DNA of 63,713 nt, counting the filler, from Dugesia japonica (lineage: Eukaryota), in the NCBI GenBank assembly GCA_001938525.1. It is 6 parts of 6 records of this genome, joined end to end, with 100 filler letters (N's around TTAATTAATTAA, not from the genome) between each part and the next. Parts side by side here need not be neighbours in the genome. Positions count along the whole stretch, not along the records: positions 43,453 to 55,272 come from MQRL01625299.1; 5 more parts are not named here. One strand, 5' to 3'. Numbering within the stretch: position 1 is the first letter of the stretch; each line of letters begins with the position of its first letter. This document shows, in pieces, positions 1 to 63,713 of the stretch. The position numbers and the translations under genes were made by a program. Below the pieces are notes generated by a model, which saw nothing but the letters and a program-made list of their open reading frames with translations, was not told the origin of the DNA and did no database searches.

Positions 1-2475
1 CTTGTCTGGGACTAAAGAAAATGGGATAAACCCGAGATTTTTTGACAATTTTTGAAAGTTTTTTCTTCTCGAATAATTTTTTCACCGAATAAATTCCTAA
101 ATAAAAAGCCTAAAAAATTTTCCCAACTAAATACATTAGAAAAATTTAAAAACAGTTAATCCTATTACACAAATTTTCACCGATGAAGTTCGAATATCAT
201 TAACAGAACTTCATTTAATTTATTAGGTGATTACGTAATGAGACAAGCCTCTATTGACCAGATGTGATTTATTTTATTCGATAAATGATAAAGTCTATTA
301 CAATTTGAGTTCAATAGGATTTCAACATAAAAATGAGAGTTTTATCTTGTACAATATAAGTATTGCTTTCAATAAAATCCTTCACTAGTTGCCTTCATCT
401 TTTCTTGCTTCTTGGTTCCTTCCTTGTTAATTAGCAAATCTGCGTGCTATTTGGTTTTGATGGGTTTATTTTTCTTTTAAATACCCAATTATCAGTCAGT
501 AAAATCAATCTTTTGACTATAACTTATACATTTTTATATGGTTTCATTAGTGACAAAATGAGTTTCAACATCGGAAAATAATGATTCCTCATAGGAAAAC
601 TATAGAATACGGAAGTTAAATCCGGTAAATTTTATTAAATTTAAAATTTTAATTAATTGCGGTAATATGGTTCTTATGCATTTAATTTGGATTAAGGTTT
701 AAATAATATGAATGATGCATGTATTTTAATTAAAATTAATAGTTAATTATATTAACATTTTTAATAAATCTTGTTTAAATTCATTGTTTGAATTGAATGT
801 TAACATTTCAAATTGCAAAATTTTATTGGACTTGGTTTAAAAATTACAAATACAAAATATAGACTATGTTTTAAAATATGTGTAAATATTCTTTAGGTTA
901 CTTAGAATTTTAATAAAATTATTTGAATGTTTAATAAATATACGAAGTTCCATAACCTTTATTGGATTTCATTAGATTTTCATCAACCATCAAACTGGAA
1001 CAATAAATAACATGAATTATGTTCCAGATTTTAAGAATTATATGAAAAATGTAATGAAATCAGGTAGGATTTATTAATTTTATAAAATGTTCACCTTTTA
1101 TTTTAATTATTAATAAAAACGTATGCATTTAATTTAATTTAACTTGTGAAATTTGATTTTATATGACTTTATTTATGATTTTATTGTTTCCTTTACGATT
1201 AATTTGAAACAATGATGATGATTTAAATTTTGATGATAAGTTTAATAAATACAGTTAATTTATTACAAATTGAATGTTTTAAATTTAAATTTTATACTTA
1301 AAAATTTAATCAGAGAACAACTAATATAAATTACTTGATTTTTCAATTTATTTAATCAAGGATAAAGATTGTTCATTTATAACCATGTTTTTTTACTTAA
1401 CATAAAATTCTCTATCGAATAGATACTTTGATGATCAAATTTAAGTTCCTTTTTATTTTTTCAAAATTAGATATTTTGATTAGAGACTATAATTATTAGT
1501 GATTGCAACGCATAATAACTACTTATTTTTAATTTATTTCATAGGGATAAAGTTTGATTATTTTTATCCGTATCTTTCCAAATTATTTATTGGATATATG
1601 GCCGAATCAGTAGTGTGTTTGATTCCTGTGAATGACCATTTAATTTTCTGATTTATCAGTTTCCCATAAGATTTGTTTATTTTATGTGATTATATTCAGA
1701 ATTAGTGAAAGATTCTCTATCTAAAAGACCCATTGATGTTCAAATTTAAGTTACTTTATTTTTTCAAAATTCAATGGTTTATCGTTGCATACTACCATTG
1801 TCCGGTCTGCAACCAATTATATGTTCTTGTTTTTATTTTATTTCATCAATAATTAAGTTTGATTATTTTTATCTTATTAATAATGACATTTGAAAATTAT
1901 TAAATTACTTTATTACTTTTGTAGCAGTTCTTTTACAGTTCATCAGTGGTGGTTCGATTCCTATGAGTGACTATTTCTTTTTTTCACTTTGTATTTTTTA
2001 ATATAATCTTTAATCTAAAAGGTTTGATGATTTTAGGTTTACATATTTGAAATCAGTGAAAGATTCTCTATCGAATTGATCCCGTTTTGACTAATTTTGA
2101 GATGCTTTTTCAATTTTCGAAAAAAAGTTACCAAATTCGAGAGAACAGCTGAATATCTTCGTTAGGAAGCCTTTTTGCTCAGACGATATTTTAACTTTGT
2201 ACAGTCACGTTTCCCTGCTGAATAAAATAATACTACATTTGAAATCACACGAGTAATGTACGCTGAGAAAATTGAGCATCAAAAATCAAAATTGGAGATT
2301 TTTCATTACAAAACTACATTTATTTCATCCTGGATAATTATTTTAAAAATTATTTTAAAAATTCTTAAAATAAAAATTAAAATCCATAATAAAAATAAAC
2401 TAATAAAATTTCGATAAAATCTAAAGAATTGAGTAACAAAGATCTATTGCATTGAATATATCAAGAAGTTATCAT

Positions 2476-2509
2476 GTTCCTGAAGAAGACTATTGTCGAA
2501 AATTTGAAC
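2476..2509 (+). ncRNA. Minimal type I hammerhead ribozyme, Penelope-like element terminal-repeat type
   Basis: GTTC-CTGAAGA-A-GAC TATT GTC-GAAA-AT-TT-GAAC: core boxes CUGANGA and GAAA, 3-bp stem II, 2-nt palindromic stem III, UH triplet, stem I GTTC/GAAC. Confidence 0.65.
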
Positions 2510-2666
2510 CTTTTATACAAATACATTTTATTTTGAACGAACCTTTTTCTTTATTTTAATGAAATCTCAAATGCGATCAATGGTTAAGTCCAACAATTAT
2601 TCTCACAATAAATGTAATTATAAAAATAATACTTTTAATTTTTATAATCTAAATATTTAATTTTAG

Positions 2667-2757
2667 GAATTAAACATTGAAGGAAATTTATTTGTTATCA
2701 ATATGGCATTTGCTGATTTAATAATAACAGGCTTTGTCGAACCAATGCATATTGTTG
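2667..2757 (+). CDS. Internal exon of a rhodopsin-family (class A) GPCR, ICL1-TM2, melatonin-receptor-like
   Basis: ttttag acceptor (AG 2665-2666) and gtaaat donor (2758) bracket ELNIEGNLFVINMAFADLIITGFVEPMHIVG, which contains the class A TM2 NxF..xAxAD motif. No other exons identified. Confidence 0.7.
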
Positions 2758-3091
2758 GTAAATATTTTATTTTTTTTAGTAAAACCAAATTTTTATTGAA
2801 TTAAAATAAACAATTTACCGTAAAAGAGGAACATGGTATCGCATAAGACAAAAATATTTATAAATGAAAATTATTCCACATCTTCCTTATTATAATTTTT
2901 AATTTAAACATTTTTTACAAATCTTATATTGATTAGGTTTGAATTATTTTAATTGACGATACCTTACTTATCTAGACTGAAAAGATTTGTCATTATTCAT
3001 TTGGTTTTGTTGTTTTCTCTGTAAATCCGATTTATTGGGTAATTATAATTATTTGCTATAGCATGTAGATAATAATGAACTAGATCTGTTC

Positions 3092-6000
3092 AGTAGATAG
3101 ATCTTAATAGTTACCTATTAACCTTTCTAAAATCACAAAATCCTGTGTAAAAGAGCGTGAAAATAATTCTAAAATTTACTAGAACATTTTCAAAATCATT
3201 GACAATTTACATGAACTTTTAAAACTAGTCAAAATTTCCAAACTTTTCTAATGTTGGTTAAAATTTACAGTAACTTTTTAATCATCATTGAAATCATTAA
3301 TCATAACATTTCTAAAGTTACTTAAAATTTACATAAACTTTTATGTAATAATGACTCTAATACTGACAAGTGACTAGATACAATCTACCAATTGTTCACT
3401 CAATCAATTGCACTTTGATTGTACTATCAATCAAACCAAATAATTCCGTCAATTTTTCACAAATTGTCCACCTTAATATAATAAAATCTTTTGAAAATAT
3501 AGGTTCATTTCAACTAATGTACATTAGTCACCTATTAATCATATTTAGTATAATATTAGTTATCATAAGATTTAAGTCATAGTACAAAACTCTCGCTATC
3601 ATTAAGTTTTAACATACATAATATTCGTTATCAACAGCTCTTAACATATACAATACTCGCTATTGTCAAGTATAATTACGTAATACTCGATATAAATGAG
3701 TAATAACATACACAATGCTCGTTATCAACAGCTATTAACATATATAGTTCTCACCATAATTAAGTGTTAACATACACAATAATCTCTATCGTCATTTACC
3801 TATTAATTATTCAGTTAATGGTTTAATCTGTTCATAGCTTATTTCATATACTCAACTCTATTATTCACACTGAATATATGTATACTTTACAACTAATAAC
3901 TCGAATAAACCGATTAATATTCACCATAATATAGTAATATCTCTAAAACAATTTATTTGTAATGTGTTTATTAATCAATTTATCACTAACTTGGAACTTA
4001 AATTTATTCAGTCATTAAACTTTTATCCGATTAAACCTATTATTTGCCTTTAAAATCAATTAATTTATTCATTTAAATATTTTTTTAAATTAATTAATTT
4101 TAAGTTAAATCTTCAAAGAAATTTATTTAAATTAAAATTATAATCAAATCAATAACTATTTGAGTAACTAATTTGATTCATTGAACTTAATTTTGAAATT
4201 ATTCTTATTTATTGTAATATCCTCATTGAAAATAAAAAAAATGATCCTTATTTATTTTAGTATTTACTGAATGTTAAACCATAAATTGTAAAGATTTGTC
4301 CTTTATATAATTGTAAAAGTTTCAATTTTATAAAGTAGTATCAATAATAAGCATCTATTTGTGAAAAGGCTGTTATTTTCACTTCTTATTAAAAATATCT
4401 AAATATTAATGTATTTCACACCTAAAATTTAAGTTTGAAATATTTATAATAAATAATTACAAATTATTTCATTGATTCAATCTTAATAAAATTTCATATT
4501 ATAAATCAAATTTCTATTAGATTTTTACGATAAAAATAGAACAATTTATTAAAAATACACGAAATATATTTTAATTTCAAATTACAAGTAAAACATATAG
4601 AACAGATTATATAATTAAATACTAATTAAACAGTAAATTTACTACTAGTGCAGAGTAAAGACCTGTAAAGAGTGAGAAACCCATTGATAACTAAAACTCA
4701 TTGCACAGTAAGCAGAACACTGATAACTGAACTCTAGTGGTCAGAGCATTGATGGCTAAAGAATAATGAAGAGTAAATTATCATCTAAAATAGTCAAAAC
4801 CACCCGAAAATAGATAGAATGGAATAAATCATCATCTATTTTTATATTCCTCGAAACTCCCAAATTAAGTATTTGTTTTTTCAATATAACATTTTATATA
4901 TAATATTTGGTGATTTTTAACCGTGTTATTCTTACTAACCGTAAATTTTCCTATCGTATAGTATAAATTTTGATAAATTTTGAGATAACTTTTAATTTTA
5001 AATAATTATTGAGAATTAAAAACTTTTAACTTTTTTAAAAATAATTTATTTTCACAAATTTCTACCGTATATATTCTTGAGCAGTAAAACATTCTTTATC
5101 TAATAGTACTTGTACTATTAAATGTGAATGAAAATTATAAAAAATAATTTTTTATTTTTGTCAATTAAGAATCCTCGGGATTTTTGACCATGTTTTTTCA
5201 AGTTTTCTCTATCAAATTCAGTTTGGTGATTTTAAGTGATGGTTTTTTTGATCGGTGAAAAAAATCTCTATCGAATAATGTATGTTTTGTTACGGTTTGA
5301 GAAGAAAGATTTTAAAAATTTGTCAAACATTCTAGGTTTTATCCCATTTTTCTACAGCTCCAGACAAGATTTAGTGATTTTTAAAATAGGTCAGTCATGA
5401 TCATCTTAAAATCCTCTATCGAATAGAATACGTTATAATTAAATTCCAGTTACCCATTTTTAAATTAATTTTTTCCTCGGGACTCCCTAATTAAGTACTT
5501 GTTTTTTCTATATAACTTTTTATGTATAAGGTTTGTTGATTTTTAATTATGTTATTAAAACTCACCGTAAACCTTCCTATTCAAAAGTATCAATTTTGAT
5601 AAATTTTGAAGTACTTTTGATTTTTTCGAAAAGTTTCACCAAAATCCGGGAGGTAGCAGTACATATTCGTTAGGAAGCATTTGTCCCAAGACGATATTTT
5701 AACTTTACACAGTCACTTCCTCCTGAATAAAATAATACCAAATTTATAACCATACGAGTTATGTACAGAGAGAAAATTGAGTACAAAAATTCAAATTCTC
5801 AGGTTTTTTCACTACAAAATCTCATTTATTTCATTAAGTACTTTTTAAAAACTTGAAAATACAAACAAATTCACCTTTTCACATGAATTTCCCATAAATT
5901 CCATCTAAACCAGCTAGCCCTAAATATTATCATTCAAATTCTCCAAAAACTTACCCTTGTAAGAAAATAAATGACCAAATAGTCCAAAATTAAACAAAAC

Positions 6001-6814
6001 AGACTAATGTGAGAAAAATTCAACATATATTACCTAAAGCGGGTAAATAATTGACCAAACAGTCCAAAACTGACCTAAATTCATATTTTCTGATAAAATA
6101 ATTCACTTGAACCAACAAAAAGTAGACCTTATTTGACCTCACCGAGCAAACTTTGGACAAAAAACCCTTAAAACCAATCAAAAATCGACCTCATCGAGTA
6201 AATTCCTAACAAAATCGCCCCAAAAATATCTAAAACCGACCAATTTTGTTCAAAATGACCAATCCCGAGGAAATAATTGACCAAATCGTAAAACAAATTA
6301 ACAAATTTTTCCAGTCCCGAGAAAACATTCGACTAAATTCACCTGAACCAACCAAAAATTGACCTTTTTCGACCTCACTGAGGAAACTTTTAACAAAAAC
6401 CATCTATAACCAATCAAAAAATGACCTCTTGGACCTTAATGAATAAATTCCAAACTTAATAGCCTAAAAAAATATTGCTGCTTAAAAAACCTGAAAACTT
6501 TTCCCAATTTTGCCGCAAAATAAGCTTGAAAAATTTTCCCAACTTAAACCACAGGAAAATGTATAGCAATTTAATCCTATTACGTAAAAATCTCGACGAT
6601 GAAATTATTCTTATGACATCATTTGGGTGCAAAAAAAATTTCCAACTTAATACACTAGAAAATATAGGGCAACTTAATACCATTTCGTATTATTACCTAA
6701 TATGATATCATTTTTAAAAATTCCCAACTAAATGCATTAGGATTAAATTTCATTACGTCACGGTGGTGGGGTTACCGATTGTCTGCTGGCTAAGACTGCC
6801 ACTATCTATCTACT
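3092..6814. mobile_element. Complete non-autonomous Maverick/Polinton-type element (3723 bp)
   Basis: Perfect 11-bp terminal inverted repeat AGTAGATAGAT (3092-3102) / ATCTATCTACT (6804-6814) flanked by 6-bp direct repeat CTGTTC (3086-3091, 6815-6820). AG...CT ends with a 6-bp TSD are Polinton hallmarks. No credible ORF inside. Confidence 0.75.
3590..3795 (+). repeat. Degenerate tandem repeat, unit about 32 bp
   Basis: About six copies of taacatacacaatactcgttatcaacagct-like units. Confidence 0.7.
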
Positions 6815-6904
6815 CTGTTCAGATGCAGAAAATGCGGGGAAATCCTCCCCTCTGTAAATTGGTTTAGTTAAAAATCATTTTTTCTGAAAACCTAAGTTAA
6901 TGGA

Positions 6905-7050
6905 ATAGAGGGATACTTGCGGTCTGTACCAACACACATATAGTAACCCACCTCCACTGGATTAGTGATGTAATGTTACTTAATCCTAATGCTTTTAGTT
7001 TGGAATTTAAAAAATTATGTCCTATTAGATTATATTACGAAATGGGATAA
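6905..7050 (+). repeat. Inverted, degenerate copy of the subterminal sequence of the 3092-6814 element
   Basis: gtgatgtaatgttacttaatcctaatgcttttagtttggaa (6965 on) matches the reverse complement of 6721-6761; the match extends to 6681-6720 vs about 7008-7045. Confidence 0.7.
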
Positions 7051-7444
7051 TTTGGTATTATTTATTTTTTATTATTTTACACATAAAATTTTTTTATGTA
7101 TTTATTTTATTATTATTTATTTATTTTATTTTACAAATAAATAAAATTATATAAATAATAAATAATAAAACACATAAAGTATGTCATAAGATTAATTTCA
7201 TCGGTGAAATTTTATGTAATAGAGTCAATTGGTATAGAATTTTTCAGACTTTTTTAGCTGGCGAGCAAATTTTATGTGCTATTACATCACTTTTAATCGT
7301 GTTTTAAAAGGTTTGGTGAATTATTTTGAATATGCTAATTCTAAATTTTAATTGATTGAATACAATTTCTTTGGAAATTTAATTAATTATTTAATTTGAA
7401 AGGTAAATATTAGGTTCATGTATAATTGGTTAGAATTTTAATAA

Positions 7445-7640
7445 ATGAAAGAATACATTTATATTACAAATTGATGATTAATAGGTGAATAAACAAATTA
7501 GAAATCTAGTTTTAAAGAAAAGTTTTATATTAAGATGAAAATATGAAATGATTAATCGTTTATTGGTTTGTAAAAATGATATGGATACGAAAACCAAGTT
7601 GGATATAAGCATTCCGAATAATCAATCAAGACAAACATTA
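7445..7640 (+). pseudogene. Possible Polinton integrase C-terminal remnant
   Basis: Degenerate YYKL..GE and FVK*YGY segments resemble the Y.L.D..GE.I.G.FY and VKW.GY (chromodomain) motifs; lies directly upstream of a penton gene. Confidence 0.3.
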
Positions 7641-7703
7641 CGATGAAATCAAGTAATTTCTATACACTTTTACCTAGTAATAGTAGTTCATCAGTTCATT
7701 TAA

Positions 7704-10031
7704 CCCTTAACCGCCCAGTAGTGTCTCAGAGACATTGTTTAAATTTCGTTTTCATAGTACATCTAAAGTTTTGAATGTATACAAAGTAAACTTCATCTAA
7801 TTTATCACTATAGTCTTGTCAACCAAAATTACTAATTGAATTCATTCAAATCAAATTATTAGTTTAGCAATTATTAAAAGGTCATAAATGTAACACAAAG
7901 ACCCAGTTGTGCATGATAGACACAACATAGAGTATTATAAGGTTAACAGTAATAAAATAACCTTGGTTATGTAGTTTACTTACACAAATAATTATAAATA
8001 TAATTTCAATAAATTCGAAAAATATTGTAAAAAAAATATAAGTCAAATCTTATTACTTAACATCAAATAATATAGACATTTAGAAATTATTAATAATATG
8101 GTTGTAACTGAGAAGGAGCTGCTAATTGTATTACAGAACTTAAATCATGATGANAATTCTGACAGTGACAACCAAGATTTTATCCCAGAAGTAGAAAGTG
8201 AGATTGAAGACAATTTTACAGAGGTTGGATCAGAGAAAAGTGATGAACAGACATGTAGTGACAATGAATATTTCCCAACAGAAGAGAAACATGTTTCAAA
8301 ATCAATTGTCCAATATTTAGGTAAGGACAAAACTATTTGGAATGCGGAACCACCAATACCTAAACGAACTCCCATTCATAATATAATCAAGGGTAGTATT
8401 AATATGGTTATCATTCCACCAGGAAAAATAGTTTGTGACACAATCGATATGTTTAATCTATTCATTGACCAAAGCTTTCTGGAAATAATAGTGAAGCATA
8501 AAAATGAAGAAGCCAAGAAAGTATTGAAAAATAAATGAAAACAAATAGATGCCATTTTATGGTTTATTAATTGCTAGTGCTGTCAACAAACAGAATAATT
8601 TGGATTTCACAGAATATTGGGATTTAATGTTTGGTTGTCCTAATTTTCGTGCTACAATGAGTTAAAATAGATTTGAGGATATCCAACGTTTTTAAGATTC
8701 GATAATAAAGCTACAAGGTCTCAAAGAAGATCAAAAGATGAATTGGCGCCTATCAGAGATCTTTGGACCGATATCAATATTAAGTTTCAAAAGTTCTATT
8801 TAACTGGTGAAAACTTAAAGATTGACGAACAACTTATTCCTTTCAAAGGCAGAGTATCATTTAAACAATACTTGACATCTAAGCGTGACAAGTATGGTAT
8901 GAATGTATGGTGGATTTGTGATAGTGAAACAAATTATCATCTTGCTGGTTTACCATACCTTGGAAAACTTGAACAGAGTAAGACAGAAAATTTAGCTCAT
9001 CATGTTGTACTTACATTATGTGAACCTTATTATGGAACGCATAGAAATATTACATTTGATAACTATTTTACAAGCTTTGAGGTTGCACAATCATTACTTC
9101 ANNNNNNNNNNNNNNNNNNNNNNNNNNNNNNNNNNNNNNNNNNNNNNNNNNTAGAAATATTACATTTGATAACTATTTTACAAGCTTTGAGGTTGCACAA
9201 TCATTACTTCACAATGGTCTGACAACGGTCGGTACTCTTAGAAAAATAAACGCTGTATTTCAGACAATTTTCAGCCAATTAGAGGACAAAATATTGAAAC
9301 TAATATCTTTGGATTCTGCCAAAAATGGCCTTAGTTTCATATTTATTAAAAAAGAACAGAGCTGTTATTTTGTTATATACTATGCACCATAGCAAACAAT
9401 TTGACGCTAACAACAAAAATAAATCGAAACTAATATTTATTATAATCAAACAAAAGGTGGTGTTGATACAATGGATCAGTTAGCACATGAATACACAACT
9501 CGGCGCAAAACATATAGATGGCCCGTAGCGTTTTTCCAAAACATGCTTCATATTATTGGGATTGCATCTTTTGTAATATGGAAAAAAGTGTATCCTAGAT
9601 GGAAAGAAATAAAGAAAAATGCACAAAGAAAACTTTTTCTACGAGAAATAGCAGCCGAATTAGTCAGTCCTCACATTCAGAGACGAGGGAAAAAGAGTTA
9701 ACTGAGTTCCACTTGAAAGCCATGTTGGATATTGCAAGTACAAGTCAACAGCAGTTTAAAGATTCAATCGTAAAAGAATCCGCAGTAAAAAGAAAAAGGT
9801 GTCACATAAGTCAGTGTAAAATTGCAAGGAATTCAAAACAATGTTGCAATACATGTATTCAAAATGTTTGCCTTGAACATTCTACAAAACAAATTCAATG
9901 CAAACATTGTTCTTCTCTGTAATAAAAATAAATTTTTTTATTATTTGTTATAATTTAAAAGATTTTATATGTAGTGTCTGTCAGACACTACTGGGTGGTT
10001 TTGGTACAAAAGCTTTCTGGGCGGTTAAGGG
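7704..10031 (+). mobile_element. Full-length piggyBac DNA transposon (2328 bp)
   Basis: TTAA TSDs at 7700-7703 and 10032-10035; perfect 15-bp TIR CCCTTAACCGCCCAG / CTGGGCGGTTAAGGG; subterminal inverted repeat 7711-7734 vs 9975-9998. Confidence 0.96.
8098..9922 (+). pseudogene. piggyBac transposase, disrupted
   Basis: Acidic N-terminus, IDEQL, TFDNYFTS and GGVDTMDQ (DDD triad), RWPVAFF, C-terminal Cys-rich domain KRKRCH...CNTC..VCLEH..CKHC. Several stops and frameshifts. Confidence 0.93.
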
Positions 10032-10388
10032 TTAAATAATGCTGCTAGTAATTACATTGTTGAGCTTCAAAATACAATTTACATGGATGGTAGTTGGAAA
10101 GTAGCTATTTCACTTTTTATATTCAACAATGCCAATTTATATTTAATCTAGAATTGAATATGTATTATTTAAACTAATTTAGAAGGAACTAATACTTGAT
10201 GTTAACAACAAAGAAAAAAACAGTGGTTTTAACTGTTAATTCTCTAGATAAATATAAAGATTATACAGAAACCGATAATCAACTTTGCTGAAGACTCAAA
10301 AAACTCATTTGACGTTACATTTTAGAAAGATTAACATTAAATATTGATATTGTTTCATGCAAATAGTCAATTAAGAAGATATTTTCAC

Positions 10389-10800
10389 ATGAAATCAAAT
10401 AATTTCTATACACTTTTACCTTGCTATAAAACTATACTATTTCATCTAAATAATACTGCTAATAATTATATTGTTGAGCTTTAAAATTTTATTTCTCATG
10501 GATAGCAATTGGGAAGTAGACATGATGAATTTCAATTTTGTATATTCTGACATGCTGATGTACAGTCAATATGGGATTGAATATGTATTTTTTAAACTAA
10601 TTGAGAAAGAACTAATAATCGATGTTAACCACAAAGAAAAAACATTGCTCTTAACAGTTAATTCTCAAGATAAATATACAAATATTACGAAAACAGATAT
10701 ACATTTAAAATACAAATATATGATATTATTTAGTAATGACAATAAATTACACAGTTTATCATTTGATACTTTAGAAAATTCAGAGAAATTTTCAAAAGGT
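10389..10800 (+). pseudogene. Second tandem Polinton penton copy, truncated
   Basis: atgaaatcaaataatttctatacacttttacctt... is a diverged paralog of 7643-7699 + 10036-10260 without the piggyBac; contains MDSNWEV. Confidence 0.65.
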
Positions 10801-10809
10801 AAAGCTCAA

Positions 10810-12295
10810 ATCTTCCCCGTTCGATATGGCGTAAGCCATTCAATATTTTGAAAAATTTCATTACCATCATTTTTTAAAATTTTATAGCTCCTATTGTGTA
10901 GTTTATCAATTATAGTGTAAGAACCATCATATCGTTATTCTTTTTTATTTCTAACAGCAATTTTACTCCAAACACTGTCACAAATTTTAAAACTCCTTTC
11001 TGTATTATTATGCATTTGATTTGATATATCCTCATTGGTTAGAAATTTATCTGAGCTTTCAAATCTAACTATATATTTATACTTAGCTTTGTTTCCAAAA
11101 TTTATTTCTGCAGGACTTATTTTAGTACTTTTATGCATTGTTGAATTCATAGTAAATTTCATTTGAGGTAAACATTCTTCCCAATTTCTGAATAATCTAT
11201 CTTAGATACAGCAATATATCCAGTCTGTTCGCAATACAATTTTTTTCTGTATAAATAGTGCTTAAAGTGTTGAGTAAAGTTAAATACTGAAAGTAATTCT
11301 TTTCTCGTAATGCAGTATCCAACTTCCTTTTTTGACATACTTTTTCAACCGTAAGCAATGACTCTTTCTCTTTCAAAATTATCTTTTTGGGACAATACAG
11401 CACCAATACTGTCAAAACTTGCGTCCGTATCTAGAATAAATTCACGACTGAAATCAGGATGACATAATATAGGAGCCTTTGACATTTTCTCTTTCATTTT
11501 CTCAAATGCAATTTCACATTAAGATGTCCAAATGCTTTTCTTTTCTTTCGTACTTAATAAAGAGTCTGGTGGTTTTGCTAGCTGATAATATTCTTCAATG
11601 AATTTCTTATGGTAATTAGCTACACCTTAAAAGCTTCTGACGTGTTTAACGCAACACGGTTTTAAAATGTCGTTATAGATTCCACCTTATCATTATCAGT
11701 CAATATTCCATCAGTATTAATTATGTGACCTAAAAGTTTTATTTCAGATGCCAGAAATTTACATTTTTCAAAATTAATTCTTAAATTAGATTTAGATATC
11801 CTTGTAAAAAGCTTGTCCAAAATTAAAATATGGTCATCAATTGTTTTCGAAAAAATTAAAATATCATCCAGATAGACCAAACTTTCTTTCCAATTCATGT
11901 CTCCTATAATAATTGTAATTAACCTCTGAAATGTAGATGGAGCGGTGGGTATTCTAAATGGCATTCTATTATAATAATATTGCCCATATTTTGTAGAGAA
12001 TGCTGTTTTTATTTTTTATTCATCATCCAATTCAACTTTAAAATATGCATTTCCAAGATCTATTGATGAAAATTACTTAGCTCTATATAGTGAATCTAAC
12101 ATTTCGTTCACATTCGGAATATGGAATGCAGGTCTAACTGTATGCTTATTTAACAACCGAAAATCCAAGCACATTCTAATTTTGGCTGAATTCTTCTTTT
12201 GAATACATACAATTCGAAAATTCCATGGAGATTCACATTTCGATATTATTTTATTTTCTTCCCAATTCTTAATAATGTCCTTAATTTTCTCATTC
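10810..12295 (-). mobile_element. Ty3/gypsy pol remnant (RT, RNase H, integrase C-terminus)
   Basis: Minus strand: SPWNF, RMCLDFRLLN, MPF..PTAPSTFQR, VYLDDILIFS, ILDTDAS, RKELL, W...LP..KF.MN...H.ST.ISPAEI; purine tract GGGGAAGA near 10811-10818. Confidence 0.9.
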
Positions 12296-12398
12296 TAATT
12301 GTAAAAATAGATGTTATTTAGTCGCATTAATTGTAATCGGCAGTTTTTTAAAATATATTTGGTTTTGTGTAGCTACTTCTTTTTAGTTATAAAACAAC

Positions 12399-12611
12399 AT
12401 GGCGTCAAGAGCAGTTTTGGAAATATTTATCAAATTCCTTCAAGGAAATACGAATTTCCAGAAACAATTCCAAATAAATGAAAATATTCATGATCATATA
12501 TCGGAGATGGAGAAGTTTTTTAGAGATCAAAACATTGCTAACCCAACTGAAAAATCTGAAAAATTGATGAACAGTTTGGAAGAAAATGCAAGGTTAGAAT
12601 TAAGATCAATT
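12399..12611 (+). mobile_element. Retrotransposon gag N-terminal fragment
   Basis: FQINENIHDHISEMEKFF...EKSEKLMNSLEENARLEL resembles a Gag capsid region; cut by the contig end. Confidence 0.45.
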
Positions 12612-12711
12612 NNNNNNNNNNNNNNNNNNNNNNNNNNNNNNNNNNNNNNNNNNNNTTAATTAATTAANNNNNNNNNNNNNNNNNNNNNNNNNNNNNNNNN
12701 NNNNNNNNNNN
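12612..12711. other. Artificial contig spacer (44N-TTAATTAATTAA-44N); identical spacers at 22187-22286, 31320-31419, 43353-43452 and 55273-55372
   Basis: Identical 100-nt construct five times; the 12-mer gives stop codons in all six frames. Confidence 0.97.
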
Positions 12712-12713
12712 AA

Positions 12714-13060
12714 AATGATTTCAATAATTTATTCACAAAGATATCGAGACATCGGAATGTGACTGTGATATTCATTACTCAAAATCTATTTCATCAATGA
12801 GGTAGTCATAGAACCTGCAATTTAAATGTACACTACTTGGTTCTATTAAAAAATTCTAGAGATTAAACTGTTATTGATTTTCTAGCATGACAAGCATATC
12901 CAAATAACAGACAATTTCTGATTGAATCATTTCAAGAGGCAACAGAAATACCTCATCAATATTTATTTCTTAACTTTACACAACAATGTTCTGATGACTA
13001 TAGAGTGAGGACAGATATACTCAATCCAAATGGTATCACAATATATAAACAAAACAGATA
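12714..13060 (+). pseudogene. Polinton FtsK/HerA-type packaging ATPase, C-terminal half
   Basis: One frame reads NLFTKISRHRNVTVIFITQNLFHQ*GSHRTCNLNVHYLVLLKNSRD*TVIDFLA*QAYP...EATEIPHQYLF...RVRTDI, with three in-frame stops. Confidence 0.85.
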
Positions 13061-13499
13061 CTTTTCTTACTTTTATAAACATGACAAAATAAAAAAATTC
13101 GTAGTTGATCAAGTAACTAATGATGTTGCGAAACGACAAAGAATCTCTTTTATGAAGAAAAAGAATGGAAAAAAGAGAAAACAATCGCATAAGAAAGAAG
13201 AAAAGCAGAAGTTGCTAGTAAATAAATGGAAGCAATTAAATATGATTAAAAACTAGCAAACAGAAACTGAGAATGATAAATGGATATCATTATTAACAAA
13301 TTAATTAATGTAGATTAGAGTGTGGCCAAAACTAAAGCATTGCAAAAACATAAAACATTATTAACGCTTGTAAATATAAAAAATAGATTTTCAACGAAGC
13401 CATATTACTAGTGATATAATAATGAATAATTTAACATTTGACACTATTGAACACTTAAAAAGATTTTCATTCAGTCAAAAGCCAACAATAACATTGGAA

Positions 13500-14140
13500 A
13501 ATAGTACAAATTTGGCTTTGAAACATTTTTATATTCTCTTTGATTCCTTTTAGAAAGGATGATTCTGTTGAAAAAATAAAATTTACGTATTTGTATGTAT
13601 CTGTTACTAAACATTACTTCCGATTTGAAAATGAATTGTATATAAAGGATATAAATCAACTAATTTAAATAGTTAAAGAAAAGCCTTTCAATGTTATTTA
13701 AAACTTTTATGCTATTTGAAAAAACTATCAACTATTTGAATTTAAAATGGGAAGATGAATTAAAAGTGTTTAATTTGACAAAATCTTAACAAAATCATTA
13801 GAATTAAATGAATCAAAATTTTGTCAAATAAATGTTGATGATGTACAACTACAATATAAATATATTAAGAAACATAGAATATTGAAGTATTATAATGAAA
13901 TGTTCATCTATTGCAGTATTGTTAAACCTATTGTTGTTTGTGATGTTAATGTTCCTTTATTGAAATCAATATGGATAGAAGAACATGATAATTGTTGATC
14001 GTTCAATATATATACATATTTCTTCATCATATTTAAAACAATATAGAAACCAATAAACGCGATGATAGTGAAGAACTAATCAATTTTACTGAAGACTCAA
14101 AAACTCATTTAACGTTACATTTTGGAAAAATTAACTTTAA
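13500..14140 (+). pseudogene. Polinton penton, C-terminal remnant
   Basis: EMFIYCSIVKPIVVCDVNVPLLKSIWIE (about 13897-13980) and ELINFTEDSKTHLTLHFGK; the latter is near-identical in DNA to about 10275-10340. Confidence 0.7.
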
Positions 14141-15089
14141 ATTAATTCGTCGAAGAAGTCACTTGATTTTTAATAGTTATTATATGATTTTATGGGTTCA
14201 GAATTTTTATGTTTATCACTTTAAACCATTTCGAGTCCATTTTCTCTAGTTTTCTTTAATTTTCAGGTAAACTTCTACCCATTTCTACCACTTTCAGGCA
14301 AATTTCACCATTTTTGGGCAAATTTCTCAGTTTCAGATCATTTTCACTATTTTCAGGTCATTTTCACTATTTTTTACTTTTACCCTATTTCCCATCATTT
14401 TTATCTTATTTTTAACATATTTCTCCTTATTTTATTTATATTTATAAAATAAATTTTGAATAGCAATAATGACACTTGGTTTAATTTATTAGGTGATTAT
14501 ATAGTAAAGATAAGTTCCCATAAATAAGTTATGGTTTATTTTATTGGATAAAGAATTATGTCCATTATACTTTGAGTTNAATATGGTTTCAACATGAAAA
14601 ATAATAGTTTTAGCTTGTGAAAAATGTGTATTCCTTCAATTAAATTCCTTCATTATTTAACTTCATCTTTGCTTGCTCATCGGTTTCTCTGCGTGCACCT
14701 TGGTTTTCATGGGTTTTATTTTCTTTTAAATACCTAATTATCAGTTAAGTTGTTAGTAAAATCAATCTTTGAACTTTAATTTAAATATTATTCTATTAAT
14801 CCTATATGGAAAATATAAGTTTCATCATTGAAGAATAATGGACTTATCATAAAAATATTTTTTGGACTTATCATAGAAACTTCGAGTTTAACCATTGTAA
14901 AATATGAGTTTGGGCATAGAAAATATTTAATAGAGTAAATCTAGTCACTAATTATATTACATTTATTCTATACATACATTCATTTAATATGCTTAATTTA
15001 TACACTGTTTGTCATATTTTTAGCCATTTCCCAACATTTACTCTATATAACCTATTTTAGCATATTTTCTATTATTTTGTCTTATTTTG

Positions 15090-17700
15090 TTTATTTTCTA
15101 TTGATTATTCAGTTAAGGATTAAATTTATTCATCGCTTAAATCTTATAGTCAGCTCTATAATTCATACTAAATATATACTTTACAACAAATAATTGGTTA
15201 ATTATTCACATATTTTCACCTTAATATAGAAAACACCTTTGAAAATAGACATTCTAATACGCTTTATTAACCAATTAATCATCAAATTGTAACAATAAAA
15301 TTCTAATCAATTATTCATAAATCTAATCTTTACCTTTGAAATTAATTAATTTATTCATTTAAATATTTTAAAATTAATTAGTTAAATCTTTATAGAAATT
15401 TTATTCAATCAAAGTAAAATTTAGTACCAACATATAAAAAATTATAAATTCAACTTTAAAATTGTAATATCCTAATTGAAAAAAAAATTAACCTTCTTTG
15501 AATTTAATTTTAGAATTCTTCTGAATTTACTGAATGTGAAGCCATAAATTTTAAAGGTTTTTCATCTTTATGATTGTAAAATTTTAAATTTAATAAAGTA
15601 GTACCAATAATAAGCATTTATTTGTAAAAAAGCTTAAATTTTCACTTCTTATTTCGAATGTAAAAAGTTATTGTATTTTACACTTTAAATTAAAGTTTTA
15701 GATACTTTTCTGATAATTATTTGAAAATTATTAATCCATCATACTTAATTTAATCAATCAATAATATTTTCAATGAATAGTTACAAATTATTTCAAATAT
15801 TTCAATGCTTAATAAATTGGCTATTATAATTTAAATTTAACCATAAAAATATATACATGGAATCTAATTTTTTTTAAAATTACCTTTTAAAATTTATTCA
15901 AAGCATTATTCAATTTACGAACAAAAGCATAGTTTTAATTAAATTACTAATTGAAAATTAATCAATTCATTATACTTAATTTAATCAATCAATTATATGA
16001 ATTATTTACAATAAATGTTTATAAATTATTTCAATGAATCAATTTTAATAAAAAATTCATATTGTAAATTAAATGTTAATTAGGTTTTACAATAAAAATA
16101 GAACACGAATTAAAATAAACATGAAATCTAAATTAATTTCAAAATTACAAGTAAAAATATAGAACAGGATAAATAATTTAATATTAATTAAACAGTACAT
16201 TTACCACTAGGGAAAAGTGAATACCATCAAATAGAGAAAGAAAACCAGTAAATGATATAAAAGATATGCAAGGAGTGAAAAAACCACTGATAATTAATGC
16301 TCGCAGAGTTTTGATGTCTGAGGACTAGTGATGACTGAGGTGTGAGAAAAGACCAATGAAGAATAAATTATCAACCAAATTGATTAAAAACCCATCCAAA
16401 AATAGGCTGAATCTATCGCATTGAGTAAATTTGTAATCCTATTTATATGTTGCTCGGGGACTTCGAAATAAAGTACTTGTTTTTTCTATATAATTTTTTA
16501 TCTAAAAGGTTTTCTGATTTTTGCCTGTGTTATTCGTACTAACCGTAAACGTTCCTATCGACTAGTATCAATTTCGATAAATTTTGAGTTACTTTTGATA
16601 TTTTCGAAAAATGGTACGATATCCGAGGGGACAGCTGTACATATTTATTAGGAAGCATTTTCTCGAGACGATATTTTCATTTTATCCAGTCACTTTTCTT
16701 TTCCTGAGTAAAATAATGCTAGATTTGAAACAAGATGAGTTATCTGTTTGCATAGATTTGAGTGCTAAAATCTGAAATTTGAGATTTATCAACACAAAAC
16801 ATCATTTATTTCATTAAGTATTAACTTTAACGATTTTAAGTTAACACATTTAGAATAAGCAAAATATTCTCTATCGAATAGTCAATTTCTAAGCATATTT
16901 TGACAAGAAAAAGCTTTTCAAAAAATCCTGTGCAAAATACTGGGAAACCCAAAAATGATTGCCGTAAAATTCTGAGCAGTTTGGTATAAATATCTTTGAA
17001 ATCTGAGATAGAAAATATTTTTATCAAAAATTTAGGCAGTTCTCCCGGATTAGAATACAAATTTCATTTAAATAATTTTCATATTGTTTAAACAACATAG
17101 AGTGTTTACCCGAATTTAAACAAAAATTAAAATTTTCTTTTAAAAACTTGAAAATATAAAGAAATTCGACTTTTCACACGAATTTCCTTAAAATTCAACC
17201 TAAACTAACCAGCACGAAGAAATTATCACTCAAATTCAACTAAATCCAAACTTTGTGAGTAAATAATTGACTAAGATTGTCCAAAACCTATCCAAACTGA
17301 CTATTCCTGAGTAAAAATTTAAATAATTTCACATTTATTTAACCAATTTTTACCAAACCGAGGAAATATTTGACCAAATCGTCCAAAACTAACTTAAATT
17401 GGTTATTCCAGAGGAGATAATTCAACCAAATCACCCAAAAGTCATTCAAACTGACCAGCTCGAAAAACATATTTGACCAAAATTTATCTTATTCAACCTC
17501 ACCGAGCGAATTATCAAGAAAATTCATTTGAACCAATCAAAAATTGATCTCATTGGACCTCTCCGAGGAAATTCCAGACAACAATTGACCTCATTCAACC
17601 TCACTGAATAATTTCCTAACCAAAAAGCTTGAAAAATAATACAGCTTAGGAAGCCTAAAAAATTTTCCCAGCTAAAAAGTTTAAAAAATACTACAGCTTA
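15090..17700 (+). repeat. Diverged second copy of the interior of the 3092-6814 element
   Basis: Collinear similarity, e.g. 4260-4440 vs 15525-15700, 5480-5840 vs 16450-16820, 5845-6550 vs 17135-17700. Further partial copies at 1-360, 2030-2340 and 43455-45420. Confidence 0.8.
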
Positions 17701-17709
17701 AAAAGCCTG

Positions 17710-17860
17710 AGTAGTAGGATAGTAGCGCAGTGTATAAAAGGTTATCTATGATTTTTCCAATGTAAATAGGTGGTGGCACACATTTGCGTGCTATTACGTA
17801 AGTGATCTATGATTTTTGTAATGTAAATAGGCGACGAACAAAATTTATGTGCGATCACAT
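17710..17860 (+). mobile_element. Maverick-type terminus (left end of another copy)
   Basis: AGTAGTAGGATAGTAGCGCA followed by aatgtaaataggtggtggcacacattt, matching the reverse complement of 55510-55631. Confidence 0.55.
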
Positions 17861-19339
17861 AATTTTTGCTCGTATTTGTTGTGTGCCTTATTCGAATTTT
17901 TTTGAAATTTTTAGATTTTTGCGAAGTTTTAAGATATTTTGAAAGTTTTATCTAATTTTTTCAAATTTTAAATTTCGAGCGCATTTTTTATTTTAAAATT
18001 ATTTAGGGAATTTTGCCTTGTTTTAATATTTCAATTTAATTTATTTTGAACATTAATATTTAAAATCTAATAAAAAAAATTTTTAAATAGCAAATAATAA
18101 TTATAAATTATAAATCAAAATGATATATTAGAAACACATATTAAATTATACATATAGTACGCACAAAAATAAATTCAAAATAATAATAATAATAANAAAT
18201 AAGAAATTTCAATATAGTATTATATAAGAATTTTACTCGATTAATTTTAGATTATAATTTTATTCGATAGATTTTCACGGGTAATATCTTAAGCAGTTAA
18301 TTTAAAGAGTTTTAATTGGGTTAAAAAAGTTTGATTAATTTTTAGCAATTAATTTAGAATTCAATTTTTTATATAAGATTTTCACCTGTAGTATTTGTTC
18401 ATTTGAATTTAGGTAGTTGATTTTTACAATAGATTTTAAGTAGTTATTTTTTACCTTATAATTTTTTTAATAAGATTTTAACATAGAGTACGTTTTTAAT
18501 AGTTAATTTTTGCTTGGATTAATTTTCAAGTAGCTAAGTCTTCATTTTTTAATTAAATAATAAAACTTAGGCTAACGTTTATTTTCTACAATTTGACATG
18601 GGTTTATATTAGAATTTTAAGAAAGAGTAATTCAAATAGGTTAAGTTTAAGTAGTTAATTTTTATGTAGGTAAAGTTTTCATATAAAATTTTCACTGGTT
18701 TAGTTTTGAATTTTACCTAGTTTTATTTAAGTTTTTCTTTAAGACTTTCACATTGATTAATTTTCCCTGATTGTATTTTATTTTTATTCCACTAATATTT
18801 TCATAGATTATTTTTGGTTGGTAGTATATTTAAATTTCACGCTGGTAATATTTTACAGTTTTTAGTATAAAGATGTATTGTATTAGTTTGAAATTTTAAT
18901 GTCTTGGTTTAGATTTTCATATTTCGGTTTTTAATTTTAAACTGTAGACTTTGAATTTTATTATAATAGTTTCAGATTTCATGTCATAAGTTTAATATTT
19001 TACATGCTGAGCATTAATCTTTATGTATTGGTTTAAAATTTTTATGTATTATTTTTGGTTTTGTATGATGGATTATAAATTCTTTGCTTTTGATTACAAT
19101 TTTTATTGTGTTGGCTTAGAAAGTTTAGCGAATTGGTTTAGATTTTTAATGTATTGGTTCCNAATTCATAGGTATTCGTTTGGATTTTTATATGATGATT
19201 TATAAGTCTTGTTAGGTAGTTCTTTAATTTATAATTAATTTTCAAAATCACAACTATTTTTAGAAAATATTTATTTCAATTCACACATCTATTTCTATTA
19301 TATAATTATATGAGAATAGAACCATAAAAATATTTATCT

Positions 19340-21435
19340 ACCAAAAAACCAAGAAAATTTTTTGGTTGTAGAAATGTGAGCCACGTTAGAAGGTTATGTC
19401 AAGAGGAGAGGTGTAAAAGATTTTAAAATGGTTGAGGTAGGGTAGAAGAGTGTTACACAAATTTGAAAATGAATAGAACAACCGAAAAATTTGTGAATAA
19501 TGGAGGGTCAAGAAACCGATATAATCGAATTCATGCGATTGCACATAAAGAAGTCAATACAAACGATTAATATGAGGAAGTATGTGAAAGTGATTTCAAA
19601 GACAGTACCCAAAAGACAAAGCTCCACCAGTAGATGAGTTGGTTGGAACCCTTCATTGTTAAAGGAAGTGAGTAATTATCTTCAAAAGTTCAAAAAGTGG
19701 GATGATATCGCGAAGTTATAGACAAAGTATACAGGTTCTTAAAGAAGGAAAATTTTGCGGATAATAAAAAATGAGAATGGGTTAGAAGCCTAACGGCGTG
19801 AAGAAGTTGAAAGGCTTCTTAAGAATTTGTAATTACTACAGGAAGTTAATAGAAAACTACGCAAGAAAATCAATGATCTTATAACAGTTGTGTAGTGGAC
19901 CAAGCAACAAGTAATTAGAATGGACAGATGAAATAAACGTTACTTTTGAGTGTTTGAAGAAAGCTCTAATGACTGCGTCAATATTGTGTTTTCCAGACAT
20001 AAAAAGAGAAGTTATATTAGATACAGATGCCAGTTTCGATAGAATTGGAACAGTTTTGTCACAGAAAGATAAAGAAAGCAGAGAAAGAGTTGAAAGAAAG
20101 GATCATGCAAAAGGATATTTTGAATCACGCAAAAAGTATTATTGACTGTGTAGTATTTCTTCATGCGTTTCAAACATTACTTGTACAGTTTTAGATTTAG
20201 TGTTAGAACAGATCATAAAGCTCTAACTTTCATGATGACGACGAAGAAATCAATTACGTCACAATTTCAGACATGGATTAATTATCTGAGTAGTCGAGAT
20301 ATTGTGTTGGAATATAGAAAAGGAATTCAACATAGTAATGCATATATGTTATCTAGACCAAGATGGGAAGTATGTGTAAAATTTCAGATAGCACTTGAAG
20401 ATGTCAAGGAAAGTAAGATTAAAACAAGAGTACTGAACGCAATTGAAAAAGAAAAAAGTATCAATTAAACATAATCAAGAAAATTTAAATTTTGGATGAC
20501 AAAATACGTAGAACAATAGAAGAAGTACACAAATTATTATGTCACGCAGGATTTGAGAAGGTGTACAAATATTTTAGAGATAAATACAGTGCAAAGAGTT
20601 TGTGGAATCCAATACAGACTATAGTTCGTAGTTATGAAATTTGTCAGAAGACCAAAATAGTGACGACAGCAACTAAAAAGAAAACAAAGAGACTAGAAGC
20701 TACCAATTTATTTAAACATATTCATAGATATATGTGTATCATTGTGGAAATCAAGTGGACGGAAAAAATACATACTTGGAATAATAGACCACTTCAGTAC
20801 ATATCTGGTAATTATAGCCCTGCCTAGAAAAGACTAATGAAACAATACAAAAAGCTATTTTTGAGCAGTGGATTTTGAGATTTGATTGTCCAAGAGAAAT
20901 AAAGCTAGATTGTGTGAAAAGCCTTTGAATACAGAGTTATGAGAGAGTTTGCACAGAAGTTAGACATTAAGCTGTGTTTTTCGAGTCCTTATCATTACAA
21001 TGTAAATGGACAAATTGAAAAATAGTTCAGGACAGTTCGAGATTTGATTATTGCAACACTTTTGGATAGAAAGACAAGAGATTGGACAGATACCTTATCG
21101 GAAATATAATTAACAATGAACGCGACAAAGCAGAAGACGACTAGGAAGTGCCCAACTGAGATTTTATTTGAAAAATAATTAGTAGAGAAAAGTCGTAAAA
21201 GTCAGACGTTTCATAGAAAAATAAGAAAAGAATTTCAGAAGTAACTAAAAATAGAGAATTCAAAGTAGGAGATTATGTATTTATCATGATAGAAATAAGA
21301 ATTAAAAGCCAAAACAGATTTAAAAGTCCTTATTGAATAATTGAGAGAATTCACGAAAGAAAATATGCGGTGCAAGGAGTAAAGGAACGGTGAAATGTGG
21401 ATAAATTTAAAACGTTTCTTATGAAGGCGGATTTA
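19340..21435 (+). mobile_element. Ty3/gypsy remnant (zinc knuckle, RNase H, integrase; RT core deleted)
   Basis: GCRNVSHVRRLC, LKGFLRICNYYRK, ILDTDASFDRIGTVLSQ, RTDHKAL, HKLLCHAG..CEIC-like HHCC, FSSPYH..NGQIE, purine tract near 21422. Confidence 0.88.
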
Positions 21436-22734
21436 AGTAAATAATTTTAACTTAATAATTAATTCACCCAATAGACATCATTTAAATTGCAGATAAATAT
21501 TTTTATGGTCTATCCTCATATAATTATATTATTGAGATAGCTATGTGTATTGAAATAAATTATGTCTAAAAAACATAAAANNNNNNNNNNNNNNNNNNNN
21601 NNNNNNNNNNNNNNNNNNNNNAAATTACATAAATCAAACGAAAATTATAATCTTACATAAAAATCAACTTAGTAAAATTAACTTAAAAACTTCAAAAAAA
21701 CTAACACTTTCAATTATTTGATACAATTAAAACCTAAAATATACTCAATCTACTTAATACATTCAATATAATCTATTAATTCAACAAATTTATCTAATTT
21801 AATAAAATCAATTAATACATTCGACCTATTAATTTCATATAGATTACTTGATTGCTCTATTCAATATAATCATAAAGCCAATGAAAACTGTGAGCATAAT
21901 GCACGTTATAATCTAAGTTAAATATGCTTAATAAACTAATAAACATTGAAAAATCTAAAAAACCAACTATACTAATAAAACTAATACATTGAATTTACTA
22001 CACTAATCACCATAGATAATTCGTTTAATATGTTTACTTCATCAAATACAATCAATTATATCCAATCTTTATGTTTAATTCACTGAACCTTAGTAATGCA
22101 TAAATTCATTAAATAATTATTTAAATCAATCAGATTCTATGCCAAATGAATTGAACTTAAATGTAACACATAAACTCAAAAAAAAANNNNNNNNNNNNNN
22201 NNNNNNNNNNNNNNNNNNNNNNNNNNNNNNTTAATTAATTAANNNNNNNNNNNNNNNNNNNNNNNNNNNNNNNNNNNNNNNNNNNNATATTTAATTTTAA
22301 AAATATTGCATGGTCAATCACATTAATCTTAGCGCCATTATCAACAATCAACATTAAATTCGTTATTTAATTTTAACTTTAAACAGAGTCTTCCTGACAT
22401 TTTATTATACACAATCTTATCGTCATAATTATTTATTAAATTTACATTATTTAAATTTNTATTTAAAACTGAAACATCATTGGAAATTAAAATNTTATCT
22501 ATAAAATATTCATTTTTATATTTTAAAGTTTTGTTAAATAAATCATCAATCGACAAATATTTACATTCATTCAGTGGAACAGGCATCATCATAGATATTC
22601 ATAGAACAAAAATTTGAACCACAAAAAATTGAAGAACAAAAAATTGAAAAACAAAAAATTGAAGATCAATTGATGGAGACCAACCCCCATCCCCCCTTGC
22701 CCAGATAAATGCAACTGTTCTAGTGCTGAAATAT

Positions 22735-23616
22735 TTACCTACTACTTCGTGGCTTGTTGTAGATTTGTCTTCTTTCTGCTCTCAAGGGATTAATTTCATG
22801 GCATTGAAATCGGAGATGTTCTGGATTCTTACAATGCGAACATTTAACATTAGGACATTGTGAGCGTGTGTAACCTTGTTCTCTGCATGCCAAACACTTT
22901 CTCAATCTGAAAATCTGAACATTGGGTTCAAAAGTTCTTTTCATAAGATTTCCGCTATTCCTTCGATATATCTTGAAATCATATTTTTGCTCATAATTTT
23001 TACTTTGATTTAAATTTTCATTGAATCTTGGTTTATTAAATCTATTATTTGAATTTGGAATTTTACGTGCTACTGTTGCTTATGTAACTTTTTTCTTCAA
23101 CGCTGATATTCTATATTATGGTTCCATTTCCTTTTTCAATCCATCAATTTTAAAAATAATTTCTTTCATTTTTCAACATCTTCTATATCTCTCCTTTTAA
23201 TTTCTTTTTTGACTTCTTTATCGTCCATTGAATTTTGTAAAAGGAATTTGACGAGTTTTTCCTTCGTTAACTGGTGATGCAGAATATTATTTGCTAATTT
23301 TTCAACTTTTGATAAAAATGAAATTTAGTCTACGATATTTCAAGGCGTTAATTAGATCTTTACAAAGGTCTGTAGGCTCTGAAAATGCTTCTGTACATCT
23401 TGTTTCAAAATCTTCAATCTTTGAATCGATTGCTTTATATAATTTGACATGTGTCTGTTGTCATAAAGCTTTTATAATTATTTTCTTTAACTGATTCGAA
23501 GTCTTGGAAATTTCAAAAAATCTGTTTGCCTCTTCAATAAATTCTTCAATATTTCCTCCTATCTCGAAAATCTTGGGTGTTGGAATCCATGAATTCAGGA
23601 TTGGCGTGGATGCCAT
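22735..23616 (-). mobile_element. Retrotransposon gag remnant with two zinc knuckles
   Basis: IPTPKIFEIGGNIEEFIEEANRFF at the N-terminus; CLACREQGYTRSQC and CSHCKNPEHLRFQC knuckles. Confidence 0.75.
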
Positions 23617-25029
23617 GTTAGACTTTGAAATAGAGTTAAGCATAAAATATATAATCTAAAAACAAAATGACACTGTAACAAATATATATAACTGTTGAGG
23701 AATCAGTTATGTAATAATGTCTGAGCACTAAAATCATACACACATTCAAACAGTCAAACAGTCAATCACGCATTCATCTATTATCACATACATATGTCGA
23801 TTTATTTATATAAAGGTTCATATGAAATATTACATTATTAGTCATATCTCACAAGAACCAAGAAGGAGTTCTAATAACAACAGTCTTACATTAATCGAGG
23901 CCTCTTGGATAAACGACAAGGACAATTATAAATGTTTGTGTAAATAAATTTTGTTTATGAAAGACACCTTTATGAGCGTTTGAAATGAATAATCGAAAGA
24001 AATGACCGTAGTCAGCGAGGAATGAATGAAACTGTTAAGCTATTTGTTATTTTTCTTTAATATGTTAAGATACATAATTTTAAAGTAGATACATACATGC
24101 AATAGTGTATGTATTTACTTGTTTGTATTATTCTTAAGATAATAAAAATAATTAAATAATAAAAACATTAATAAAATATATCGACAGAATTAGAAATTTA
24201 AATTAAAATAAACTTTAAACAAAAAATAAATATTTGGGAACTGCCAAAATGGAAAATAATATTGGAAAACTAAGCAACCATCGAAAACTAGAGCTTGGAA
24301 TTAAAATTGGCAATTAAATTAAATTTAATAAAATTTGACAATCGCGAGAAAAAAAGAAATAGGCAGAAATATATCAAAATAATAAAGATGTAGTATAAAT
24401 ATTCTTCCTGTTATAAATAGTCAAACTATCGCAGATAAAATATTACCGAAACTTTTCAAAAATCAAAGTTGATTTGTTTCTTATGCAGTTGAAGTTATAC
24501 AAACCATACAGTGAATAGTGCCACAGCAATTACGAAAAGTAACTAATTTTATTTTGTGAATAAAATTGTTAAACTTTTACTAGTTAGTTATTTTAGTTAC
24601 TATTACTTTTATATAATTTTAATTCGTGTAGTGTATTTGCTAATAAGCTATTTAATACTTTCTGTGCAGCATACATCATATCTGTCCCCACACAACTTGA
24701 CTGACTCTCTTAGGCCATCAGATTTTCTTTTACTACAAAACTAACTAAAATCAATAAAAAATTAAAATATAAGGTAACGCAGTACATAAGGGAACACCTT
24801 TAGGATATAAATCAAGTAGATTACAATATAACCATCTTTTTACTATAAAACAAAGACAGAATATCACATAGTTCTACATAGAATCAAGGAAAATGGAACA
24901 ATGCACAAGACATTGTCAAATTTCTACCGGCTTTGGGGTATCAACCTCTAGAAGATATTAACATAAAGAAGAATAGCTAACAAGAGTATCAAAAGGAAGT
25001 GTCCGCGAAGAAGATGATAACATAAAAAA

Positions 25030-25470
25030 TCTCGAAACCCAACAAATCCATGTCTGGAATTATGACATAATTGTTTTTTAGTCGTTATCATTAAAGTAAG
25101 ATCTTTATGATATGTCCTAAGAGTGTATCTTCCGCCATGTAAGTAATGCTTGATATACATTCAAAAATAATGAGTTGATAACTTTCGTTGATTGAAATTG
25201 GCCCATACATAACATCTCTTCCATTTTCTTCATTATCTCTCTGTTACAATACTGATCCAATTGTATTAAAACTGACGTTTGTATCTAATATAAACTTTTT
25301 GTTTATTTGTGGAAAACACAATATGGAGCAGTTATTAGATTTTTACAAAGACTAATGAAGATATCGTTTATTTCAGCTGTCCACTTTAACTTCTTATTGT
25401 TTGGATCTTTGCATTAATTGTATGTTTTCTATGAACTTATAGTATTAATTACAAATTCCATAGAAAATTC
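25030..25470 (-). mobile_element. Ty3/gypsy RNase H fragment
   Basis: APYVCFPQINKKFILDTNVSF..IGSVL, KHYLHGGRYTLRT.HK.L, SQFQTW. Confidence 0.75.
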
Positions 25471-27519
25471 NNNNNNNNNNNNNNNNNNNNNNNNNNNNNN
25501 NNNNNNNNNNNNNNNNNNNNNNNNNNGTGTGAATCATAACTTTTGCTTTGAATCGAATCTCAAATCAAATCAGAACAGAATATTCGATTTTGAACCGGAC
25601 TCTCGAATCGAATCGGTATTGCAGTGTTTGTACAAATTTCGGCCAGAAAAGAAATTAGTTTTTCATAGTACATTTTGATGTCAGCGGACCACTTTTCGAA
25701 TTTTTATTATTTATTAACCAATAAGAAAAGTAATTCCTTTTGTTTTTAAGCTCTAATAAATATATACGCTTTATGTTTTGACATATTATGCTATATATTT
25801 GTAAGAATTTGTCTTTCAACCAAACTAACTCTTTTTGATGAACTGTTTGTAGTTTAAATTACGAATAAGCTGTGCGCGGCTTTTGATGGATATGGAAACA
25901 ATTTTTACTTCTCTTTTCAATACAAGAAACTACTTTCACGGCTGCTTACTGGTTGCTTACAATGCGCTGATTTACATACTAATTCTTTCTGCTACTGTTA
26001 GCTCCAATTCACTATTTTCATTTGCTTGCTGAGTAGTAAGAAATCTTCTAAACAATGAATCTAGAAAACTTGTTTCCAGACTTTCAAATCTATCTATCTA
26101 TCTATCTACCAAATCTATCTCTTGTGCTAGTTGTTGATTCAGTCATTGATATTGTATTGTAATTTGTTGTGTCAGTCATAAAAACTGCGTTCTCTGACTT
26201 TAAAATCAGACCAATAAATGCCTGAATCTTAAATAAATGAAAAGTAATGTATAGTCACTATCAAGTATTTTGAGTGATTGTCAGCATTTCAATGGTAAAA
26301 TGTTATTGAAAGCATAGAGACTGTGATGTTTTATTTTAATAACTCCACAAATTTCTCACGTAAGCAATTACTCATGTCTTCAAGGTGTTGTGATAGTGCA
26401 TTGGTTGATGTGGAGAATAACCACAGTTTGTTAAAACTGAACATAATTTCTTAAACCCGACACCAGCTACGGCTTCAAACGGCTTTCCATTCACCCAGAT
26501 AAATTTTAAAACAGTTGCATCTTACACGGTTATATTGCTTTCGTCAATTTTTTTAGTAAAAGTTTGGAAAGAGTAGGTTGTTTAGTTTGAATCATTGGTT
26601 TATCTAGTTGTGCAGTAGGTTTCATTGCTTTTTCACAATGTCTTCTCCTCTGGTTTCTTGGTAAACTTTAAGTGTTTTCTTTGTAAGTGATTAAATAAGG
26701 GCACAGCCATACCTGAAAATTATGTAGAAAATGGTTTCTAACAATTTACAATTGAAATGTATCATGTCAATCAAAATAAAATTTAGCTTTGGAGTGGAAC
26801 ATGATAACGATGAATTTAAAGGACCGGTCATTTCAGAAAATCAACAGCCTAAAATAAAAACAGAATACATCAGCAAACTATTGATTTAATATGCAATTAT
26901 TTGAAAAATATTATTTATGCATAAGCACATTAAATATTATTTAAGATCAATAAAGAAAATAACTCATTTAAGAAAGTCTTTAAAGAACTGAAAATAAGCT
27001 ATAATTTTCTTATACTTTTTTATTGTTAAATGAAAACAGCATTTACTGTTTAATATTTTGTGTGTAATAATTAAAATTGATGGGAATGTCTGTGCCGATT
27101 ACATTTGACCTAGAGAAATTATGATCATTCGTTGATAATATTGTTTTATTGTGTATTGATGATTTGTTGATTTGAATCACAAAACTAAATTTGTTTTTTT
27201 TCATTTTGCGCTTATTAATATTTAATGTTCTATACTATGTTCTATTTGTCCACACTTGTGTAAAATTCCATTAATTCTTTCATTAACAAATTAAATTCTT
27301 TACAGAAAGAATTTTTAAAGTCGGATAGAATATTTATAAATAAATAAGTGATAACTGGAAATTTATGTCAATTTAATAATGCTTTCATAGTAATTGAAAG
27401 TGAATATAATACTTTTTTGTTTGTTGAGAAATAAAAAAAACTGAAAGAAAATATCAGTTAGAAATAATGAATTTCTTACATAAGTAATTTTATTAATATT
27501 TATCAATTTTATTTAAATA

Positions 27520-27671
27520 CAGTCTAACCTCTCTAAGACGACACTCCAAGGGACTGGACTCAAATGTCGTCGTAGTGAATTATTTTTCAGTTGATGCAAT
27601 CACCTGTCTGTATAAATTATTGAAAGAAAACCCCGTTTTTCATCAGTGCATTCAAAAAAGGGGTTTCACTG
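27520..27671. mobile_element. Short Tc1/mariner(pogo)-type MITE
   Basis: TA-CAGTCTAACCTC ... GGGGTTTCACTG-TA: imperfect TIRs with TA target duplication; internal inverted GACGACA/TGTCGTC. Confidence 0.55.
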
Positions 27672-28449
27672 TATTCAATCCAGCACCGCATTTTAATAAA
27701 ATAATTTAAATTGTAATTTAATCAATGATTAAACTTGGAAAAAAGAAATGATTTAGATGGAAACCCATTTTACTTTTCCCGCTATTTGCGTTTTATTTNN
27801 NNNNNNNNNNNNNNNNNNNNNNNNNNNNNNNNNNNNNNNNNNNNNNNNNNNNNNNNNNNNNNNNNNNNNNNNNNNNNNNNNNNNNNNNNNNNNNNNNNNN
27901 NNNNNNNNNNNNNNNNNNNNNNNNNNNNNNNNNNNNNNNNNNNNNNNNNNNNNNNNNNACAAAAGATATTAAGATAAAATATATTAGGAGCCATGGAAAC
28001 AACAACTTTTCTTAATTCAACGACAAGTGTCTTAAATTAAAATCTAAAAATGTGTGAATTGTTTTTTCAACGATACTTGTTTATTTGCTTTTCCGTCACA
28101 TTAAGAAATCATTCGTAATTGTTTTCTTTTAATGCGCTTTTTGTTAACAATTGGAAATACGGTAAGTGATCTGCAAAATGATAATGTAAAACATTTAAAT
28201 AACATCATAAGAAATGAAGAATTAAGGATTCAAAAAATTAGTGAATTCAGTAAGCCAACACAAGTGAAGACTTTATATAAATGAAAAATGTGAAAGTTGG
28301 TTTTGATCAACACTTGTTAATGCCAAACTTTTAGTTGAAAAAACTGCGGATCTATGATCAATTAAATAAATAATTGATGAAAAATATCGAAATTTTGAGA
28401 TAAGGGTAAAATAACTGGTACAAAAGATTTTTGAAAGCAAAAGATCCTC

Positions 28450-28770
28450 GGTTGAAAAATCTGGAGTTTTATTCTGAATGGATTAAGAAGCAAAAAGTTA
28501 AAAGAATCATTTGCTCTACAACCAAAGTTAAATAACGAAAAGCGTTGAGAGATCTCGACTTCAAATTAGCATTTGTAATCAAAATGAACGTGAAGTCAAC
28601 GGCTTTCCGAGAAAGAATGACTCGGCAGAAGGATATCGTAATGCTTTCAACTCTATTGTCAACATTTCTTATCTAACTGTAGGAAGACTGGCTCCGAAAT
28701 TTCAGCAAAAACAACCTCAACAATTGGCCAGCCACTTGCTAATAAACGGAAAATATATCAACGAATAGAT
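28450..28770 (+). pseudogene. Mutator/MULE-like transposase C-terminal fragment
   Basis: REVNGFPRKNDSAEGYRNAFNSIV resembles the PRTNN..EG.HN motif, preceded by FYSEWI. Confidence 0.4.
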
Positions 28771-29445
28771 GATACCATTAAAACCATCCTCTCTTGTTAC
28801 AATTCAGAGGATGCACTGAAATATTTGAAGAATATTGCTCGTATTTTTAATATTAATAATTGNNNNNNNNNNNNNNNNNNNNNNNNNNNNNNNNNNNNNN
28901 NNNNNNNNNNNNNNNNNNNNNNNNNNNNNNNNNNNNNNNNNNNNNNNNNNNNNNNNNNNNNNNNNNNNNNNNNNNNNNNNNNNNNNNNNNNNNNNNNNNN
29001 NNNNNNNNNNNNNNNNNNNNNNNNNNNNNNTAATGAGAATATCAACGAGCAATCTAACTTCCGATTTTACAAAAATACGATAATGTTCATTAAATCAATT
29101 GCAGTCAACTTTGTATTATTTTTAAAGGTTCTGTAAATCAACTTTTTCAAATAAAAATTTTTACTTTTTCGTCATTTCTTTTAATAATCATTTTTCATAA
29201 TTTTTGAATTGTAAATTATATCGATACTTATAATTTATTTTGTGCGGCCACAGATTATCTCTGAAATCACAATGTAGCCCGCAAAGCAAAACAATTACCT
29301 ATCGCTGTACTTATATATTTTGTCCCAATCCAGCAGCAGATTTTAATCAAATATAAAATAATTTAAAACTGTGATTTAATCAATAANNNNNNNNNNNNNN
29401 NNAAGAAAAAACAAAAATTCAAATTTATATTTTCGTAAAAAAAAA

Positions 29446-30188
29446 TTATCCTTTAATCAACTTCTTAACAGCTTTAATATTCCACAATCCGTCTGAAAGA
29501 TAATGAATATTTTCAATACCGATTCCTTTGTTCTCGGTTAAACTGAATAAATCAATAAAATTAATCAATAATAAATTTTACATTTCCTCAGTGGACATCT
29601 TCATTACTCCGACTGCAACTGCATTTTCTTTACCTTCCGCCATAACAGCTACAACTGATTCTCTCGGTACATCTGTCATCCTAGCTCCAGGAGATGTCAG
29701 TCCTGGACACATGATGTTACTTCCATTTAACACGTGTTTGATTGCTCCACGATCGACCTGCATATATGGCAACATAAACGGGTCTAAAATGTTTTAAATT
29801 TAATTTAATTTTCTTTTATTTTAAAAAATACATTTATGTAAAGTCTTTAATGACGGAAAAAGTGATCCTTCACGTTGCCTGAAAAAGAGAACATCGCCTT
29901 GACTATCGGCATATAATTCGAGATGATCATGACTAATAAATTTAATTAAATAATTTCCAATGGTTAATAATAGACCATTTAACAAGTTTTAATCCATCCT
30001 TTTTTGGAATAATTTGATCAATGTATTTCTCAGAGTGTGGAAATTGTTCAACTAATTTATTTCTTATAGATTTAGTAACTGAATTTTTAGCGTTATTTAT
30101 NNNNNNNNNNNNNNNNNNNNNNNNNNNNNNNNNNAAAAAAACAATTAATATTTACAGAAAATTATGTTGCCAGTTACTTCTTAAACAT
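29446..30188 (-). CDS. MCTS1: MCTS1/Tma20 translation re-initiation factor (PUA domain); exons 30188-30178, (gap)30100-29976, 29932-29832, 29783-29582, 29542-29446
   Basis: Spliced protein MFKK...[17 protein letters not shown]...[17 protein letters not shown]...[53 protein letters not shown]...[41 protein letters not shown]...KG*. All visible introns are GT-AG; the start of exon 2 lies in the N gap. Confidence 0.97.
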
Positions 30189-31852
30189 GTTAAAAATTAA
30201 AATATTATTAAAACAAAGGGATTTTAAATTTCAATATTCACATGACAATTTTGATTTTTAGAGCTTTGTGATAATTGAAACTTTCAAAATGCTTACTTCG
30301 TCGAACTTAATTTGATATAATGATATGCACATTAGGTAAAATCTAATTATTTTACAGAATAAATAATTATCTCATGAAAAAGCATTTTCAGACAAATAAT
30401 TTTATTATGTACATAATAAGAAAATGTCACTATATAAATATTTTAATATTAATTCTTTAGCGATTATAAAGGATTTTTCATTAAATTTTACAAAAAAATG
30501 AAATTATTGCAAAAATTAATATAGGGTAATTTTTCAATGGCGGCATTAAATTTGAAAAAACGTTAAATGTATAAAATTTTGAAAAACAGTGACTGTTCGT
30601 ATTATTTGCAATATTCTACTTTTTTAATATATTTTCCACGTTTATATTTTAAATTCTATCAAATAGAATTATTCAACCCAAAATGCACTTCGCATTTTAA
30701 AAATATATTATTCGCATGATAAAAATCTATAATTAAATAAAACACAAGATCGGTATGCCTATAATGGCGTTTAAATCAAATATTTCGAATTATGAAGATT
30801 AATTATACATAATAAAATANNNNNNNNNNNNNNNNNNNNNNNNNNNNNNNNNNNNNNNNNNNNNNNNNNCAAAACTTTGGAAAACATTCTTAATTCTTAT
30901 AAATAATCAATAGTTCATTTATTAATGTACTCAACAAATTTATTCATACATATCTAATACATATTTACTAATTTAGTGCACGAATCATTTCATTTAGAAC
31001 ATTGACGCAATATTGTGGAATATTTTTAGTGCTAGGAGGTGAATTAAATTGCAGATTAAATTTTCCACGCAAATGAATTTCAAACAGATTGCGTCATTCT
31101 GTAAACATATAGAAAGGTAACGTACACAAAACAGGTTTAGTAATCATTGATAAGATTCACAAACTAAACAAATGCTATTTGAGGATAGACCAATTAAAAT
31201 TTTAAAACAATTTTTCATATAGTGTATGCAATAACTTTGATTTTTATTTAATTAAAATAAGATAAGGCTTCGATCAAAACAAAACAAAATTTATTTGTAA
31301 AAAAAGTTCAAATTTTCGANNNNNNNNNNNNNNNNNNNNNNNNNNNNNNNNNNNNNNNNNNNNTTAATTAATTAANNNNNNNNNNNNNNNNNNNNNNNNN
31401 NNNNNNNNNNNNNNNNNNNAACCATATCAATTATTTCATCATCAATAAAGACCTAATTTGGCTGTGCATCAATCAGTTTCTCGGTAATAATATTATCATT
31501 TGGTTGAGTATTGTTAACCTCTCTCTTTAAAGTTGCATCTATTTCAACAATTTCAATTGGTTTTCATCTATCTCTACATCACTTTCTGGAAAATCATCTA
31601 CTATTAAATAATTATTTAGATTAATATTAGTTATTATTACCTTGAACCGATGAAGTNNNNNNNNNNNNNNNNNNNNNNNNNNNNNNNNNNNNNNNNNNNN
31701 NNNNNNNNNNNNNNNNNNNNNNNNNNNNNGTATTTATGATGCACACATGGATTAATATGTATAAATTTGAATATTCCCCCGGGAACCTTTAATATTATGT
31801 GTAAGTAGTAATATAACACTGTATATTCACTCAAGTAAAGTACAGTAAGCAA

Positions 31853-32065
31853 ATGTCACATGTTACATGTTTTATGCAACATGTAAAAAACGTTACATGT
31901 TACATATTTTATGACAAACGTTGCATCTCACATGTTACATGTTTTATGACAAACATCGCATGTCAAATGTCAAAATGTTTTATGTCACATGTTTTATGTC
32001 AAATGTCAAATGTTTTTATGTGACATGTTTTATGTCACATGTAGCATTTTACATGTTACACAAAA
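31853..32065 (+). repeat. TGTCACATGTTACATGTTTTA minisatellite upstream of pPolB
   Basis: Many tandem variants of tgtcac/atgttac/atgtttta. Confidence 0.85.
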
Positions 32066-32109
32066 CATATAAAATAAAAAATAAAAACATTAAATTAATC
32101 CTTTATAAA

Positions 32110-35100
32110 ATGGCATCCTTTATTTGTACTAATTTTAATAAATCATTTAAAACACAAAGTGGATTAAATACACATATAAAAGCAAAAACATGTCATGTTG
32201 TACTTTATGAAAATTATATAAAATGCGGCGTTTGCCATAGAGCATTTAAAACTGAATATGGTTTAAATCAACATTTAAGTAAAACACCATGTGGTAATGT
32301 TATTCCACCAAATGAAGGAATAGTTAATGAAGTTAATGTAGAAGAAATTAAAGATTTATTTAATAAAAATACATATCCTGATTATTATATAAGAATAGTA
32401 AGTAATACTTGTTTACTAATGAAAAGAGATATTGAATATTGTAAATTTAAAACACTATTATTTTTCGCATATGAATTTGAAAAAATAGTATCTGACTTTT
32501 TTAAAATGGGTTTCGCTTTTAAAATGAAAATTAATGTTAAATCACATTATAGAAAAGAAGGAAATGAAGGTGAATTGTATTCTTATTGTAAAGCTAGAAT
32601 GTTTTATACTAGAAATGGACATATAGAAACAATAAATGAGATGATAGAAGAAATTCAAAATTATATAGAAGAAAAAGAAAGAAAAGAATCAAATTGGAAT
32701 CCAGATTATATAATGATTTATACAATAGAACTAGAAAAATTTATATCAGTAATTGGCGGCAATAGCACCTATTGTGATTTGCCTTTTCAAAAATATGGAA
32801 TTATTAATTTAAAAAATAATGATTTTAAATGTTTACTTTATTCATTTCTAGCACACAAATATGTTTTAATAAATGCAACACGTGTAAATAATTATATTCC
32901 ATACTTGTCAGAATTAAATATAACAAGAATGAAGTTTCCATCAGGAATTGAAGATATAAAGAAATTTGAAAAATTAAATTATTGGAAAATAAATGATTTT
33001 GAATTAGATGAAAAATCTAAAATCATACCAATTCGCATTTCACATTTTAATGTAAAACCAGATCCTAGAGAAAATATATGTAATGTGTTAATTTATAGAA
33101 GTCATTATGTCTTAGTTAGAAATTTTGAAGTTTTATTTAATGTGTAGAGGTTATCATTTATGTCTTGGATGTATGAATCAATATTCAAGTAAAGAAGGTT
33201 TAGTAAAACATCAACAAAAATGTATTCATCATAAATCAACAGATGTAACATTTCAAAAAGATGAATATTTTGAATTTAAAAAAAAATACTTTATAAATAA
33301 AATTCCATTTGTAATATATGGAGATTTTGAGTCTTACACAAAAGAAAATAAATCTCAAAAAGCATTAAGTTTAGGTGTTTATTTTAAAAGTGATTACCCA
33401 GATTTAATGACAAGCAAATATTATGAATTTACAGGTGAAACTGTTATTGATGATTTTATAAAGTTTCTTGAAGATATTAATAAAAGATTTAGAGATGTTA
33501 TTTTAATTAAGTTAGAAATAGAATGTGCATCAACAGATATTCCAGAATTTATACCAAATCAATTATGTAGATATTGCGATTATCCAATCATAGAAAATCC
33601 AGTTAAAGATAACAATTATTTTAATGGTGAATTTCGTGGTTACACACACTCAAATTGCAATCTTCAAGATAGAAGTAAAAGAAATTTATTTATTCCATTT
33701 TACTTTCATAACGCAATGGGTTATGACAATCATTTATTCTTTAAACAACTTTTAAGAAAACATCCAAATGATTTACATAAAATAATTCCACATTCAGATG
33801 ATCAATATATTTCGTTTCAATATAAAAATATAAGATTTCTTGATTCCTATAGATTATGTCCAACTACAGTTGAGAAAATGGGAAATACACTAATTGAATC
33901 AAAAGATCATGAAATAATAAATTCATTCAATTTAATACCAAAGAAAGGTTATTTTCCTTATGATTATATAAAAGCAGAAAATATCACTGAAGTTACAAAC
34001 TTATTAAAATCAAATAGAATACCTACACATGAAGAATTTTATAGTGTACTAAAACAAAAAGGAATAACATTTCTAGAATATAAAATATTTTTAAAAGAAT
34101 ATTTTAAATTAGGAAATATGTGGGATTACATGTTATATTACATGAAGTTAGATGTTTTAATTCTAGCTGATTATGTAGAAAACTTTAGAAAGATTTGTTT
34201 AAACTTTTATAAAATTGATCCATGTTATTGTTAAACATCACCAGGTTTAACATGGGTAGCTGGAATGAGATTTACAAAACAAAAATTAAAATATGCTAAA
34301 CAAGAAACTTATGATACATTCTTAAATTTTGAACGTGGAGTTAGAGGTGGTTATTTTGGTGAAGAAGGTGAACGTCAAGTATTTAGTCAAGATAATAGTA
34401 AACATCCTCATTATAAACAAATAAATAAAGCACAGTTTGAAGATTTAATAGAAATTATGAATTCAGGTAAAGAAATACCAAAAGAATATTTTGAAGATAC
34501 TTTTATAAAATATCTTGATGCAAATTCACTTTATTCAAGTTGCATGACAAAACCATTACCAACAGGTGAAATCTATGAGTGTAATAATTTAGAATATGAA
34601 AAAACAACATCAGAAATGAATTATTTATATGAAGTCAACTTAGAATACCCACCTGAAATACATGATAGAACTAAATATTTTCCACTTGCACCCGACAGAT
34701 TACTTATTACTGATGATATGTTAAGCAATTATCAAAAATCTTTTAGAAGAAAATTAAGAAATAAAAATATCAAACTTACTATGAACCAATTAGATAAAGA
34801 AAATTATGTAGTACTTGGTTCTACATTAGATTTATATTTATCACAAGGTATGAAATTAACAAAGATTCATACTAAATATAAAATGCCAACAATACCATGG
34901 TTAAAAGATTATATACTTTTTAATATTGAACAAAGAACTATAGCAAAAAGAAATCATGATGAATTTGGTGTTTATTTCTTTAAATTAATGAACAATTCAT
35001 TTTATGGCAAAACACTCGAAAATATTAGGAATAGAAGTAATGTTATAATTGCAGGAACAGATAAAGAATTACAAAAGTTAGTAGCTAAACCAAATTATAT

Positions 35101-35798
35101 TGGTGTTAAGATTTTTCTATTAGATGATGAAATTGTTACTACTATGTGTGCAGTTCACATGACAAAAACTAATTTAAAATATGATAAGTTTCCATATTTA
35201 GGATTTACAATTCTAGAATATGTGAAAGAGGTAATGTACAATTTTGTATATAATCAATTAGAACATGAGGTTGGACAAGAGAATTATAAAATTCATTATT
35301 CGGACACGGATTCCGTATTTGTTGAAATAATTGGAAAAGATAATTTGGAAAAAGTAAAAAGATTAACTGGCAATGAATTATTTCAGATGAAGGATGAAAT
35401 GCCTAATTCTGAAATACTTCAATGTAATTTTATAAAACCAAAATCTTATGCATATGAATATCAAGAAGTAGACATAGCAAGTGAAAATATTAAATTAAAT
35501 AAAAAGCATAAAGGTGTACAATCTTTTAATCCACTTGGAATGGAAGAATTTGATGCTGTTTTAGAAGATCCAAAGAAAATAATTTATGGCACAAATTATT
35601 CACTAAAATCTATTTTACACGATGTAAAATTAACAAATCAAACGAAGATTGCATTAACAGGGTTTTAGTGATAAAAGAATTATAGAAAATAATGCAACTA
35701 GAACTTGACCACATGGCAATAAATATTATTGTGAAGTGTGTAACATGTGGCATTTAAGATTAGACAAGATAAATAATTCATTTCAATGTAACTCTTAA
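32110..35798 (+). pseudogene. Protein-primed family B DNA polymerase (pPolB) with N-terminal zinc fingers and an endonuclease VII-like insert
   Basis: C2H2-like fingers (CGVCHRAFKTEYGLNQHL), IYGDFES (Exo I), GEFRGYTHSNCNL, FHNAMGYDNH (Exo II), RFLDS, KGYFPY, YMKLDVLILAD (Exo III), YLDANSLY, KLMNNSFYGK, YSDTDS, KPKSY, KHKG, DKR..T.PHG. Frameshifts near 33140 and 35665; stops at 34232 and 35706. Confidence 0.95.
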
Positions 35799-35815
35799 TT
35801 TTTTATCTTAAGAAA

Positions 35816-36304
35816 ATGTCAGAAAATAAAACAGAAGAAGAATTAATAAAAATAGTAAATTCTAAACAATGTAAATCTGTAAAGATAAATGGTAAAAATT
35901 ATTATATCAGTAAGAAAGTTAAAGATGAACTTATGAAAAAACAGCATGAAGGTGGATTTGCATTTTTAGCTGCCATTCCAGCAATTATTGCAGGTTTAGC
36001 TGGACCTGCAGGTATTGCATCTGGTATTGCATCTACAGTTGCAAGTTCAAAAGAAGCAATAAAACATCAAAAAGAAATTGATAATATGGGTAATGGTTTA
36101 TATTTAGCACCATATAAAGGCAATGATTTTAATCCATATCAAGGAAATGGTTTATATTTAAATCCGTGGCAGGGTAATGCAATACATAAATATTTTAAAA
36201 ATATCTATCCTAACATAAAAGATGTAACAAAAAACTTTAAAGATGGAATTGAAATAATAAAACAAGGAAATGGAATATTTTTAGCTCCATATAGAGAAGA
36301 CTAA
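35816..36304 (+). CDS. Polinton virion protein with a GG-F cleavage site and Ala/Gly-rich hydrophobic helix (putative membrane-penetration protein)
   Basis: QHEGG|FAFLAAIPAIIAGLAGPAGIASGIASTVASSK, then repeated GNG(L/I)(Y/F)L.P(Y/W) motifs; intact ORF. Confidence 0.65.
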   Translation: MSENKTEEELIKIVNSKQCKSVKINGKNYYISKKVKDELMKKQHEGGFAFLAAIPAIIAGLAGPAGIASGIASTVASSKEAIKHQKEIDNMGNGLYLAPYKGNDFNPYQGNGLYLNPWQGNAIHKYFKNIYPNIKDVTKNFKDGIEIIKQGNGIFLAPYRED

Positions 36305-36335
36305 AATAATACTATATAAAATAGCTTACGGACAA

Positions 36336-37415
36336 ATGAATACACAACAAGTTAATAATAGAATTCAAGAGTTAAAAGATTTAATTAAAGCCCAAAAGAA
36401 ATATAATGATTTTTTCTGTGGAAATGTTATTGAATCAAGAGAATTACAAAGTACTTTATCTGTTTTACAACAACCAACAATTTCAGAAATAAAAAGTCAA
36501 ATTAATAAAAGTCAAACAACAGAGAAAATACCAATAGAAGATGAAATAATAGAGGATAAAAAAGTAGATTTATTCACGAAAGATGTTATTACTAACATGT
36601 TAATGTCTAAAGATGTAAATCCATTTACACCAAGTAATTTAACAGTTAATAGTGATATACTATCACAAAAATTAATTCCAATAATTGATGAAANNNNNNN
36701 NNNNNNNNNNNNNNNNNNNNNNNNNNNNNNNNNNNNNNNNNNNNNNNNNNNNNNNNNNNNNNNNNNNNNNNNNNNNNNNNNCATTTATCAATAAATAATT
36801 CAATTTATGAAGATGAATATGAAGATGGATTTGTTGATGTGATGATGGGCAATTTTAGTACTACTACTAACCATTTAAATACTTCTATGATGAAGTTTAT
36901 AGAAAAATATTTAACAGAAATAATAAAACCTCCCGCAAGACATGGTTATTGTAATTTTTTAAAAGGAGTACTTGATATAAAAAGTAAACCAACTACAATA
37001 CCAGAACAACCTAAAACAGTTAAAAAAGAAGAAGAAAAACGTAAACCTAAAAAAGTTAAAAAACCAGTTAAAGAAGAAGAAAAACCTAAAACAGTTAAAA
37101 AAGAAGAAGAACAACCTAAAACAATTAAAAAAGAAGAACAACCTAAACCTGTTAAAAAAAGAAGAAGAACAACCCAAACCTGAAAAAGAAGAAGAACAAC
37201 CTAAACCTGAAAAAGAAGGACAGGCACTTAAATTAAAAATGGGTCCCTCTGGGCCTCTAGCATTATTTGAAAAGTTAACACTTTTAATTTCAGCTGCGGA
37301 ATCTGGACATAACAATGTTGATGAAGAAATAAAAAAGGTATGTAAAAAATTAAAGATGATGGGTTTAATATCTAATAAGATTTATGATAAATATAAAACC
37401 AAATATTTCTCGTGA
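36336..37415 (+). pseudogene. Polinton conserved hypothetical protein with KKEEE(Q/K)PK repeats
   Basis: ORF broken by a gap and a frameshift near 37160; ends LFEKLTLLISAAESGHNNVDEEIKKV, similar to the L.LL.....AGN....EI motif seen in Polinton proteins. Confidence 0.55.
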
Positions 37416-37481
37416 AATATTTTACATGTTACATTTTAACACTCTTCGTGGCTATATTTATTTCATAGAAAATAGCAAAGC

Positions 37482-38162
37482 ATGAGTCATCAATTCTTAG
37501 TTGTTGGTAAAGACCAAGATTTAATTATTGATTTAAAATTTCCTATAGAATTAGATTCAGAATATGAACTTGGATTGTTATGTTTTTCATGTTACAATAT
37601 TACTTTTAATGTAACAAATAAAAATAATAAATATACTGTTGATAGTGTTGAATATAAACTTGAACCCGGATAATATGAAGTAAAAAAAATATCTGACAAA
37701 TTAAAAAAGAAACATGAAATAGAAGTTCAAGCCGATACAGCAACTGTAAAATGTATCTTGAATACAAAAAAGATATTAACATTTAATGAGAATTCTTTCT
37801 TTCATGGAATGTTAGGTTTCATCGCAAAAACTTATCACCATGGAGAATATTTATCAGAAAATAAAGTTGACATTTCAAATATTAACACAATAAGCATAAC
37901 ATGCAACATTGTTAAAGGTAATTATGTAAAATCTAAAACAGGTGAAACAGAACAAATAAATTTATTATATTCATTTCCTATTAATACAGTTGGCTTAGGC
38001 TATAAAATACTAGAAAGACCTAAAACAATAATTTATTCTAAAATTAATACAAATTATATTTCAAGATTAAAATTAAATGTAGTAGATGAACATTTTAAAA
38101 CAATAGATTTTAACCAAGAGACAATTACTGTTTTAGTTCATTTACGTAAATATAGACTTTAA
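37482..38162 (+). pseudogene. Minor capsid protein (penton)
   Basis: FPIELDSEYELGLLCFSCYN...NVTNKNN...LEPG*YEV and INTISITCNIVKGNY...LYSFP...GYKILERP..IIYSKIN...LNVVDEH..IDFNQETITVLVHLR; the two ORFs share a frame with one stop at 37671. Confidence 0.85.
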
Positions 38163-38255
38163 AATTTAATGTCACATTTAACATGTTACACTTTACACAA
38201 AACATTTTACATCTTTACATTTTACATTTAATAAATAGCAAAGCAAACAAAGTGC

Positions 38256-38677
38256 ATGAATTATTGTTTATTAGACTTTTTAAAAACATTTGGAATCTCT
38301 ACAACTACAAATTTTGATTTATATTCAATTGCTGACTTTTTAGAATTACCTCTTGAGATTTATATGAAGATTGAATGAAATACCTAAAGAGCTAACTGGT
38401 AATATTATTTTTAATTATCAAAATTCAAATCAAAATGGAACACATTGGACATGTTACACAAAAGGTTATTACTTTGATTCTTTTGGTTTAAAACCTTTAG
38501 ATGAAATAGTGAAACATGTAAAAGTTTATAATGATTTTTCAAGTTCAACATTTTGGTACTAACATTTGTGGTGTATTATGCATTTATTTTTTATATAAGA
38601 TCGAACGAAGTGAGTTCACTGATATTATATCTGAAATGTTAACACTTTATNATTCACTATTAGAAAAAGATGAATAA
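38256..38677 (+). pseudogene. Adenain-like (C5/Ulp1-fold) cysteine maturation protease
   Basis: GTHWTC (His), YFDSFG (Asp), QVQ..GTNICGVLCIYFL (Gln/Cys); two frameshifts (about 38370 and 38538). Confidence 0.88.
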
Positions 38678-40919
38678 ATTTGGTGAAAGTATATTAAATT
38701 TAAATACAACAGAAGTATTAAAAAAGATGGATGCTAAACTTAAAATGGCAGATGCTTATAATGAAAATAAATTTGTAAATAAAGCAGGTGACACAATAAC
38801 ATGTTTAAAAATAATAGAAGATCCTATAGATCTCTCTGATGCTGTTAATTTAAAATATGTAAAACAATTAGAAGATAAAATACAATCTCATGAATTAGTT
38901 TTTACAAAACATTTAAAGGTAGATAAAGCTGAAATCAACAAAGTTTATTTACAATATAAAGCTGAACGTTTAAATAATCCAGCTTTGAATGATAAAATTA
39001 AAAATCTAACAAATAAATGTTCACAAACAAAATATTATAATATTATTAGTGAAATTGAAAGATTGTTGATAGAAGTGCTTCCTTTTAAAAAAAGTGATTT
39101 ACTTGTCAAGTTTAAAGAAATAGAGCGTGGTGATTTAAATAAAAAACTTACAAATGATGTTGAGATGTTACATGTTACACTTTACAAATTACATGATAAC
39201 ATAAATAAGAAAACATTTAATCAACATTTAAGTAATATTAATTTACTTAAATCTAACAGTAAAATTTTTTTACTTAAAACTTCACATATAAGAAAAGAAG
39301 TTGAAACAATAAGACCAAAACTTCACCCAAAACATATTAAAAGATTTAATGATACATATGAAACCTATAAAGAAACACTTAATGATAAAAATTTAAAAGA
39401 ACTAATTGATAATTATTTGCTTCATAAATTTAATGAAAGTATTTATAAAATATTATTAATTAAATCTAATGATAATAATCTTCCAGAATTTTCTATTATT
39501 GATAAATATATTTATAATTTAGATTTTAAAAGAAAAGGAAAAGATATTTATTGTATTTATTTACATACAACATTAAATGAAGAAGTTACGATAAAAATAT
39601 CTGGATCATCTGAAGTTCAAAGTTATTATTATATAATTAAAATTAATACTATAACAAAGATATTTGTTCACGAGAAAAAAGAAGATAATAAAATAAATGT
39701 TTTTCGTGATAGTTCTGAATTCACCACACCGCCCACAGGAAAAATAAGTTATATTGAAATTATTTTATCAGATAAATTTAACTTGTATGAATTAAGTATT
39801 AACTTATTTAAATTTGATATTCTTGATAGGTTAACTAAAGAATTTGAAAAGATAAAAGAAAAACTTCACCCAAAACATCTTAACATGTTTAATGTTTTAT
39901 TTAAAAGTTATAAAGAAAAACTTACACCTATAGCATTAAAACCTTTAAGAGAAATGTTTGATAATTATTTAATTTATATTAAAAGACCTCCCGACGGACA
40001 AATAATATTTTCAATTGTGCGTGGCGAATTTAGTTATATGGAGAAATATGTAAATGATTTTGATTTTAAACGAAAAGGTAAACATATTGTTTTACATATG
40101 AATATTAAAAGAAAACTTACTATAACTATATATGGTCATTCGACATTAGAAAAATTTACATATGCGGTTAATTTTAATCGTTTAGGTGTATCATTTTTAT
40201 TTATTCCCCAAAACAATACATTTAACATTTACAGAAAAAGCACTGAAAACACAAAAGATAAAATTATAAAATATATTGAAATACTTTTTCCAGAAGATGT
40301 TAACATAATTAATTTAATCATTAAAATTATTACATTTAAACTTCCAGATGTAATAAATAAAGAATATGAAAGAATAAAACCAGATCTTGGAAGATTACAA
40401 TTAAATAGAATAGAAAAATTAATAAAAGAATATGAAGAAAGTGGTGAAGAGTTGCCATTTAAAAGTATAAAAGATTTAATTGATAATTATTTACCATTTA
40501 AACATGATACATTTTCTGAACCACCAATATTTTTTCTTAAAGTAGATAAAACATATAATCTTCCTTATTATTTTATTTATGGAAAAGTAGAAAGAATAGA
40601 TTTTAAAAGAAAAGGTAAAATAATAATAAAGGATGAATTGGTATTTACACATTTTTTTTATCTTGAAGAACCATTTATTGTTTCAATAAAGACATATTTA
40701 CCTTTTAATTTAAAAAAAATTAGTGTTGATGGTTATTCTGAGAATAAAAAATTTAAATTCCCTATTAAATATAATAACAACATAATATCACACAATGTGA
40801 CTAATAACCGTTTCAGCTCTAATATTTTTTACTTTTCTGAAGAGTATAATGTTAATATAAACTTTATTGAAATAACTTTACCAAAAAGAATTTCTATTAA
40901 TCATATTTTAATTGAATAA
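38670..40919 (+). CDS. 749-aa putative fibre/attachment protein with three internal repeats
   Basis: Intact ORF; N-terminal FVNKAGDT...DPIDLSDAVNLKYV fibre-like motif; three repeats each containing DNYL, DFKRKGK and I.(Y/F)IEI. Confidence 0.6.
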   Translation: MNKFGESILNLNTTEVLKKMDAKLKMADAYNENKFVNKAGDTITCLKIIEDPIDLSDAVNLKYVKQLEDKIQSHELVFTKHLKVDKAEINKVYLQYKAERLNNPALNDKIKNLTNKCSQTKYYNIISEIERLLIEVLPFKKSDLLVKFKEIERGDLNKKLTNDVEMLHVTLYKLHDNINKKTFNQHLSNINLLKSNSKIFLLKTSHIRKEVETIRPKLHPKHIKRFNDTYETYKETLNDKNLKELIDNYLLHKFNESIYKILLIKSNDNNLPEFSIIDKYIYNLDFKRKGKDIYCIYLHTTLNEEVTIKISGSSEVQSYYYIIKINTITKIFVHEKKEDNKINVFRDSSEFTTPPTGKISYIEIILSDKFNLYELSINLFKFDILDRLTKEFEKIKEKLHPKHLNMFNVLFKSYKEKLTPIALKPLREMFDNYLIYIKRPPDGQIIFSIVRGEFSYMEKYVNDFDFKRKGKHIVLHMNIKRKLTITIYGHSTLEKFTYAVNFNRLGVSFLFIPQNNTFNIYRKSTENTKDKIIKYIEILFPEDVNIINLIIKIITFKLPDVINKEYERIKPDLGRLQLNRIEKLIKEYEESGEELPFKSIKDLIDNYLPFKHDTFSEPPIFFLKVDKTYNLPYYFIYGKVERIDFKRKGKIIIKDELVFTHFFYLEEPFIVSIKTYLPFNLKKISVDGYSENKKFKFPIKYNNNIISHNVTNNRFSSNIFYFSEEYNVNINFIEITLPKRISINHILIE

Positions 40920-40920
40920 A

Positions 40921-41490
40921 ATGGAGAATGAAAGTCTTTATCCGAATATTGATGAAAGTAAAAACTATACAATTTTAGATTTAAAAAATAAACTTGCGAT
41001 CTCTAGAATTCGAGATTTTGAAAATGATCTTTATTATATTAAAGATAAAATTAAACATTATAAGAAAATACATAAAAGATGGAATAGAATAGATTCANNN
41101 NNNNNNNNNNNNNNNNNNNNNNNNNNNNNNNNNNNNNNNNNNNNNNNNNNNNNNNNNNNNNNNNNNNNNNNNNNNNCACTTACTACAATCGGTATACCAA
41201 TAATAACTGGTGCAATATCCGTGTTACCTGTAATTGGAACATTTAACACATCACTTATAAAATCTAGAAAAGAGAAGTATGAAAAGTTAATTAAGAAACT
41301 TGAATGTGTAAAAAATAAATTATTCTTATTTCAACAAAAAGCAGTTAATGATGAAATTTTGACTGATGATGAATTATTGATTTCTAAAAATATAGTTAAT
41401 GAAGTTCATGAGTTGATTTCTGGTCATAAAAAAGAAAAATCTAAAACTTATGATGCTGATTTAAAGTTTTTAGTTGAAAATCAAACTTAA
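40921..41490 (+). CDS. Polinton accessory helical protein with central hydrophobic hairpin
   Basis: MENESLYPNI, coiled-coil segments and hydrophobic LTTIGIPIITGAISVLPVIG; partly in an N gap. Confidence 0.55.
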   Translation: MENESLYPNIDESKNYTILDLKNKLAISRIRDFENDLYYIKDKIKHYKKIHKRWNRIDSXXXXXXXXXXXXXXXXXXXXXXXXXXXLTTIGIPIITGAISVLPVIGTFNTSLIKSRKEKYEKLIKKLECVKNKLFLFQQKAVNDEILTDDELLISKNIVNEVHELISGHKKEKSKTYDADLKFLVENQT

Positions 41491-41634
41491 GTTATTAATG
41501 AAATGAAGCAAAAACTAGAAATTTAGATGTAAAATGTAAAGTGTAATTACTTTATGTATCCTTTGTCTAAAATGACACACGCGCGTGTCAAAAAGTAAAA
41601 TTTTGTATGTGTGATCAAATTTTTTATTTATAAA

Positions 41635-43143
41635 ATGGAGGTAATAATGAATGAATCACTTATAAATGAAATATGTGGATTATGTTGTAAAACATGTGGT
41701 TATAAAGTTAAACTGTTTTTATCAATGTCACCAAAAACAAGTAAATGGGATGGAGCACAGTTAAAACCCGAATTTTTTAATAAAACTACTAAAGAAATGG
41801 ATGCCTTACAAAATATGCCTTAAGTTAAAAAAGTTTAAAAAAATAAAACACTTGAAGAAGAAATAGAAAGTGAAAAAGAAGAAATAGAAAGTTCTGAAAG
41901 TGAAATAGAAATGGAAGAAATAATTAAAACATTTAAAAAAGAAGAAATAGATGAAATAGTTAAAACAATTAAAAAAGAAGGTATAAAACCAATAGAAGAA
42001 GTAAAACCAATAAAACAATTAAAACATACAATATTTGAAGAAGAAGTAAAACCAATAGAAAAATTAAAACATAAAATATTTGAAGAAGTAAAACTAATAA
42101 AACAATTAGAACATAAAATAGTTGAAGAAGTAAAACCAATAGTTGAAGTACCAAGTGAAATAGCAATTAATGAAGAAGATTTTATACAAATGAAACATGA
42201 TCAAGATGGAAGTGATTATGAAATAGAATCAATTACATCTGACTCTGTACAATCCATACAAGAAAATCAAATTGTTAAACGTAACATTGAATATGTGCAA
42301 ATACCAAATGATAATTTAGTAATAATTACTAATCCTGATAATTTAACATTATTAAAAAGAAATACATTTGAAGAATTACCATGCTTAGAAGAATATGATA
42401 GCCCTAAATTTGATATGAAAATTAATCCAAAAGAAACAAGTATTATTAGGATGGAAAATTATATAAAACTGTAGAAAATAGTCAAATAGTTAATGGACAA
42501 TTAATATTACCATTGCCAATTAGTAAAAATGAAAAAGATCAAATAAGATTGAACAATGAAAGAAGGAAAAAAAATAAGAGCAAAATATTTTCCAACAGAT
42601 AATGAAGATGATGTTGTATTAGCAATGAATAAACCAACTACATTCAGAATGGAACTTTATAATTCCTTTAATGAAAATAAAATATAGAAAGTAGTATTAT
42701 TACCTATTAATCCATATGAATTTCGAGAAAACTGTGCTATATTATCAACAGAAAATCCAAATGAATTATTAGTAAAATTAAGGAGTTGGAATAAAATATT
42801 AGTAATGCATAAACGTGCAACATTATATTCCTATGCAATGATAGGTGCAATATTATACACTTTAAAATGAAGATTTAAAGTTAATAATCAGAAAAAACAT
42901 TATAATGATTTTTTAAATTTTATAGCAGGATATGGATATGTTTATACAATGAGTTACATTAATAGATTAATTAGATTTGCTAGAATAGCAGAAACATGGC
43001 CAGGAATTATTGAAAGTAATTTATCGTTTAGGAAGATTCAAGATAATTTTGCTGAGCTTGAAGAAATAATAGCTACAGAAAGTGCGAAGATACAGGAACT
43101 AAATATGAAAATAGAATCACGAAGACAACTAAAATTAAAATAA
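41635..43143 (+). pseudogene. Polinton accessory gene(s): Cys-motif N-terminus, EEVKPI repeats, helical C-terminus
   Basis: CCKTCG, acidic EEVKPI(K/E)(Q/K)L repeats, C-terminal GYGYVYTMSYINRLIRFARIAETWPGII; several stops and frameshifts. Confidence 0.5.
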
Positions 43144-43167
43144 ATCATTCCATAAGTAAAGTGTAAA

Positions 43168-43350
43168 TTAATCAAATAAATCATCTAACATCTCATCACT
43201 CTCTTTATTTAGGTAAAAATAATTATACTTAGTCTTCCAGTGAAGATTTACTTCATAATCATATTCTAACTTATTCGTAAAAATATTTGAAAACAATTCA
43301 TGATACACATTATCTCTATCAGTTTTATTTAACTTGAAAAATATATAACA
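43168..43350 (-). CDS. C-terminus of a probable packaging ATPase (5' part beyond contig end)
   Basis: Open minus-strand frame from the gap: CYIFFKLNKTDRDNVYHELFSNIFTNKLEYDYEVNLHWKTKYNYFYLNKESDEMLDDLFD*, matching the ..FK....D...Y.E....W..KY pattern of A32-like ATPase tails. Absent from the ORF track because it has no start codon. Confidence 0.55.
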   Translation of the reverse strand, partial: CYIFFKLNKTDRDNVYHELFSNIFTNKLEYDYEVNLHWKTKYNYFYLNKESDEMLDDLFD

Positions 43351-43454
43351 ATNNNNNNNNNNNNNNNNNNNNNNNNNNNNNNNNNNNNNNNNNNNNTTAA
43401 TTAATTAANNNNNNNNNNNNNNNNNNNNNNNNNNNNNNNNNNNNNNNNNNNNTT

Positions 43455-45420
43455 TGTGAAAAAGCTTAAATTTTCTCTTCTTTTTTAAAATGTCTAAAAT
43501 TATTGTATTTTACTCTTAAAATTAAAATTAAAGCTATTTTTCTCTAAATTATTTGAAAATTATTTATTCAATCAATTATTTTGGTCACTTTCAATAAATA
43601 TTTAAAATTATTTCAAATTATCTAATGCTTAATAAAAATTTTAATTATTATAATTAAAGTTTGAAATTAACTGTGTTCATTAAGGTTAAAGATTGACGAT
43701 TTTTAACCACGTTATTCTTAGCATTGAATTCTCTATCTAATAGTTACTTTGATGTTTAAATTTGATTTAAGTTTTTTATTTTCATTAATACTCAACTCTA
43801 ATTTAAAAAAACATAATTTTAACTATTTATTTGAAAGATTTTNCTAAAATTAATGTGTTTTCACATAAATTCAAGTTCTATGTACTTTATCTGATAATTA
43901 TTTGAAAATTATTAAATCTATCATACTTAATATATTTTATCAATTATATGAGTTATTTCCAATAATTATTAAGAAATTATTTTAATGAATCAATGCCTAA
44001 TAAAAAATTTCTATTATAAAATAAATATTAATTAAAAAATACATGCGAAATTTAATTTGATTNAAAAATATTTCAAAATTTCATCAATAATTAATAAACA
44101 TTTTCTATTATAATTTAAATTTAACCATAACAAATTTTAAATTGAATTATAATCTAATTTATTTTCAAAACACGATTAAACATTTACTTATAAAAGTATA
44201 GTTTTAATCAAATTAAACATTGAAATTAATCAATTCATCATACTTAATTTATTTAATCAATTATAGGAGATATTTTTAATAAATAATTACAAATTTGTTT
44301 TCAAAATTATTAATACTTAATAAAAAATTCCTATTCTAAATTAAATTTTACGATAAAAATGGAATACTAGTGCACAGAGCTTTGATTACTGAGGTCAAGT
44401 AAAGAGTAAGGTTTGGTGATTTTAGGGTAATATATTTGTAAATAGTGTATAATTCTCTATCAAATAGACTGGTTTTTAATTAAATTTGAGATACTTTTTA
44501 TTTTTATTTAATTTTTGAGAAATAAAAACTTTTAACTTTTTTCATAGTAATTTAATTTGACAAATTTCTACCGTATATATTCTTGATCAGTAAAAGATTC
44601 TCTATCGAATAGTACTTGGATCATTAAATTTGGATGAAAATTTTAAAAAATAAATTTTTATTTGTTCTCGATTAACCAGAATCGGTATTTTTGACCATAT
44701 TTTTTCGAATTTTCTTTGCAAAAGTTAGTTTAATGATTTTAGGTGTTGTTTTTCTTGATCAGTAAAAGATTCTCTATCGAATAATGTATGTTTTGTTACG
44801 ATTTGAGCAGAAGAATTTTCAAAAATTGTCAAAAAATCTCAGGTTTATCCCATTGGCTTAGTCCCAGACAAGATTTGGTGATTTCTAACTAGGTCAGTCC
44901 TAATCAGCGTAAAATTTTTTATTGAATAGACTATGCTATAATTAGATTTCAGTTACCCTTTTTAAAATTCATAATTTCCTCCCGGACTCCCAAAATAAAG
45001 TACATGCTTTTTCTATATAACTTTTTATATATAAGATTTGTTTATGTAAACGATTTTAGGTTTACATATTTGGAATCAGTGAAAGGTTCTCGATCGAATA
45101 GATATCTTGCTGACTAATTTTGAGACACTTTTTTATTTTTTCGAAAAAGTTAAGAAATCTAAAAGGATAGCTGTATATCTTCGCTATGAAGCATTTTGAA
45201 CGAGGGATATTTTACCTTTGTACAGTCACATTTTTTATCCTGAGTAACATAATACCAAATTTGAAATCATACGAGTTATGTACACAGAGAAAATCAAGCA
45301 CCAAAAATCAAAATTTGAGATTTTCCACTACAAAACCACATTTATTTCATCCCGGATAAACTTTGGCGATTTTAGGTTTATATATTTGTAATCAATGGAA
45401 AATTCTCTATCTAAAAACAT
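43455..45420 (+). repeat. Another partial copy of the AT-rich family with recurrent TTCTCTATCGAATAG motifs
   Basis: 44490-45350 is collinear with 4970-5835; 44818-44872 is the reverse complement of 1-57. Confidence 0.8.
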
Positions 45421-46219
45421 GGTTATTTAATGTAAAGATGAGAAATAATTTTTTCAAAATATTTTTATGTGAAAAATAATCTCAATCGAATTCTGCATCG
45501 ATTGATGTGAAAATCTCGACAAAAAATTTTTTCAAAAATTTTCGAAATTTCAAATGTACCGGATTCCCATAAAAATTTGATTTAAAAATTTTAAAAATCT
45601 GAAAATTTAAACAAAAATAATCTAATTTCACCAATTTATCACAAAAGCCGAAATTCATTTTATGAGATTACCTTTGCTCCAGAAAATTACAGGAGTTCAG
45701 CGCAAGAAAATTCAAGAAGAATGAAGGGCAGGGCATTTAAATTTTATAATTGAAAAATTCTACCATCATCCAGAAGGGTACTGCAGGATCCCAAAGAACG
45801 AACCAATGGGCAATCTAAAAATATAAATAAAACAAAGACACGATCATCATGTGCCATTCCAAAAATAGGCACCAATGAAATGTCAAAAAACACGGAAAAA
45901 GTTCTAAAAATTGGCAACAACACCAATCAAAGGCCAGAACTTTGAACTAAAAATAAATAGCCAATGAGGACGATGTCGAGATGCATCGTAAAAGGGTAAA
46001 AAACCCCGTATTTTAGAACAGAAATAATCACTATTTTGAAATTTATTCGCTGTTACAGCATTGTGTTACTCACTAAAAAGAACGTGTACGAAAAATACTT
46101 GTGATAATCACTTTCATATTGCAATCCGTAAGGCAGCAATTGATATTAATTTTGCCAACTAAAACTATCATCAAATTGTAGAATAAGTAAAGGACTCAAT
46201 CAAGGACAAGAATAAGATT

Positions 46220-46993
46220 TCCACAACGAATGGCTGTAGGAGTCGAACCACGAAAATCATCAATGTTACGGTTAAATGTGGCATGCAATTCACTCCAATT
46301 GATGTAAATAAAGGAGGAATCTATAGCAGGGAAGATCTTGAGAAAGCTAGGGAAAATATACTACTTCCAGTCCGAAGGATGCAAATTCTATCGAATATAG
46401 TACAATTAACCAGTGGAACTAACATAGACGAATGCCTAAATTAGGAACCACTCTTGTCAGCAGATCATTTCCAGAAAATCACTGAAAATGTCATGCGGAA
46501 AATGTGGGGAAGATTTATAATATTTGGCCAAGCAATGGCAGGATTGTTGGGAGTTATGTTGATAATTTCGGTAGCACGAGTAGTGATTACCCAATTGTTT
46601 CCACATATACAAAAGAGAAAAGAAAGTAAATTAAAAAATGGTAACCGGAATATTTCCATTCTTAGCCAAAACAATGGTGCTTAATAGTCACTCTAAAGAC
46701 ATCGAATGGGTAAAACGATTCATTCGGAAGTTAGGACAAATAAGAGGATCGGANNNNNNNNNNNNNNNNNNNNNNNNNNNNNNNNNNNNNNNNNNNNNNN
46801 NNNNNNNNNNNNNNNNNNNNNNNNNNNNNNNNNNNNNGAAAGATTTAACAACAAAAGCGAAAGTAGGAGCAGCAGTGATGACGATAAAGGAGAAAGCAGT
46901 GGAACTCCACATGTAACCAGTTATAAAACCGCCATGGAATACTATACGGAGTTGAAAAGACAACAATATGAAAATATCAGTAAAATGCAATGA
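46220..46993 (+). pseudogene. Chuvirus-like (class III) glycoprotein / env, C-terminal remnant
   Basis: GGIYSREDLEKARENILLPVRRMQILSNI ... MWGRFIIFGQAMAGLLGVMLIISVARVVI ... MVTGIFPFLAKTMVL matches the GIY..DL...R..I..P..R stem and WG.F..FG..AG..G membrane-proximal/TM pattern; frameshifted. Confidence 0.65.
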
Positions 46994-48178
46994 CTAAGAA
47001 ATGCATTAAAATTCGGAGGAAATGAAAGTGAAGGTAGACCACGTCGGGAAATAAAAGAAGCATAATTAAGGAAGCCTGTGTACGGGACGGAAAACCTCGG
47101 ACGAAATAAAAGAAAGCCTACGCATGGAAGGAAGATACGTGAAGTCCTAAGTACATTAACCAGTATGTTAAAGGAAGGCCACGTAGTTAAGCACACTAAA
47201 GAAAGCCTGATTAGAGGAAGCATTAAAGGAAGAGAGCCGGAAGCGTTCGCCTGCACGAAAAAGGTACTCCAAACGGGCCCGCCGATCCCTCAGGAAACTC
47301 TCGGTACTCCCCCATAAATTTAGGAAAAGTGTGCACTGTTACCTAGGAATTTTAAAAGGAAGAAAAGGAAGAAAGCCAGAAGATTTCGCCTATACTACAG
47401 AAAAATGGGTACTCCCACAATTAGGAAGAGATAATCTGGCGTTAATTAGAAAGGAATTAAGGAAGCGTTAAGATTAAAGGAAGACTTAATTAAGGAAAAT
47501 AAAAAAGGAAAAATTAAGGAAGATGGTCATGGGGCTCTGATGACAAGTGTGGAGCAGCATGATATTAAAGTAAGTTTAAAATCAGGAAGAGGAGTGATTG
47601 TCTCCTAAGTAAAGACAATTAGAAGTAAATTTTTATTCTAGAAAAGTTAAACTACAAGTATTACAAAACCAAAATCGAAATACAGTAGGCAACCAATAAG
47701 CCGGACTCTGACAAAATAGATTCCGACTCGGAAAATAGAAAACCACTTACAAGGTCTAACATATCCGGAATATCTACCCCAATCTCAGTTTTAAAGGAAA
47801 CTTAGATTAAACGATCCAAGTCTTCCAGAAGTAAAGTCAGATTGCCATTATAACTTGATCAGGAAGGACATATCTATTCTGGCAGACGGAAAATTTCAGC
47901 AAACCGACACCCCAGATTAAACCACAAACTCTAGAGACAATCAGCTCAAACAGTAGCCCAAGTGATAAAGAAAATCAAATACTCCAGAAGCGAACCCACA
48001 GTAATTCCCCTACCGATAAAAACCGACTAAGCGAACCTCGAAAGAGACGGAGATAGTAATTGGTAACCAAGGAAGCACCGAAATTTTAACACTAAGAGAC
48101 GATAACCAAAGAAACGAAACCACCCCATCTATAACTGAAAAGCCTAAAATAGAAACCAACACAGCAAGGAACAAAAAC

Positions 48179-49215
48179 ATGTCAACCAAAACTGAAAACC
48201 AACGACCGGAGTGGAAAATAAAATTTGATGGCGAATATTTTAGTGGGATACCAGAAAAATTCGACGAATTTATCCAAAATTATGATATGTATGCCAAAAC
48301 TTGTGGCTGGGACGAGGAAGCAAAAAGAAAGCGGTTACCAGTTTACTTAACAGGAGTAGCCAAAACCGTGCTTTGGGATCACACTAAGGGCATGGAAGCC
48401 ATTCCCGAAAAATGGGAAGATGTAGTGAAGATATTAACAGATAACTTCCAAAATTTAAAACTGACTGGACAAGATTTTGAACAATTTACAAACCNGAAGC
48501 AACAACGAGGGGAAACTCCACAAGCTTATATGATGGAACACAAGAGGCCTGGCAAGCTGGCCTTAGGAGATAAACTGGAAGACAGTCAAGTGTTAGCTAT
48601 ATTCTTAAATGGATTACGCGACGAGAACGCCAAACTAATGGTAAAGTTGAGTAAGCCAGTGACTCTNNNNNNNNNNNNNNNNNNNNNNNNNNNNNNNNNN
48701 NNNNNNNNNNNNNNNNTAAATGGATTACGCGACGAGAACGCCAAACTAATGGTAAAGTTGAGTAAGCCAGTGACTCTACAAGACGCTCTGTCCACATTGC
48801 GAATTGTAGCAGATAGACCATCAGAAAGAATATTCAAAGTAGAAGGACAGACAGAGGAAACTACACCGCGGATATCAGATTTCATACCTAACACGCAATC
48901 AATGATGAAAACTTTGACTCCAGGACAGAAACGGAATAACAGGAATGAAAGACCCAACTACCTCCGAGGAAATGGTGGAAGATTTATTGCTCCTCGGAAC
49001 AATTGGCAAAATAACCGGGATATACAATGTAATTCCTGTGGAAGGAGGGGACATATAGCCCGAGATTGTAGAAGTCGAGGCAATAATAATAAAAATAATC
49101 GATTTTGTACGCACTGCAAGAAAACCAACCACAATGTAGAAACATGCTTTTTGAAAAATCCAACTGTCTGTTATAAGTGCAACAGAAGAGGGTAAATGGC
49201 AAAAGAATGTCCAAA
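48179..49215 (+). CDS. LTR-retroelement Gag (capsid plus three CCHC knuckles; third hit by a stop at 49193)
   Basis: FSGIPEKFDEFIQNYDMYAKTCGW...LPVYLTGVA, KQQRGETPQAY (MHR-like), FLNGL, CNSCGRRGHIARDC, CTHCKKTNHNVETC, CYKCNRRG*MAKEC. Confidence 0.92.
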
Positions 49216-49640
49216 CGGAAACCAAACAAATTATAATCGAAATACGAATACGAATCTGAATAATCTAATGCAGGAAAATGAGATATTACGGCATTGAGTA
49301 AACGAAAACAAGGGACAAGTCAACTTAGTGCATCAGAATACTTTTGACAATGTGCACCATAAAGTTCAACAAGAAAATGATTGGCTCAAGTGGCAAAATC
49401 AAGATTTACAGGTGCAGCAGGGAAGACTAGCAAAAAGAAACTTGCTAAACGAACCAAGAATCAATGTAATATGGTCAGAACACACAGACAAATTTATAAC
49501 CAACATGATGAAGCAACGGAGGTTACCGAAATGGAAGATACTCGGAACGAATACTGATTACGTCACCAGAATGCGAGTGGACCAACGAAATCATATATAA
49601 AACAATAGAAACATCAACGACAACCACCGGACGAAGACGG

Positions 49641-50705
49641 GTGACGAATCACTTACTTCGATTATACAAGCACCCAGAAGTACACGCAAAAGTAAAAGCC
49701 AACTGGCAGAAAACAATATCGGATGACATCGCCGAGCTTTATAAAGAAACCAAATTAGACGATTACGAATTCGAAATTCAATATGTATGGCATAATAACC
49801 CCAAGGTAACTCCGAAAGGACCAAAGCTATCACTAAAGGGATTGACAGTTCGATACTTGAAAGAAGCCCTTAACGAAATAAAATGGAGCAAAGTAAACGA
49901 TATCAAAGTTATGACGGTAAATCCGTATCTCGAATTACCGCCGTTTAATGATCAGCAACAATGGAATGGAAAGTGGAATAGGCATAGATTACAAATAGGT
50001 AATATAGGAATCAATATTCTTCCAGATGATAAAAATTTAATTTATTATGGGGCACGACCGCATGAAACTACAGTAATCAAATTGATAAATTGGGGTTTAG
50101 AGAGAAGAGAAGTTAAATGCAACATGATAAAGATGCTGCAAATGCCGGCAAGAGAAGTAGTAGCGATGCGTAAAGTGGAGAAAATGGTTAACCGTGTACA
50201 GATAGAGAAGGAAAAGTTACCCCGAGAGAAGTATTGGATGATAATAAATAGAATTTACGACATATATGATGGGTTGGAAATACCCGAAGAAATTGAGGAT
50301 CAATGGCTCATGATTAGACAGAAGTATGCCGAAGAAATATTAGCAACTACCAAAATTCGGGACTTTAAATTATATTTGAATATAGGTAAAAATGAACAAG
50401 AAAGGACTAAGTATAGTCGATTAAAGCCACAAGGAATAACCATGATGGATTTGATGGATGCCGTTACCGATAAGTGGCAAGAATATGGATTAAACATGGT
50501 ACCTCTATTCATAAACGGCAAATTGGTTGAGACAGATGACGAGGACAAACACATATACCAATGCCATGCAAAACCCGGAGAAATATGTGAGTTAGATGTA
50601 GAGGAGGAGCCACGGACCGCCCAATCACCAGATCTTGAGGAACGAATGGAAGAAATAACAGAATTATACGTATCTGAGGTATTGACAGTATTAAGGAACA
50701 AGTAA
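49641..50705 (+). CDS. Post-Gag polyprotein segment with two ubiquitin-like modules
   Basis: DYEFEI..GLTVRYLKEAL..PDDKNLIYYGARPHETTVIKL and DFKLYL..GITMMDLMDAV..LFINGKLV..EDKHIYQCHAKPGEICELDV. No PR/RT/IN motifs. Confidence 0.6.
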   Translation: MTNHLLRLYKHPEVHAKVKANWQKTISDDIAELYKETKLDDYEFEIQYVWHNNPKVTPKGPKLSLKGLTVRYLKEALNEIKWSKVNDIKVMTVNPYLELPPFNDQQQWNGKWNRHRLQIGNIGINILPDDKNLIYYGARPHETTVIKLINWGLERREVKCNMIKMLQMPAREVVAMRKVEKMVNRVQIEKEKLPREKYWMIINRIYDIYDGLEIPEEIEDQWLMIRQKYAEEILATTKIRDFKLYLNIGKNEQERTKYSRLKPQGITMMDLMDAVTDKWQEYGLNMVPLFINGKLVETDDEDKHIYQCHAKPGEICELDVEEEPRTAQSPDLEERMEEITELYVSEVLTVLRNK

Positions 50706-50893
50706 AAGAAAATCAGAAAATACAGAATATTGATAACCTATCAATAATTACCACAAAATCAGTTGAATTTCTAGAAGGGACACCGACAATACGTGATATC
50801 CGGATAAATTATACGAAACCAATAACTGAAGAATCCGCCACATTACACGCCATCAACGATCTATTAAGAGTAACACGGGAAACTCGACCAGTA

Positions 50894-52603
50894 GTGAATA
50901 TCAAAGTATATTGGAAAATGATGAATAACCAACGGGATCTGGCAACCTATGGACAACTCAGCTTGTGGGCTCGAGAACAATGGTGGAATGAGAAAAACTT
51001 ATACGAAGAGGAAGTACAAAATACATCCACTATATCCGACTATTTTATCAGAGTCAGTCTCCTCAGCAAAGAGGGAAGCATAAAGAAGGTGGATATGATA
51101 ACCTTGGAGGGATTAACTATCCGACACGTTATAAAACCAACCAAGAAATGGTTATGGCCAAAATCACTCAAGTCATATAAAATACAGGCGGGAGCAACAA
51201 TGATCATACTAGCCAAGAAAGAGGATCACATCTTTCTACATGATATTAAACCAGGAGAGATCACAGAAATCAAACTAACACCGCGAAAAATGACAATAGA
51301 TATCCCGATACCAAAAATGCCTGATACCGATCAACTCATATTCAACATGATGAGCCTATATATACAGGAAATATTACCGGTGGAGAATAAACGCCTCATA
51401 AATACTTATGGGGAAAACAAAGCCCAAGTAAACATGGTTAGGAATAATGAGTTCGAGGCCACAGATCCAACATCAGATGAGGTAGAGGAGGAGGAAGAAA
51501 CCTCAGAAGACACAGTCAAACCCAGACTGTTACCATTTAAACAAGAATTCGTTGATCCTTTCAGTTCTCCTCAAGCAGAGCGGATATCGAAGAAAATTTC
51601 TGATTTCTGTTATTTTCTGGGAAGAATACCCAGGGCGACATTTTGGAAGGCATTGCATTTGCCAACGGATTTGTCAAAGTATGACGAAATAGCAAAAGAA
51701 GAACGCAACAAATGGGAATCAGTACTCAAGCTACATATGGGTACAGTTAAGGCCAGTGCCAAGGGAGAGGATTTCCAGGTCACTATAGAATATCAGACAC
51801 CAAACAAAAAACTCAGGAAGGAACCGGAATTGGCTGTAATGCATATACCACATTTTAATAGTACATCGGCTGTGGAATTACAGGAAATTATAGAATCATT
51901 GGATATAGCTGACCAACAGAAAGGCTATATAATCACAAGCAAATATTTGAGATTCCCTATAAAGTTTGAAGGAAAACAACATTTAATAGACATAGTGTTG
52001 AGACCAGGTGAAAATACCTTTCTCCAAATACAGAAACCAGAAGACTACACTCCAGGCCCAGTTAAGTCCATGGAAGAAGTGTTACAACAACTAGAGGATT
52101 TATATGAACAAGAAATCAACAGTGGTAAACTGTTTGAAGAAGTCGACGATAGAACAATGGAGATAAATATCGAGTTATGGGAAGACAGTAAAACATGGGG
52201 AAGTCTGGCGCGAGTAATAATGAAAATACTCCTGACCCTTGAAGAAAACTTGGAACTATTAAGAGATGACAAAGTCAAACAACTAATTTTGAAGTTAAAT
52301 CAGCTACGAGCTATAAGTCGTATGCCAGGAGACGTAATGGATGCAATATTATATAAGGCAGTTCGAATGATAACTAACGAAGCCGTAATAATCAAATTTC
52401 CAGATGAAAGCGAAATTCATTGGCAGGTCCAGATGAACGATCAGTGGTCTAAGTTACGGAGAAGGATTATAAAATTTTTGAATAAACAGCGTAACCTTGA
52501 TGAGGAGGAAACCGGAACACAATTATTATTACAGGAAGACGATATAGTACTCTATTATAACCAAGTAATAGAACCGGATCAAATGAGATTGCCAGGACGT
52601 TAG
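50894..52603 (+). CDS. Post-Gag polyprotein segment with three further ubiquitin-like modules
   Basis: DYFIRV..GLTIRHV..EDHIFLHDIKPGEITEIKL; DFQVTI..TSAVELQEII..QHLIDIVLRPGENTFLQI; VIIKFPDES..VQMNDQWSKLRRRI..MRLPGR. Same frame as Gag. Confidence 0.6.
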   Translation: MNIKVYWKMMNNQRDLATYGQLSLWAREQWWNEKNLYEEEVQNTSTISDYFIRVSLLSKEGSIKKVDMITLEGLTIRHVIKPTKKWLWPKSLKSYKIQAGATMIILAKKEDHIFLHDIKPGEITEIKLTPRKMTIDIPIPKMPDTDQLIFNMMSLYIQEILPVENKRLINTYGENKAQVNMVRNNEFEATDPTSDEVEEEEETSEDTVKPRLLPFKQEFVDPFSSPQAERISKKISDFCYFLGRIPRATFWKALHLPTDLSKYDEIAKEERNKWESVLKLHMGTVKASAKGEDFQVTIEYQTPNKKLRKEPELAVMHIPHFNSTSAVELQEIIESLDIADQQKGYIITSKYLRFPIKFEGKQHLIDIVLRPGENTFLQIQKPEDYTPGPVKSMEEVLQQLEDLYEQEINSGKLFEEVDDRTMEINIELWEDSKTWGSLARVIMKILLTLEENLELLRDDKVKQLILKLNQLRAISRMPGDVMDAILYKAVRMITNEAVIIKFPDESEIHWQVQMNDQWSKLRRRIIKFLNKQRNLDEEETGTQLLLQEDDIVLYYNQVIEPDQMRLPGR

Positions 52604-52681
52604 ATTAAATTCTTGAAAGGGTTCCCTGAGGGCTGTTTTACCCCAGCCCCGTTTTCTTCACCCAACTCAGGTGGAACCCCA

Positions 52682-53065
52682 ATAGAAATAACAAATGAAG
52701 AATATGAAATCGCAAATATTGAATCGGGAAGCAATAATTTGTTGGAATATATGATGTACTATATGAAGCTAGACATATACTTGCTAGCCGATGTATTCCA
52801 AACATTTCGTAAAAAAGCACTTGAAGAGCATGGATTGGAGCCACTACGATTTGTTTCATTGCCAGGATTAAACTGATCAAGTGCTCTCAAGTCGATGGAT
52901 AGGTAAATAGAATTACTCCAAGATACTGAAATGCATCGTCTATTTGAGTTAGAAATTCGTGAAAGAATTACTTTTGTGAACAAACATTATGTCCAGGCAG
53001 ATGAAAATATCTCACTGCTTTACATTGATATTAGTAACCTATATTGTTGGGCCTTAACACAACCA
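52682..53065 (+). pseudogene. pPolB fragment (Exo III to palm motif A) of another Polinton
   Basis: ITNEEYEIA..NLLEYMMYYMKLDIYLLADVFQTFRK..GLEP..FVSLPGL..IELLQD.EM..LFE..IR..LLYIDISNLYCWALTQP. Confidence 0.88.
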
Positions 53066-53306
53066 ACATATTAGTGAAACATCTTATATTACTCGTAGCA
53101 CAAAATAGTTTAAAATGAACAAATAAAAATGTATTAAAACATCTAATTAAAAATAGTTAATTATAACGAATAAAATTCATATGAAAGGCATGAACCACAA
53201 AATAATATGATGACCACAAAAATTGATAACAATTATGAGTAGTTAAAAAAAACCAATGAGATCATGCAAATGAAAAAAAGTTATAAATTGTCATTAATTG
53301 CAGAAG

Positions 53307-53432
53307 TTATTTCTCGAATTTGATACTCATTGCTTGAAGATAGTTTTGTCGTGCTATATTTTCTTCGGCTGGACTTGAAATGGGTGACCACTTTGGATCA
53401 CCAGAAAATAAGCGAATACATTTAACATAGCC
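53307..53432 (-). CDS. ADI1: Last exon of acireductone dioxygenase (methionine salvage)
   Basis: tttattctag acceptor then GYVKCIRLFSGDPKWSPISSPAEENIARQNYLQAMSIKFEK*, matching the ADI1 C-terminal pattern NY.KAMRLF.GEP.W....RPAD...AR..Y. Upstream exons not found. Confidence 0.75.
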   Translation of the reverse strand, partial: GYVKCIRLFSGDPKWSPISSPAEENIARQNYLQAMSIKFEK

Positions 53433-53779
53433 CTAGAATAAAAATACAATTTTCAATAGTTAACAATAAACTATATTAATTTTATAATTAATAAAATGAT
53501 AATAATTTTTGGTAGTATTTAGTTTTAATAACTCCAATGTAATCCATAGTACAATAAATAATAATAAATCTTATACAATAAAAAAGCGCACGAACTCACA
53601 CTTCCCTCGTCAGCAAAGTGAGTTACAAATTAACAATGTAAAAAAGAGGCGATGAATTTTTGTGTATGATTACGTAAGTTAGTTGGAAAATCGTAATGTA
53701 AAAAGGCGACGAGCAAATTTATGTGCGATTTGAATTAATATTCCAAATCCATCATAGATAATATTATCCCAAGACAAAA

Positions 53780-54300
53780 ATTAGAATCAATCACACAAAA
53801 AATTATAATCTAACATATAAATTCAAAAAACTTAAAATTAACTTAATACACTCAATTATTTGATACAATAAAGACCTATAATATACTCAATCTACTTAAT
53901 ACAATCAATATAATCTATGGATTCATCAAATTTACCTAATTTACTAAAAGCATTCAATACATTCGACTTATTTAATTCATAAAGATTACTTGATTACTCT
54001 ATTCAATACAGTCATAAAGCCAATGATCATGGCAAACATAATGCACCTTACAATCTAAGCCAAATGTACTTAATAATCTGAAAAACACTCAGAAATCTAA
54101 ATAAACCAAATATAATACACTCATGAAGCTAAACTGATCACCATAGTTAATTAATTTAATATGTTTACTTCATCAAATACAATTAATTATATCCAATCAA
54201 TATGCTTAATTCATCGAGCCTACTTAATTCATAAATTAATTAATTCAATCAGATTCTATACCAAATACCCTAACTCTAATGTAACAAATGAACTCAAAAA
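53780..54300 (+). repeat. Interspersed repeat shared with 21622-22186
   Basis: Collinear identity, e.g. atatactcaatctacttaatac and cataaagccaatga occur in both. Confidence 0.75.
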
Positions 54301-55504
54301 TTTAAATAGATATAAAAAACACTGAAGAAATATAAGCAGGGGCCATACTTAAAAATATCACTAGGGGCAAAAATTTCAAGAAAAACCTAGTAAAAATTAA
54401 CTATTAAATTAAGAAAATTTAAATACATCCAGGGAAAATTAACCGATGAAAAATGTTACTAGGCACAAAACTTACAAATAGCACTAGAGGTAAAAATTTT
54501 TAAAAAAATCTAACAGTTGTAAAACTCAAAAATACTATCAAGGTAAAATTTAAAAATACTAACAGAGTCAAAATTCAAAACCAATACACTAAAAATGCAT
54601 CTATGTGAAAATTTTAAAATAGACCCATGAAAAATCTTACATAAAAATTTTAATTCTAAAATTAATTGCTAAAATAAACCAATAAAAAATTATAGAGTAA
54701 AAATTTAAACTAATTAAAATCAATAAACTCGGTTTAAAGAACAAATAATTTTTTATTTCAAAAAATTATTTAAAAAGCAATGATCAAAATTGCTGCTTTT
54801 TCATTTTCAATATTTCGGCAACTGTTCAGTAAAGTCTTATTACAAAATTTGATATGAAAACAGATTTTAAATAAATCTGAAAAAAATCAATTTTCATTTG
54901 ATTTTAATTGTAATATAAATTTTTTTCATAGATTTATATATGAATTTACCCGGTAGTATTTTTAAAAGTTAATTTTATTCGGTTAATTTTTCCAGTTAAT
55001 TTTAATATTTTATGTTCATTTAATTTTATATTTCATAATGGCACGAATTTCCGATCTTTTCATTTTAAAGATATAAAAAGCAACAGAAAATAATTACTTT
55101 CCAGCAGTGGTATATCACAAGTAGTTGTTGAAAACAAGTATTGGAGAGTCTAGATGATGAATAGCATACCAAGGGAGGGAAAATGTTTAAATAAATGCGC
55201 GGCAATACCAGAGAATGATAAAAATTTACTGATTGATGACAATGATTTTACACCATGGTTTGACAACGGTGANNNNNNNNNNNNNNNNNNNNNNNNNNNN
55301 NNNNNNNNNNNNNNNNTTAATTAATTAANNNNNNNNNNNNNNNNNNNNNNNNNNNNNNNNNNNNNNNNNNNNTTGACCAAATCGTCCCAAGATTACCTAA
55401 ACTGACCAAAGCCGAAGAAAAATTTGTCCCAATCACCCAAAAATTATCCAATCCTGAGAAAAAATTAGACCAAATTCACCTGGACCAACGAAAAATAAAC
55501 CTTT

Positions 55505-55631
55505 TTCCATAAATGTGTGCCACCGCCTATTTACATTAGAAAAATTATAAAACAGTTATGTAATACATTTTTACAAACGGGGGGGGGGTTACTGAATGTG
55601 TGCAGAGGCTGTGCGCCACTATCTATCTATT
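55505..55631. mobile_element. Maverick-type terminus (right end)
   Basis: GCGCCACTATCTATCTATT, one mismatch from the ATCTATCTACT end at 6804-6814, with the same upstream gggg-ttac subterminal motif. Confidence 0.6.
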
Positions 55632-55651
55632 AATATCTCACAAATGTAATT

Positions 55652-56034
55652 ATGTCATTTAATACTTTGAAAGTTGAGGGTGGGGATGGAACTCATATTC
55701 AGAAAGCTTTGGTTGAAACAATTTTAAATTATAATGGAGATAGTAAAAATATATGTCTTGTAGCAATAGGGTATAGATCAGGTGAAGTTAGAAAAGATTC
55801 TATTAAAAAATCCAAATCATTGTCTCTAGATGGTTCATTAAAATTAGATTTTATGGATCAACATTTGTATTGGCTCCGGATTTCGATATAAATCAGAGTC
55901 AATTATCTCAACAGAGAAATTTACGATTGGGTATAAAATTTGCAAAAGCTTTAACTGTACCGGAATTTGTAATTATTTATGGAGTATTTGAAAATGAAAT
56001 CCAAATTAAAGCAAACAGAACATTAATAATGTGA
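55652..56034 (+). pseudogene. Polinton major capsid protein remnant (internally deleted)
   Basis: KALVETILNYNGDSK..L..IGY...R...IKKSKSLSLDGSLKLDFMDQ..Y and C-terminal IKFAKAL...VIIYGVFENEIQIKANR. Confidence 0.7.
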
Positions 56035-56099
56035 ACAAAATCTATTGCAATCAAATTGTCAAATATGAAGTAATTTTAATTTATATATTTTTATTTTAT

Positions 56100-56420
56100 T
56101 TAATTAGTTCTATTCAGATAATTCAAATCGGTTCAAAATTGTTGGGATCAACGTGGTTAGGAGTATATCCAGTAAATAAAGCCATAATCTTCAATACTCA
56201 AACCTCTAATCTCGGTGGAGAACATTGTATAGCAGTTTACAATAAACCAGCAAAAATATTAGTATTTGATCCGCTTGGGTATTATTATCCAGAAATATTG
56301 GTTTCACATCTCTCAAAAATATCAAAGCCAATTGAGTGTAACAAAAAAAATATTTCAAAACCCATTCACAACGACTTGCGGACAACATTGTTTAATATGG
56401 TTAAAAAATCAACATTATAT
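56100..56420 (+). pseudogene. Adenain-like protease remnant (second Polinton family)
   Basis: WLGVYP..IIFNT..SNLGGEHCIAVY..VFDPLG, then after a frameshift QNPFTTTCGQHCLIWL. Confidence 0.78.
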
Positions 56421-57774
56421 TTGAAATTCATGTCTATGTAAATAAATGTTAACATTGTAGTAGTCAATATTGTATTATGTTATATGTAATAAATGTATAA
56501 AATTAAAATGTTTTTGTTTTTTTATTTATTTTTAACAAATTATTCTTTGTTTTAATCATGAATAAACTTTGTTAATTTCATGACTAATAATTTGTTGTTT
56601 AAATATTATCGCTTTACTATTGGTTGATTAGTAAATCATTGAATAAAAAGGTATTAATTATTTATTTTTGTCACAATTTTAAAATTAATTTTTAACACAG
56701 GAACAAATATTATCTTATTTTGTAAGTTTTATTTTTTTTAATTTAAATTTAAATTTATCGTTATCTTATTTTAGTTAAAATGAATTCAAATAATACTAAT
56801 GAAGGATATTCGAGAAAAAGATTATTTGTGAAAGTAAATTTATCAATATATTAAGATTGTAAATTTATTATTTATTTTCAGATTATAAACTAAAACCAAT
56901 ATTTGAATGGAGCACCGATTTCTGAAAATATAAAGAAAATGGTATATTCATTATTATTTGATTATTACTATTTCTTTTCCTCAGTTATTAGAAATGTTGA
57001 ATGACGAGAAAAGAAGAGAAAATTCCATGGATCCGAGCCTCGTTCCTAATGATTCGGACCGAATTTATGACATGATTAATAAGAGTAAGAATATATTTTT
57101 ATTATTAATTTTCTTTTATGAGGTTAAATTTAAAAGTTTTATTTATCTGAATAATAATAATACATTAACTTTGTTTTTAAATAATAATAATGTGAACTTA
57201 TGTTCATTTGCTTTTTTTTAAAGTTAAATATTCTCAATAATAATAAATTATAGACTATTGATTTCAAAAATTTTTAAATAATGTTATATTGTAAATTATG
57301 TTGATTTGTTTTATTTTAAAACTTGTTAATTTTCAGACATTCATATAATTTGAATTGATATATTTAAATTATTTAGAAATGTCATTTAAGTAACATAAAC
57401 GTTTTAATATACAATATGTATGCCAATTCAATAAAGAAAATGCAACATGGTTGCAAATTATAATAAATTTCAAAAGTTTAAAATTATCACAACTCTTTCT
57501 ATTGTCAATAAAAATTGATTTTAGTAGGGATTTCATTGAAAAATCTTCCATTTTGGAGCATTTTTATTCACATAATTCATTTCCCTTAGGAGCATTTATC
57601 CTCTTCTCTAGCCCATTAGCAATTTCATCTATATGGTTTTAGCACCAAATCTTGCAGAGACATTCACTCGGAAGGATTACTTGTTTACCTTTTTAAAGCT
57701 TTAAATTTGAGTGAAATCTCTTTATTCAAGTATTTATTATTTCATTTTTGTGGAATTTGCTGCAGTATTTATAG

Positions 57775-58132
57775 AGAGATGACAAAATCAAAGTCTCCAT
57801 AAAATTATACAATGATGTTCAACAATCACTCAATTAAAATCTTATATTAGCCAATGATGTGAAACAATTCCCCAATCAAAGTCTCAATAAAATTCTGCAC
57901 TGATGCGGAGCAATTACCCAAAGAAAGTCTTAATAAAATTATGCAATGATGTTGAACAATTACTCTGAAAGTCTCAATGAAGCTACACAATGATGTGAAA
58001 CAATTCCTCAATGAAAGATTCAATAAAATTCGACAATGAAATTGAATAATTACTCAATGAAAGTTTCAATACTCTCATGCAATGGGGTTGAACAATTACT
58101 CTGTGAAAGTCCTAATAACGTTATGCAATAAT
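57775..58132 (+). repeat. Tandem repeat, unit about 42 bp
   Basis: About eight copies of aaagtctcaataaaattatgcaatgatgttgaacaattactc. Confidence 0.85.
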
Positions 58133-58523
58133 GCAGTGTTGTCCAAACCATGTGTCGTGGCAAGTACTATGGTGTGCCGCAAAATCCTTCAAATAAAGTC
58201 AAAAATACCTTGTTTTTTGACAGCTTAATTAAAGGAAGTTGAAAAAAGGATATTTTTACGGTTGTTTAAATTTTAAATATTAAGTGCAAAATTTAATTTT
58301 TTGCAATAGTATCCTTTCGGTTACAAAGAATATGGACTACCTAATATCCGTAAGTAGCTTAATTTTTGTATTTAGAATTTTAAGTATTAAATAATAATAT
58401 TTTTTTTACAATTGCAATTATTGCGAGAATAATTGTTGGACATAACCATTGATCGTTTTATAGAATTCATTTTATATAAAAGCTTTGGTCTAAATTTTGG
58501 TTTTATTTATTGATATTGGATAA

Positions 58524-58560
58524 CAATTCGATATTTCGACCTTGTCTTCGTCAGTAATTA
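58524..58560 (-). ncRNA. Minimal hammerhead ribozyme (left arm of palindrome)
   Basis: TAATTA-CTGACGA-A-GAC AAG GTC-GAAA-TA-TC-GAATTG on the minus strand. Confidence 0.65.
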
Positions 58561-58574
58561 ACTTTTTAAAAAGT

Positions 58575-58611
58575 TAATTCCTGATGAAGACAAGGTTGAA
58601 ATATCGAATTA
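58575..58611 (+). ncRNA. Minimal hammerhead ribozyme (right arm of palindrome)
   Basis: TAATTC-CTGATGA-A-GAC AAG GTT-GAAA-TA-TC-GAATTA; stem I is a perfect 6 bp. Confidence 0.7.
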
Positions 58612-59344
58612 TTATCCAATATCAATAAATAAAACCTAAATTTTGATCAAAGCTTTTTTATTAAATGAATTCAATAATATTTTTAGTATAATCATGAAGA
58701 GATTTTTAGTTCACTCAAATAAAGACGCGGGAGCTATGAAGACAGTAAAAAAATGCATCTGAGAAGGATGATTTAATTCCAAAATGCATAGTATGCTTTA
58801 ATATTCTTGCAAATTAATCTATGGTTCCAAGCAAACTTGAAAGACATATCCGACAAAAACATCCAGAATTGAAAGTCAAGTCAAAAGATTATTTCGAAAG
58901 ACTGAAGGAAAATTCCGTAAAACAAGCTAATGAATTTAAAGCATCTACAAGTCTATCTGATAACGCTCAAATGACCAGTTATATAATCGCAAAAATGCTT
59001 GCTAAGAATAAAAAATTACATCTCGATGCGAAGTCAGTTATTAAGCCCGCACTAACAATAGAAGCTGGTATCATGATCGGACCTGAAGCAGTAGAAAAAT
59101 TTAAAAGAATCCCGCTCTCACATCAAATAAAGAATCATTTTTCACGAAGCACAAAATTTTTGAAAAATTGTGAGCTCTTCAAATTGACGAAAGCACGGAT
59201 ATTAGCAACAAAGCACAACTGCTGTCATTTTTACGCATCGTAAAGAATGGCAGAATTGTTGAAAAATACTTTTTTTGTGATAATTTGACGCAGACTACAA
59301 CTGGAAAAGATTTATTTGAAATGGTGAATAGCAAAGTTGCAATA

Positions 59345-60930
59345 AAAGGGCATGTCGTCGGAACACATATACTCTAACCCACATGTATCCATTATTATTG
59401 ATTGTAATTTCATCTCTTTTTAAACATTTCTGCATGACCATTTTCTCAGTGAAAATACATTTTTTACTAGTGTCATAATTAATTTTTCTGATCTGAGTGA
59501 TCCAATATCATGTTTGTGATAAAGTATTCACCAATGCAACTTACATCTACGTTTTCATATATTGCAATTCTATAACACTGTTTATCATTATAAATCTCAC
59601 GAGTCTCTGTTTTTCGGAATCCCGTATAACAACTCATTCACATGGTCGGTGTTAGGTTTTTATTGACTCAGATAGAACTGTTTTTGAAATAAATGGAAAA
59701 TTAACATTCTGTATTATTATTCAATCATTAGCTGCATGCACCATTATTTCGTATTTATTCATCCTTCTTTATCCAATATTATGATGTAGAAATATATTTG
59801 GCATAATATCAAACACATGTGCTGTCAGTACAGGTCCAATTGACATATTTAATTGTATCTTCCCTAAACATTTTTCTGTTATACCCTTTGCGCATGTTAC
59901 TTTTGTCATAGGTTTAAAAATCCTTACAGCACGGTTCTTTATACAGATACGCTCGGCTTATTCTTGGCTTATAACATTCAAATCAGCTCCCGTGTCAATA
60001 CATAGTTTTTACTGGTATCCTTGCAACCTGACATTCAACAATTATTTTATTTCTTGCTTCTTCTGGCCTTGACACTGATATTAATGTTGGTTCATATTTT
60101 TAAAGTGATTGTCTTGGCCGTGCTCTATTTCATTTGATAAAATTAACATACTTATCTTCGAGTGACAGTTTGAATGTTCCAAGATGGTTTATTTTCCCTA
60201 ATTGTATTCACTTGATTGCTTTATCCTTTTTTCTAGTTCCTCATGGATTACGGATTCTATTTGCACTTCATCTTTATGAAAGCATCTTAAATTACTTGTT
60301 TATTTGCAGGTTTTTATAGGATAGTCACCCCCACACAAGAAGCATTGTTCAATATAGCAGTCTTTAGCTATACGGCCTTTCTAACCACACGTAAAGCATG
60401 TTCTTGTTTATATTATTGATATGTTATTATATGTTATTATTATGTTATTATTATATGTTTATTAAACACATTTGGTTGCAGAAGATTTGTAATTTTGTCT
60501 CCTTAATTCGACAATTTCATTCTTTAGCTTTTCTATTTCAACTTTCAAATTCTTTATAGTTTTATTCTTTTGCCTTATATTACATAATACATTTTCTTTC
60601 GTTCCTTAGTCATCTATCGTCTTTTATACTTTCTACTGCTTCTTCCAATGATTTTGGTTCGAATAATTTTTAGTGTATTTGTCAATTGTTTATGTCCCAA
60701 ACGATTAGTAAATGATTTTACTATGATTTCTTTTTTCGTTTCAGATAAAACGCTGCTCTTCATACGAATACGCTTAGCGAAATCCGTTATTTTTCCGCTT
60801 CAATACCGCATTAAATCAAGTATCAGCATAGCTTGGTTAATTTTTTATGGTTTAACATTCAGTATATTGATAAGATGTTTTCCAAGTAATCGATATCAAC
60901 CTTTTTTATCATTCAGTCAAATTTTTAGTA
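59345..60930 (-). mobile_element. Degenerate gag-protease retrotransposon remnant
   Basis: Minus strand CFTCG*KG.IAKE knuckle (about 60360-60400) and aspartic protease LCIDTGADLNVI (about 59972-60006). Confidence 0.7.
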
Positions 60931-60939
60931 CATCTCATA

Positions 60940-63713
60940 AAGAAGAATGGAGTTCGAACCGATCCAACAAAAGTTGAAGCGATAAAAAATTTCGGAAGAC
61001 CTAAATGTATAAAGAACTTGAGAAGCTTTTTGGAATATGCAATTACTGTAGACGATTTATCAATAATTACTCAAACAAAGATAGAAGCTTGGATGAGCTA
61101 TGTGAAAGTAACAATAAAAAACATGTGTGGACGAAAAGTTGTGATAAAGCTTTTAATGAGATGAAAGAGCCTTTAACAAAAACACCAATATTGAGCTTTC
61201 CAGATATCAAAAAGATGTTTGTACTAGATACAGATGCGAGTTTTAATGCAATTGGAGCATTTATTTGCAAATAGCTGAAAAAAGTTTAGAACAAGTTATT
61301 GCATATGGATCACATGCAATGTCAGCTCATGAAAAAGGATATTGTATAACAAGAAAGGAATTATTGTGTTGAGATGCTTTGGGGATTGTTGCCAAAGCAA
61401 ATCAGCAATTGCGTGAGTTTATGAGTTTTATTAACGTAAATTNNNNNNNNNNNNNNNNNNNNNNNNNNNNNNNATGATTCCCTTATATGACCTTAATATC
61501 GTTATTATATATAAATTATATTCGTATATATATACTATATAGTCAACTATTTAACTGAAATATAAAATCAATTACTTTAAACAGAATTCTTTATTAACGT
61601 ATGACAATATCAAGTTACTATTTTGATCTCGCGGGTGTCGTTTCAGTAAAACTCGACTCGACTTGAGATTTGTAAAAATGGTAATCAAACTAAAATTTGT
61701 ACAAGTATTTATATCCAATTTGTTGATGCATGTGCATCCTTTCATAATATAAAATTACAAAAAAAAATTACGCATATTCACATAATAGATTCAAATATTT
61801 ATCAAAATTGTAAAATGTTAACCTCAAAATTTAAATCAATCATTACAATAATATAAAGTTCAATAAATCAATCATTACAGTAATATAAAGTTCAATTATT
61901 ATTCAGTTATTAACAACATATGATAATAAATAATATAATAATAAAACATGATAATAAATAATATAATAATAAAACTTTGAATATTAAAATTCGTCAACAA
62001 ATTGTCAATAATAATTTTTATCAATTAAAATTGTCGATTCATAGTTTCAATTAAAGTTATTAACGAATTTGATTTGAGCTGCTCCTTTGNNNNNNTCGAA
62101 TTGCTTCTGATTGTGTTGCTTTGGTTGATTGAGCGATTGATTGAGCTGCTTTCTCTGTGTGTATATTGTTTGTTATGTTGCGTGTGTGCATTTTTTTCTC
62201 AATTCCCAACAAATGTTCCACCTTAAGAAAAAGATGCTCCTGCATCTTGCGTCAAGAACAAGGTAAAGTAGGGGCAACTCATATCATGCAAACCAGAAGG
62301 GATACTATTGATACAGGGTTCATTATAAATACATGGGTTGAATATCTCTTCGATGTTGGGTAGATTAGGGTAAGGAGAGGTTGGTCGGGAGAAGACTTGT
62401 AATGGTGTCCTATGTCGTGTCAATACCTTTGCAGGATCTTGTTTNNNNNNNNNNNNNNNNNNNNNNNNNNNNNNNNNNNNNNNNNNNNNNNNNNGTTGAT
62501 TGAGCGATTGATTGAGCTGCTTTCTCTGTGTGTATATTGTTTGTTATGTTGCGTGTGTGCATTTTTTTATCAGTTCCCAACAATTGGCCATTTACTATTT
62601 TTGTAATCATTTTAAACATTATCTGTAGGGAAAAGGATTTTTGGCGAGAACAGATCACAAGGCGATAGCATTTATGAAAAACACAAACAAGCCAATTACT
62701 CCACAATTTCAGACTTGGATGAATTTTCTTAGTAGCCTAGATATGGTATTGGAATTTAGACAAGGTGCGAAACACACAAATGCCGAAATGCTGTCAAGAA
62801 TGAATTGTGGTACATATGTACAATGCTTAACAGATCATGAGAACCCAAAGGAAGGAAAAATAAAGACAAAAACAATTAATGGTATATCAGGTTCGGATAC
62901 ATATAAATGGCAAACTAATGTAGAAAAATGGAACAGATAAAGAATAATATGAAAAATAGAACATGTGAAACGTTTTGATTAATAGAAGATATAATAAAAA
63001 CAAAAGACGACAAAATATGGATCCCCACAGAAAGAAAAATTCAAATGGTAAAAAAATGCATAATTTATTGATAAACGCAGGCACTAAAAAAGTGATAAAT
63101 TATTTAATCATTTAAAAATTGAATATGAGAAAGAGAGAAACTGTGTCAAAAGTAATAAAAGAATGTACAGTGTGTCAAATGAACAAAGTAATACCAGTTA
63201 GAACAAAGTAGGAAACTATAAAATTAAAGGCTAATGAACCATTTGAGAGTATTTATATTGATATCTATGAAATCTTAGGAAGAAAAAGATATATATTTTC
63301 CATAATACATAAATTTAGCAGATATATATGTGCTTAACAGCCCTAGTTAAACAACATGAGTAATTCATAAAGAAAACGATTATGGATAAATGGATACTGA
63401 GATTTAGTGCACCAAAAGAGATACATGTAGATAGTGAGAATGTTTTCGAATAGAAAGCCTATACAGAAATGACTGATTCAATGAATATAAAGATTTGCTT
63501 TTCAAGTCCATATCACCATAATACAAACGAATAGTAGAACGTCAATTCAGAACAATCAGAGATTACATAATTGCAATATTAAAAGATAAAAAGAATAAAG
63601 ATTTGGAAGAGTTAGTACCAGAAATAAAATATACATTGAATGCAACAAGTCAGAAGACTTTGGGGATAAGTCCAGCAGAAGTGATTTTTGGTAAGAAAAT
63701 ACATGGTTCAAAA
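60940..63713 (+). mobile_element. Ty3/gypsy pol remnant (RT connection, RNase H, integrase), interrupted by a nested LTR element
   Basis: DPTKVEAIK, FGICNYCRRFI, VLDTDASFNAIGA, RKELL|LAIYYFCNHFKHYL, RTDHKA, PFESIYID, FSSPYHH.TN. Confidence 0.88.
61367..62582 (-). mobile_element. Nested LTR retrotransposon (interior probably collapsed in the N gap); 3' LTR 62211-61367
   Basis: TGTTG...CAACA ends with 4-bp TSD ATTG (61363-61366, 62583-62586); LTR start TGTTGGGAA at 62582 and 62211; purine tract AAGGTGGAA precedes the second copy. Confidence 0.8.

Follow-up and report, generated by a model that had tools for sequence, protein, structure and literature searches.

What kind of element can end in inverted repeats of only 11 bp and still look like a Polinton (Maverick), one of the giant transposons that resemble viruses, is the question raised by a 3.7-kb non-coding unit in the genome of Dugesia japonica. 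Long terminal inverted repeats (TIRs) are usually assumed to be necessary for Polintons, whose integrase leaves target site duplications (TSDs) of 6 bp and whose ends start with AG. The unit was examined within a window of 63.7 kb, the whole stretch of DNA analysed, which consists of several contigs joined by 100-bp spacers, has a base composition of 25% GC and is densely populated with Polinton relics. Neighbours across a spacer are weak evidence and only neighbours on the same contig were weighed for a link to Polintons. In a permissive self-alignment of the window, shuffled sequences scored up to 101 bits and weaker matches were ignored.

The unit occupies 3092-6814 (3,723 bp) and is bounded by CTGTTC on both sides, at 3086-3091 (+ strand, within a 9-bp repeat at 3085-3093) and at 6815-6820 (+ strand). 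Its left TIR, AGTAGATAGAT, lies at 3092-3102 (+ strand) and its right TIR, ATCTATCTACT, at 6804-6814 (- strand), where it forms the start of a conserved repeat end. The 11-mer AGTAGATAGAT and its inverse are the sole exact copies in the window, and from base 12 on the two ends diverge, being unrelated beyond the 11 bp. The first-pass annotation had described just these duplications, these TIRs and these unrelated ends. Its description of the TSD as a perfect 6 bp is correct as to the exact match but incomplete, as the exact direct repeat flanking the unit is 9 bp, TCTGTTCAG, and an 8-bp reading is equally perfect. Three symmetric readings can be made, namely a TSD of 6 with a TIR of 11, perfect; 8 with 10, also perfect; and 10 with 9, with one mismatch. 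The exact 9-bp flanking repeat is not itself a symmetric reading.

An exact pairing of 11 + 6 bp is on its own weak evidence in DNA of 25% GC, 10 such pairs being found in the window against 0-7 per shuffle (20 shuffles). When no fewer than 6 of the 17 bases had to be G or C, two pairs were left in the window, the 3.7-kb unit and 35367/52865, and none in 20 shuffles. Once the right end is given, a match like that of the left 17-mer is expected in the 6.8 kb upstream with p ~3e-7. The junctions of the unit are real, because 6814 is independently a repeat end, common to the ends at 6904 and 55631. None of the 17 positions paired between the TSDs and the TIRs has changed, an outcome with a probability of 0.02-0.06 at the 15-20% divergence between copies, and the insertion is therefore more recent than the divergence from the other copies.

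The claim that the unit is non-coding was borne out. It contains 14 ORFs of at least 45 aa, the longest of 80 aa, and none of the 14 matched Pfam. A tblastn search with 775 ORFs, taken from 103 public loci that carry pPolB, gave no match in the unit while nine other places in the window were matched, and an Rfam search of 1-20000 gave no match. No gene for pPolB, integrase, ATPase, protease or capsid was detected in 3092-6814. With long TIRs and the genes tested both absent, the unit does not qualify as an autonomous Polinton.

The unit is lopsided. When it was cut into 150-bp tiles, with a threshold taken from 380 shuffled tiles, 28 of the 31 tiles from 3792 on had copies elsewhere at 70-90% identity, compared with one of the six tiles left of 3800, whose match is with an interior stretch in the same orientation. 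The interior had been proposed to be the dominant repeat of the window, and this holds for the non-coding 3.0-kb segment at 3800-6814 (+ strand, 70-90% identical to the other copies in the window) but not for the left 700 bp; the dominant repeat is the right 3.0 kb and not the whole 3.7-kb unit. The shared segment has internal direct repeats at 4838-4999/5464-5625 and 6100-6197/6336-6433. Further copies on the + strand were confirmed at 1989-2328 (partial), at 15098-17709 (collinear, matching to 17670 and cut off by a nested element) and at 43453-45350, where a spacer separates the copy from a Polinton gene cluster at 31915-43140. The copy proposed for 1-360 shrank to matches at 1-73 and 103-190. 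The left segment, 3103-3799 (+ strand), has no second copy in the window. It carries short tandem sub-repeats at 3174-3343 and 3609-3746, and 3437-3541 resembles an interior stretch in the same orientation. Like the right end, the left part is rich in C on the + strand (skews of -0.32 and -0.33 respectively), and it is therefore neither a decayed inverted copy nor a decayed left TIR.

Ends of the right type occur three times, at 6814, 6904 and 55631, with a related fourth at 17710, against a single occurrence of the left end. This makes Polinton terminal DNA the better, and probably the correct, reading of the abundant repeat, which does not prove that a non-autonomous family is abundant. Such a family had been claimed in the first-pass annotation, and one complete copy in 63.7 kb does not sustain it.

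The related ends were then compared with the Polinton relics beside them. Back to back with the unit lies a second element, whose related end at 6904-7574 (+ strand, E 3e-13) reads inward to a Polinton gene; this element is internally shorter, with a large internal deletion. Homology extends up to 7574 and the gene starts 69 bp further on, on the same contig with no spacer between. The relic at 7643-10148 (+ strand) is the start of a Polinton gene assigned to the minor-capsid position; its ATG is at 7643, and 19 codons on it is broken by a piggyBac at 7704-10031 with a TTAA TSD and a 15-bp TIR. The piece of this gene downstream of the break matches (E 1e-5) an ORF, 10416, of L066, a public Polinton that is complete, with ends AGTAGT and with genes for pPolB, ATPase and integrase. 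A profile was made from 60 homologues of this ORF, out of 120 listed among the 245 found, and was run against 2,645 six-frame pieces; the downstream piece was recovered with E 8e-4 and shuffled DNA gave no match. When the gene was read through the break with X it scored 30.9 bits (E 3e-8), against 4.1 bits for the best of 1000 shuffles. The minor-capsid label is putative and comes from gene order, the ORF of L066 lying where the available text of PMC8097293 puts the minor capsid gene; searches of Pfam and PDB gave no match and the Atlas neighbours are unnamed Preplasmiviricota clusters. An ORF at 10450-10851, a DNA duplicate of the region at 10033, had no homologue, no Atlas match and a profile E of 9-13, and was not counted.

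The copy at 15098 lies 1.1 kb downstream, on one contig, of a Polinton packaging ATPase relic with a further minor-capsid-like piece (12726-13995, + strand). It is interrupted by the AGTAGTAG end at 17710-17790 (+ strand) of a nested and more distantly related element, which faces away from it. The relatedness of the termini claimed at first pass is clear at 6904 and is found at 55631, where a related element has its right end (55373-55631, + strand, E 5e-3), but the 17710 end relates to that of the unit only through the 55631 end. Two of these termini had also been placed next to Polinton relics. The element at 55631 does adjoin a major-capsid relic at 55634-56031 (E 1e-4 and 7e-3), followed by a protease relic at 56010-56441. 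However, its end points away from the neighbouring Polinton genes and the relic begins ~100 residues into the capsid gene, so that this is an insertion into a Polinton and not the end of one. Pairing the 6904 or the 17710 end with the 55631 end gave no TSD at any of the three offsets.

These ends also bear on where the boundary of the unit lies. Under the 6-bp reading the termini are AGTAGA...TCTACT, that is AG..CT, agreeing with (AGT)2 at five of six bases. In favour of this reading, the first position is A in all three other ends (6904, 55631 and 17710); that the second base of the ends at 6904 and 55631 is A, not G, speaks against it. At 55631 the 8- and 10-bp readings put an in-frame stop exactly at the junction, before 85 open codons of the flanking capsid relic, while under the 6-bp reading the stop codon becomes a chimera of the junction. 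From the repeat unit interrupted at 17710 one would expect AA, but AG is present, against a boundary at TAG. Taken together the related ends appear to favour a 6-bp TSD with AG termini, as read from the one complete locus.

A TSD of 6 bp is that given for Polintons in the portions available of PMC8097293, PMC10045372 and PMC12220804, while that of PMC10748475 gives 5-8 bp; the end motifs of vertebrate Mavericks are (AGT)2, (AG)3 or (AC)3A (PMC8097293, in part). Among the 103 public pPolB loci, three start with AGTAG or GTAGTAG at a contig edge: L066, with ends AGTAGT...ACTACT, and L015 and L030, which begin GTAGTAG. The affiliation of the unit with Polintons, first proposed on other grounds, is supported by these public starts and is strengthened because a core gene of Polintons follows the 6904 end without a change of contig; in so relic-dense a window this adjacency could be a coincidence. 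Overall we regard the affiliation as likely. The first-pass annotation had looked to an autonomous element sharing the ends, and none with exactly these ends and a TSD was found among the 103 loci, nor was a complete gene-bearing Polinton of the same host, with both ends and a TSD, met with. In L103, AGTAGATAG lies 180 bp before the first ORF, a 9-bp match at a putative end that serves as a lead.

DNA similarity between the unit and the 103 loci amounted to two matches of 24-36 bp with E 0.005, which is noise. The end motif was met at three loci in viral contigs, all one and the same stretch, lying within sequence of 41-42% GC and with identical flanks, and was put down to chance. Of 11 sequencing runs listed, six, from two studies, contained a share of 0.08-0.11 of the words searched, which does not count as evidence. 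The spaced end pattern had no match in public metagenomes and, when the pPolB piece of the window was used alone against viral contigs, none of three candidates was confirmed.

The explanation we place first, at an even level of confidence, takes the unit for a Polinton derivative lacking genes, which the integrase of a helper inserted in trans as a molecule of 3.7 kb. A helper copy would provide polymerase and integrase in trans, and its retroviral-type integrase would insert the 3.7-kb unit. The long right end would carry the normal origin and integrase site, and at the left end the terminal 11 bp alone would be enough for joining by the integrase. The weakest step is the origin of that end, for which the protein-primed polymerase may have switched template soon after starting, giving an 11-bp end and a defective mini-replicon. 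The idea of a template switch draws on the biology of adenovirus and phi29. Points against insertion in trans are that there is one left end, that no autonomous element with exactly these ends and a TSD was found, that the end motifs agree at only five of six bases, that the second base is A at 6904 and 55631, that the adjacency at 6904 could be a coincidence, that the 8-bp TSD is also perfect and that no TIR of the 134 intact vertebrate Mavericks is shorter than 46 bp. Trans mobilisation and a minimal cis end would both have to be drawn from one copy, for which they are inseparable here from deletion in place.

Such a deletion is a possible but doubtful alternative. A full-length Polinton would have made the 6-bp TSD and later undergone a large deletion in place, from base 12 to a point ~700 bp inside the right terminal region, so that the unit never moved in its present form and the abundant repeat would be terminal DNA of Polintons. 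This would fit with right-type ends recurring when neither the left end nor the left 700 bp is found a second time, with the shared segment adjoining Polinton relics, with the large internal deletion of the 6904 copy and with the degradation of 96% of vertebrate Maverick loci (PMC8097293, in part). However, in a terminal region that may be as long as 3 kb the breakpoint must coincide with base 11-12, and a random deletion would seldom end within 11 bp of an end. Furthermore, the 700-bp piece aligned to the interior of the 15098 copy with a score of 32, which is the noise level, and contains no coding remnant, while the insertion, judged by its intact TSD and TIR, seems young, with little time to collapse. 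Insertion in the present form is preferred because a deletion would need to stop at base 11-12 and because the left 700 bp bears no coding trace and does not resemble the interior of the copy at 15098.

A stronger form of mobilisation, in which the unit belongs to a multi-copy mini-Polinton satellite, arising like a defective interfering genome from an early switch of template by the protein-primed polymerase and retaining a full terminal region at one end and 11 bp at the other, is on present evidence unlikely. If it were true, 11 bp would be enough for a Polinton integrase and both long TIRs and a panhandle would be dispensable for mobility.

Superfamilies other than Polinton are, even when taken together, improbable. 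The better of them is a non-autonomous element of the hAT, P or Merlin type with an 8-bp TSD, TCTGTTCA, and a 10-bp TIR starting with G, for which we see a slim chance. Elements of these three types have short TIRs and unlike sub-terminal repeats, and the unit has short TIRs and different tandem sub-repeats at each end. The window also holds a transposase relic at 58779-59278, matching ORFs of public pPolB loci, which we take to be hAT-like. The 8/10 reading is perfect too, and the TSD of Merlin is 8 bp (PMC10045372, in part). However, the base one position outside this boundary is A in all three other ends, with a probability of ~0.05 by chance, the stop codon at the 55631 junction precedes 85 open codons, and a Polinton gene follows inward of the 6904 end.

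A non-autonomous element of the AcademH or MuDR type, with TAG ends and a TSD of 9-10 bp (10 bp with one mismatch), is very improbable. Academ elements do have TAG ends, and TAG is the part common to all five ends; the exact flanking repeat is 9 bp and the 10/9 reading is symmetric. The TSDs of AcademH and MuDR are given as 9-10 bp and 4-10 bp respectively (PMC10045372, in part). Against this type, the TSD must contain a mismatch, the repeat unit interrupted at 17710 predicts AA where AG is seen, the stop codon at 55631 likewise speaks against it, and the two bases outside TAG (AG, AG, AG, AA and AA) are not random. A Pfam scan of 31 long ORFs of the window, which is not a dedicated search, identified no such transposase relic. 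That the left junction is a chance match with no bounded element is scarcely credible, for although 11 + 6 pairs arise by chance in this AT-rich window, the match to the known right end is far too improbable.

The reading as a Polinton derivative inserted in trans can be set against known systems, for which the sources cited in this and the next paragraph were available in part. Zebrafish has Polinton-1N1_DR, -2N1_DR and -4N1_DR, separate families of 1,874-5,744 copies and 10.4-15.5 kb (PMC9341512). These and the unit are alike as Polinton derivatives, but the unit is far smaller, with an 11-bp TIR and one complete copy; its small size and 11-bp TIR appear to be what is new. In Repbase names N1 denotes a non-autonomous element. 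The 134 intact vertebrate Mavericks are 12.7-24.6 kb long, with eight core genes and TIRs of 46-1,447 bp (PMC8097293). Under the 6-bp reading the unit shares with them the length of the TSD and a repeat-like terminal motif starting with AG, but its motif is AGTAGA and its TIR is shorter than their shortest. Butterfly polintons without polB stay mobile with terminal repeats of ~2 kb (bioRxiv 10.1101/2025.02.07.637071) and, unlike the unit, keep full TIRs and other genes. The ends of L066 start with AGTAG, and the relics that lie next to the related ends are matched by its ORFs for the ATPase, the minor-capsid position and the major capsid; unlike the unit it is 15 kb, autonomous and 44% GC with long TIRs, and the two have no DNA similarity. 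IS3EU/GingerRoot and Ginger2 have a 6-bp TSD and an integrase-like transposase (PMC10045372, PMC6839031, PMC2836005), but their termini are TA..TA or TG..CA where the unit has AG..CT under the 6-bp TSD. The anole has no non-autonomous Polinton copies according to the available part of PMC3014272. No non-autonomous Polinton with short TIRs is mentioned in the available portions of PMC6431247, PMC5718144, PMC8504770, PMC8969392, PMC10748475, PMC12220804 or bioRxiv 10.1101/2024.01.15.575659, nor is one named in the available portions of the further literature searched.

The unit is thus a real insertion and is probably Polinton-derived, while spread as a family and a single collapsed copy are not separable within the window. 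If the left end is single-copy, it is an ordinary decayed transposon. The mechanism of Polinton excision is called unknown in PMC2836005. If a natural family moves with one 11-bp end, this would set the minimal site of the integrase and argue against an obligatory TIR panhandle, and such elements would be missed by pipelines that require TIRs of at least 100 bp, as in PMC12220804.

The window includes five spacers of 100 bp each (12612–12711, 22187–22286, 31320–31419, 43353–43452 and 55273–55372), in every one of which a 12-bp six-frame stop linker sits between two blocks of 44 N. The presence of these spacers indicates that the window consists of separate contigs put together. One contig (31420–43352) is filled by a Polinton gene cluster, in which zinc-finger/pPolB is spread over three ORFs and is accompanied by a minor capsid gene (37476–38186), a protease gene (38368–38674) and an internally repetitive ORF of 751 aa. 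Genes for an integrase, an ATPase or a major capsid protein were not seen in this contig, and the cluster ends lie beyond it.

The Polinton gene relic in the minor-capsid position carries a nested piggyBac element (7704–10031) with TTAA duplications, perfect 15-bp TIRs and a fragmented transposase. The relic is also duplicated in tandem (10033–10400 and 10447–10811, 72%). The second copy has an open frame of 133 aa, for which a search found no homologue. A pPolB relic (52289–53071) adjoins a 38% GC island at 48020–52603, where a Gag-like ORF with zinc knuckles is followed by two long ORFs of 397 and 641 aa; these two ORFs gave no Pfam match, and no reverse transcriptase was found. Another relic, at 58779–59278, is transposase-like, matches an ORF of L091, one of the public pPolB-bearing loci, and is presumably of hAT/Buster type.

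On its left, the segment shared by the 3.7-kb unit and its relatives is adjoined in two copies by a second repeat (183–603 and 14449–14858, 71% identity), while the 3.7-kb unit itself differs there. Insertion of the unit may have split a zinc-finger relic. A short C-x2-C motif appears when the right flank, 6821–6870, is read in one frame. Judged by eye, 2680–2760 is a putative exon terminating at a GT donor, which we take to resemble the second transmembrane segment of a class A GPCR. Non-coding segments of a second family, akin to the nested terminus at 17710, occupy 17710–19300, 21638–22182 and 53634–55072. An 83-bp inverted repeat (arms 19257–19339 and 21491–21572) encloses Gypsy relics.

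Among the public pPolB-bearing loci, L066 (1–15051) is a complete 15-kb Polinton from a metagenome, with telomere-like TTAGGG runs in its TIRs. The contig L025 (1–9821) is bounded by 500-bp inverted repeats that begin TAGCATTG, not AG. In L103 (132–4766), a pPolB contig of 24% GC, AGTAGATAG is located 180 bp ahead of the first ORF and is possibly a Polinton end like those of the 3.7-kb unit and its relatives.

Follow-up and report, generated by a model that had tools for sequence, protein, structure and literature searches.

A chuvirus-type glycoprotein remnant beside a retrotransposon gag in a high-copy repeat family of Dugesia japonica

The window analysed here is a stretch of 63,713 nt from Dugesia japonica (GCA_001938525.1), and the element described below lies in the part that comes from MQRL01625299.1 (positions 43,453-55,272). 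Judged by its sequence, 46298-46594 is the remnant of a chuvirus-type class III glycoprotein of which the 3' part alone survives. As an env gene, it likely belongs to one high-copy Ty3/gypsy-like family with the adjacent gag and its cargo, and its place ahead of gag is likely the result of two copies lying head to tail with a shared LTR between them. We give an even chance to this tandem junction, in which the copies meet around one LTR at 47029-47529; the family order would therefore likely be gag-cargo-(pol)-env. The copy itself is dead, decayed, and gapped.

Env remnant, gag, and cargo in one compositional block

On the plus strand, 46298..46594 encodes the C-terminal part of a class III fusion glycoprotein of gB/chuvirus type. 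Read with X at its in-frame stop (46442-46444), it aligns to positions 471-570 of the 653 in PF24664 (Monjiviricetes_fusion) and scores 72.1 bits where the cut-off is 27 (E 3.2e-20), and the halves on either side of the stop match singly (E 1e-5 and 7.7e-10). A preliminary description of this DNA had proposed a chuvirus-type class III glycoprotein, and the match confirms it; similarity to class III fusogens, the absence of which had been named as refuting, was found. That description had also read a frameshifted, membrane-anchored ORF with two motifs. Both motifs, GIYSREDLEKARENILLPVRR at 46316-46378 and WGRFIIFGQAMAGLLG at 46505-46552, are present together with a predicted transmembrane anchor (46532..46588, plus strand; a 19-residue hydrophobic helix with a mean Kyte-Doolittle hydropathy of 2.36), but the motifs share one frame (+3), which is split by the stop.

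An apparent frame change follows the transmembrane helix near 46600-46635 (frames read by eye) and falls within the probable cytoplasmic tail of Env (46595..46993, plus strand), which ends in a stop at 46991-46993. The tail is interrupted by an 84-N gap (46754-46837), so the link from transmembrane helix to spacer crosses an assembly gap. The tail has no Pfam match, and no frame of the plus strand of 45680-48180 contains a D[ST]G[AS] protease motif; none follows env. This truncated copy has no match to profile positions 1-470 of PF24664, and no sign of a signal peptide, a fusion-loop domain, or an intact ectodomain; nor did Pfam match anything 5' of 46298 when three frames were read with stops as X. 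The compositional block begins just ~620 nt 5' of the PF24664 match. A PDB sequence search with env was blank, a word-indexed search for the env piece among longer proteins found nothing, and viral contigs searched with env held no related loci.

Env, spacer, gag, and about 3.3 kb of cargo lie on one strand in a single compositional block (45679-52600). Its left edge is a change-point in T-content at 45679 with a log-likelihood gain of 33.5, versus 3.1 for the best composition change in the interior (45700-52600). All parts of the block have a GC content of 0.34-0.41 and an AT skew of 0.22-0.46. The earlier impression that the block is less AT-rich than its surroundings holds, with a GC content of 0.22-0.24 in the flanks that rises to 0.37-0.40 across env, spacer, and gag; the start then placed at 46220 moves to about 45679. 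The A-rich beginning of the block (45679..46297, plus strand) is possibly further decayed env ectodomain, and its left end is cut by an AT-rich host repeat (44400-45650). This very abundant repeat (depth 3-4 x 10^5), which truncates env on the left, is built on a recurring CTCTATCGAATAG-like word, and further copies of it lie near 1.4-2.3, 4.9-5.8, and 16.5-16.8 kb. N gaps are numerous in the window, and one of them (48606-48777) has a 61-nt duplication on either side.

At the right boundary (52604..53061, plus strand), a short, high-depth, GC-rich stretch is followed by a fragment from another element that resembles DNA polymerase B, and the retroelement is truncated there (~52600), ahead of any pol. 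The polB-like fragment (52736-52843) is 47% identical to a window ORF at 33116 (E 7.5e-9), and its PF03175 match reaches only E 0.082. We considered whether it is captured cargo and hold this to be unlikely, since its AT skew is lower (0.10, versus 0.22-0.46 within the block) and separate RNA reads continue past 53061. The stretch 52604-53061 shares its frame with the last cargo ORF, with one stop between them, probably by chance. The GC-rich sequence at the junction of the two (52615-52675) has imperfect inverted ends by eye and a depth of ~150,000 at 52623, and is possibly a tiny non-autonomous element.

The gag gene (48020..49195, plus strand) has an open frame from 48020 and an ATG at 48179, and encodes a capsid domain and three CCHC knuckles (49028, 49106, and 49169), the third broken by a stop. 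It matches PF03732 with E 1.4e-4 (22.4 bits, below the cut-off of 24.1) and PF00098 with E 8.6e-5. Among 1.84 billion protein representatives we found 303 Gag relatives at E<=0.001, the best with 30% identity (E 5.5e-31); none of the 20 relatives scanned carries PF24664, and several have gypsy-type protease, reverse transcriptase (RT), or integrase domains. No protease or RT motif was found in 45680-53100, and with pol missing from the stretch, Gag is the sole basis for assigning the element to Ty3/gypsy. A word-indexed protein search with gag found nothing, and viral and metagenome contigs contained no related loci. The leader ahead of gag (47538..48019, plus strand) is perhaps in part a decayed, low-complexity Gag N-terminus: the best relatives have up to 310 residues ahead of the matched domain, and tblastn matches extend back to 47987-48134.

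Within the several broken frames of the cargo region (49298..52603, plus strand) are a helical segment, a weak SUMO-like domain (52400-52564), and an internal repeat. The repeat pairs 50232-50690 with 50909-51382 (E 7e-7) and is ubiquitin-like by eye. All 29 PDB matches of 52370-52600 are SUMO, though weak (best E 0.12), and Pfam has no Ubl match in the cargo. Single-sequence AlphaFold2 models of two cargo parts were unusable (pLDDT 33 and 38), Foldseek with the pLDDT-38 model returned nothing at E<=0.001, and the ESM Atlas gave only sub-0.9 leads. The PDB sequence search was blank for the ORF at 49512 and for the cargo repeat unit, and metagenome contigs searched with the cargo had no related loci. 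A codon-usage scan was too noisy for fixing frames. A BCL2-like domain at 52.05-52.4 kb was also considered and gained no support from phmmer, the ESM Atlas, or Foldseek on the pLDDT-38 model.

A pattern that we selected with the sequences already in view, [RKQ][IVC]N[MVL][MLIV], captures a recurring motif of the xIN(M/V/L) type that may be a protease cleavage signal; it was found four times in the 1564 gag-cargo residues (49316, 49457, 50115, and 51425, plus strand; shuffle mean 0.12, and none of 5000 shuffles reach four). It occurs one to four times in each of five Gag relatives checked, P0151 included, and is absent from the env and spacer frames. P0151 (23% identity) has a long extension after the knuckles in which residues ~955-1050 look ubiquitin-like by eye, and its sequence suggests that a Gag-Ubl cargo may be more widely shared; a word-indexed search for its post-gag part among longer proteins found nothing.

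Repeat depth and RNA

Eight sequencing runs from three studies contain part of the stretch (best share 0.31; the top run may be its source and not independent), and the run index lists no RNA run as containing it. We placed two DNA contig sets (X1 and X2) and two RNA runs (X10 and X13) on 9 kb at 85% likeness. From the DNA sets, 24,110 and 26,200 contigs were placed, mostly 90-99% alike, and their summed depth, which is not a copy number, is ~10^3-10^5 over env, spacer, gag, and cargo versus ~8 for a unique flank contig. The block 45679-52600 is clearly a high-copy repeat family. The median X2/X1 depth ratio is 2.37 in env (3 bins), 1.77 in the spacer (2), 2.39 in gag (4), and 2.02 in the cargo (10), versus 0.79 in the flanks (6); 5 of the 30 bins lie outside these groups (1.24, 1.51, 1.57, 0.91, and 1.62), and the ratio is confounded with GC (0.35-0.46 in the element, 0.24-0.29 in the flanks), the unrelated polB-like bin itself reaching 1.62.

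The two oligo-dT runs, of which about a quarter each was used, show env, gag, and cargo at an RNA depth of 0-0.7 and say little of other tissues or conditions. In X10, 47008-47609 reaches a depth of 1.2-3.7 in both directions and is the sole part of 45.8-52.4 kb above 1; in X13 the spacer has a depth of 0-0.3.

The preliminary description had assigned env to the same element family as the Gag-Ubl region. The support for this is indirect (one strand, no composition break, similar repeat depth), and no contig among those listed spans the stretch or the N gap at 46754-46837. The junction could also have arisen in assembly, or by recombination of distinct loci or families: a scaffold join across the 84-N gap, a collapse of two LTRs, or the env of a sister family joined via similar LTRs. 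The lack of a bridging contig, the high copy number, and the many N gaps, including the one flanked by the 61-nt duplication, speak for such a mis-join. Against it, 46838-48666 (tail, spacer, leader, and capsid domain) is gap-free apart from one N, the composition is equal on both sides of the gap, and the copy is well diverged from contigs that are mostly 90-99% alike, which favours unique assembly. We regard a mis-join or hybrid as unlikely, though it deserves some weight.

A candidate LTR between env and gag

The spacer looks like an LTR from its sequence signals, each of which is weak and which together favour this reading. A polypurine-tract-like run (47015..47028, plus strand; 13 of 14 purines) starts 22 nt and ends 35 nt after the env stop and directly precedes a TG. 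It is the sole such site before a TG in 46990-48180, with 0.75 expected over that whole stretch, and a purine run of this kind falls within the first 110 nt in 5.5% of simulations. From the TG, a candidate LTR of 501 bp (47029..47529, plus strand) runs to a CA and contains nine AAGGAAG and three AATAAA words; its terminal inverted match is only 3 bp. One base after the CA begins a weak tRNA-Pro-like primer-binding core (47530..47537, plus strand; 7-8 nt). Its first 7 of 12 nt match, with 4 mismatches in 12, the two tRNA-Pro primer-binding site (PBS) 12-mers compared, both from the errantivirus table of Chary and Hayashi (eLife 2026, PMC13524379), in a diverged copy; it is the best site in the 1.2-kb stretch and fails the rule of that source (12 nt, <=2 mismatches). 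In simulations, any 8-nt PBS core after a CA arises by chance in 4-8%, and both the polypurine and the PBS signals were picked after inspection, at 4-8% chance apiece. In six of the seven Pro-primed rows listed in the table, too, the PBS begins one position past the LTR, if its coordinate convention is as we assume (PMC13524379).

The preliminary description had seen a purine-rich spacer with a repeated word and a CA followed by a PBS at 47528-47537. The purine content of 47000-47530 is indeed higher (65% versus 59-61% elsewhere in the element), and AAGGAAG occurs there nine times (0.35 expected; none of 5000 simulations reach nine) and once in the other 6721 nt that make up the block; AAGGAAGCC itself, as an exact word, is found only once. 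Similarly, CATGGGGCTC is present at 47528-47537 as the sole match in the window at <=1 mismatch, with the imperfect PBS given above, and gag does follow it, though not at once: the open frame and the ATG come 490-650 nt later. TRF found only micro-repeats of 2-3 copies in the spacer. Its RNA folds worse than shuffles (z +1.96), so no structured IRES or packaging signal is seen. No tRNA gene was found in the window.

The same description had offered two arrangements, a tandem env-LTR-gag junction or an env located 5' of gag. Of these two hypotheses the tandem fits better, with candidate LTR-edge signals at both ends of the spacer. Besides the above-threshold PF24664 match, the tandem accounts for the unbroken interior composition, for the likeness of env, gag, and cargo in repeat depth and depth ratio, for the purine tract, TG..CA ends, and Pro-like core at the spacing described, including the one-position PBS offset of the errantivirus rows, for the restriction of X10 depth above 1 to the spacer in both directions, and for a protease-free env end that also lacks the cleavage-like motif (chosen post hoc) found four times in gag-cargo. 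Tandems sharing an LTR are, moreover, a common product of recombination (PMC5932611). On the other side, the window has no second copy of 47029-47529, no target-site duplication, and, in this stretch, no pol; the PBS misses the published rule, the inverted ends are short and both edge signals were chosen after looking; the depth ratio is confounded with GC; X13 covers the spacer with next to nothing; the N gap separates the transmembrane helix from the spacer; and no LTR edge is marked among the best-supported loose contig ends listed. Burro, the nearest counterpart in architecture, has its env in frame, with the cargo before it and the protease after it (PMC6431247).

The other arrangement would be a true env-first element (LTR-env-spacer-gag-cargo-pol-LTR) in which the AAGGAAG-rich spacer serves inside the element as a promoter or in the control of splicing or translation, and the PBS and polypurine words are chance. 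The unbroken composition and strand suit it, as does the lack of LTR-edge loose ends among the rows listed. Burro-like elements have accessory ORFs 5' of the polyprotein, with domains moving between the two (PMC6431247), ENV-GAG-POL elements are described in two oribatid mites (two Medioppia rows being F-type), and six Schmidtea gB-type elements in the table have no LTR or PBS called (PMC13524379). Both edge signals nevertheless fall where the tandem predicts them, RNA depth in X10 is confined to the spacer on both strands, and the literature searched yielded no gB-type env-first element. We therefore hold an env-first order to be improbable, and we are just as doubtful of its fuller version, a high-copy Burro-like giant with a free-standing gB-type env ahead of gag (env-gag-cargo-pol), control by the AAGGAAG spacer, and a tandem ubiquitin/SUMO-like cargo.

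On the preferred reading of a shared-LTR tandem, an intact element would have the order LTR-gag-cargo-pol-env-LTR. By analogy with errantivirus biology, it would be transcribed from the LTR and primed by tRNA-Pro. At the recurring motif, the element's protease would cut a joint polyprotein of Gag and cargo (with Pol). Env would be made from a separate gene as a membrane-anchored trimer and enable particles to fuse with other cells and enter them, an ability proposed for errantiviruses. Interference with host ubiquitin-type pathways, a role speculated on in Burro, is possible for the Ubl/SUMO-like cargo. Later insertions or deletions would have removed the 5' part of env and everything past the cargo. 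An enveloped, infectious element, a possibility raised in the preliminary description, finds no support in this copy, which is broken; the stretch has no pol, and the two RNA runs give almost no depth over env and gag.

Related elements and the rest of the window

The env remnant is of a kind already described and probably marks a new family member; its position before gag, the one unusual feature of the copy, is most simply a tandem junction. Ty3/gypsy elements with gB-type env ("ancient errantiviruses") are described across invertebrates by Chary and Hayashi, and share with the present locus a gB/chuvirus-type glycoprotein beside a retrotransposon gag in multiple copies in an invertebrate genome (PMC13524379). 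Their canonical GAG-POL-ENV order, placed in tandem, would yield the present junction; GAG-ENV-POL alone is reported in flatworms, nematodes, and bryozoans, and ENV-GAG-POL in two mites, the authors stating that other gene orders were not searched (PMC13524379). The present element differs from errantiviruses in the 3.3 kb of Ubl/SUMO-like cargo after gag (the word ubiquitin does not appear in the main text of PMC13524379), and in being a decayed copy with pol missing, placed in Ty3/gypsy from Gag only. The oribatid mite elements would resemble it in having env 5' of gag if the env-first order holds, and differ in their F-type env (two Medioppia rows) and short gag, as against a gB-type env and a gag with long cargo here (PMC13524379).

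The planarian element Burro, a giant gypsy-like LTR retrotransposon described by Arkhipova and Yushenova 2019 (PMC6431247), has a single ORF that joins a three-knuckle Gag to MATH, Ubi/SUMO, BCL2, a mononegavirus-like env, protease, and RT; accessory ORFs lie upstream of it. Burro/GYPSM1 and the present element are alike in a Gag with three CCHC knuckles followed by long cargo with a Ubi/SUMO-like motif (a weak candidate here), in an env related to mononegaviral fusion proteins, and in high copy number in an AT-rich host (PMC6431247). Burro env, however, lies in frame between the BCL2-like domain and protease, whereas env here ends in a stop before gag with no protease, and BCL2, MATH, BIR, and ankyrin domains were not detected here; the likeness is one of described architecture (PMC6431247). 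Anakin, a group of mosquito BEL/Pao elements, similarly uses a chuvirus-type glycoprotein as the env of an LTR retroelement (Dezordi et al. 2020, PMC7642597); the Gag here, by contrast, is of the Retrotrans_gag type, with relatives that have gypsy-type protease, RT, or integrase, and not the BEL/Pao Pfam families. Troyka (PMC12440569) was considered and set aside for its CG..CG ends, and the available portions of PMC11410931, PMC8532177, and PMC10175614 added nothing on env position.

The literature searched, which includes few subscription journals, also contained no Gag-Ubl element with a free env. Grohme et al. 2018 is said to define Burro-1 to -4, and either that work or Repbase may already include the present family. 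If the tandem is true, it adds to the gB-env retroelements a family with a Burro-like Gag-Ubl cargo and a separate terminal env that is not in frame, and bears on how often env changes position and on the cell-to-cell spread of cargo-laden giant elements. If env-first is true, the order is one described for mite elements only (F-type in the rows listed of PMC13524379), and one would have to ask by what means gag-pol, lying behind env, is expressed; a gB-type env-first element would show env moving among three positions within one lineage. A decayed, gapped copy cannot decide between the two.

The glycoprotein could also be unrelated to gag, either as cargo of the surrounding DNA or as a stand-alone chuvirus-derived insertion. 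By their motifs, we take 31915-43143, 55634-56441, and 12891-13253 to be Polinton/Maverick-like remnants (polB-, capsid-, adenoviral-type protease-, and ATPase-like), so that such genes stand on both sides of the element. Their Pfam support is weak (Peptidase_C5, E 0.059), and searches of Pfam, PHROGs, PDB, and phages gave none for the ORF at 34235 as a polymerase B. Nematode Mavericks carry a gB-like fusogen (10.1101/2022.07.12.499685), and solo chuvirus glycoproteins occur in mosquitoes (PMC7642597). The env, on the other hand, is retroelement-like in composition (GC 0.37 and AT skew 0.22, versus 0.25 and 0.12 in the polB-like gene) and repetitive to the same degree as gag. Between it and the Polinton-like genes upstream lie a scaffold gap and about 2.5 kb of other repeats. 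We consider an origin apart from gag very improbable.

Within the Polinton-like region, a 751-aa ORF (38664-40919) has no family match. Transposon debris lies at 8677-9219, 11665-12015, 20154-20824, 22738-23079, 58818-59377, and 62629-62937, and comprises piggyBac-type transposase (PF13843), gypsy RT (PF00078), and RNase H (PF17917) fragments, with gag-like and hAT-like pieces recognised by eye. The positions 57786-58150 and 58458-58677 hold a 46-bp tandem array of about seven copies and a 112-bp palindrome.

Follow-up and report, generated by a model that had tools for sequence, protein, structure and literature searches.

Four ancient repeat units, probably with ubiquitin-like beta-grasp domains, behind the Gag zinc knuckles of a highly repeated element in Dugesia japonica

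The window, a stretch of 63,713 nucleotides from the Dugesia japonica assembly GCA_001938525.1 (six parts of six records, joined by filler), is AT-rich and gapped, with a GC content mostly of 18-33%, and contains many decayed mobile elements, including Polinton, piggyBac and gypsy remnants; no tRNA genes were found across the whole window. Positions 45700-52603 have a GC content of 0.35-0.41 and an AT skew of +0.24 to +0.43, against a GC content of 0.23-0.25 in the flanks. All features described here lie on the plus strand. The first (45701-46750) is a decayed 3′ remnant of a gene for an env-like fusion glycoprotein of class III, truncated at its 5′ end: it matches Pfam PF24664 (Monjiviricetes_fusion) with an E-value of 1.6e-19 at residues 200-298 (about 46298-46594) and has a hydrophobic, transmembrane-like segment. 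Downstream of it follow an N gap (46755-46838), the gag-bearing contig with a purine-rich, non-coding stretch (47020-47540) that has short internal repeats and is either LTR-like or a leader, then a leader, then Gag. The purine-rich stretch has high DNA depth and no second copy in the window.

Gag (48179-49195, starting at 48179) combines a capsid-type domain with zinc knuckles. The match to PF03732 (Retrotrans_gag) has an E-value of 1e-4 and 22.9 bits, slightly under the curated cut-off of 24.1, and PF00098 (zf-CCHC) matches with an E-value of 7.2e-5; such a capsid domain with CCHC knuckles is expected of a Ty3/gypsy (Metaviridae) Gag. Gag is interrupted by an N gap that includes an assembly overlap (about 48606-48717), and 48605 joins 48717 in both DNA runs. 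A motif scan found CX2CX4HX4C knuckles at 49028, 49106 and 49169 (49028-49210). An earlier reading made from the sequence only had counted three CCHC knuckles; three sites are indeed there, but only the first two are intact, the third (49169) having a stop at its His position.

Coding sequence continues for about 3.4 kb past the knuckles, as the sequence-only reading had proposed, in two open frames, one 397 codons long at 49512-50705 and one 641 codons long at 50678-52603, though it is broken; two of the three frames contain 71 and 92 stops over 49196-52600. Positions 48179, 49328, 50894 and 52613 do share one frame, with 49641 in another, but coding does not reach 52613 as had been supposed: the frame stops at 52601-52603, and 52613 already lies in sequence of another composition. 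The block has stops at 49193, 49295 and 49598 and changes frame at about 49450-49640 and near 50690. Since other copies differ in length near the frame changes, these breaks look like decay of the present copy. The linker behind the knuckles (49196-49631) has stops and frame changes and also carries two copies (49319, 49465) of the motif [VC]N[ML][VI][RKH].

Behind this linker lie four units, each 155-200 aa long and made of a helical part in which a Trp is conserved, a beta module that starts with Asp and ends with P[GH]E, and a trailing helix. Unit 1 (49632-50096) has a partial helical part and module M1 (49758-50090, with an insertion). Unit 2 (50109-50702) opens with a motif at 50118 and continues with a helical bundle, M2 (about 50352-50612, predicted beta-grasp) and the trailing helix; unit 3 (50792-51382) includes M3 (51038-51280) and unit 4 (51572-52120) includes M4 (51770-52039). 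When an HMM profile built from three units was scored on the fourth, units 1-4 reached 25.9, 48.3, 46.3 and 36.6 bits, scores matched by none of 500 shuffles each (best shuffle, 11.2), so the mutual similarity on which the earlier reading could have failed is significant for these four. By BLASTP the two ORFs align along 159 aa at 23% identity (E 1.8e-8, composition-adjusted). The modules in isolation are weaker: five of the six pairs among M1-M4 had p <= 0.0045 in global alignment, and M3-M4 had p 0.056. In units 2-4 the homology extends to the helical parts (at most 1 of 1000 shuffles), and the repeat is therefore not the module of about 80 aa first described but the whole unit. The eight peptide motifs quoted for modules 1-4 are all present, with [KR]P[GH]E at 50055, 50571, 51248 and 52001. 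Protein identity from unit to unit is only about 20%, and the absence of DNA similarity among the units indicates that the duplications are old; by sequence comparison, four anciently duplicated units thus stand behind the knuckles.

A fifth self-similar module had also been proposed, and here the description fails. The pairwise comparisons of M5 (52364-52603) with M1-M4 were not significant in any of the four cases, the tail that includes it scored 0.1 bits against the unit profile (a score reached by 199 of 500 shuffles), and hhalign gave a probability of 0.3%; pairwise tests, hhalign and the leave-one-out HMM together rule it out as a fifth repeat. M5 is instead a possible degenerate SUMO-like domain with a stop at its end. 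All 29 of its sequence matches in the PDB are SUMO chains (the best SUMO1, E 0.13), and its ESM leads are PF11976 (0.84) and PF00240 (0.83); PF11976 was not matched in a Pfam search of M5. Descent from SUMO is, on these sequence matches, somewhat the better bet. Between unit 4 and M5 is a probably helical region (52121-52363), unrelated to the repeat helices and with no BCL-2 or other credible match. A BCL-2-like domain at 52064-52372, considered because of what we took to be BH motifs, found no support in profile searches, and MATH, BCL-2, BIR and ankyrin domains were not detected in 49196-52603 of this 3′-truncated copy. Gly-Gly after the last strand, which marks a conjugatable (type I) ubiquitin-like modifier, is absent from the ends of all five modules in the coding frames, in agreement with the earlier reading.

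The modules had further been read as ubiquitin-type beta-grasp domains. In an AlphaFold model of unit 2, M2 is predicted to be a beta-grasp domain, with low pLDDT, and fold searches of PDB and viral libraries returned beta-grasp domains on the same residues and over the whole domain length. The top matches are integral ubiquitin-like (Ubl) domains such as USP7 Ubl1-5, ISG15 and the SUMO-like domains of Rad60/Nip45, and the matches also include the non-ubiquitin folds PB1, RBD and MoaD. It could be argued that too shallow an alignment has produced a spurious model and that the modules are not beta-grasp at all: pLDDT is low, M3 modelled alone was too poor to inform and gave no match in fold searches, and Pfam and further profile and sequence searches found no sequence-level Ubl match for M1-M4. 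However, two libraries agree on the same residues and the full domain, and strand and helix order is identical in the models of unit 2 and M3, which leaves an artefact rather improbable. Each unit is, on the modelling, quite likely a helical bundle followed by a ubiquitin-like beta-grasp domain; the earlier assignment is thus probable from the M2 model and the fold searches, though M3 alone did not bear it out. A wide structure search with unit 2 gave only helical matches among those listed. For a BAG reading of the helical part there was a generic three-helix match and no Pfam match.

The D[ST]G, [YF]xDD and HHCC motifs are absent from all six frames over 45400-53400, as the sequence-only reading had noted for protease, RT and integrase. 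A protease usually comes after the knuckles, and its absence there, together with the blank six-frame scan, would suit a non-autonomous family in which the block truly replaces pol; non-autonomous LTR derivatives carrying captured DNA are known, in the available part of one account (PMC6431247). The 3′ end of the copy points elsewhere. The AT skew falls to +0.07 once the final stop (52601-52603) is passed, and an unrelated, decayed fragment of a Polinton-type protein-primed DNA polymerase (52688-53061; PF03175, E 0.059) bounds the copy. This fragment aligns with another polymerase of the window (33116-35665) along 53 aa at 38% identity (E 2e-11). Single-copy contigs begin at 53062, where this fragment ends. 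Because a break in composition and foreign polymerase sequence mark the end of the copy, the missing pol cannot be read as a replacement. The adjoining env fragment of similar depth also speaks against replacement, as does the position of pol in the planarian element Burro, thousands of residues behind Gag in its published description (PMC6431247). Replacement is accordingly an unlikely reading, and pol is in good likelihood present in other copies and missing here through truncation.

Depth and composition bear on whether the block belongs to the element. DNA contigs from two of eight listed runs and reads from two of seven raw RNA runs (about a quarter of each) were mapped on 45400-53400. 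Summed contig depth, a sign of repetition and not a copy count, had medians of 14,459 and 30,637 over five gag bins and of 7,160 and 14,919 over 12 block bins (minima 1,173 and 1,523) in the two runs, against 11.5 and 9.4 in the unique flank; gag and block are a highly repeated family. The family pieces were 82-99% alike, and in one run transitions made up 695 of 1010 changed places. The ratio of depth between runs was 1.3-2.8 over 46201-52608, 0.56 in a neighbouring repeat and 0.82 in unique DNA. The env-like fragment resembles gag in depth and in this ratio, which hints weakly that env, gag and block form one mobile unit, though the N gap separates env from the gag-bearing contig. DNA depth and composition support the block as part of the element; among the repeat pieces listed, none is longer than 586 bases and none shows what follows the block. 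The earlier proposal of an LTR element or virus carrying a Ubl array therefore holds in that Gag is extended by tandem modules, probably beta-grasp and part of the element, and fails in that there are not five alike. In the portions of the two RNA runs that were mapped, depth was zero in 10 of 10 bins across 49672-52341, so the block looks silent in these samples. A few RNA reads fell on the LTR-like stretch, with low cover on both strands in one run.

The closest parallel is Burro (GYPSM1), a set of giant gypsy-like planarian elements, more than 20 kb long and with thousands of copies. As far as its available description goes, its Gag with three knuckles opens a polyprotein of 4,873 aa that includes MATH, a Ubi2/SUMO-like motif, BCL-2, BIR and an in-frame env; pol comes next, ankyrin domains are described too, and its env resembles fusion glycoproteins of negative-strand RNA viruses (PMC6431247). 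The present element has the same trait of a Gag with two to three knuckles opening a multi-kilobase accessory polyprotein, and shares Retrotrans_gag and very high copy number; an env-like piece of negative-strand-virus type adjoins it, and M5 may be a counterpart of the SUMO-like motif (PF11976). By that description (PMC6431247) Burro differs in having one Ubi2/SUMO-like motif where the present element has four helical-plus-Ubl units, in its MATH, BCL-2 and BIR domains, undetected in the present truncated copy, and in having env in frame between gag and pol, whereas the env fragment here is upstream of gag, behind a non-coding stretch. The best explanation, in which we place about even confidence as a whole, is that the locus is a dead, 3′-truncated copy from a high-copy, probably env-bearing family of Ty3/gypsy type built on the same plan as Burro, with Gag as the front of a long accessory-domain polyprotein.

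How such a polyprotein might work can be outlined. Gag and the accessory block would form one polyprotein. The motif [VC]N[ML][VI][RKH] occurs at 49319, 49465, 50118 and 51428, ahead of units 1, 2 and 4, with an acidic linker behind two copies (one at 51428-51520). None of 5000 shuffles gave four copies, a test that follows a post hoc choice of the motif, and the window's six frames have one further occurrence. It resembles Gag-protease junctions and may be a protease site; the element's own protease could, with about as much chance as not, cut at these VN[ML]V-type motifs and release each unit as a protein of its own. The domains of USP7 and of SLD type serve as binding surfaces without being conjugated, and share with the present units a tandem arrangement and the beta-grasp fold (here predicted); the differences are that no sequence homology was detected and that the domains here alternate with helical bundles in a retroelement polyprotein. 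Lacking Gly-Gly, the modules would be non-conjugatable and might, somewhat short of an even chance, bind host ubiquitin- and SUMO-binding proteins as decoys or adaptors, so keeping element proteins from being degraded or weakening transposon silencing that depends on SUMO; the earlier reading had suggested decoy, adaptor or virion-cargo roles. As a whole the working model, which joins an observed anatomy to a probable fold and proposed processing and function, could equally prove right or wrong.

The main competitor is that the units are purely structural, as spacer, matrix-like part or particle scaffold, and leave host ubiquitin and SUMO pathways untouched. They sit in a Gag polyprotein, which is structural; they are about 20% identical to one another and 8-14% identical to known Ubls, and PB1, RBD and MoaD are among their fold matches. 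Against this, M5 matches only SUMO in sequence, and Burro has ubiquitination- and apoptosis-related domains in the available text (PMC6431247), its IAP region being reported, second-hand, to act on the host (PMC13465017). A structural role is hence unlikely, if still the strongest of the alternatives. Very improbable are an unrelated insertion in this copy or the capture of a host gene such as one for a UBL-BAG co-chaperone, or Ubls that direct cleavage by host deubiquitinases, as those inserted in pestiviruses do. Cleavage driven by the Ubl inserts of bovine viral diarrhoea virus (BVDV) needs Gly-Gly. Those inserts also lie within a viral polyprotein, but they are described as recent and host-derived and drive cleavage, whereas the present units are old, about 20% identical and without Gly-Gly (PMC13517609, as available).

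In Drosophila, SUMO is reported to be linked with silencing guided by piRNAs (10.1101/533091, PMC10363806). It is conceivable, though doubtful, that env-bearing retroelements release four paralogous helical-plus-Ubl proteins and a SUMO mimic as counter-defence, sequestering ubiquitin receptors and SUMO-binding silencers and so suppressing SUMO-dependent piRNA silencing or proteasomal restriction. Binding to ubiquitin or SUMO partners, if it occurs, would make the modules candidates for a transposon counter-defence. The locus points, after Burro, to a second animal LTR element that has taken host-pathway domains into its Gag polyprotein.

The fourfold helical-plus-Ubl unit is apparently undescribed. 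A HMMER profile of the four units found no relative among 1.84 billion protein representatives, two matches (an S-layer protein and a futsch-like protein) being unrelated and repetitive; a word-index protein search gave no relatives for ORF B (longer forms) or for Gag (longer forms; near forms for residues 1-160), and viral contigs, metagenome contigs and, for M3, the ESM Atlas were blank. These blanks do not prove novelty, because the collections may lack repeats of this animal. The literature searches turned up no LTR polyprotein described as carrying Ubl domains in tandem, and the primary Burro papers and supplements or Repbase may already show them. The claim that no LTR lineage of this architecture had been described was too strong, as Burro, with its Gag, domain-rich extension with a Ubi2/SUMO-like motif, env and pol, shows even in partial description (PMC6431247). 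The word "ubiquitin" does not occur in the text or the 7 supplements of PMC13524379, and the available parts of PMC11410931 and PMC8532177 add nothing further on accessory domains.

Among env-bearing gypsy elements, gB/chuvirus-type env is widespread according to the accessible part of a survey that limited its regions to 10 kb and allowed short gaps (PMC13524379), a cap by which long elements of the present kind may have been missed. The present element shares with the errantiviruses that have an HSV/gB-type env a chuvirus-like class III env beside a gypsy-type Gag in an animal, and differs in that pol is absent from this copy. The order seen here reflects either tandem or collapsed copies, giving env-LTR-gag, or an ENV-GAG-POL arrangement, which the same survey reports in two mites (PMC13524379) and which would fit.

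The contigs of both DNA runs, aligned over 45400-53400, skip 111 bases at the N gap in Gag (window 48587-48778); the duplicated Gag peptide that flanks this gap is an assembly overlap. A larger skip was found in one contig from each of the two runs, where position 47434, in the LTR-like or leader stretch upstream of Gag, is joined directly to 49358 and 1923 bases are absent, showing that an internally deleted, gag-less derivative of the element (the high-copy Ty3/gypsy-type LTR retroelement copy that carries Gag) exists. In the linker that follows the zinc knuckles lie two short coiled-coil-like peptides that resemble each other (QENE/QEND; window 49268-49400).

At the other end of the element, its junction with the polymerase fragment, a decayed piece of Polinton-type polymerase, has very high local depth in both DNA runs (52604-52690; more than 130,000 at 52623), and a short separate repeat may therefore lie there, with no further copy of the junction sequence within the window. 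RNA reads of run X10 map to the polymerase fragment with unlike ends (window 52609-53142), which suggests that Polinton-type relatives are expressed elsewhere in the genome.

The window itself holds a large, mostly open Polinton-like block on the plus strand (31915-42474; ORFs and Pfam), with protein-primed polymerase pieces at 33116-35668 (+) and ORFs that we take to resemble minor capsid and other Polinton genes; its 751-aa ORF (38664-40919) had no Pfam match. Remnants at 12891-13256, 56010-56441 and 58818-59243 (all +) presumably resemble Polinton ATPase, Polinton protease and hAT-type transposase, without a supporting Pfam match. A decayed piggyBac-type transposase lies at 8071-9922 (+; PF13843, E 7.8e-31). 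Gypsy-type pol remnants (RVT_1, RT_RNaseH, Integrase_H2C2) occur at 10938-12294 (-), 19915-20827 (+), 60874-61271 (+) and 62629-62940 (+); all four have lower GC than the Gag-bearing element, and they probably represent other families unlinked to it. The sole host-gene-like sequence noticed in the window is an exon-sized piece at 29581-29793 (-), which we take to be similar to the PUA-domain protein MCTS1.
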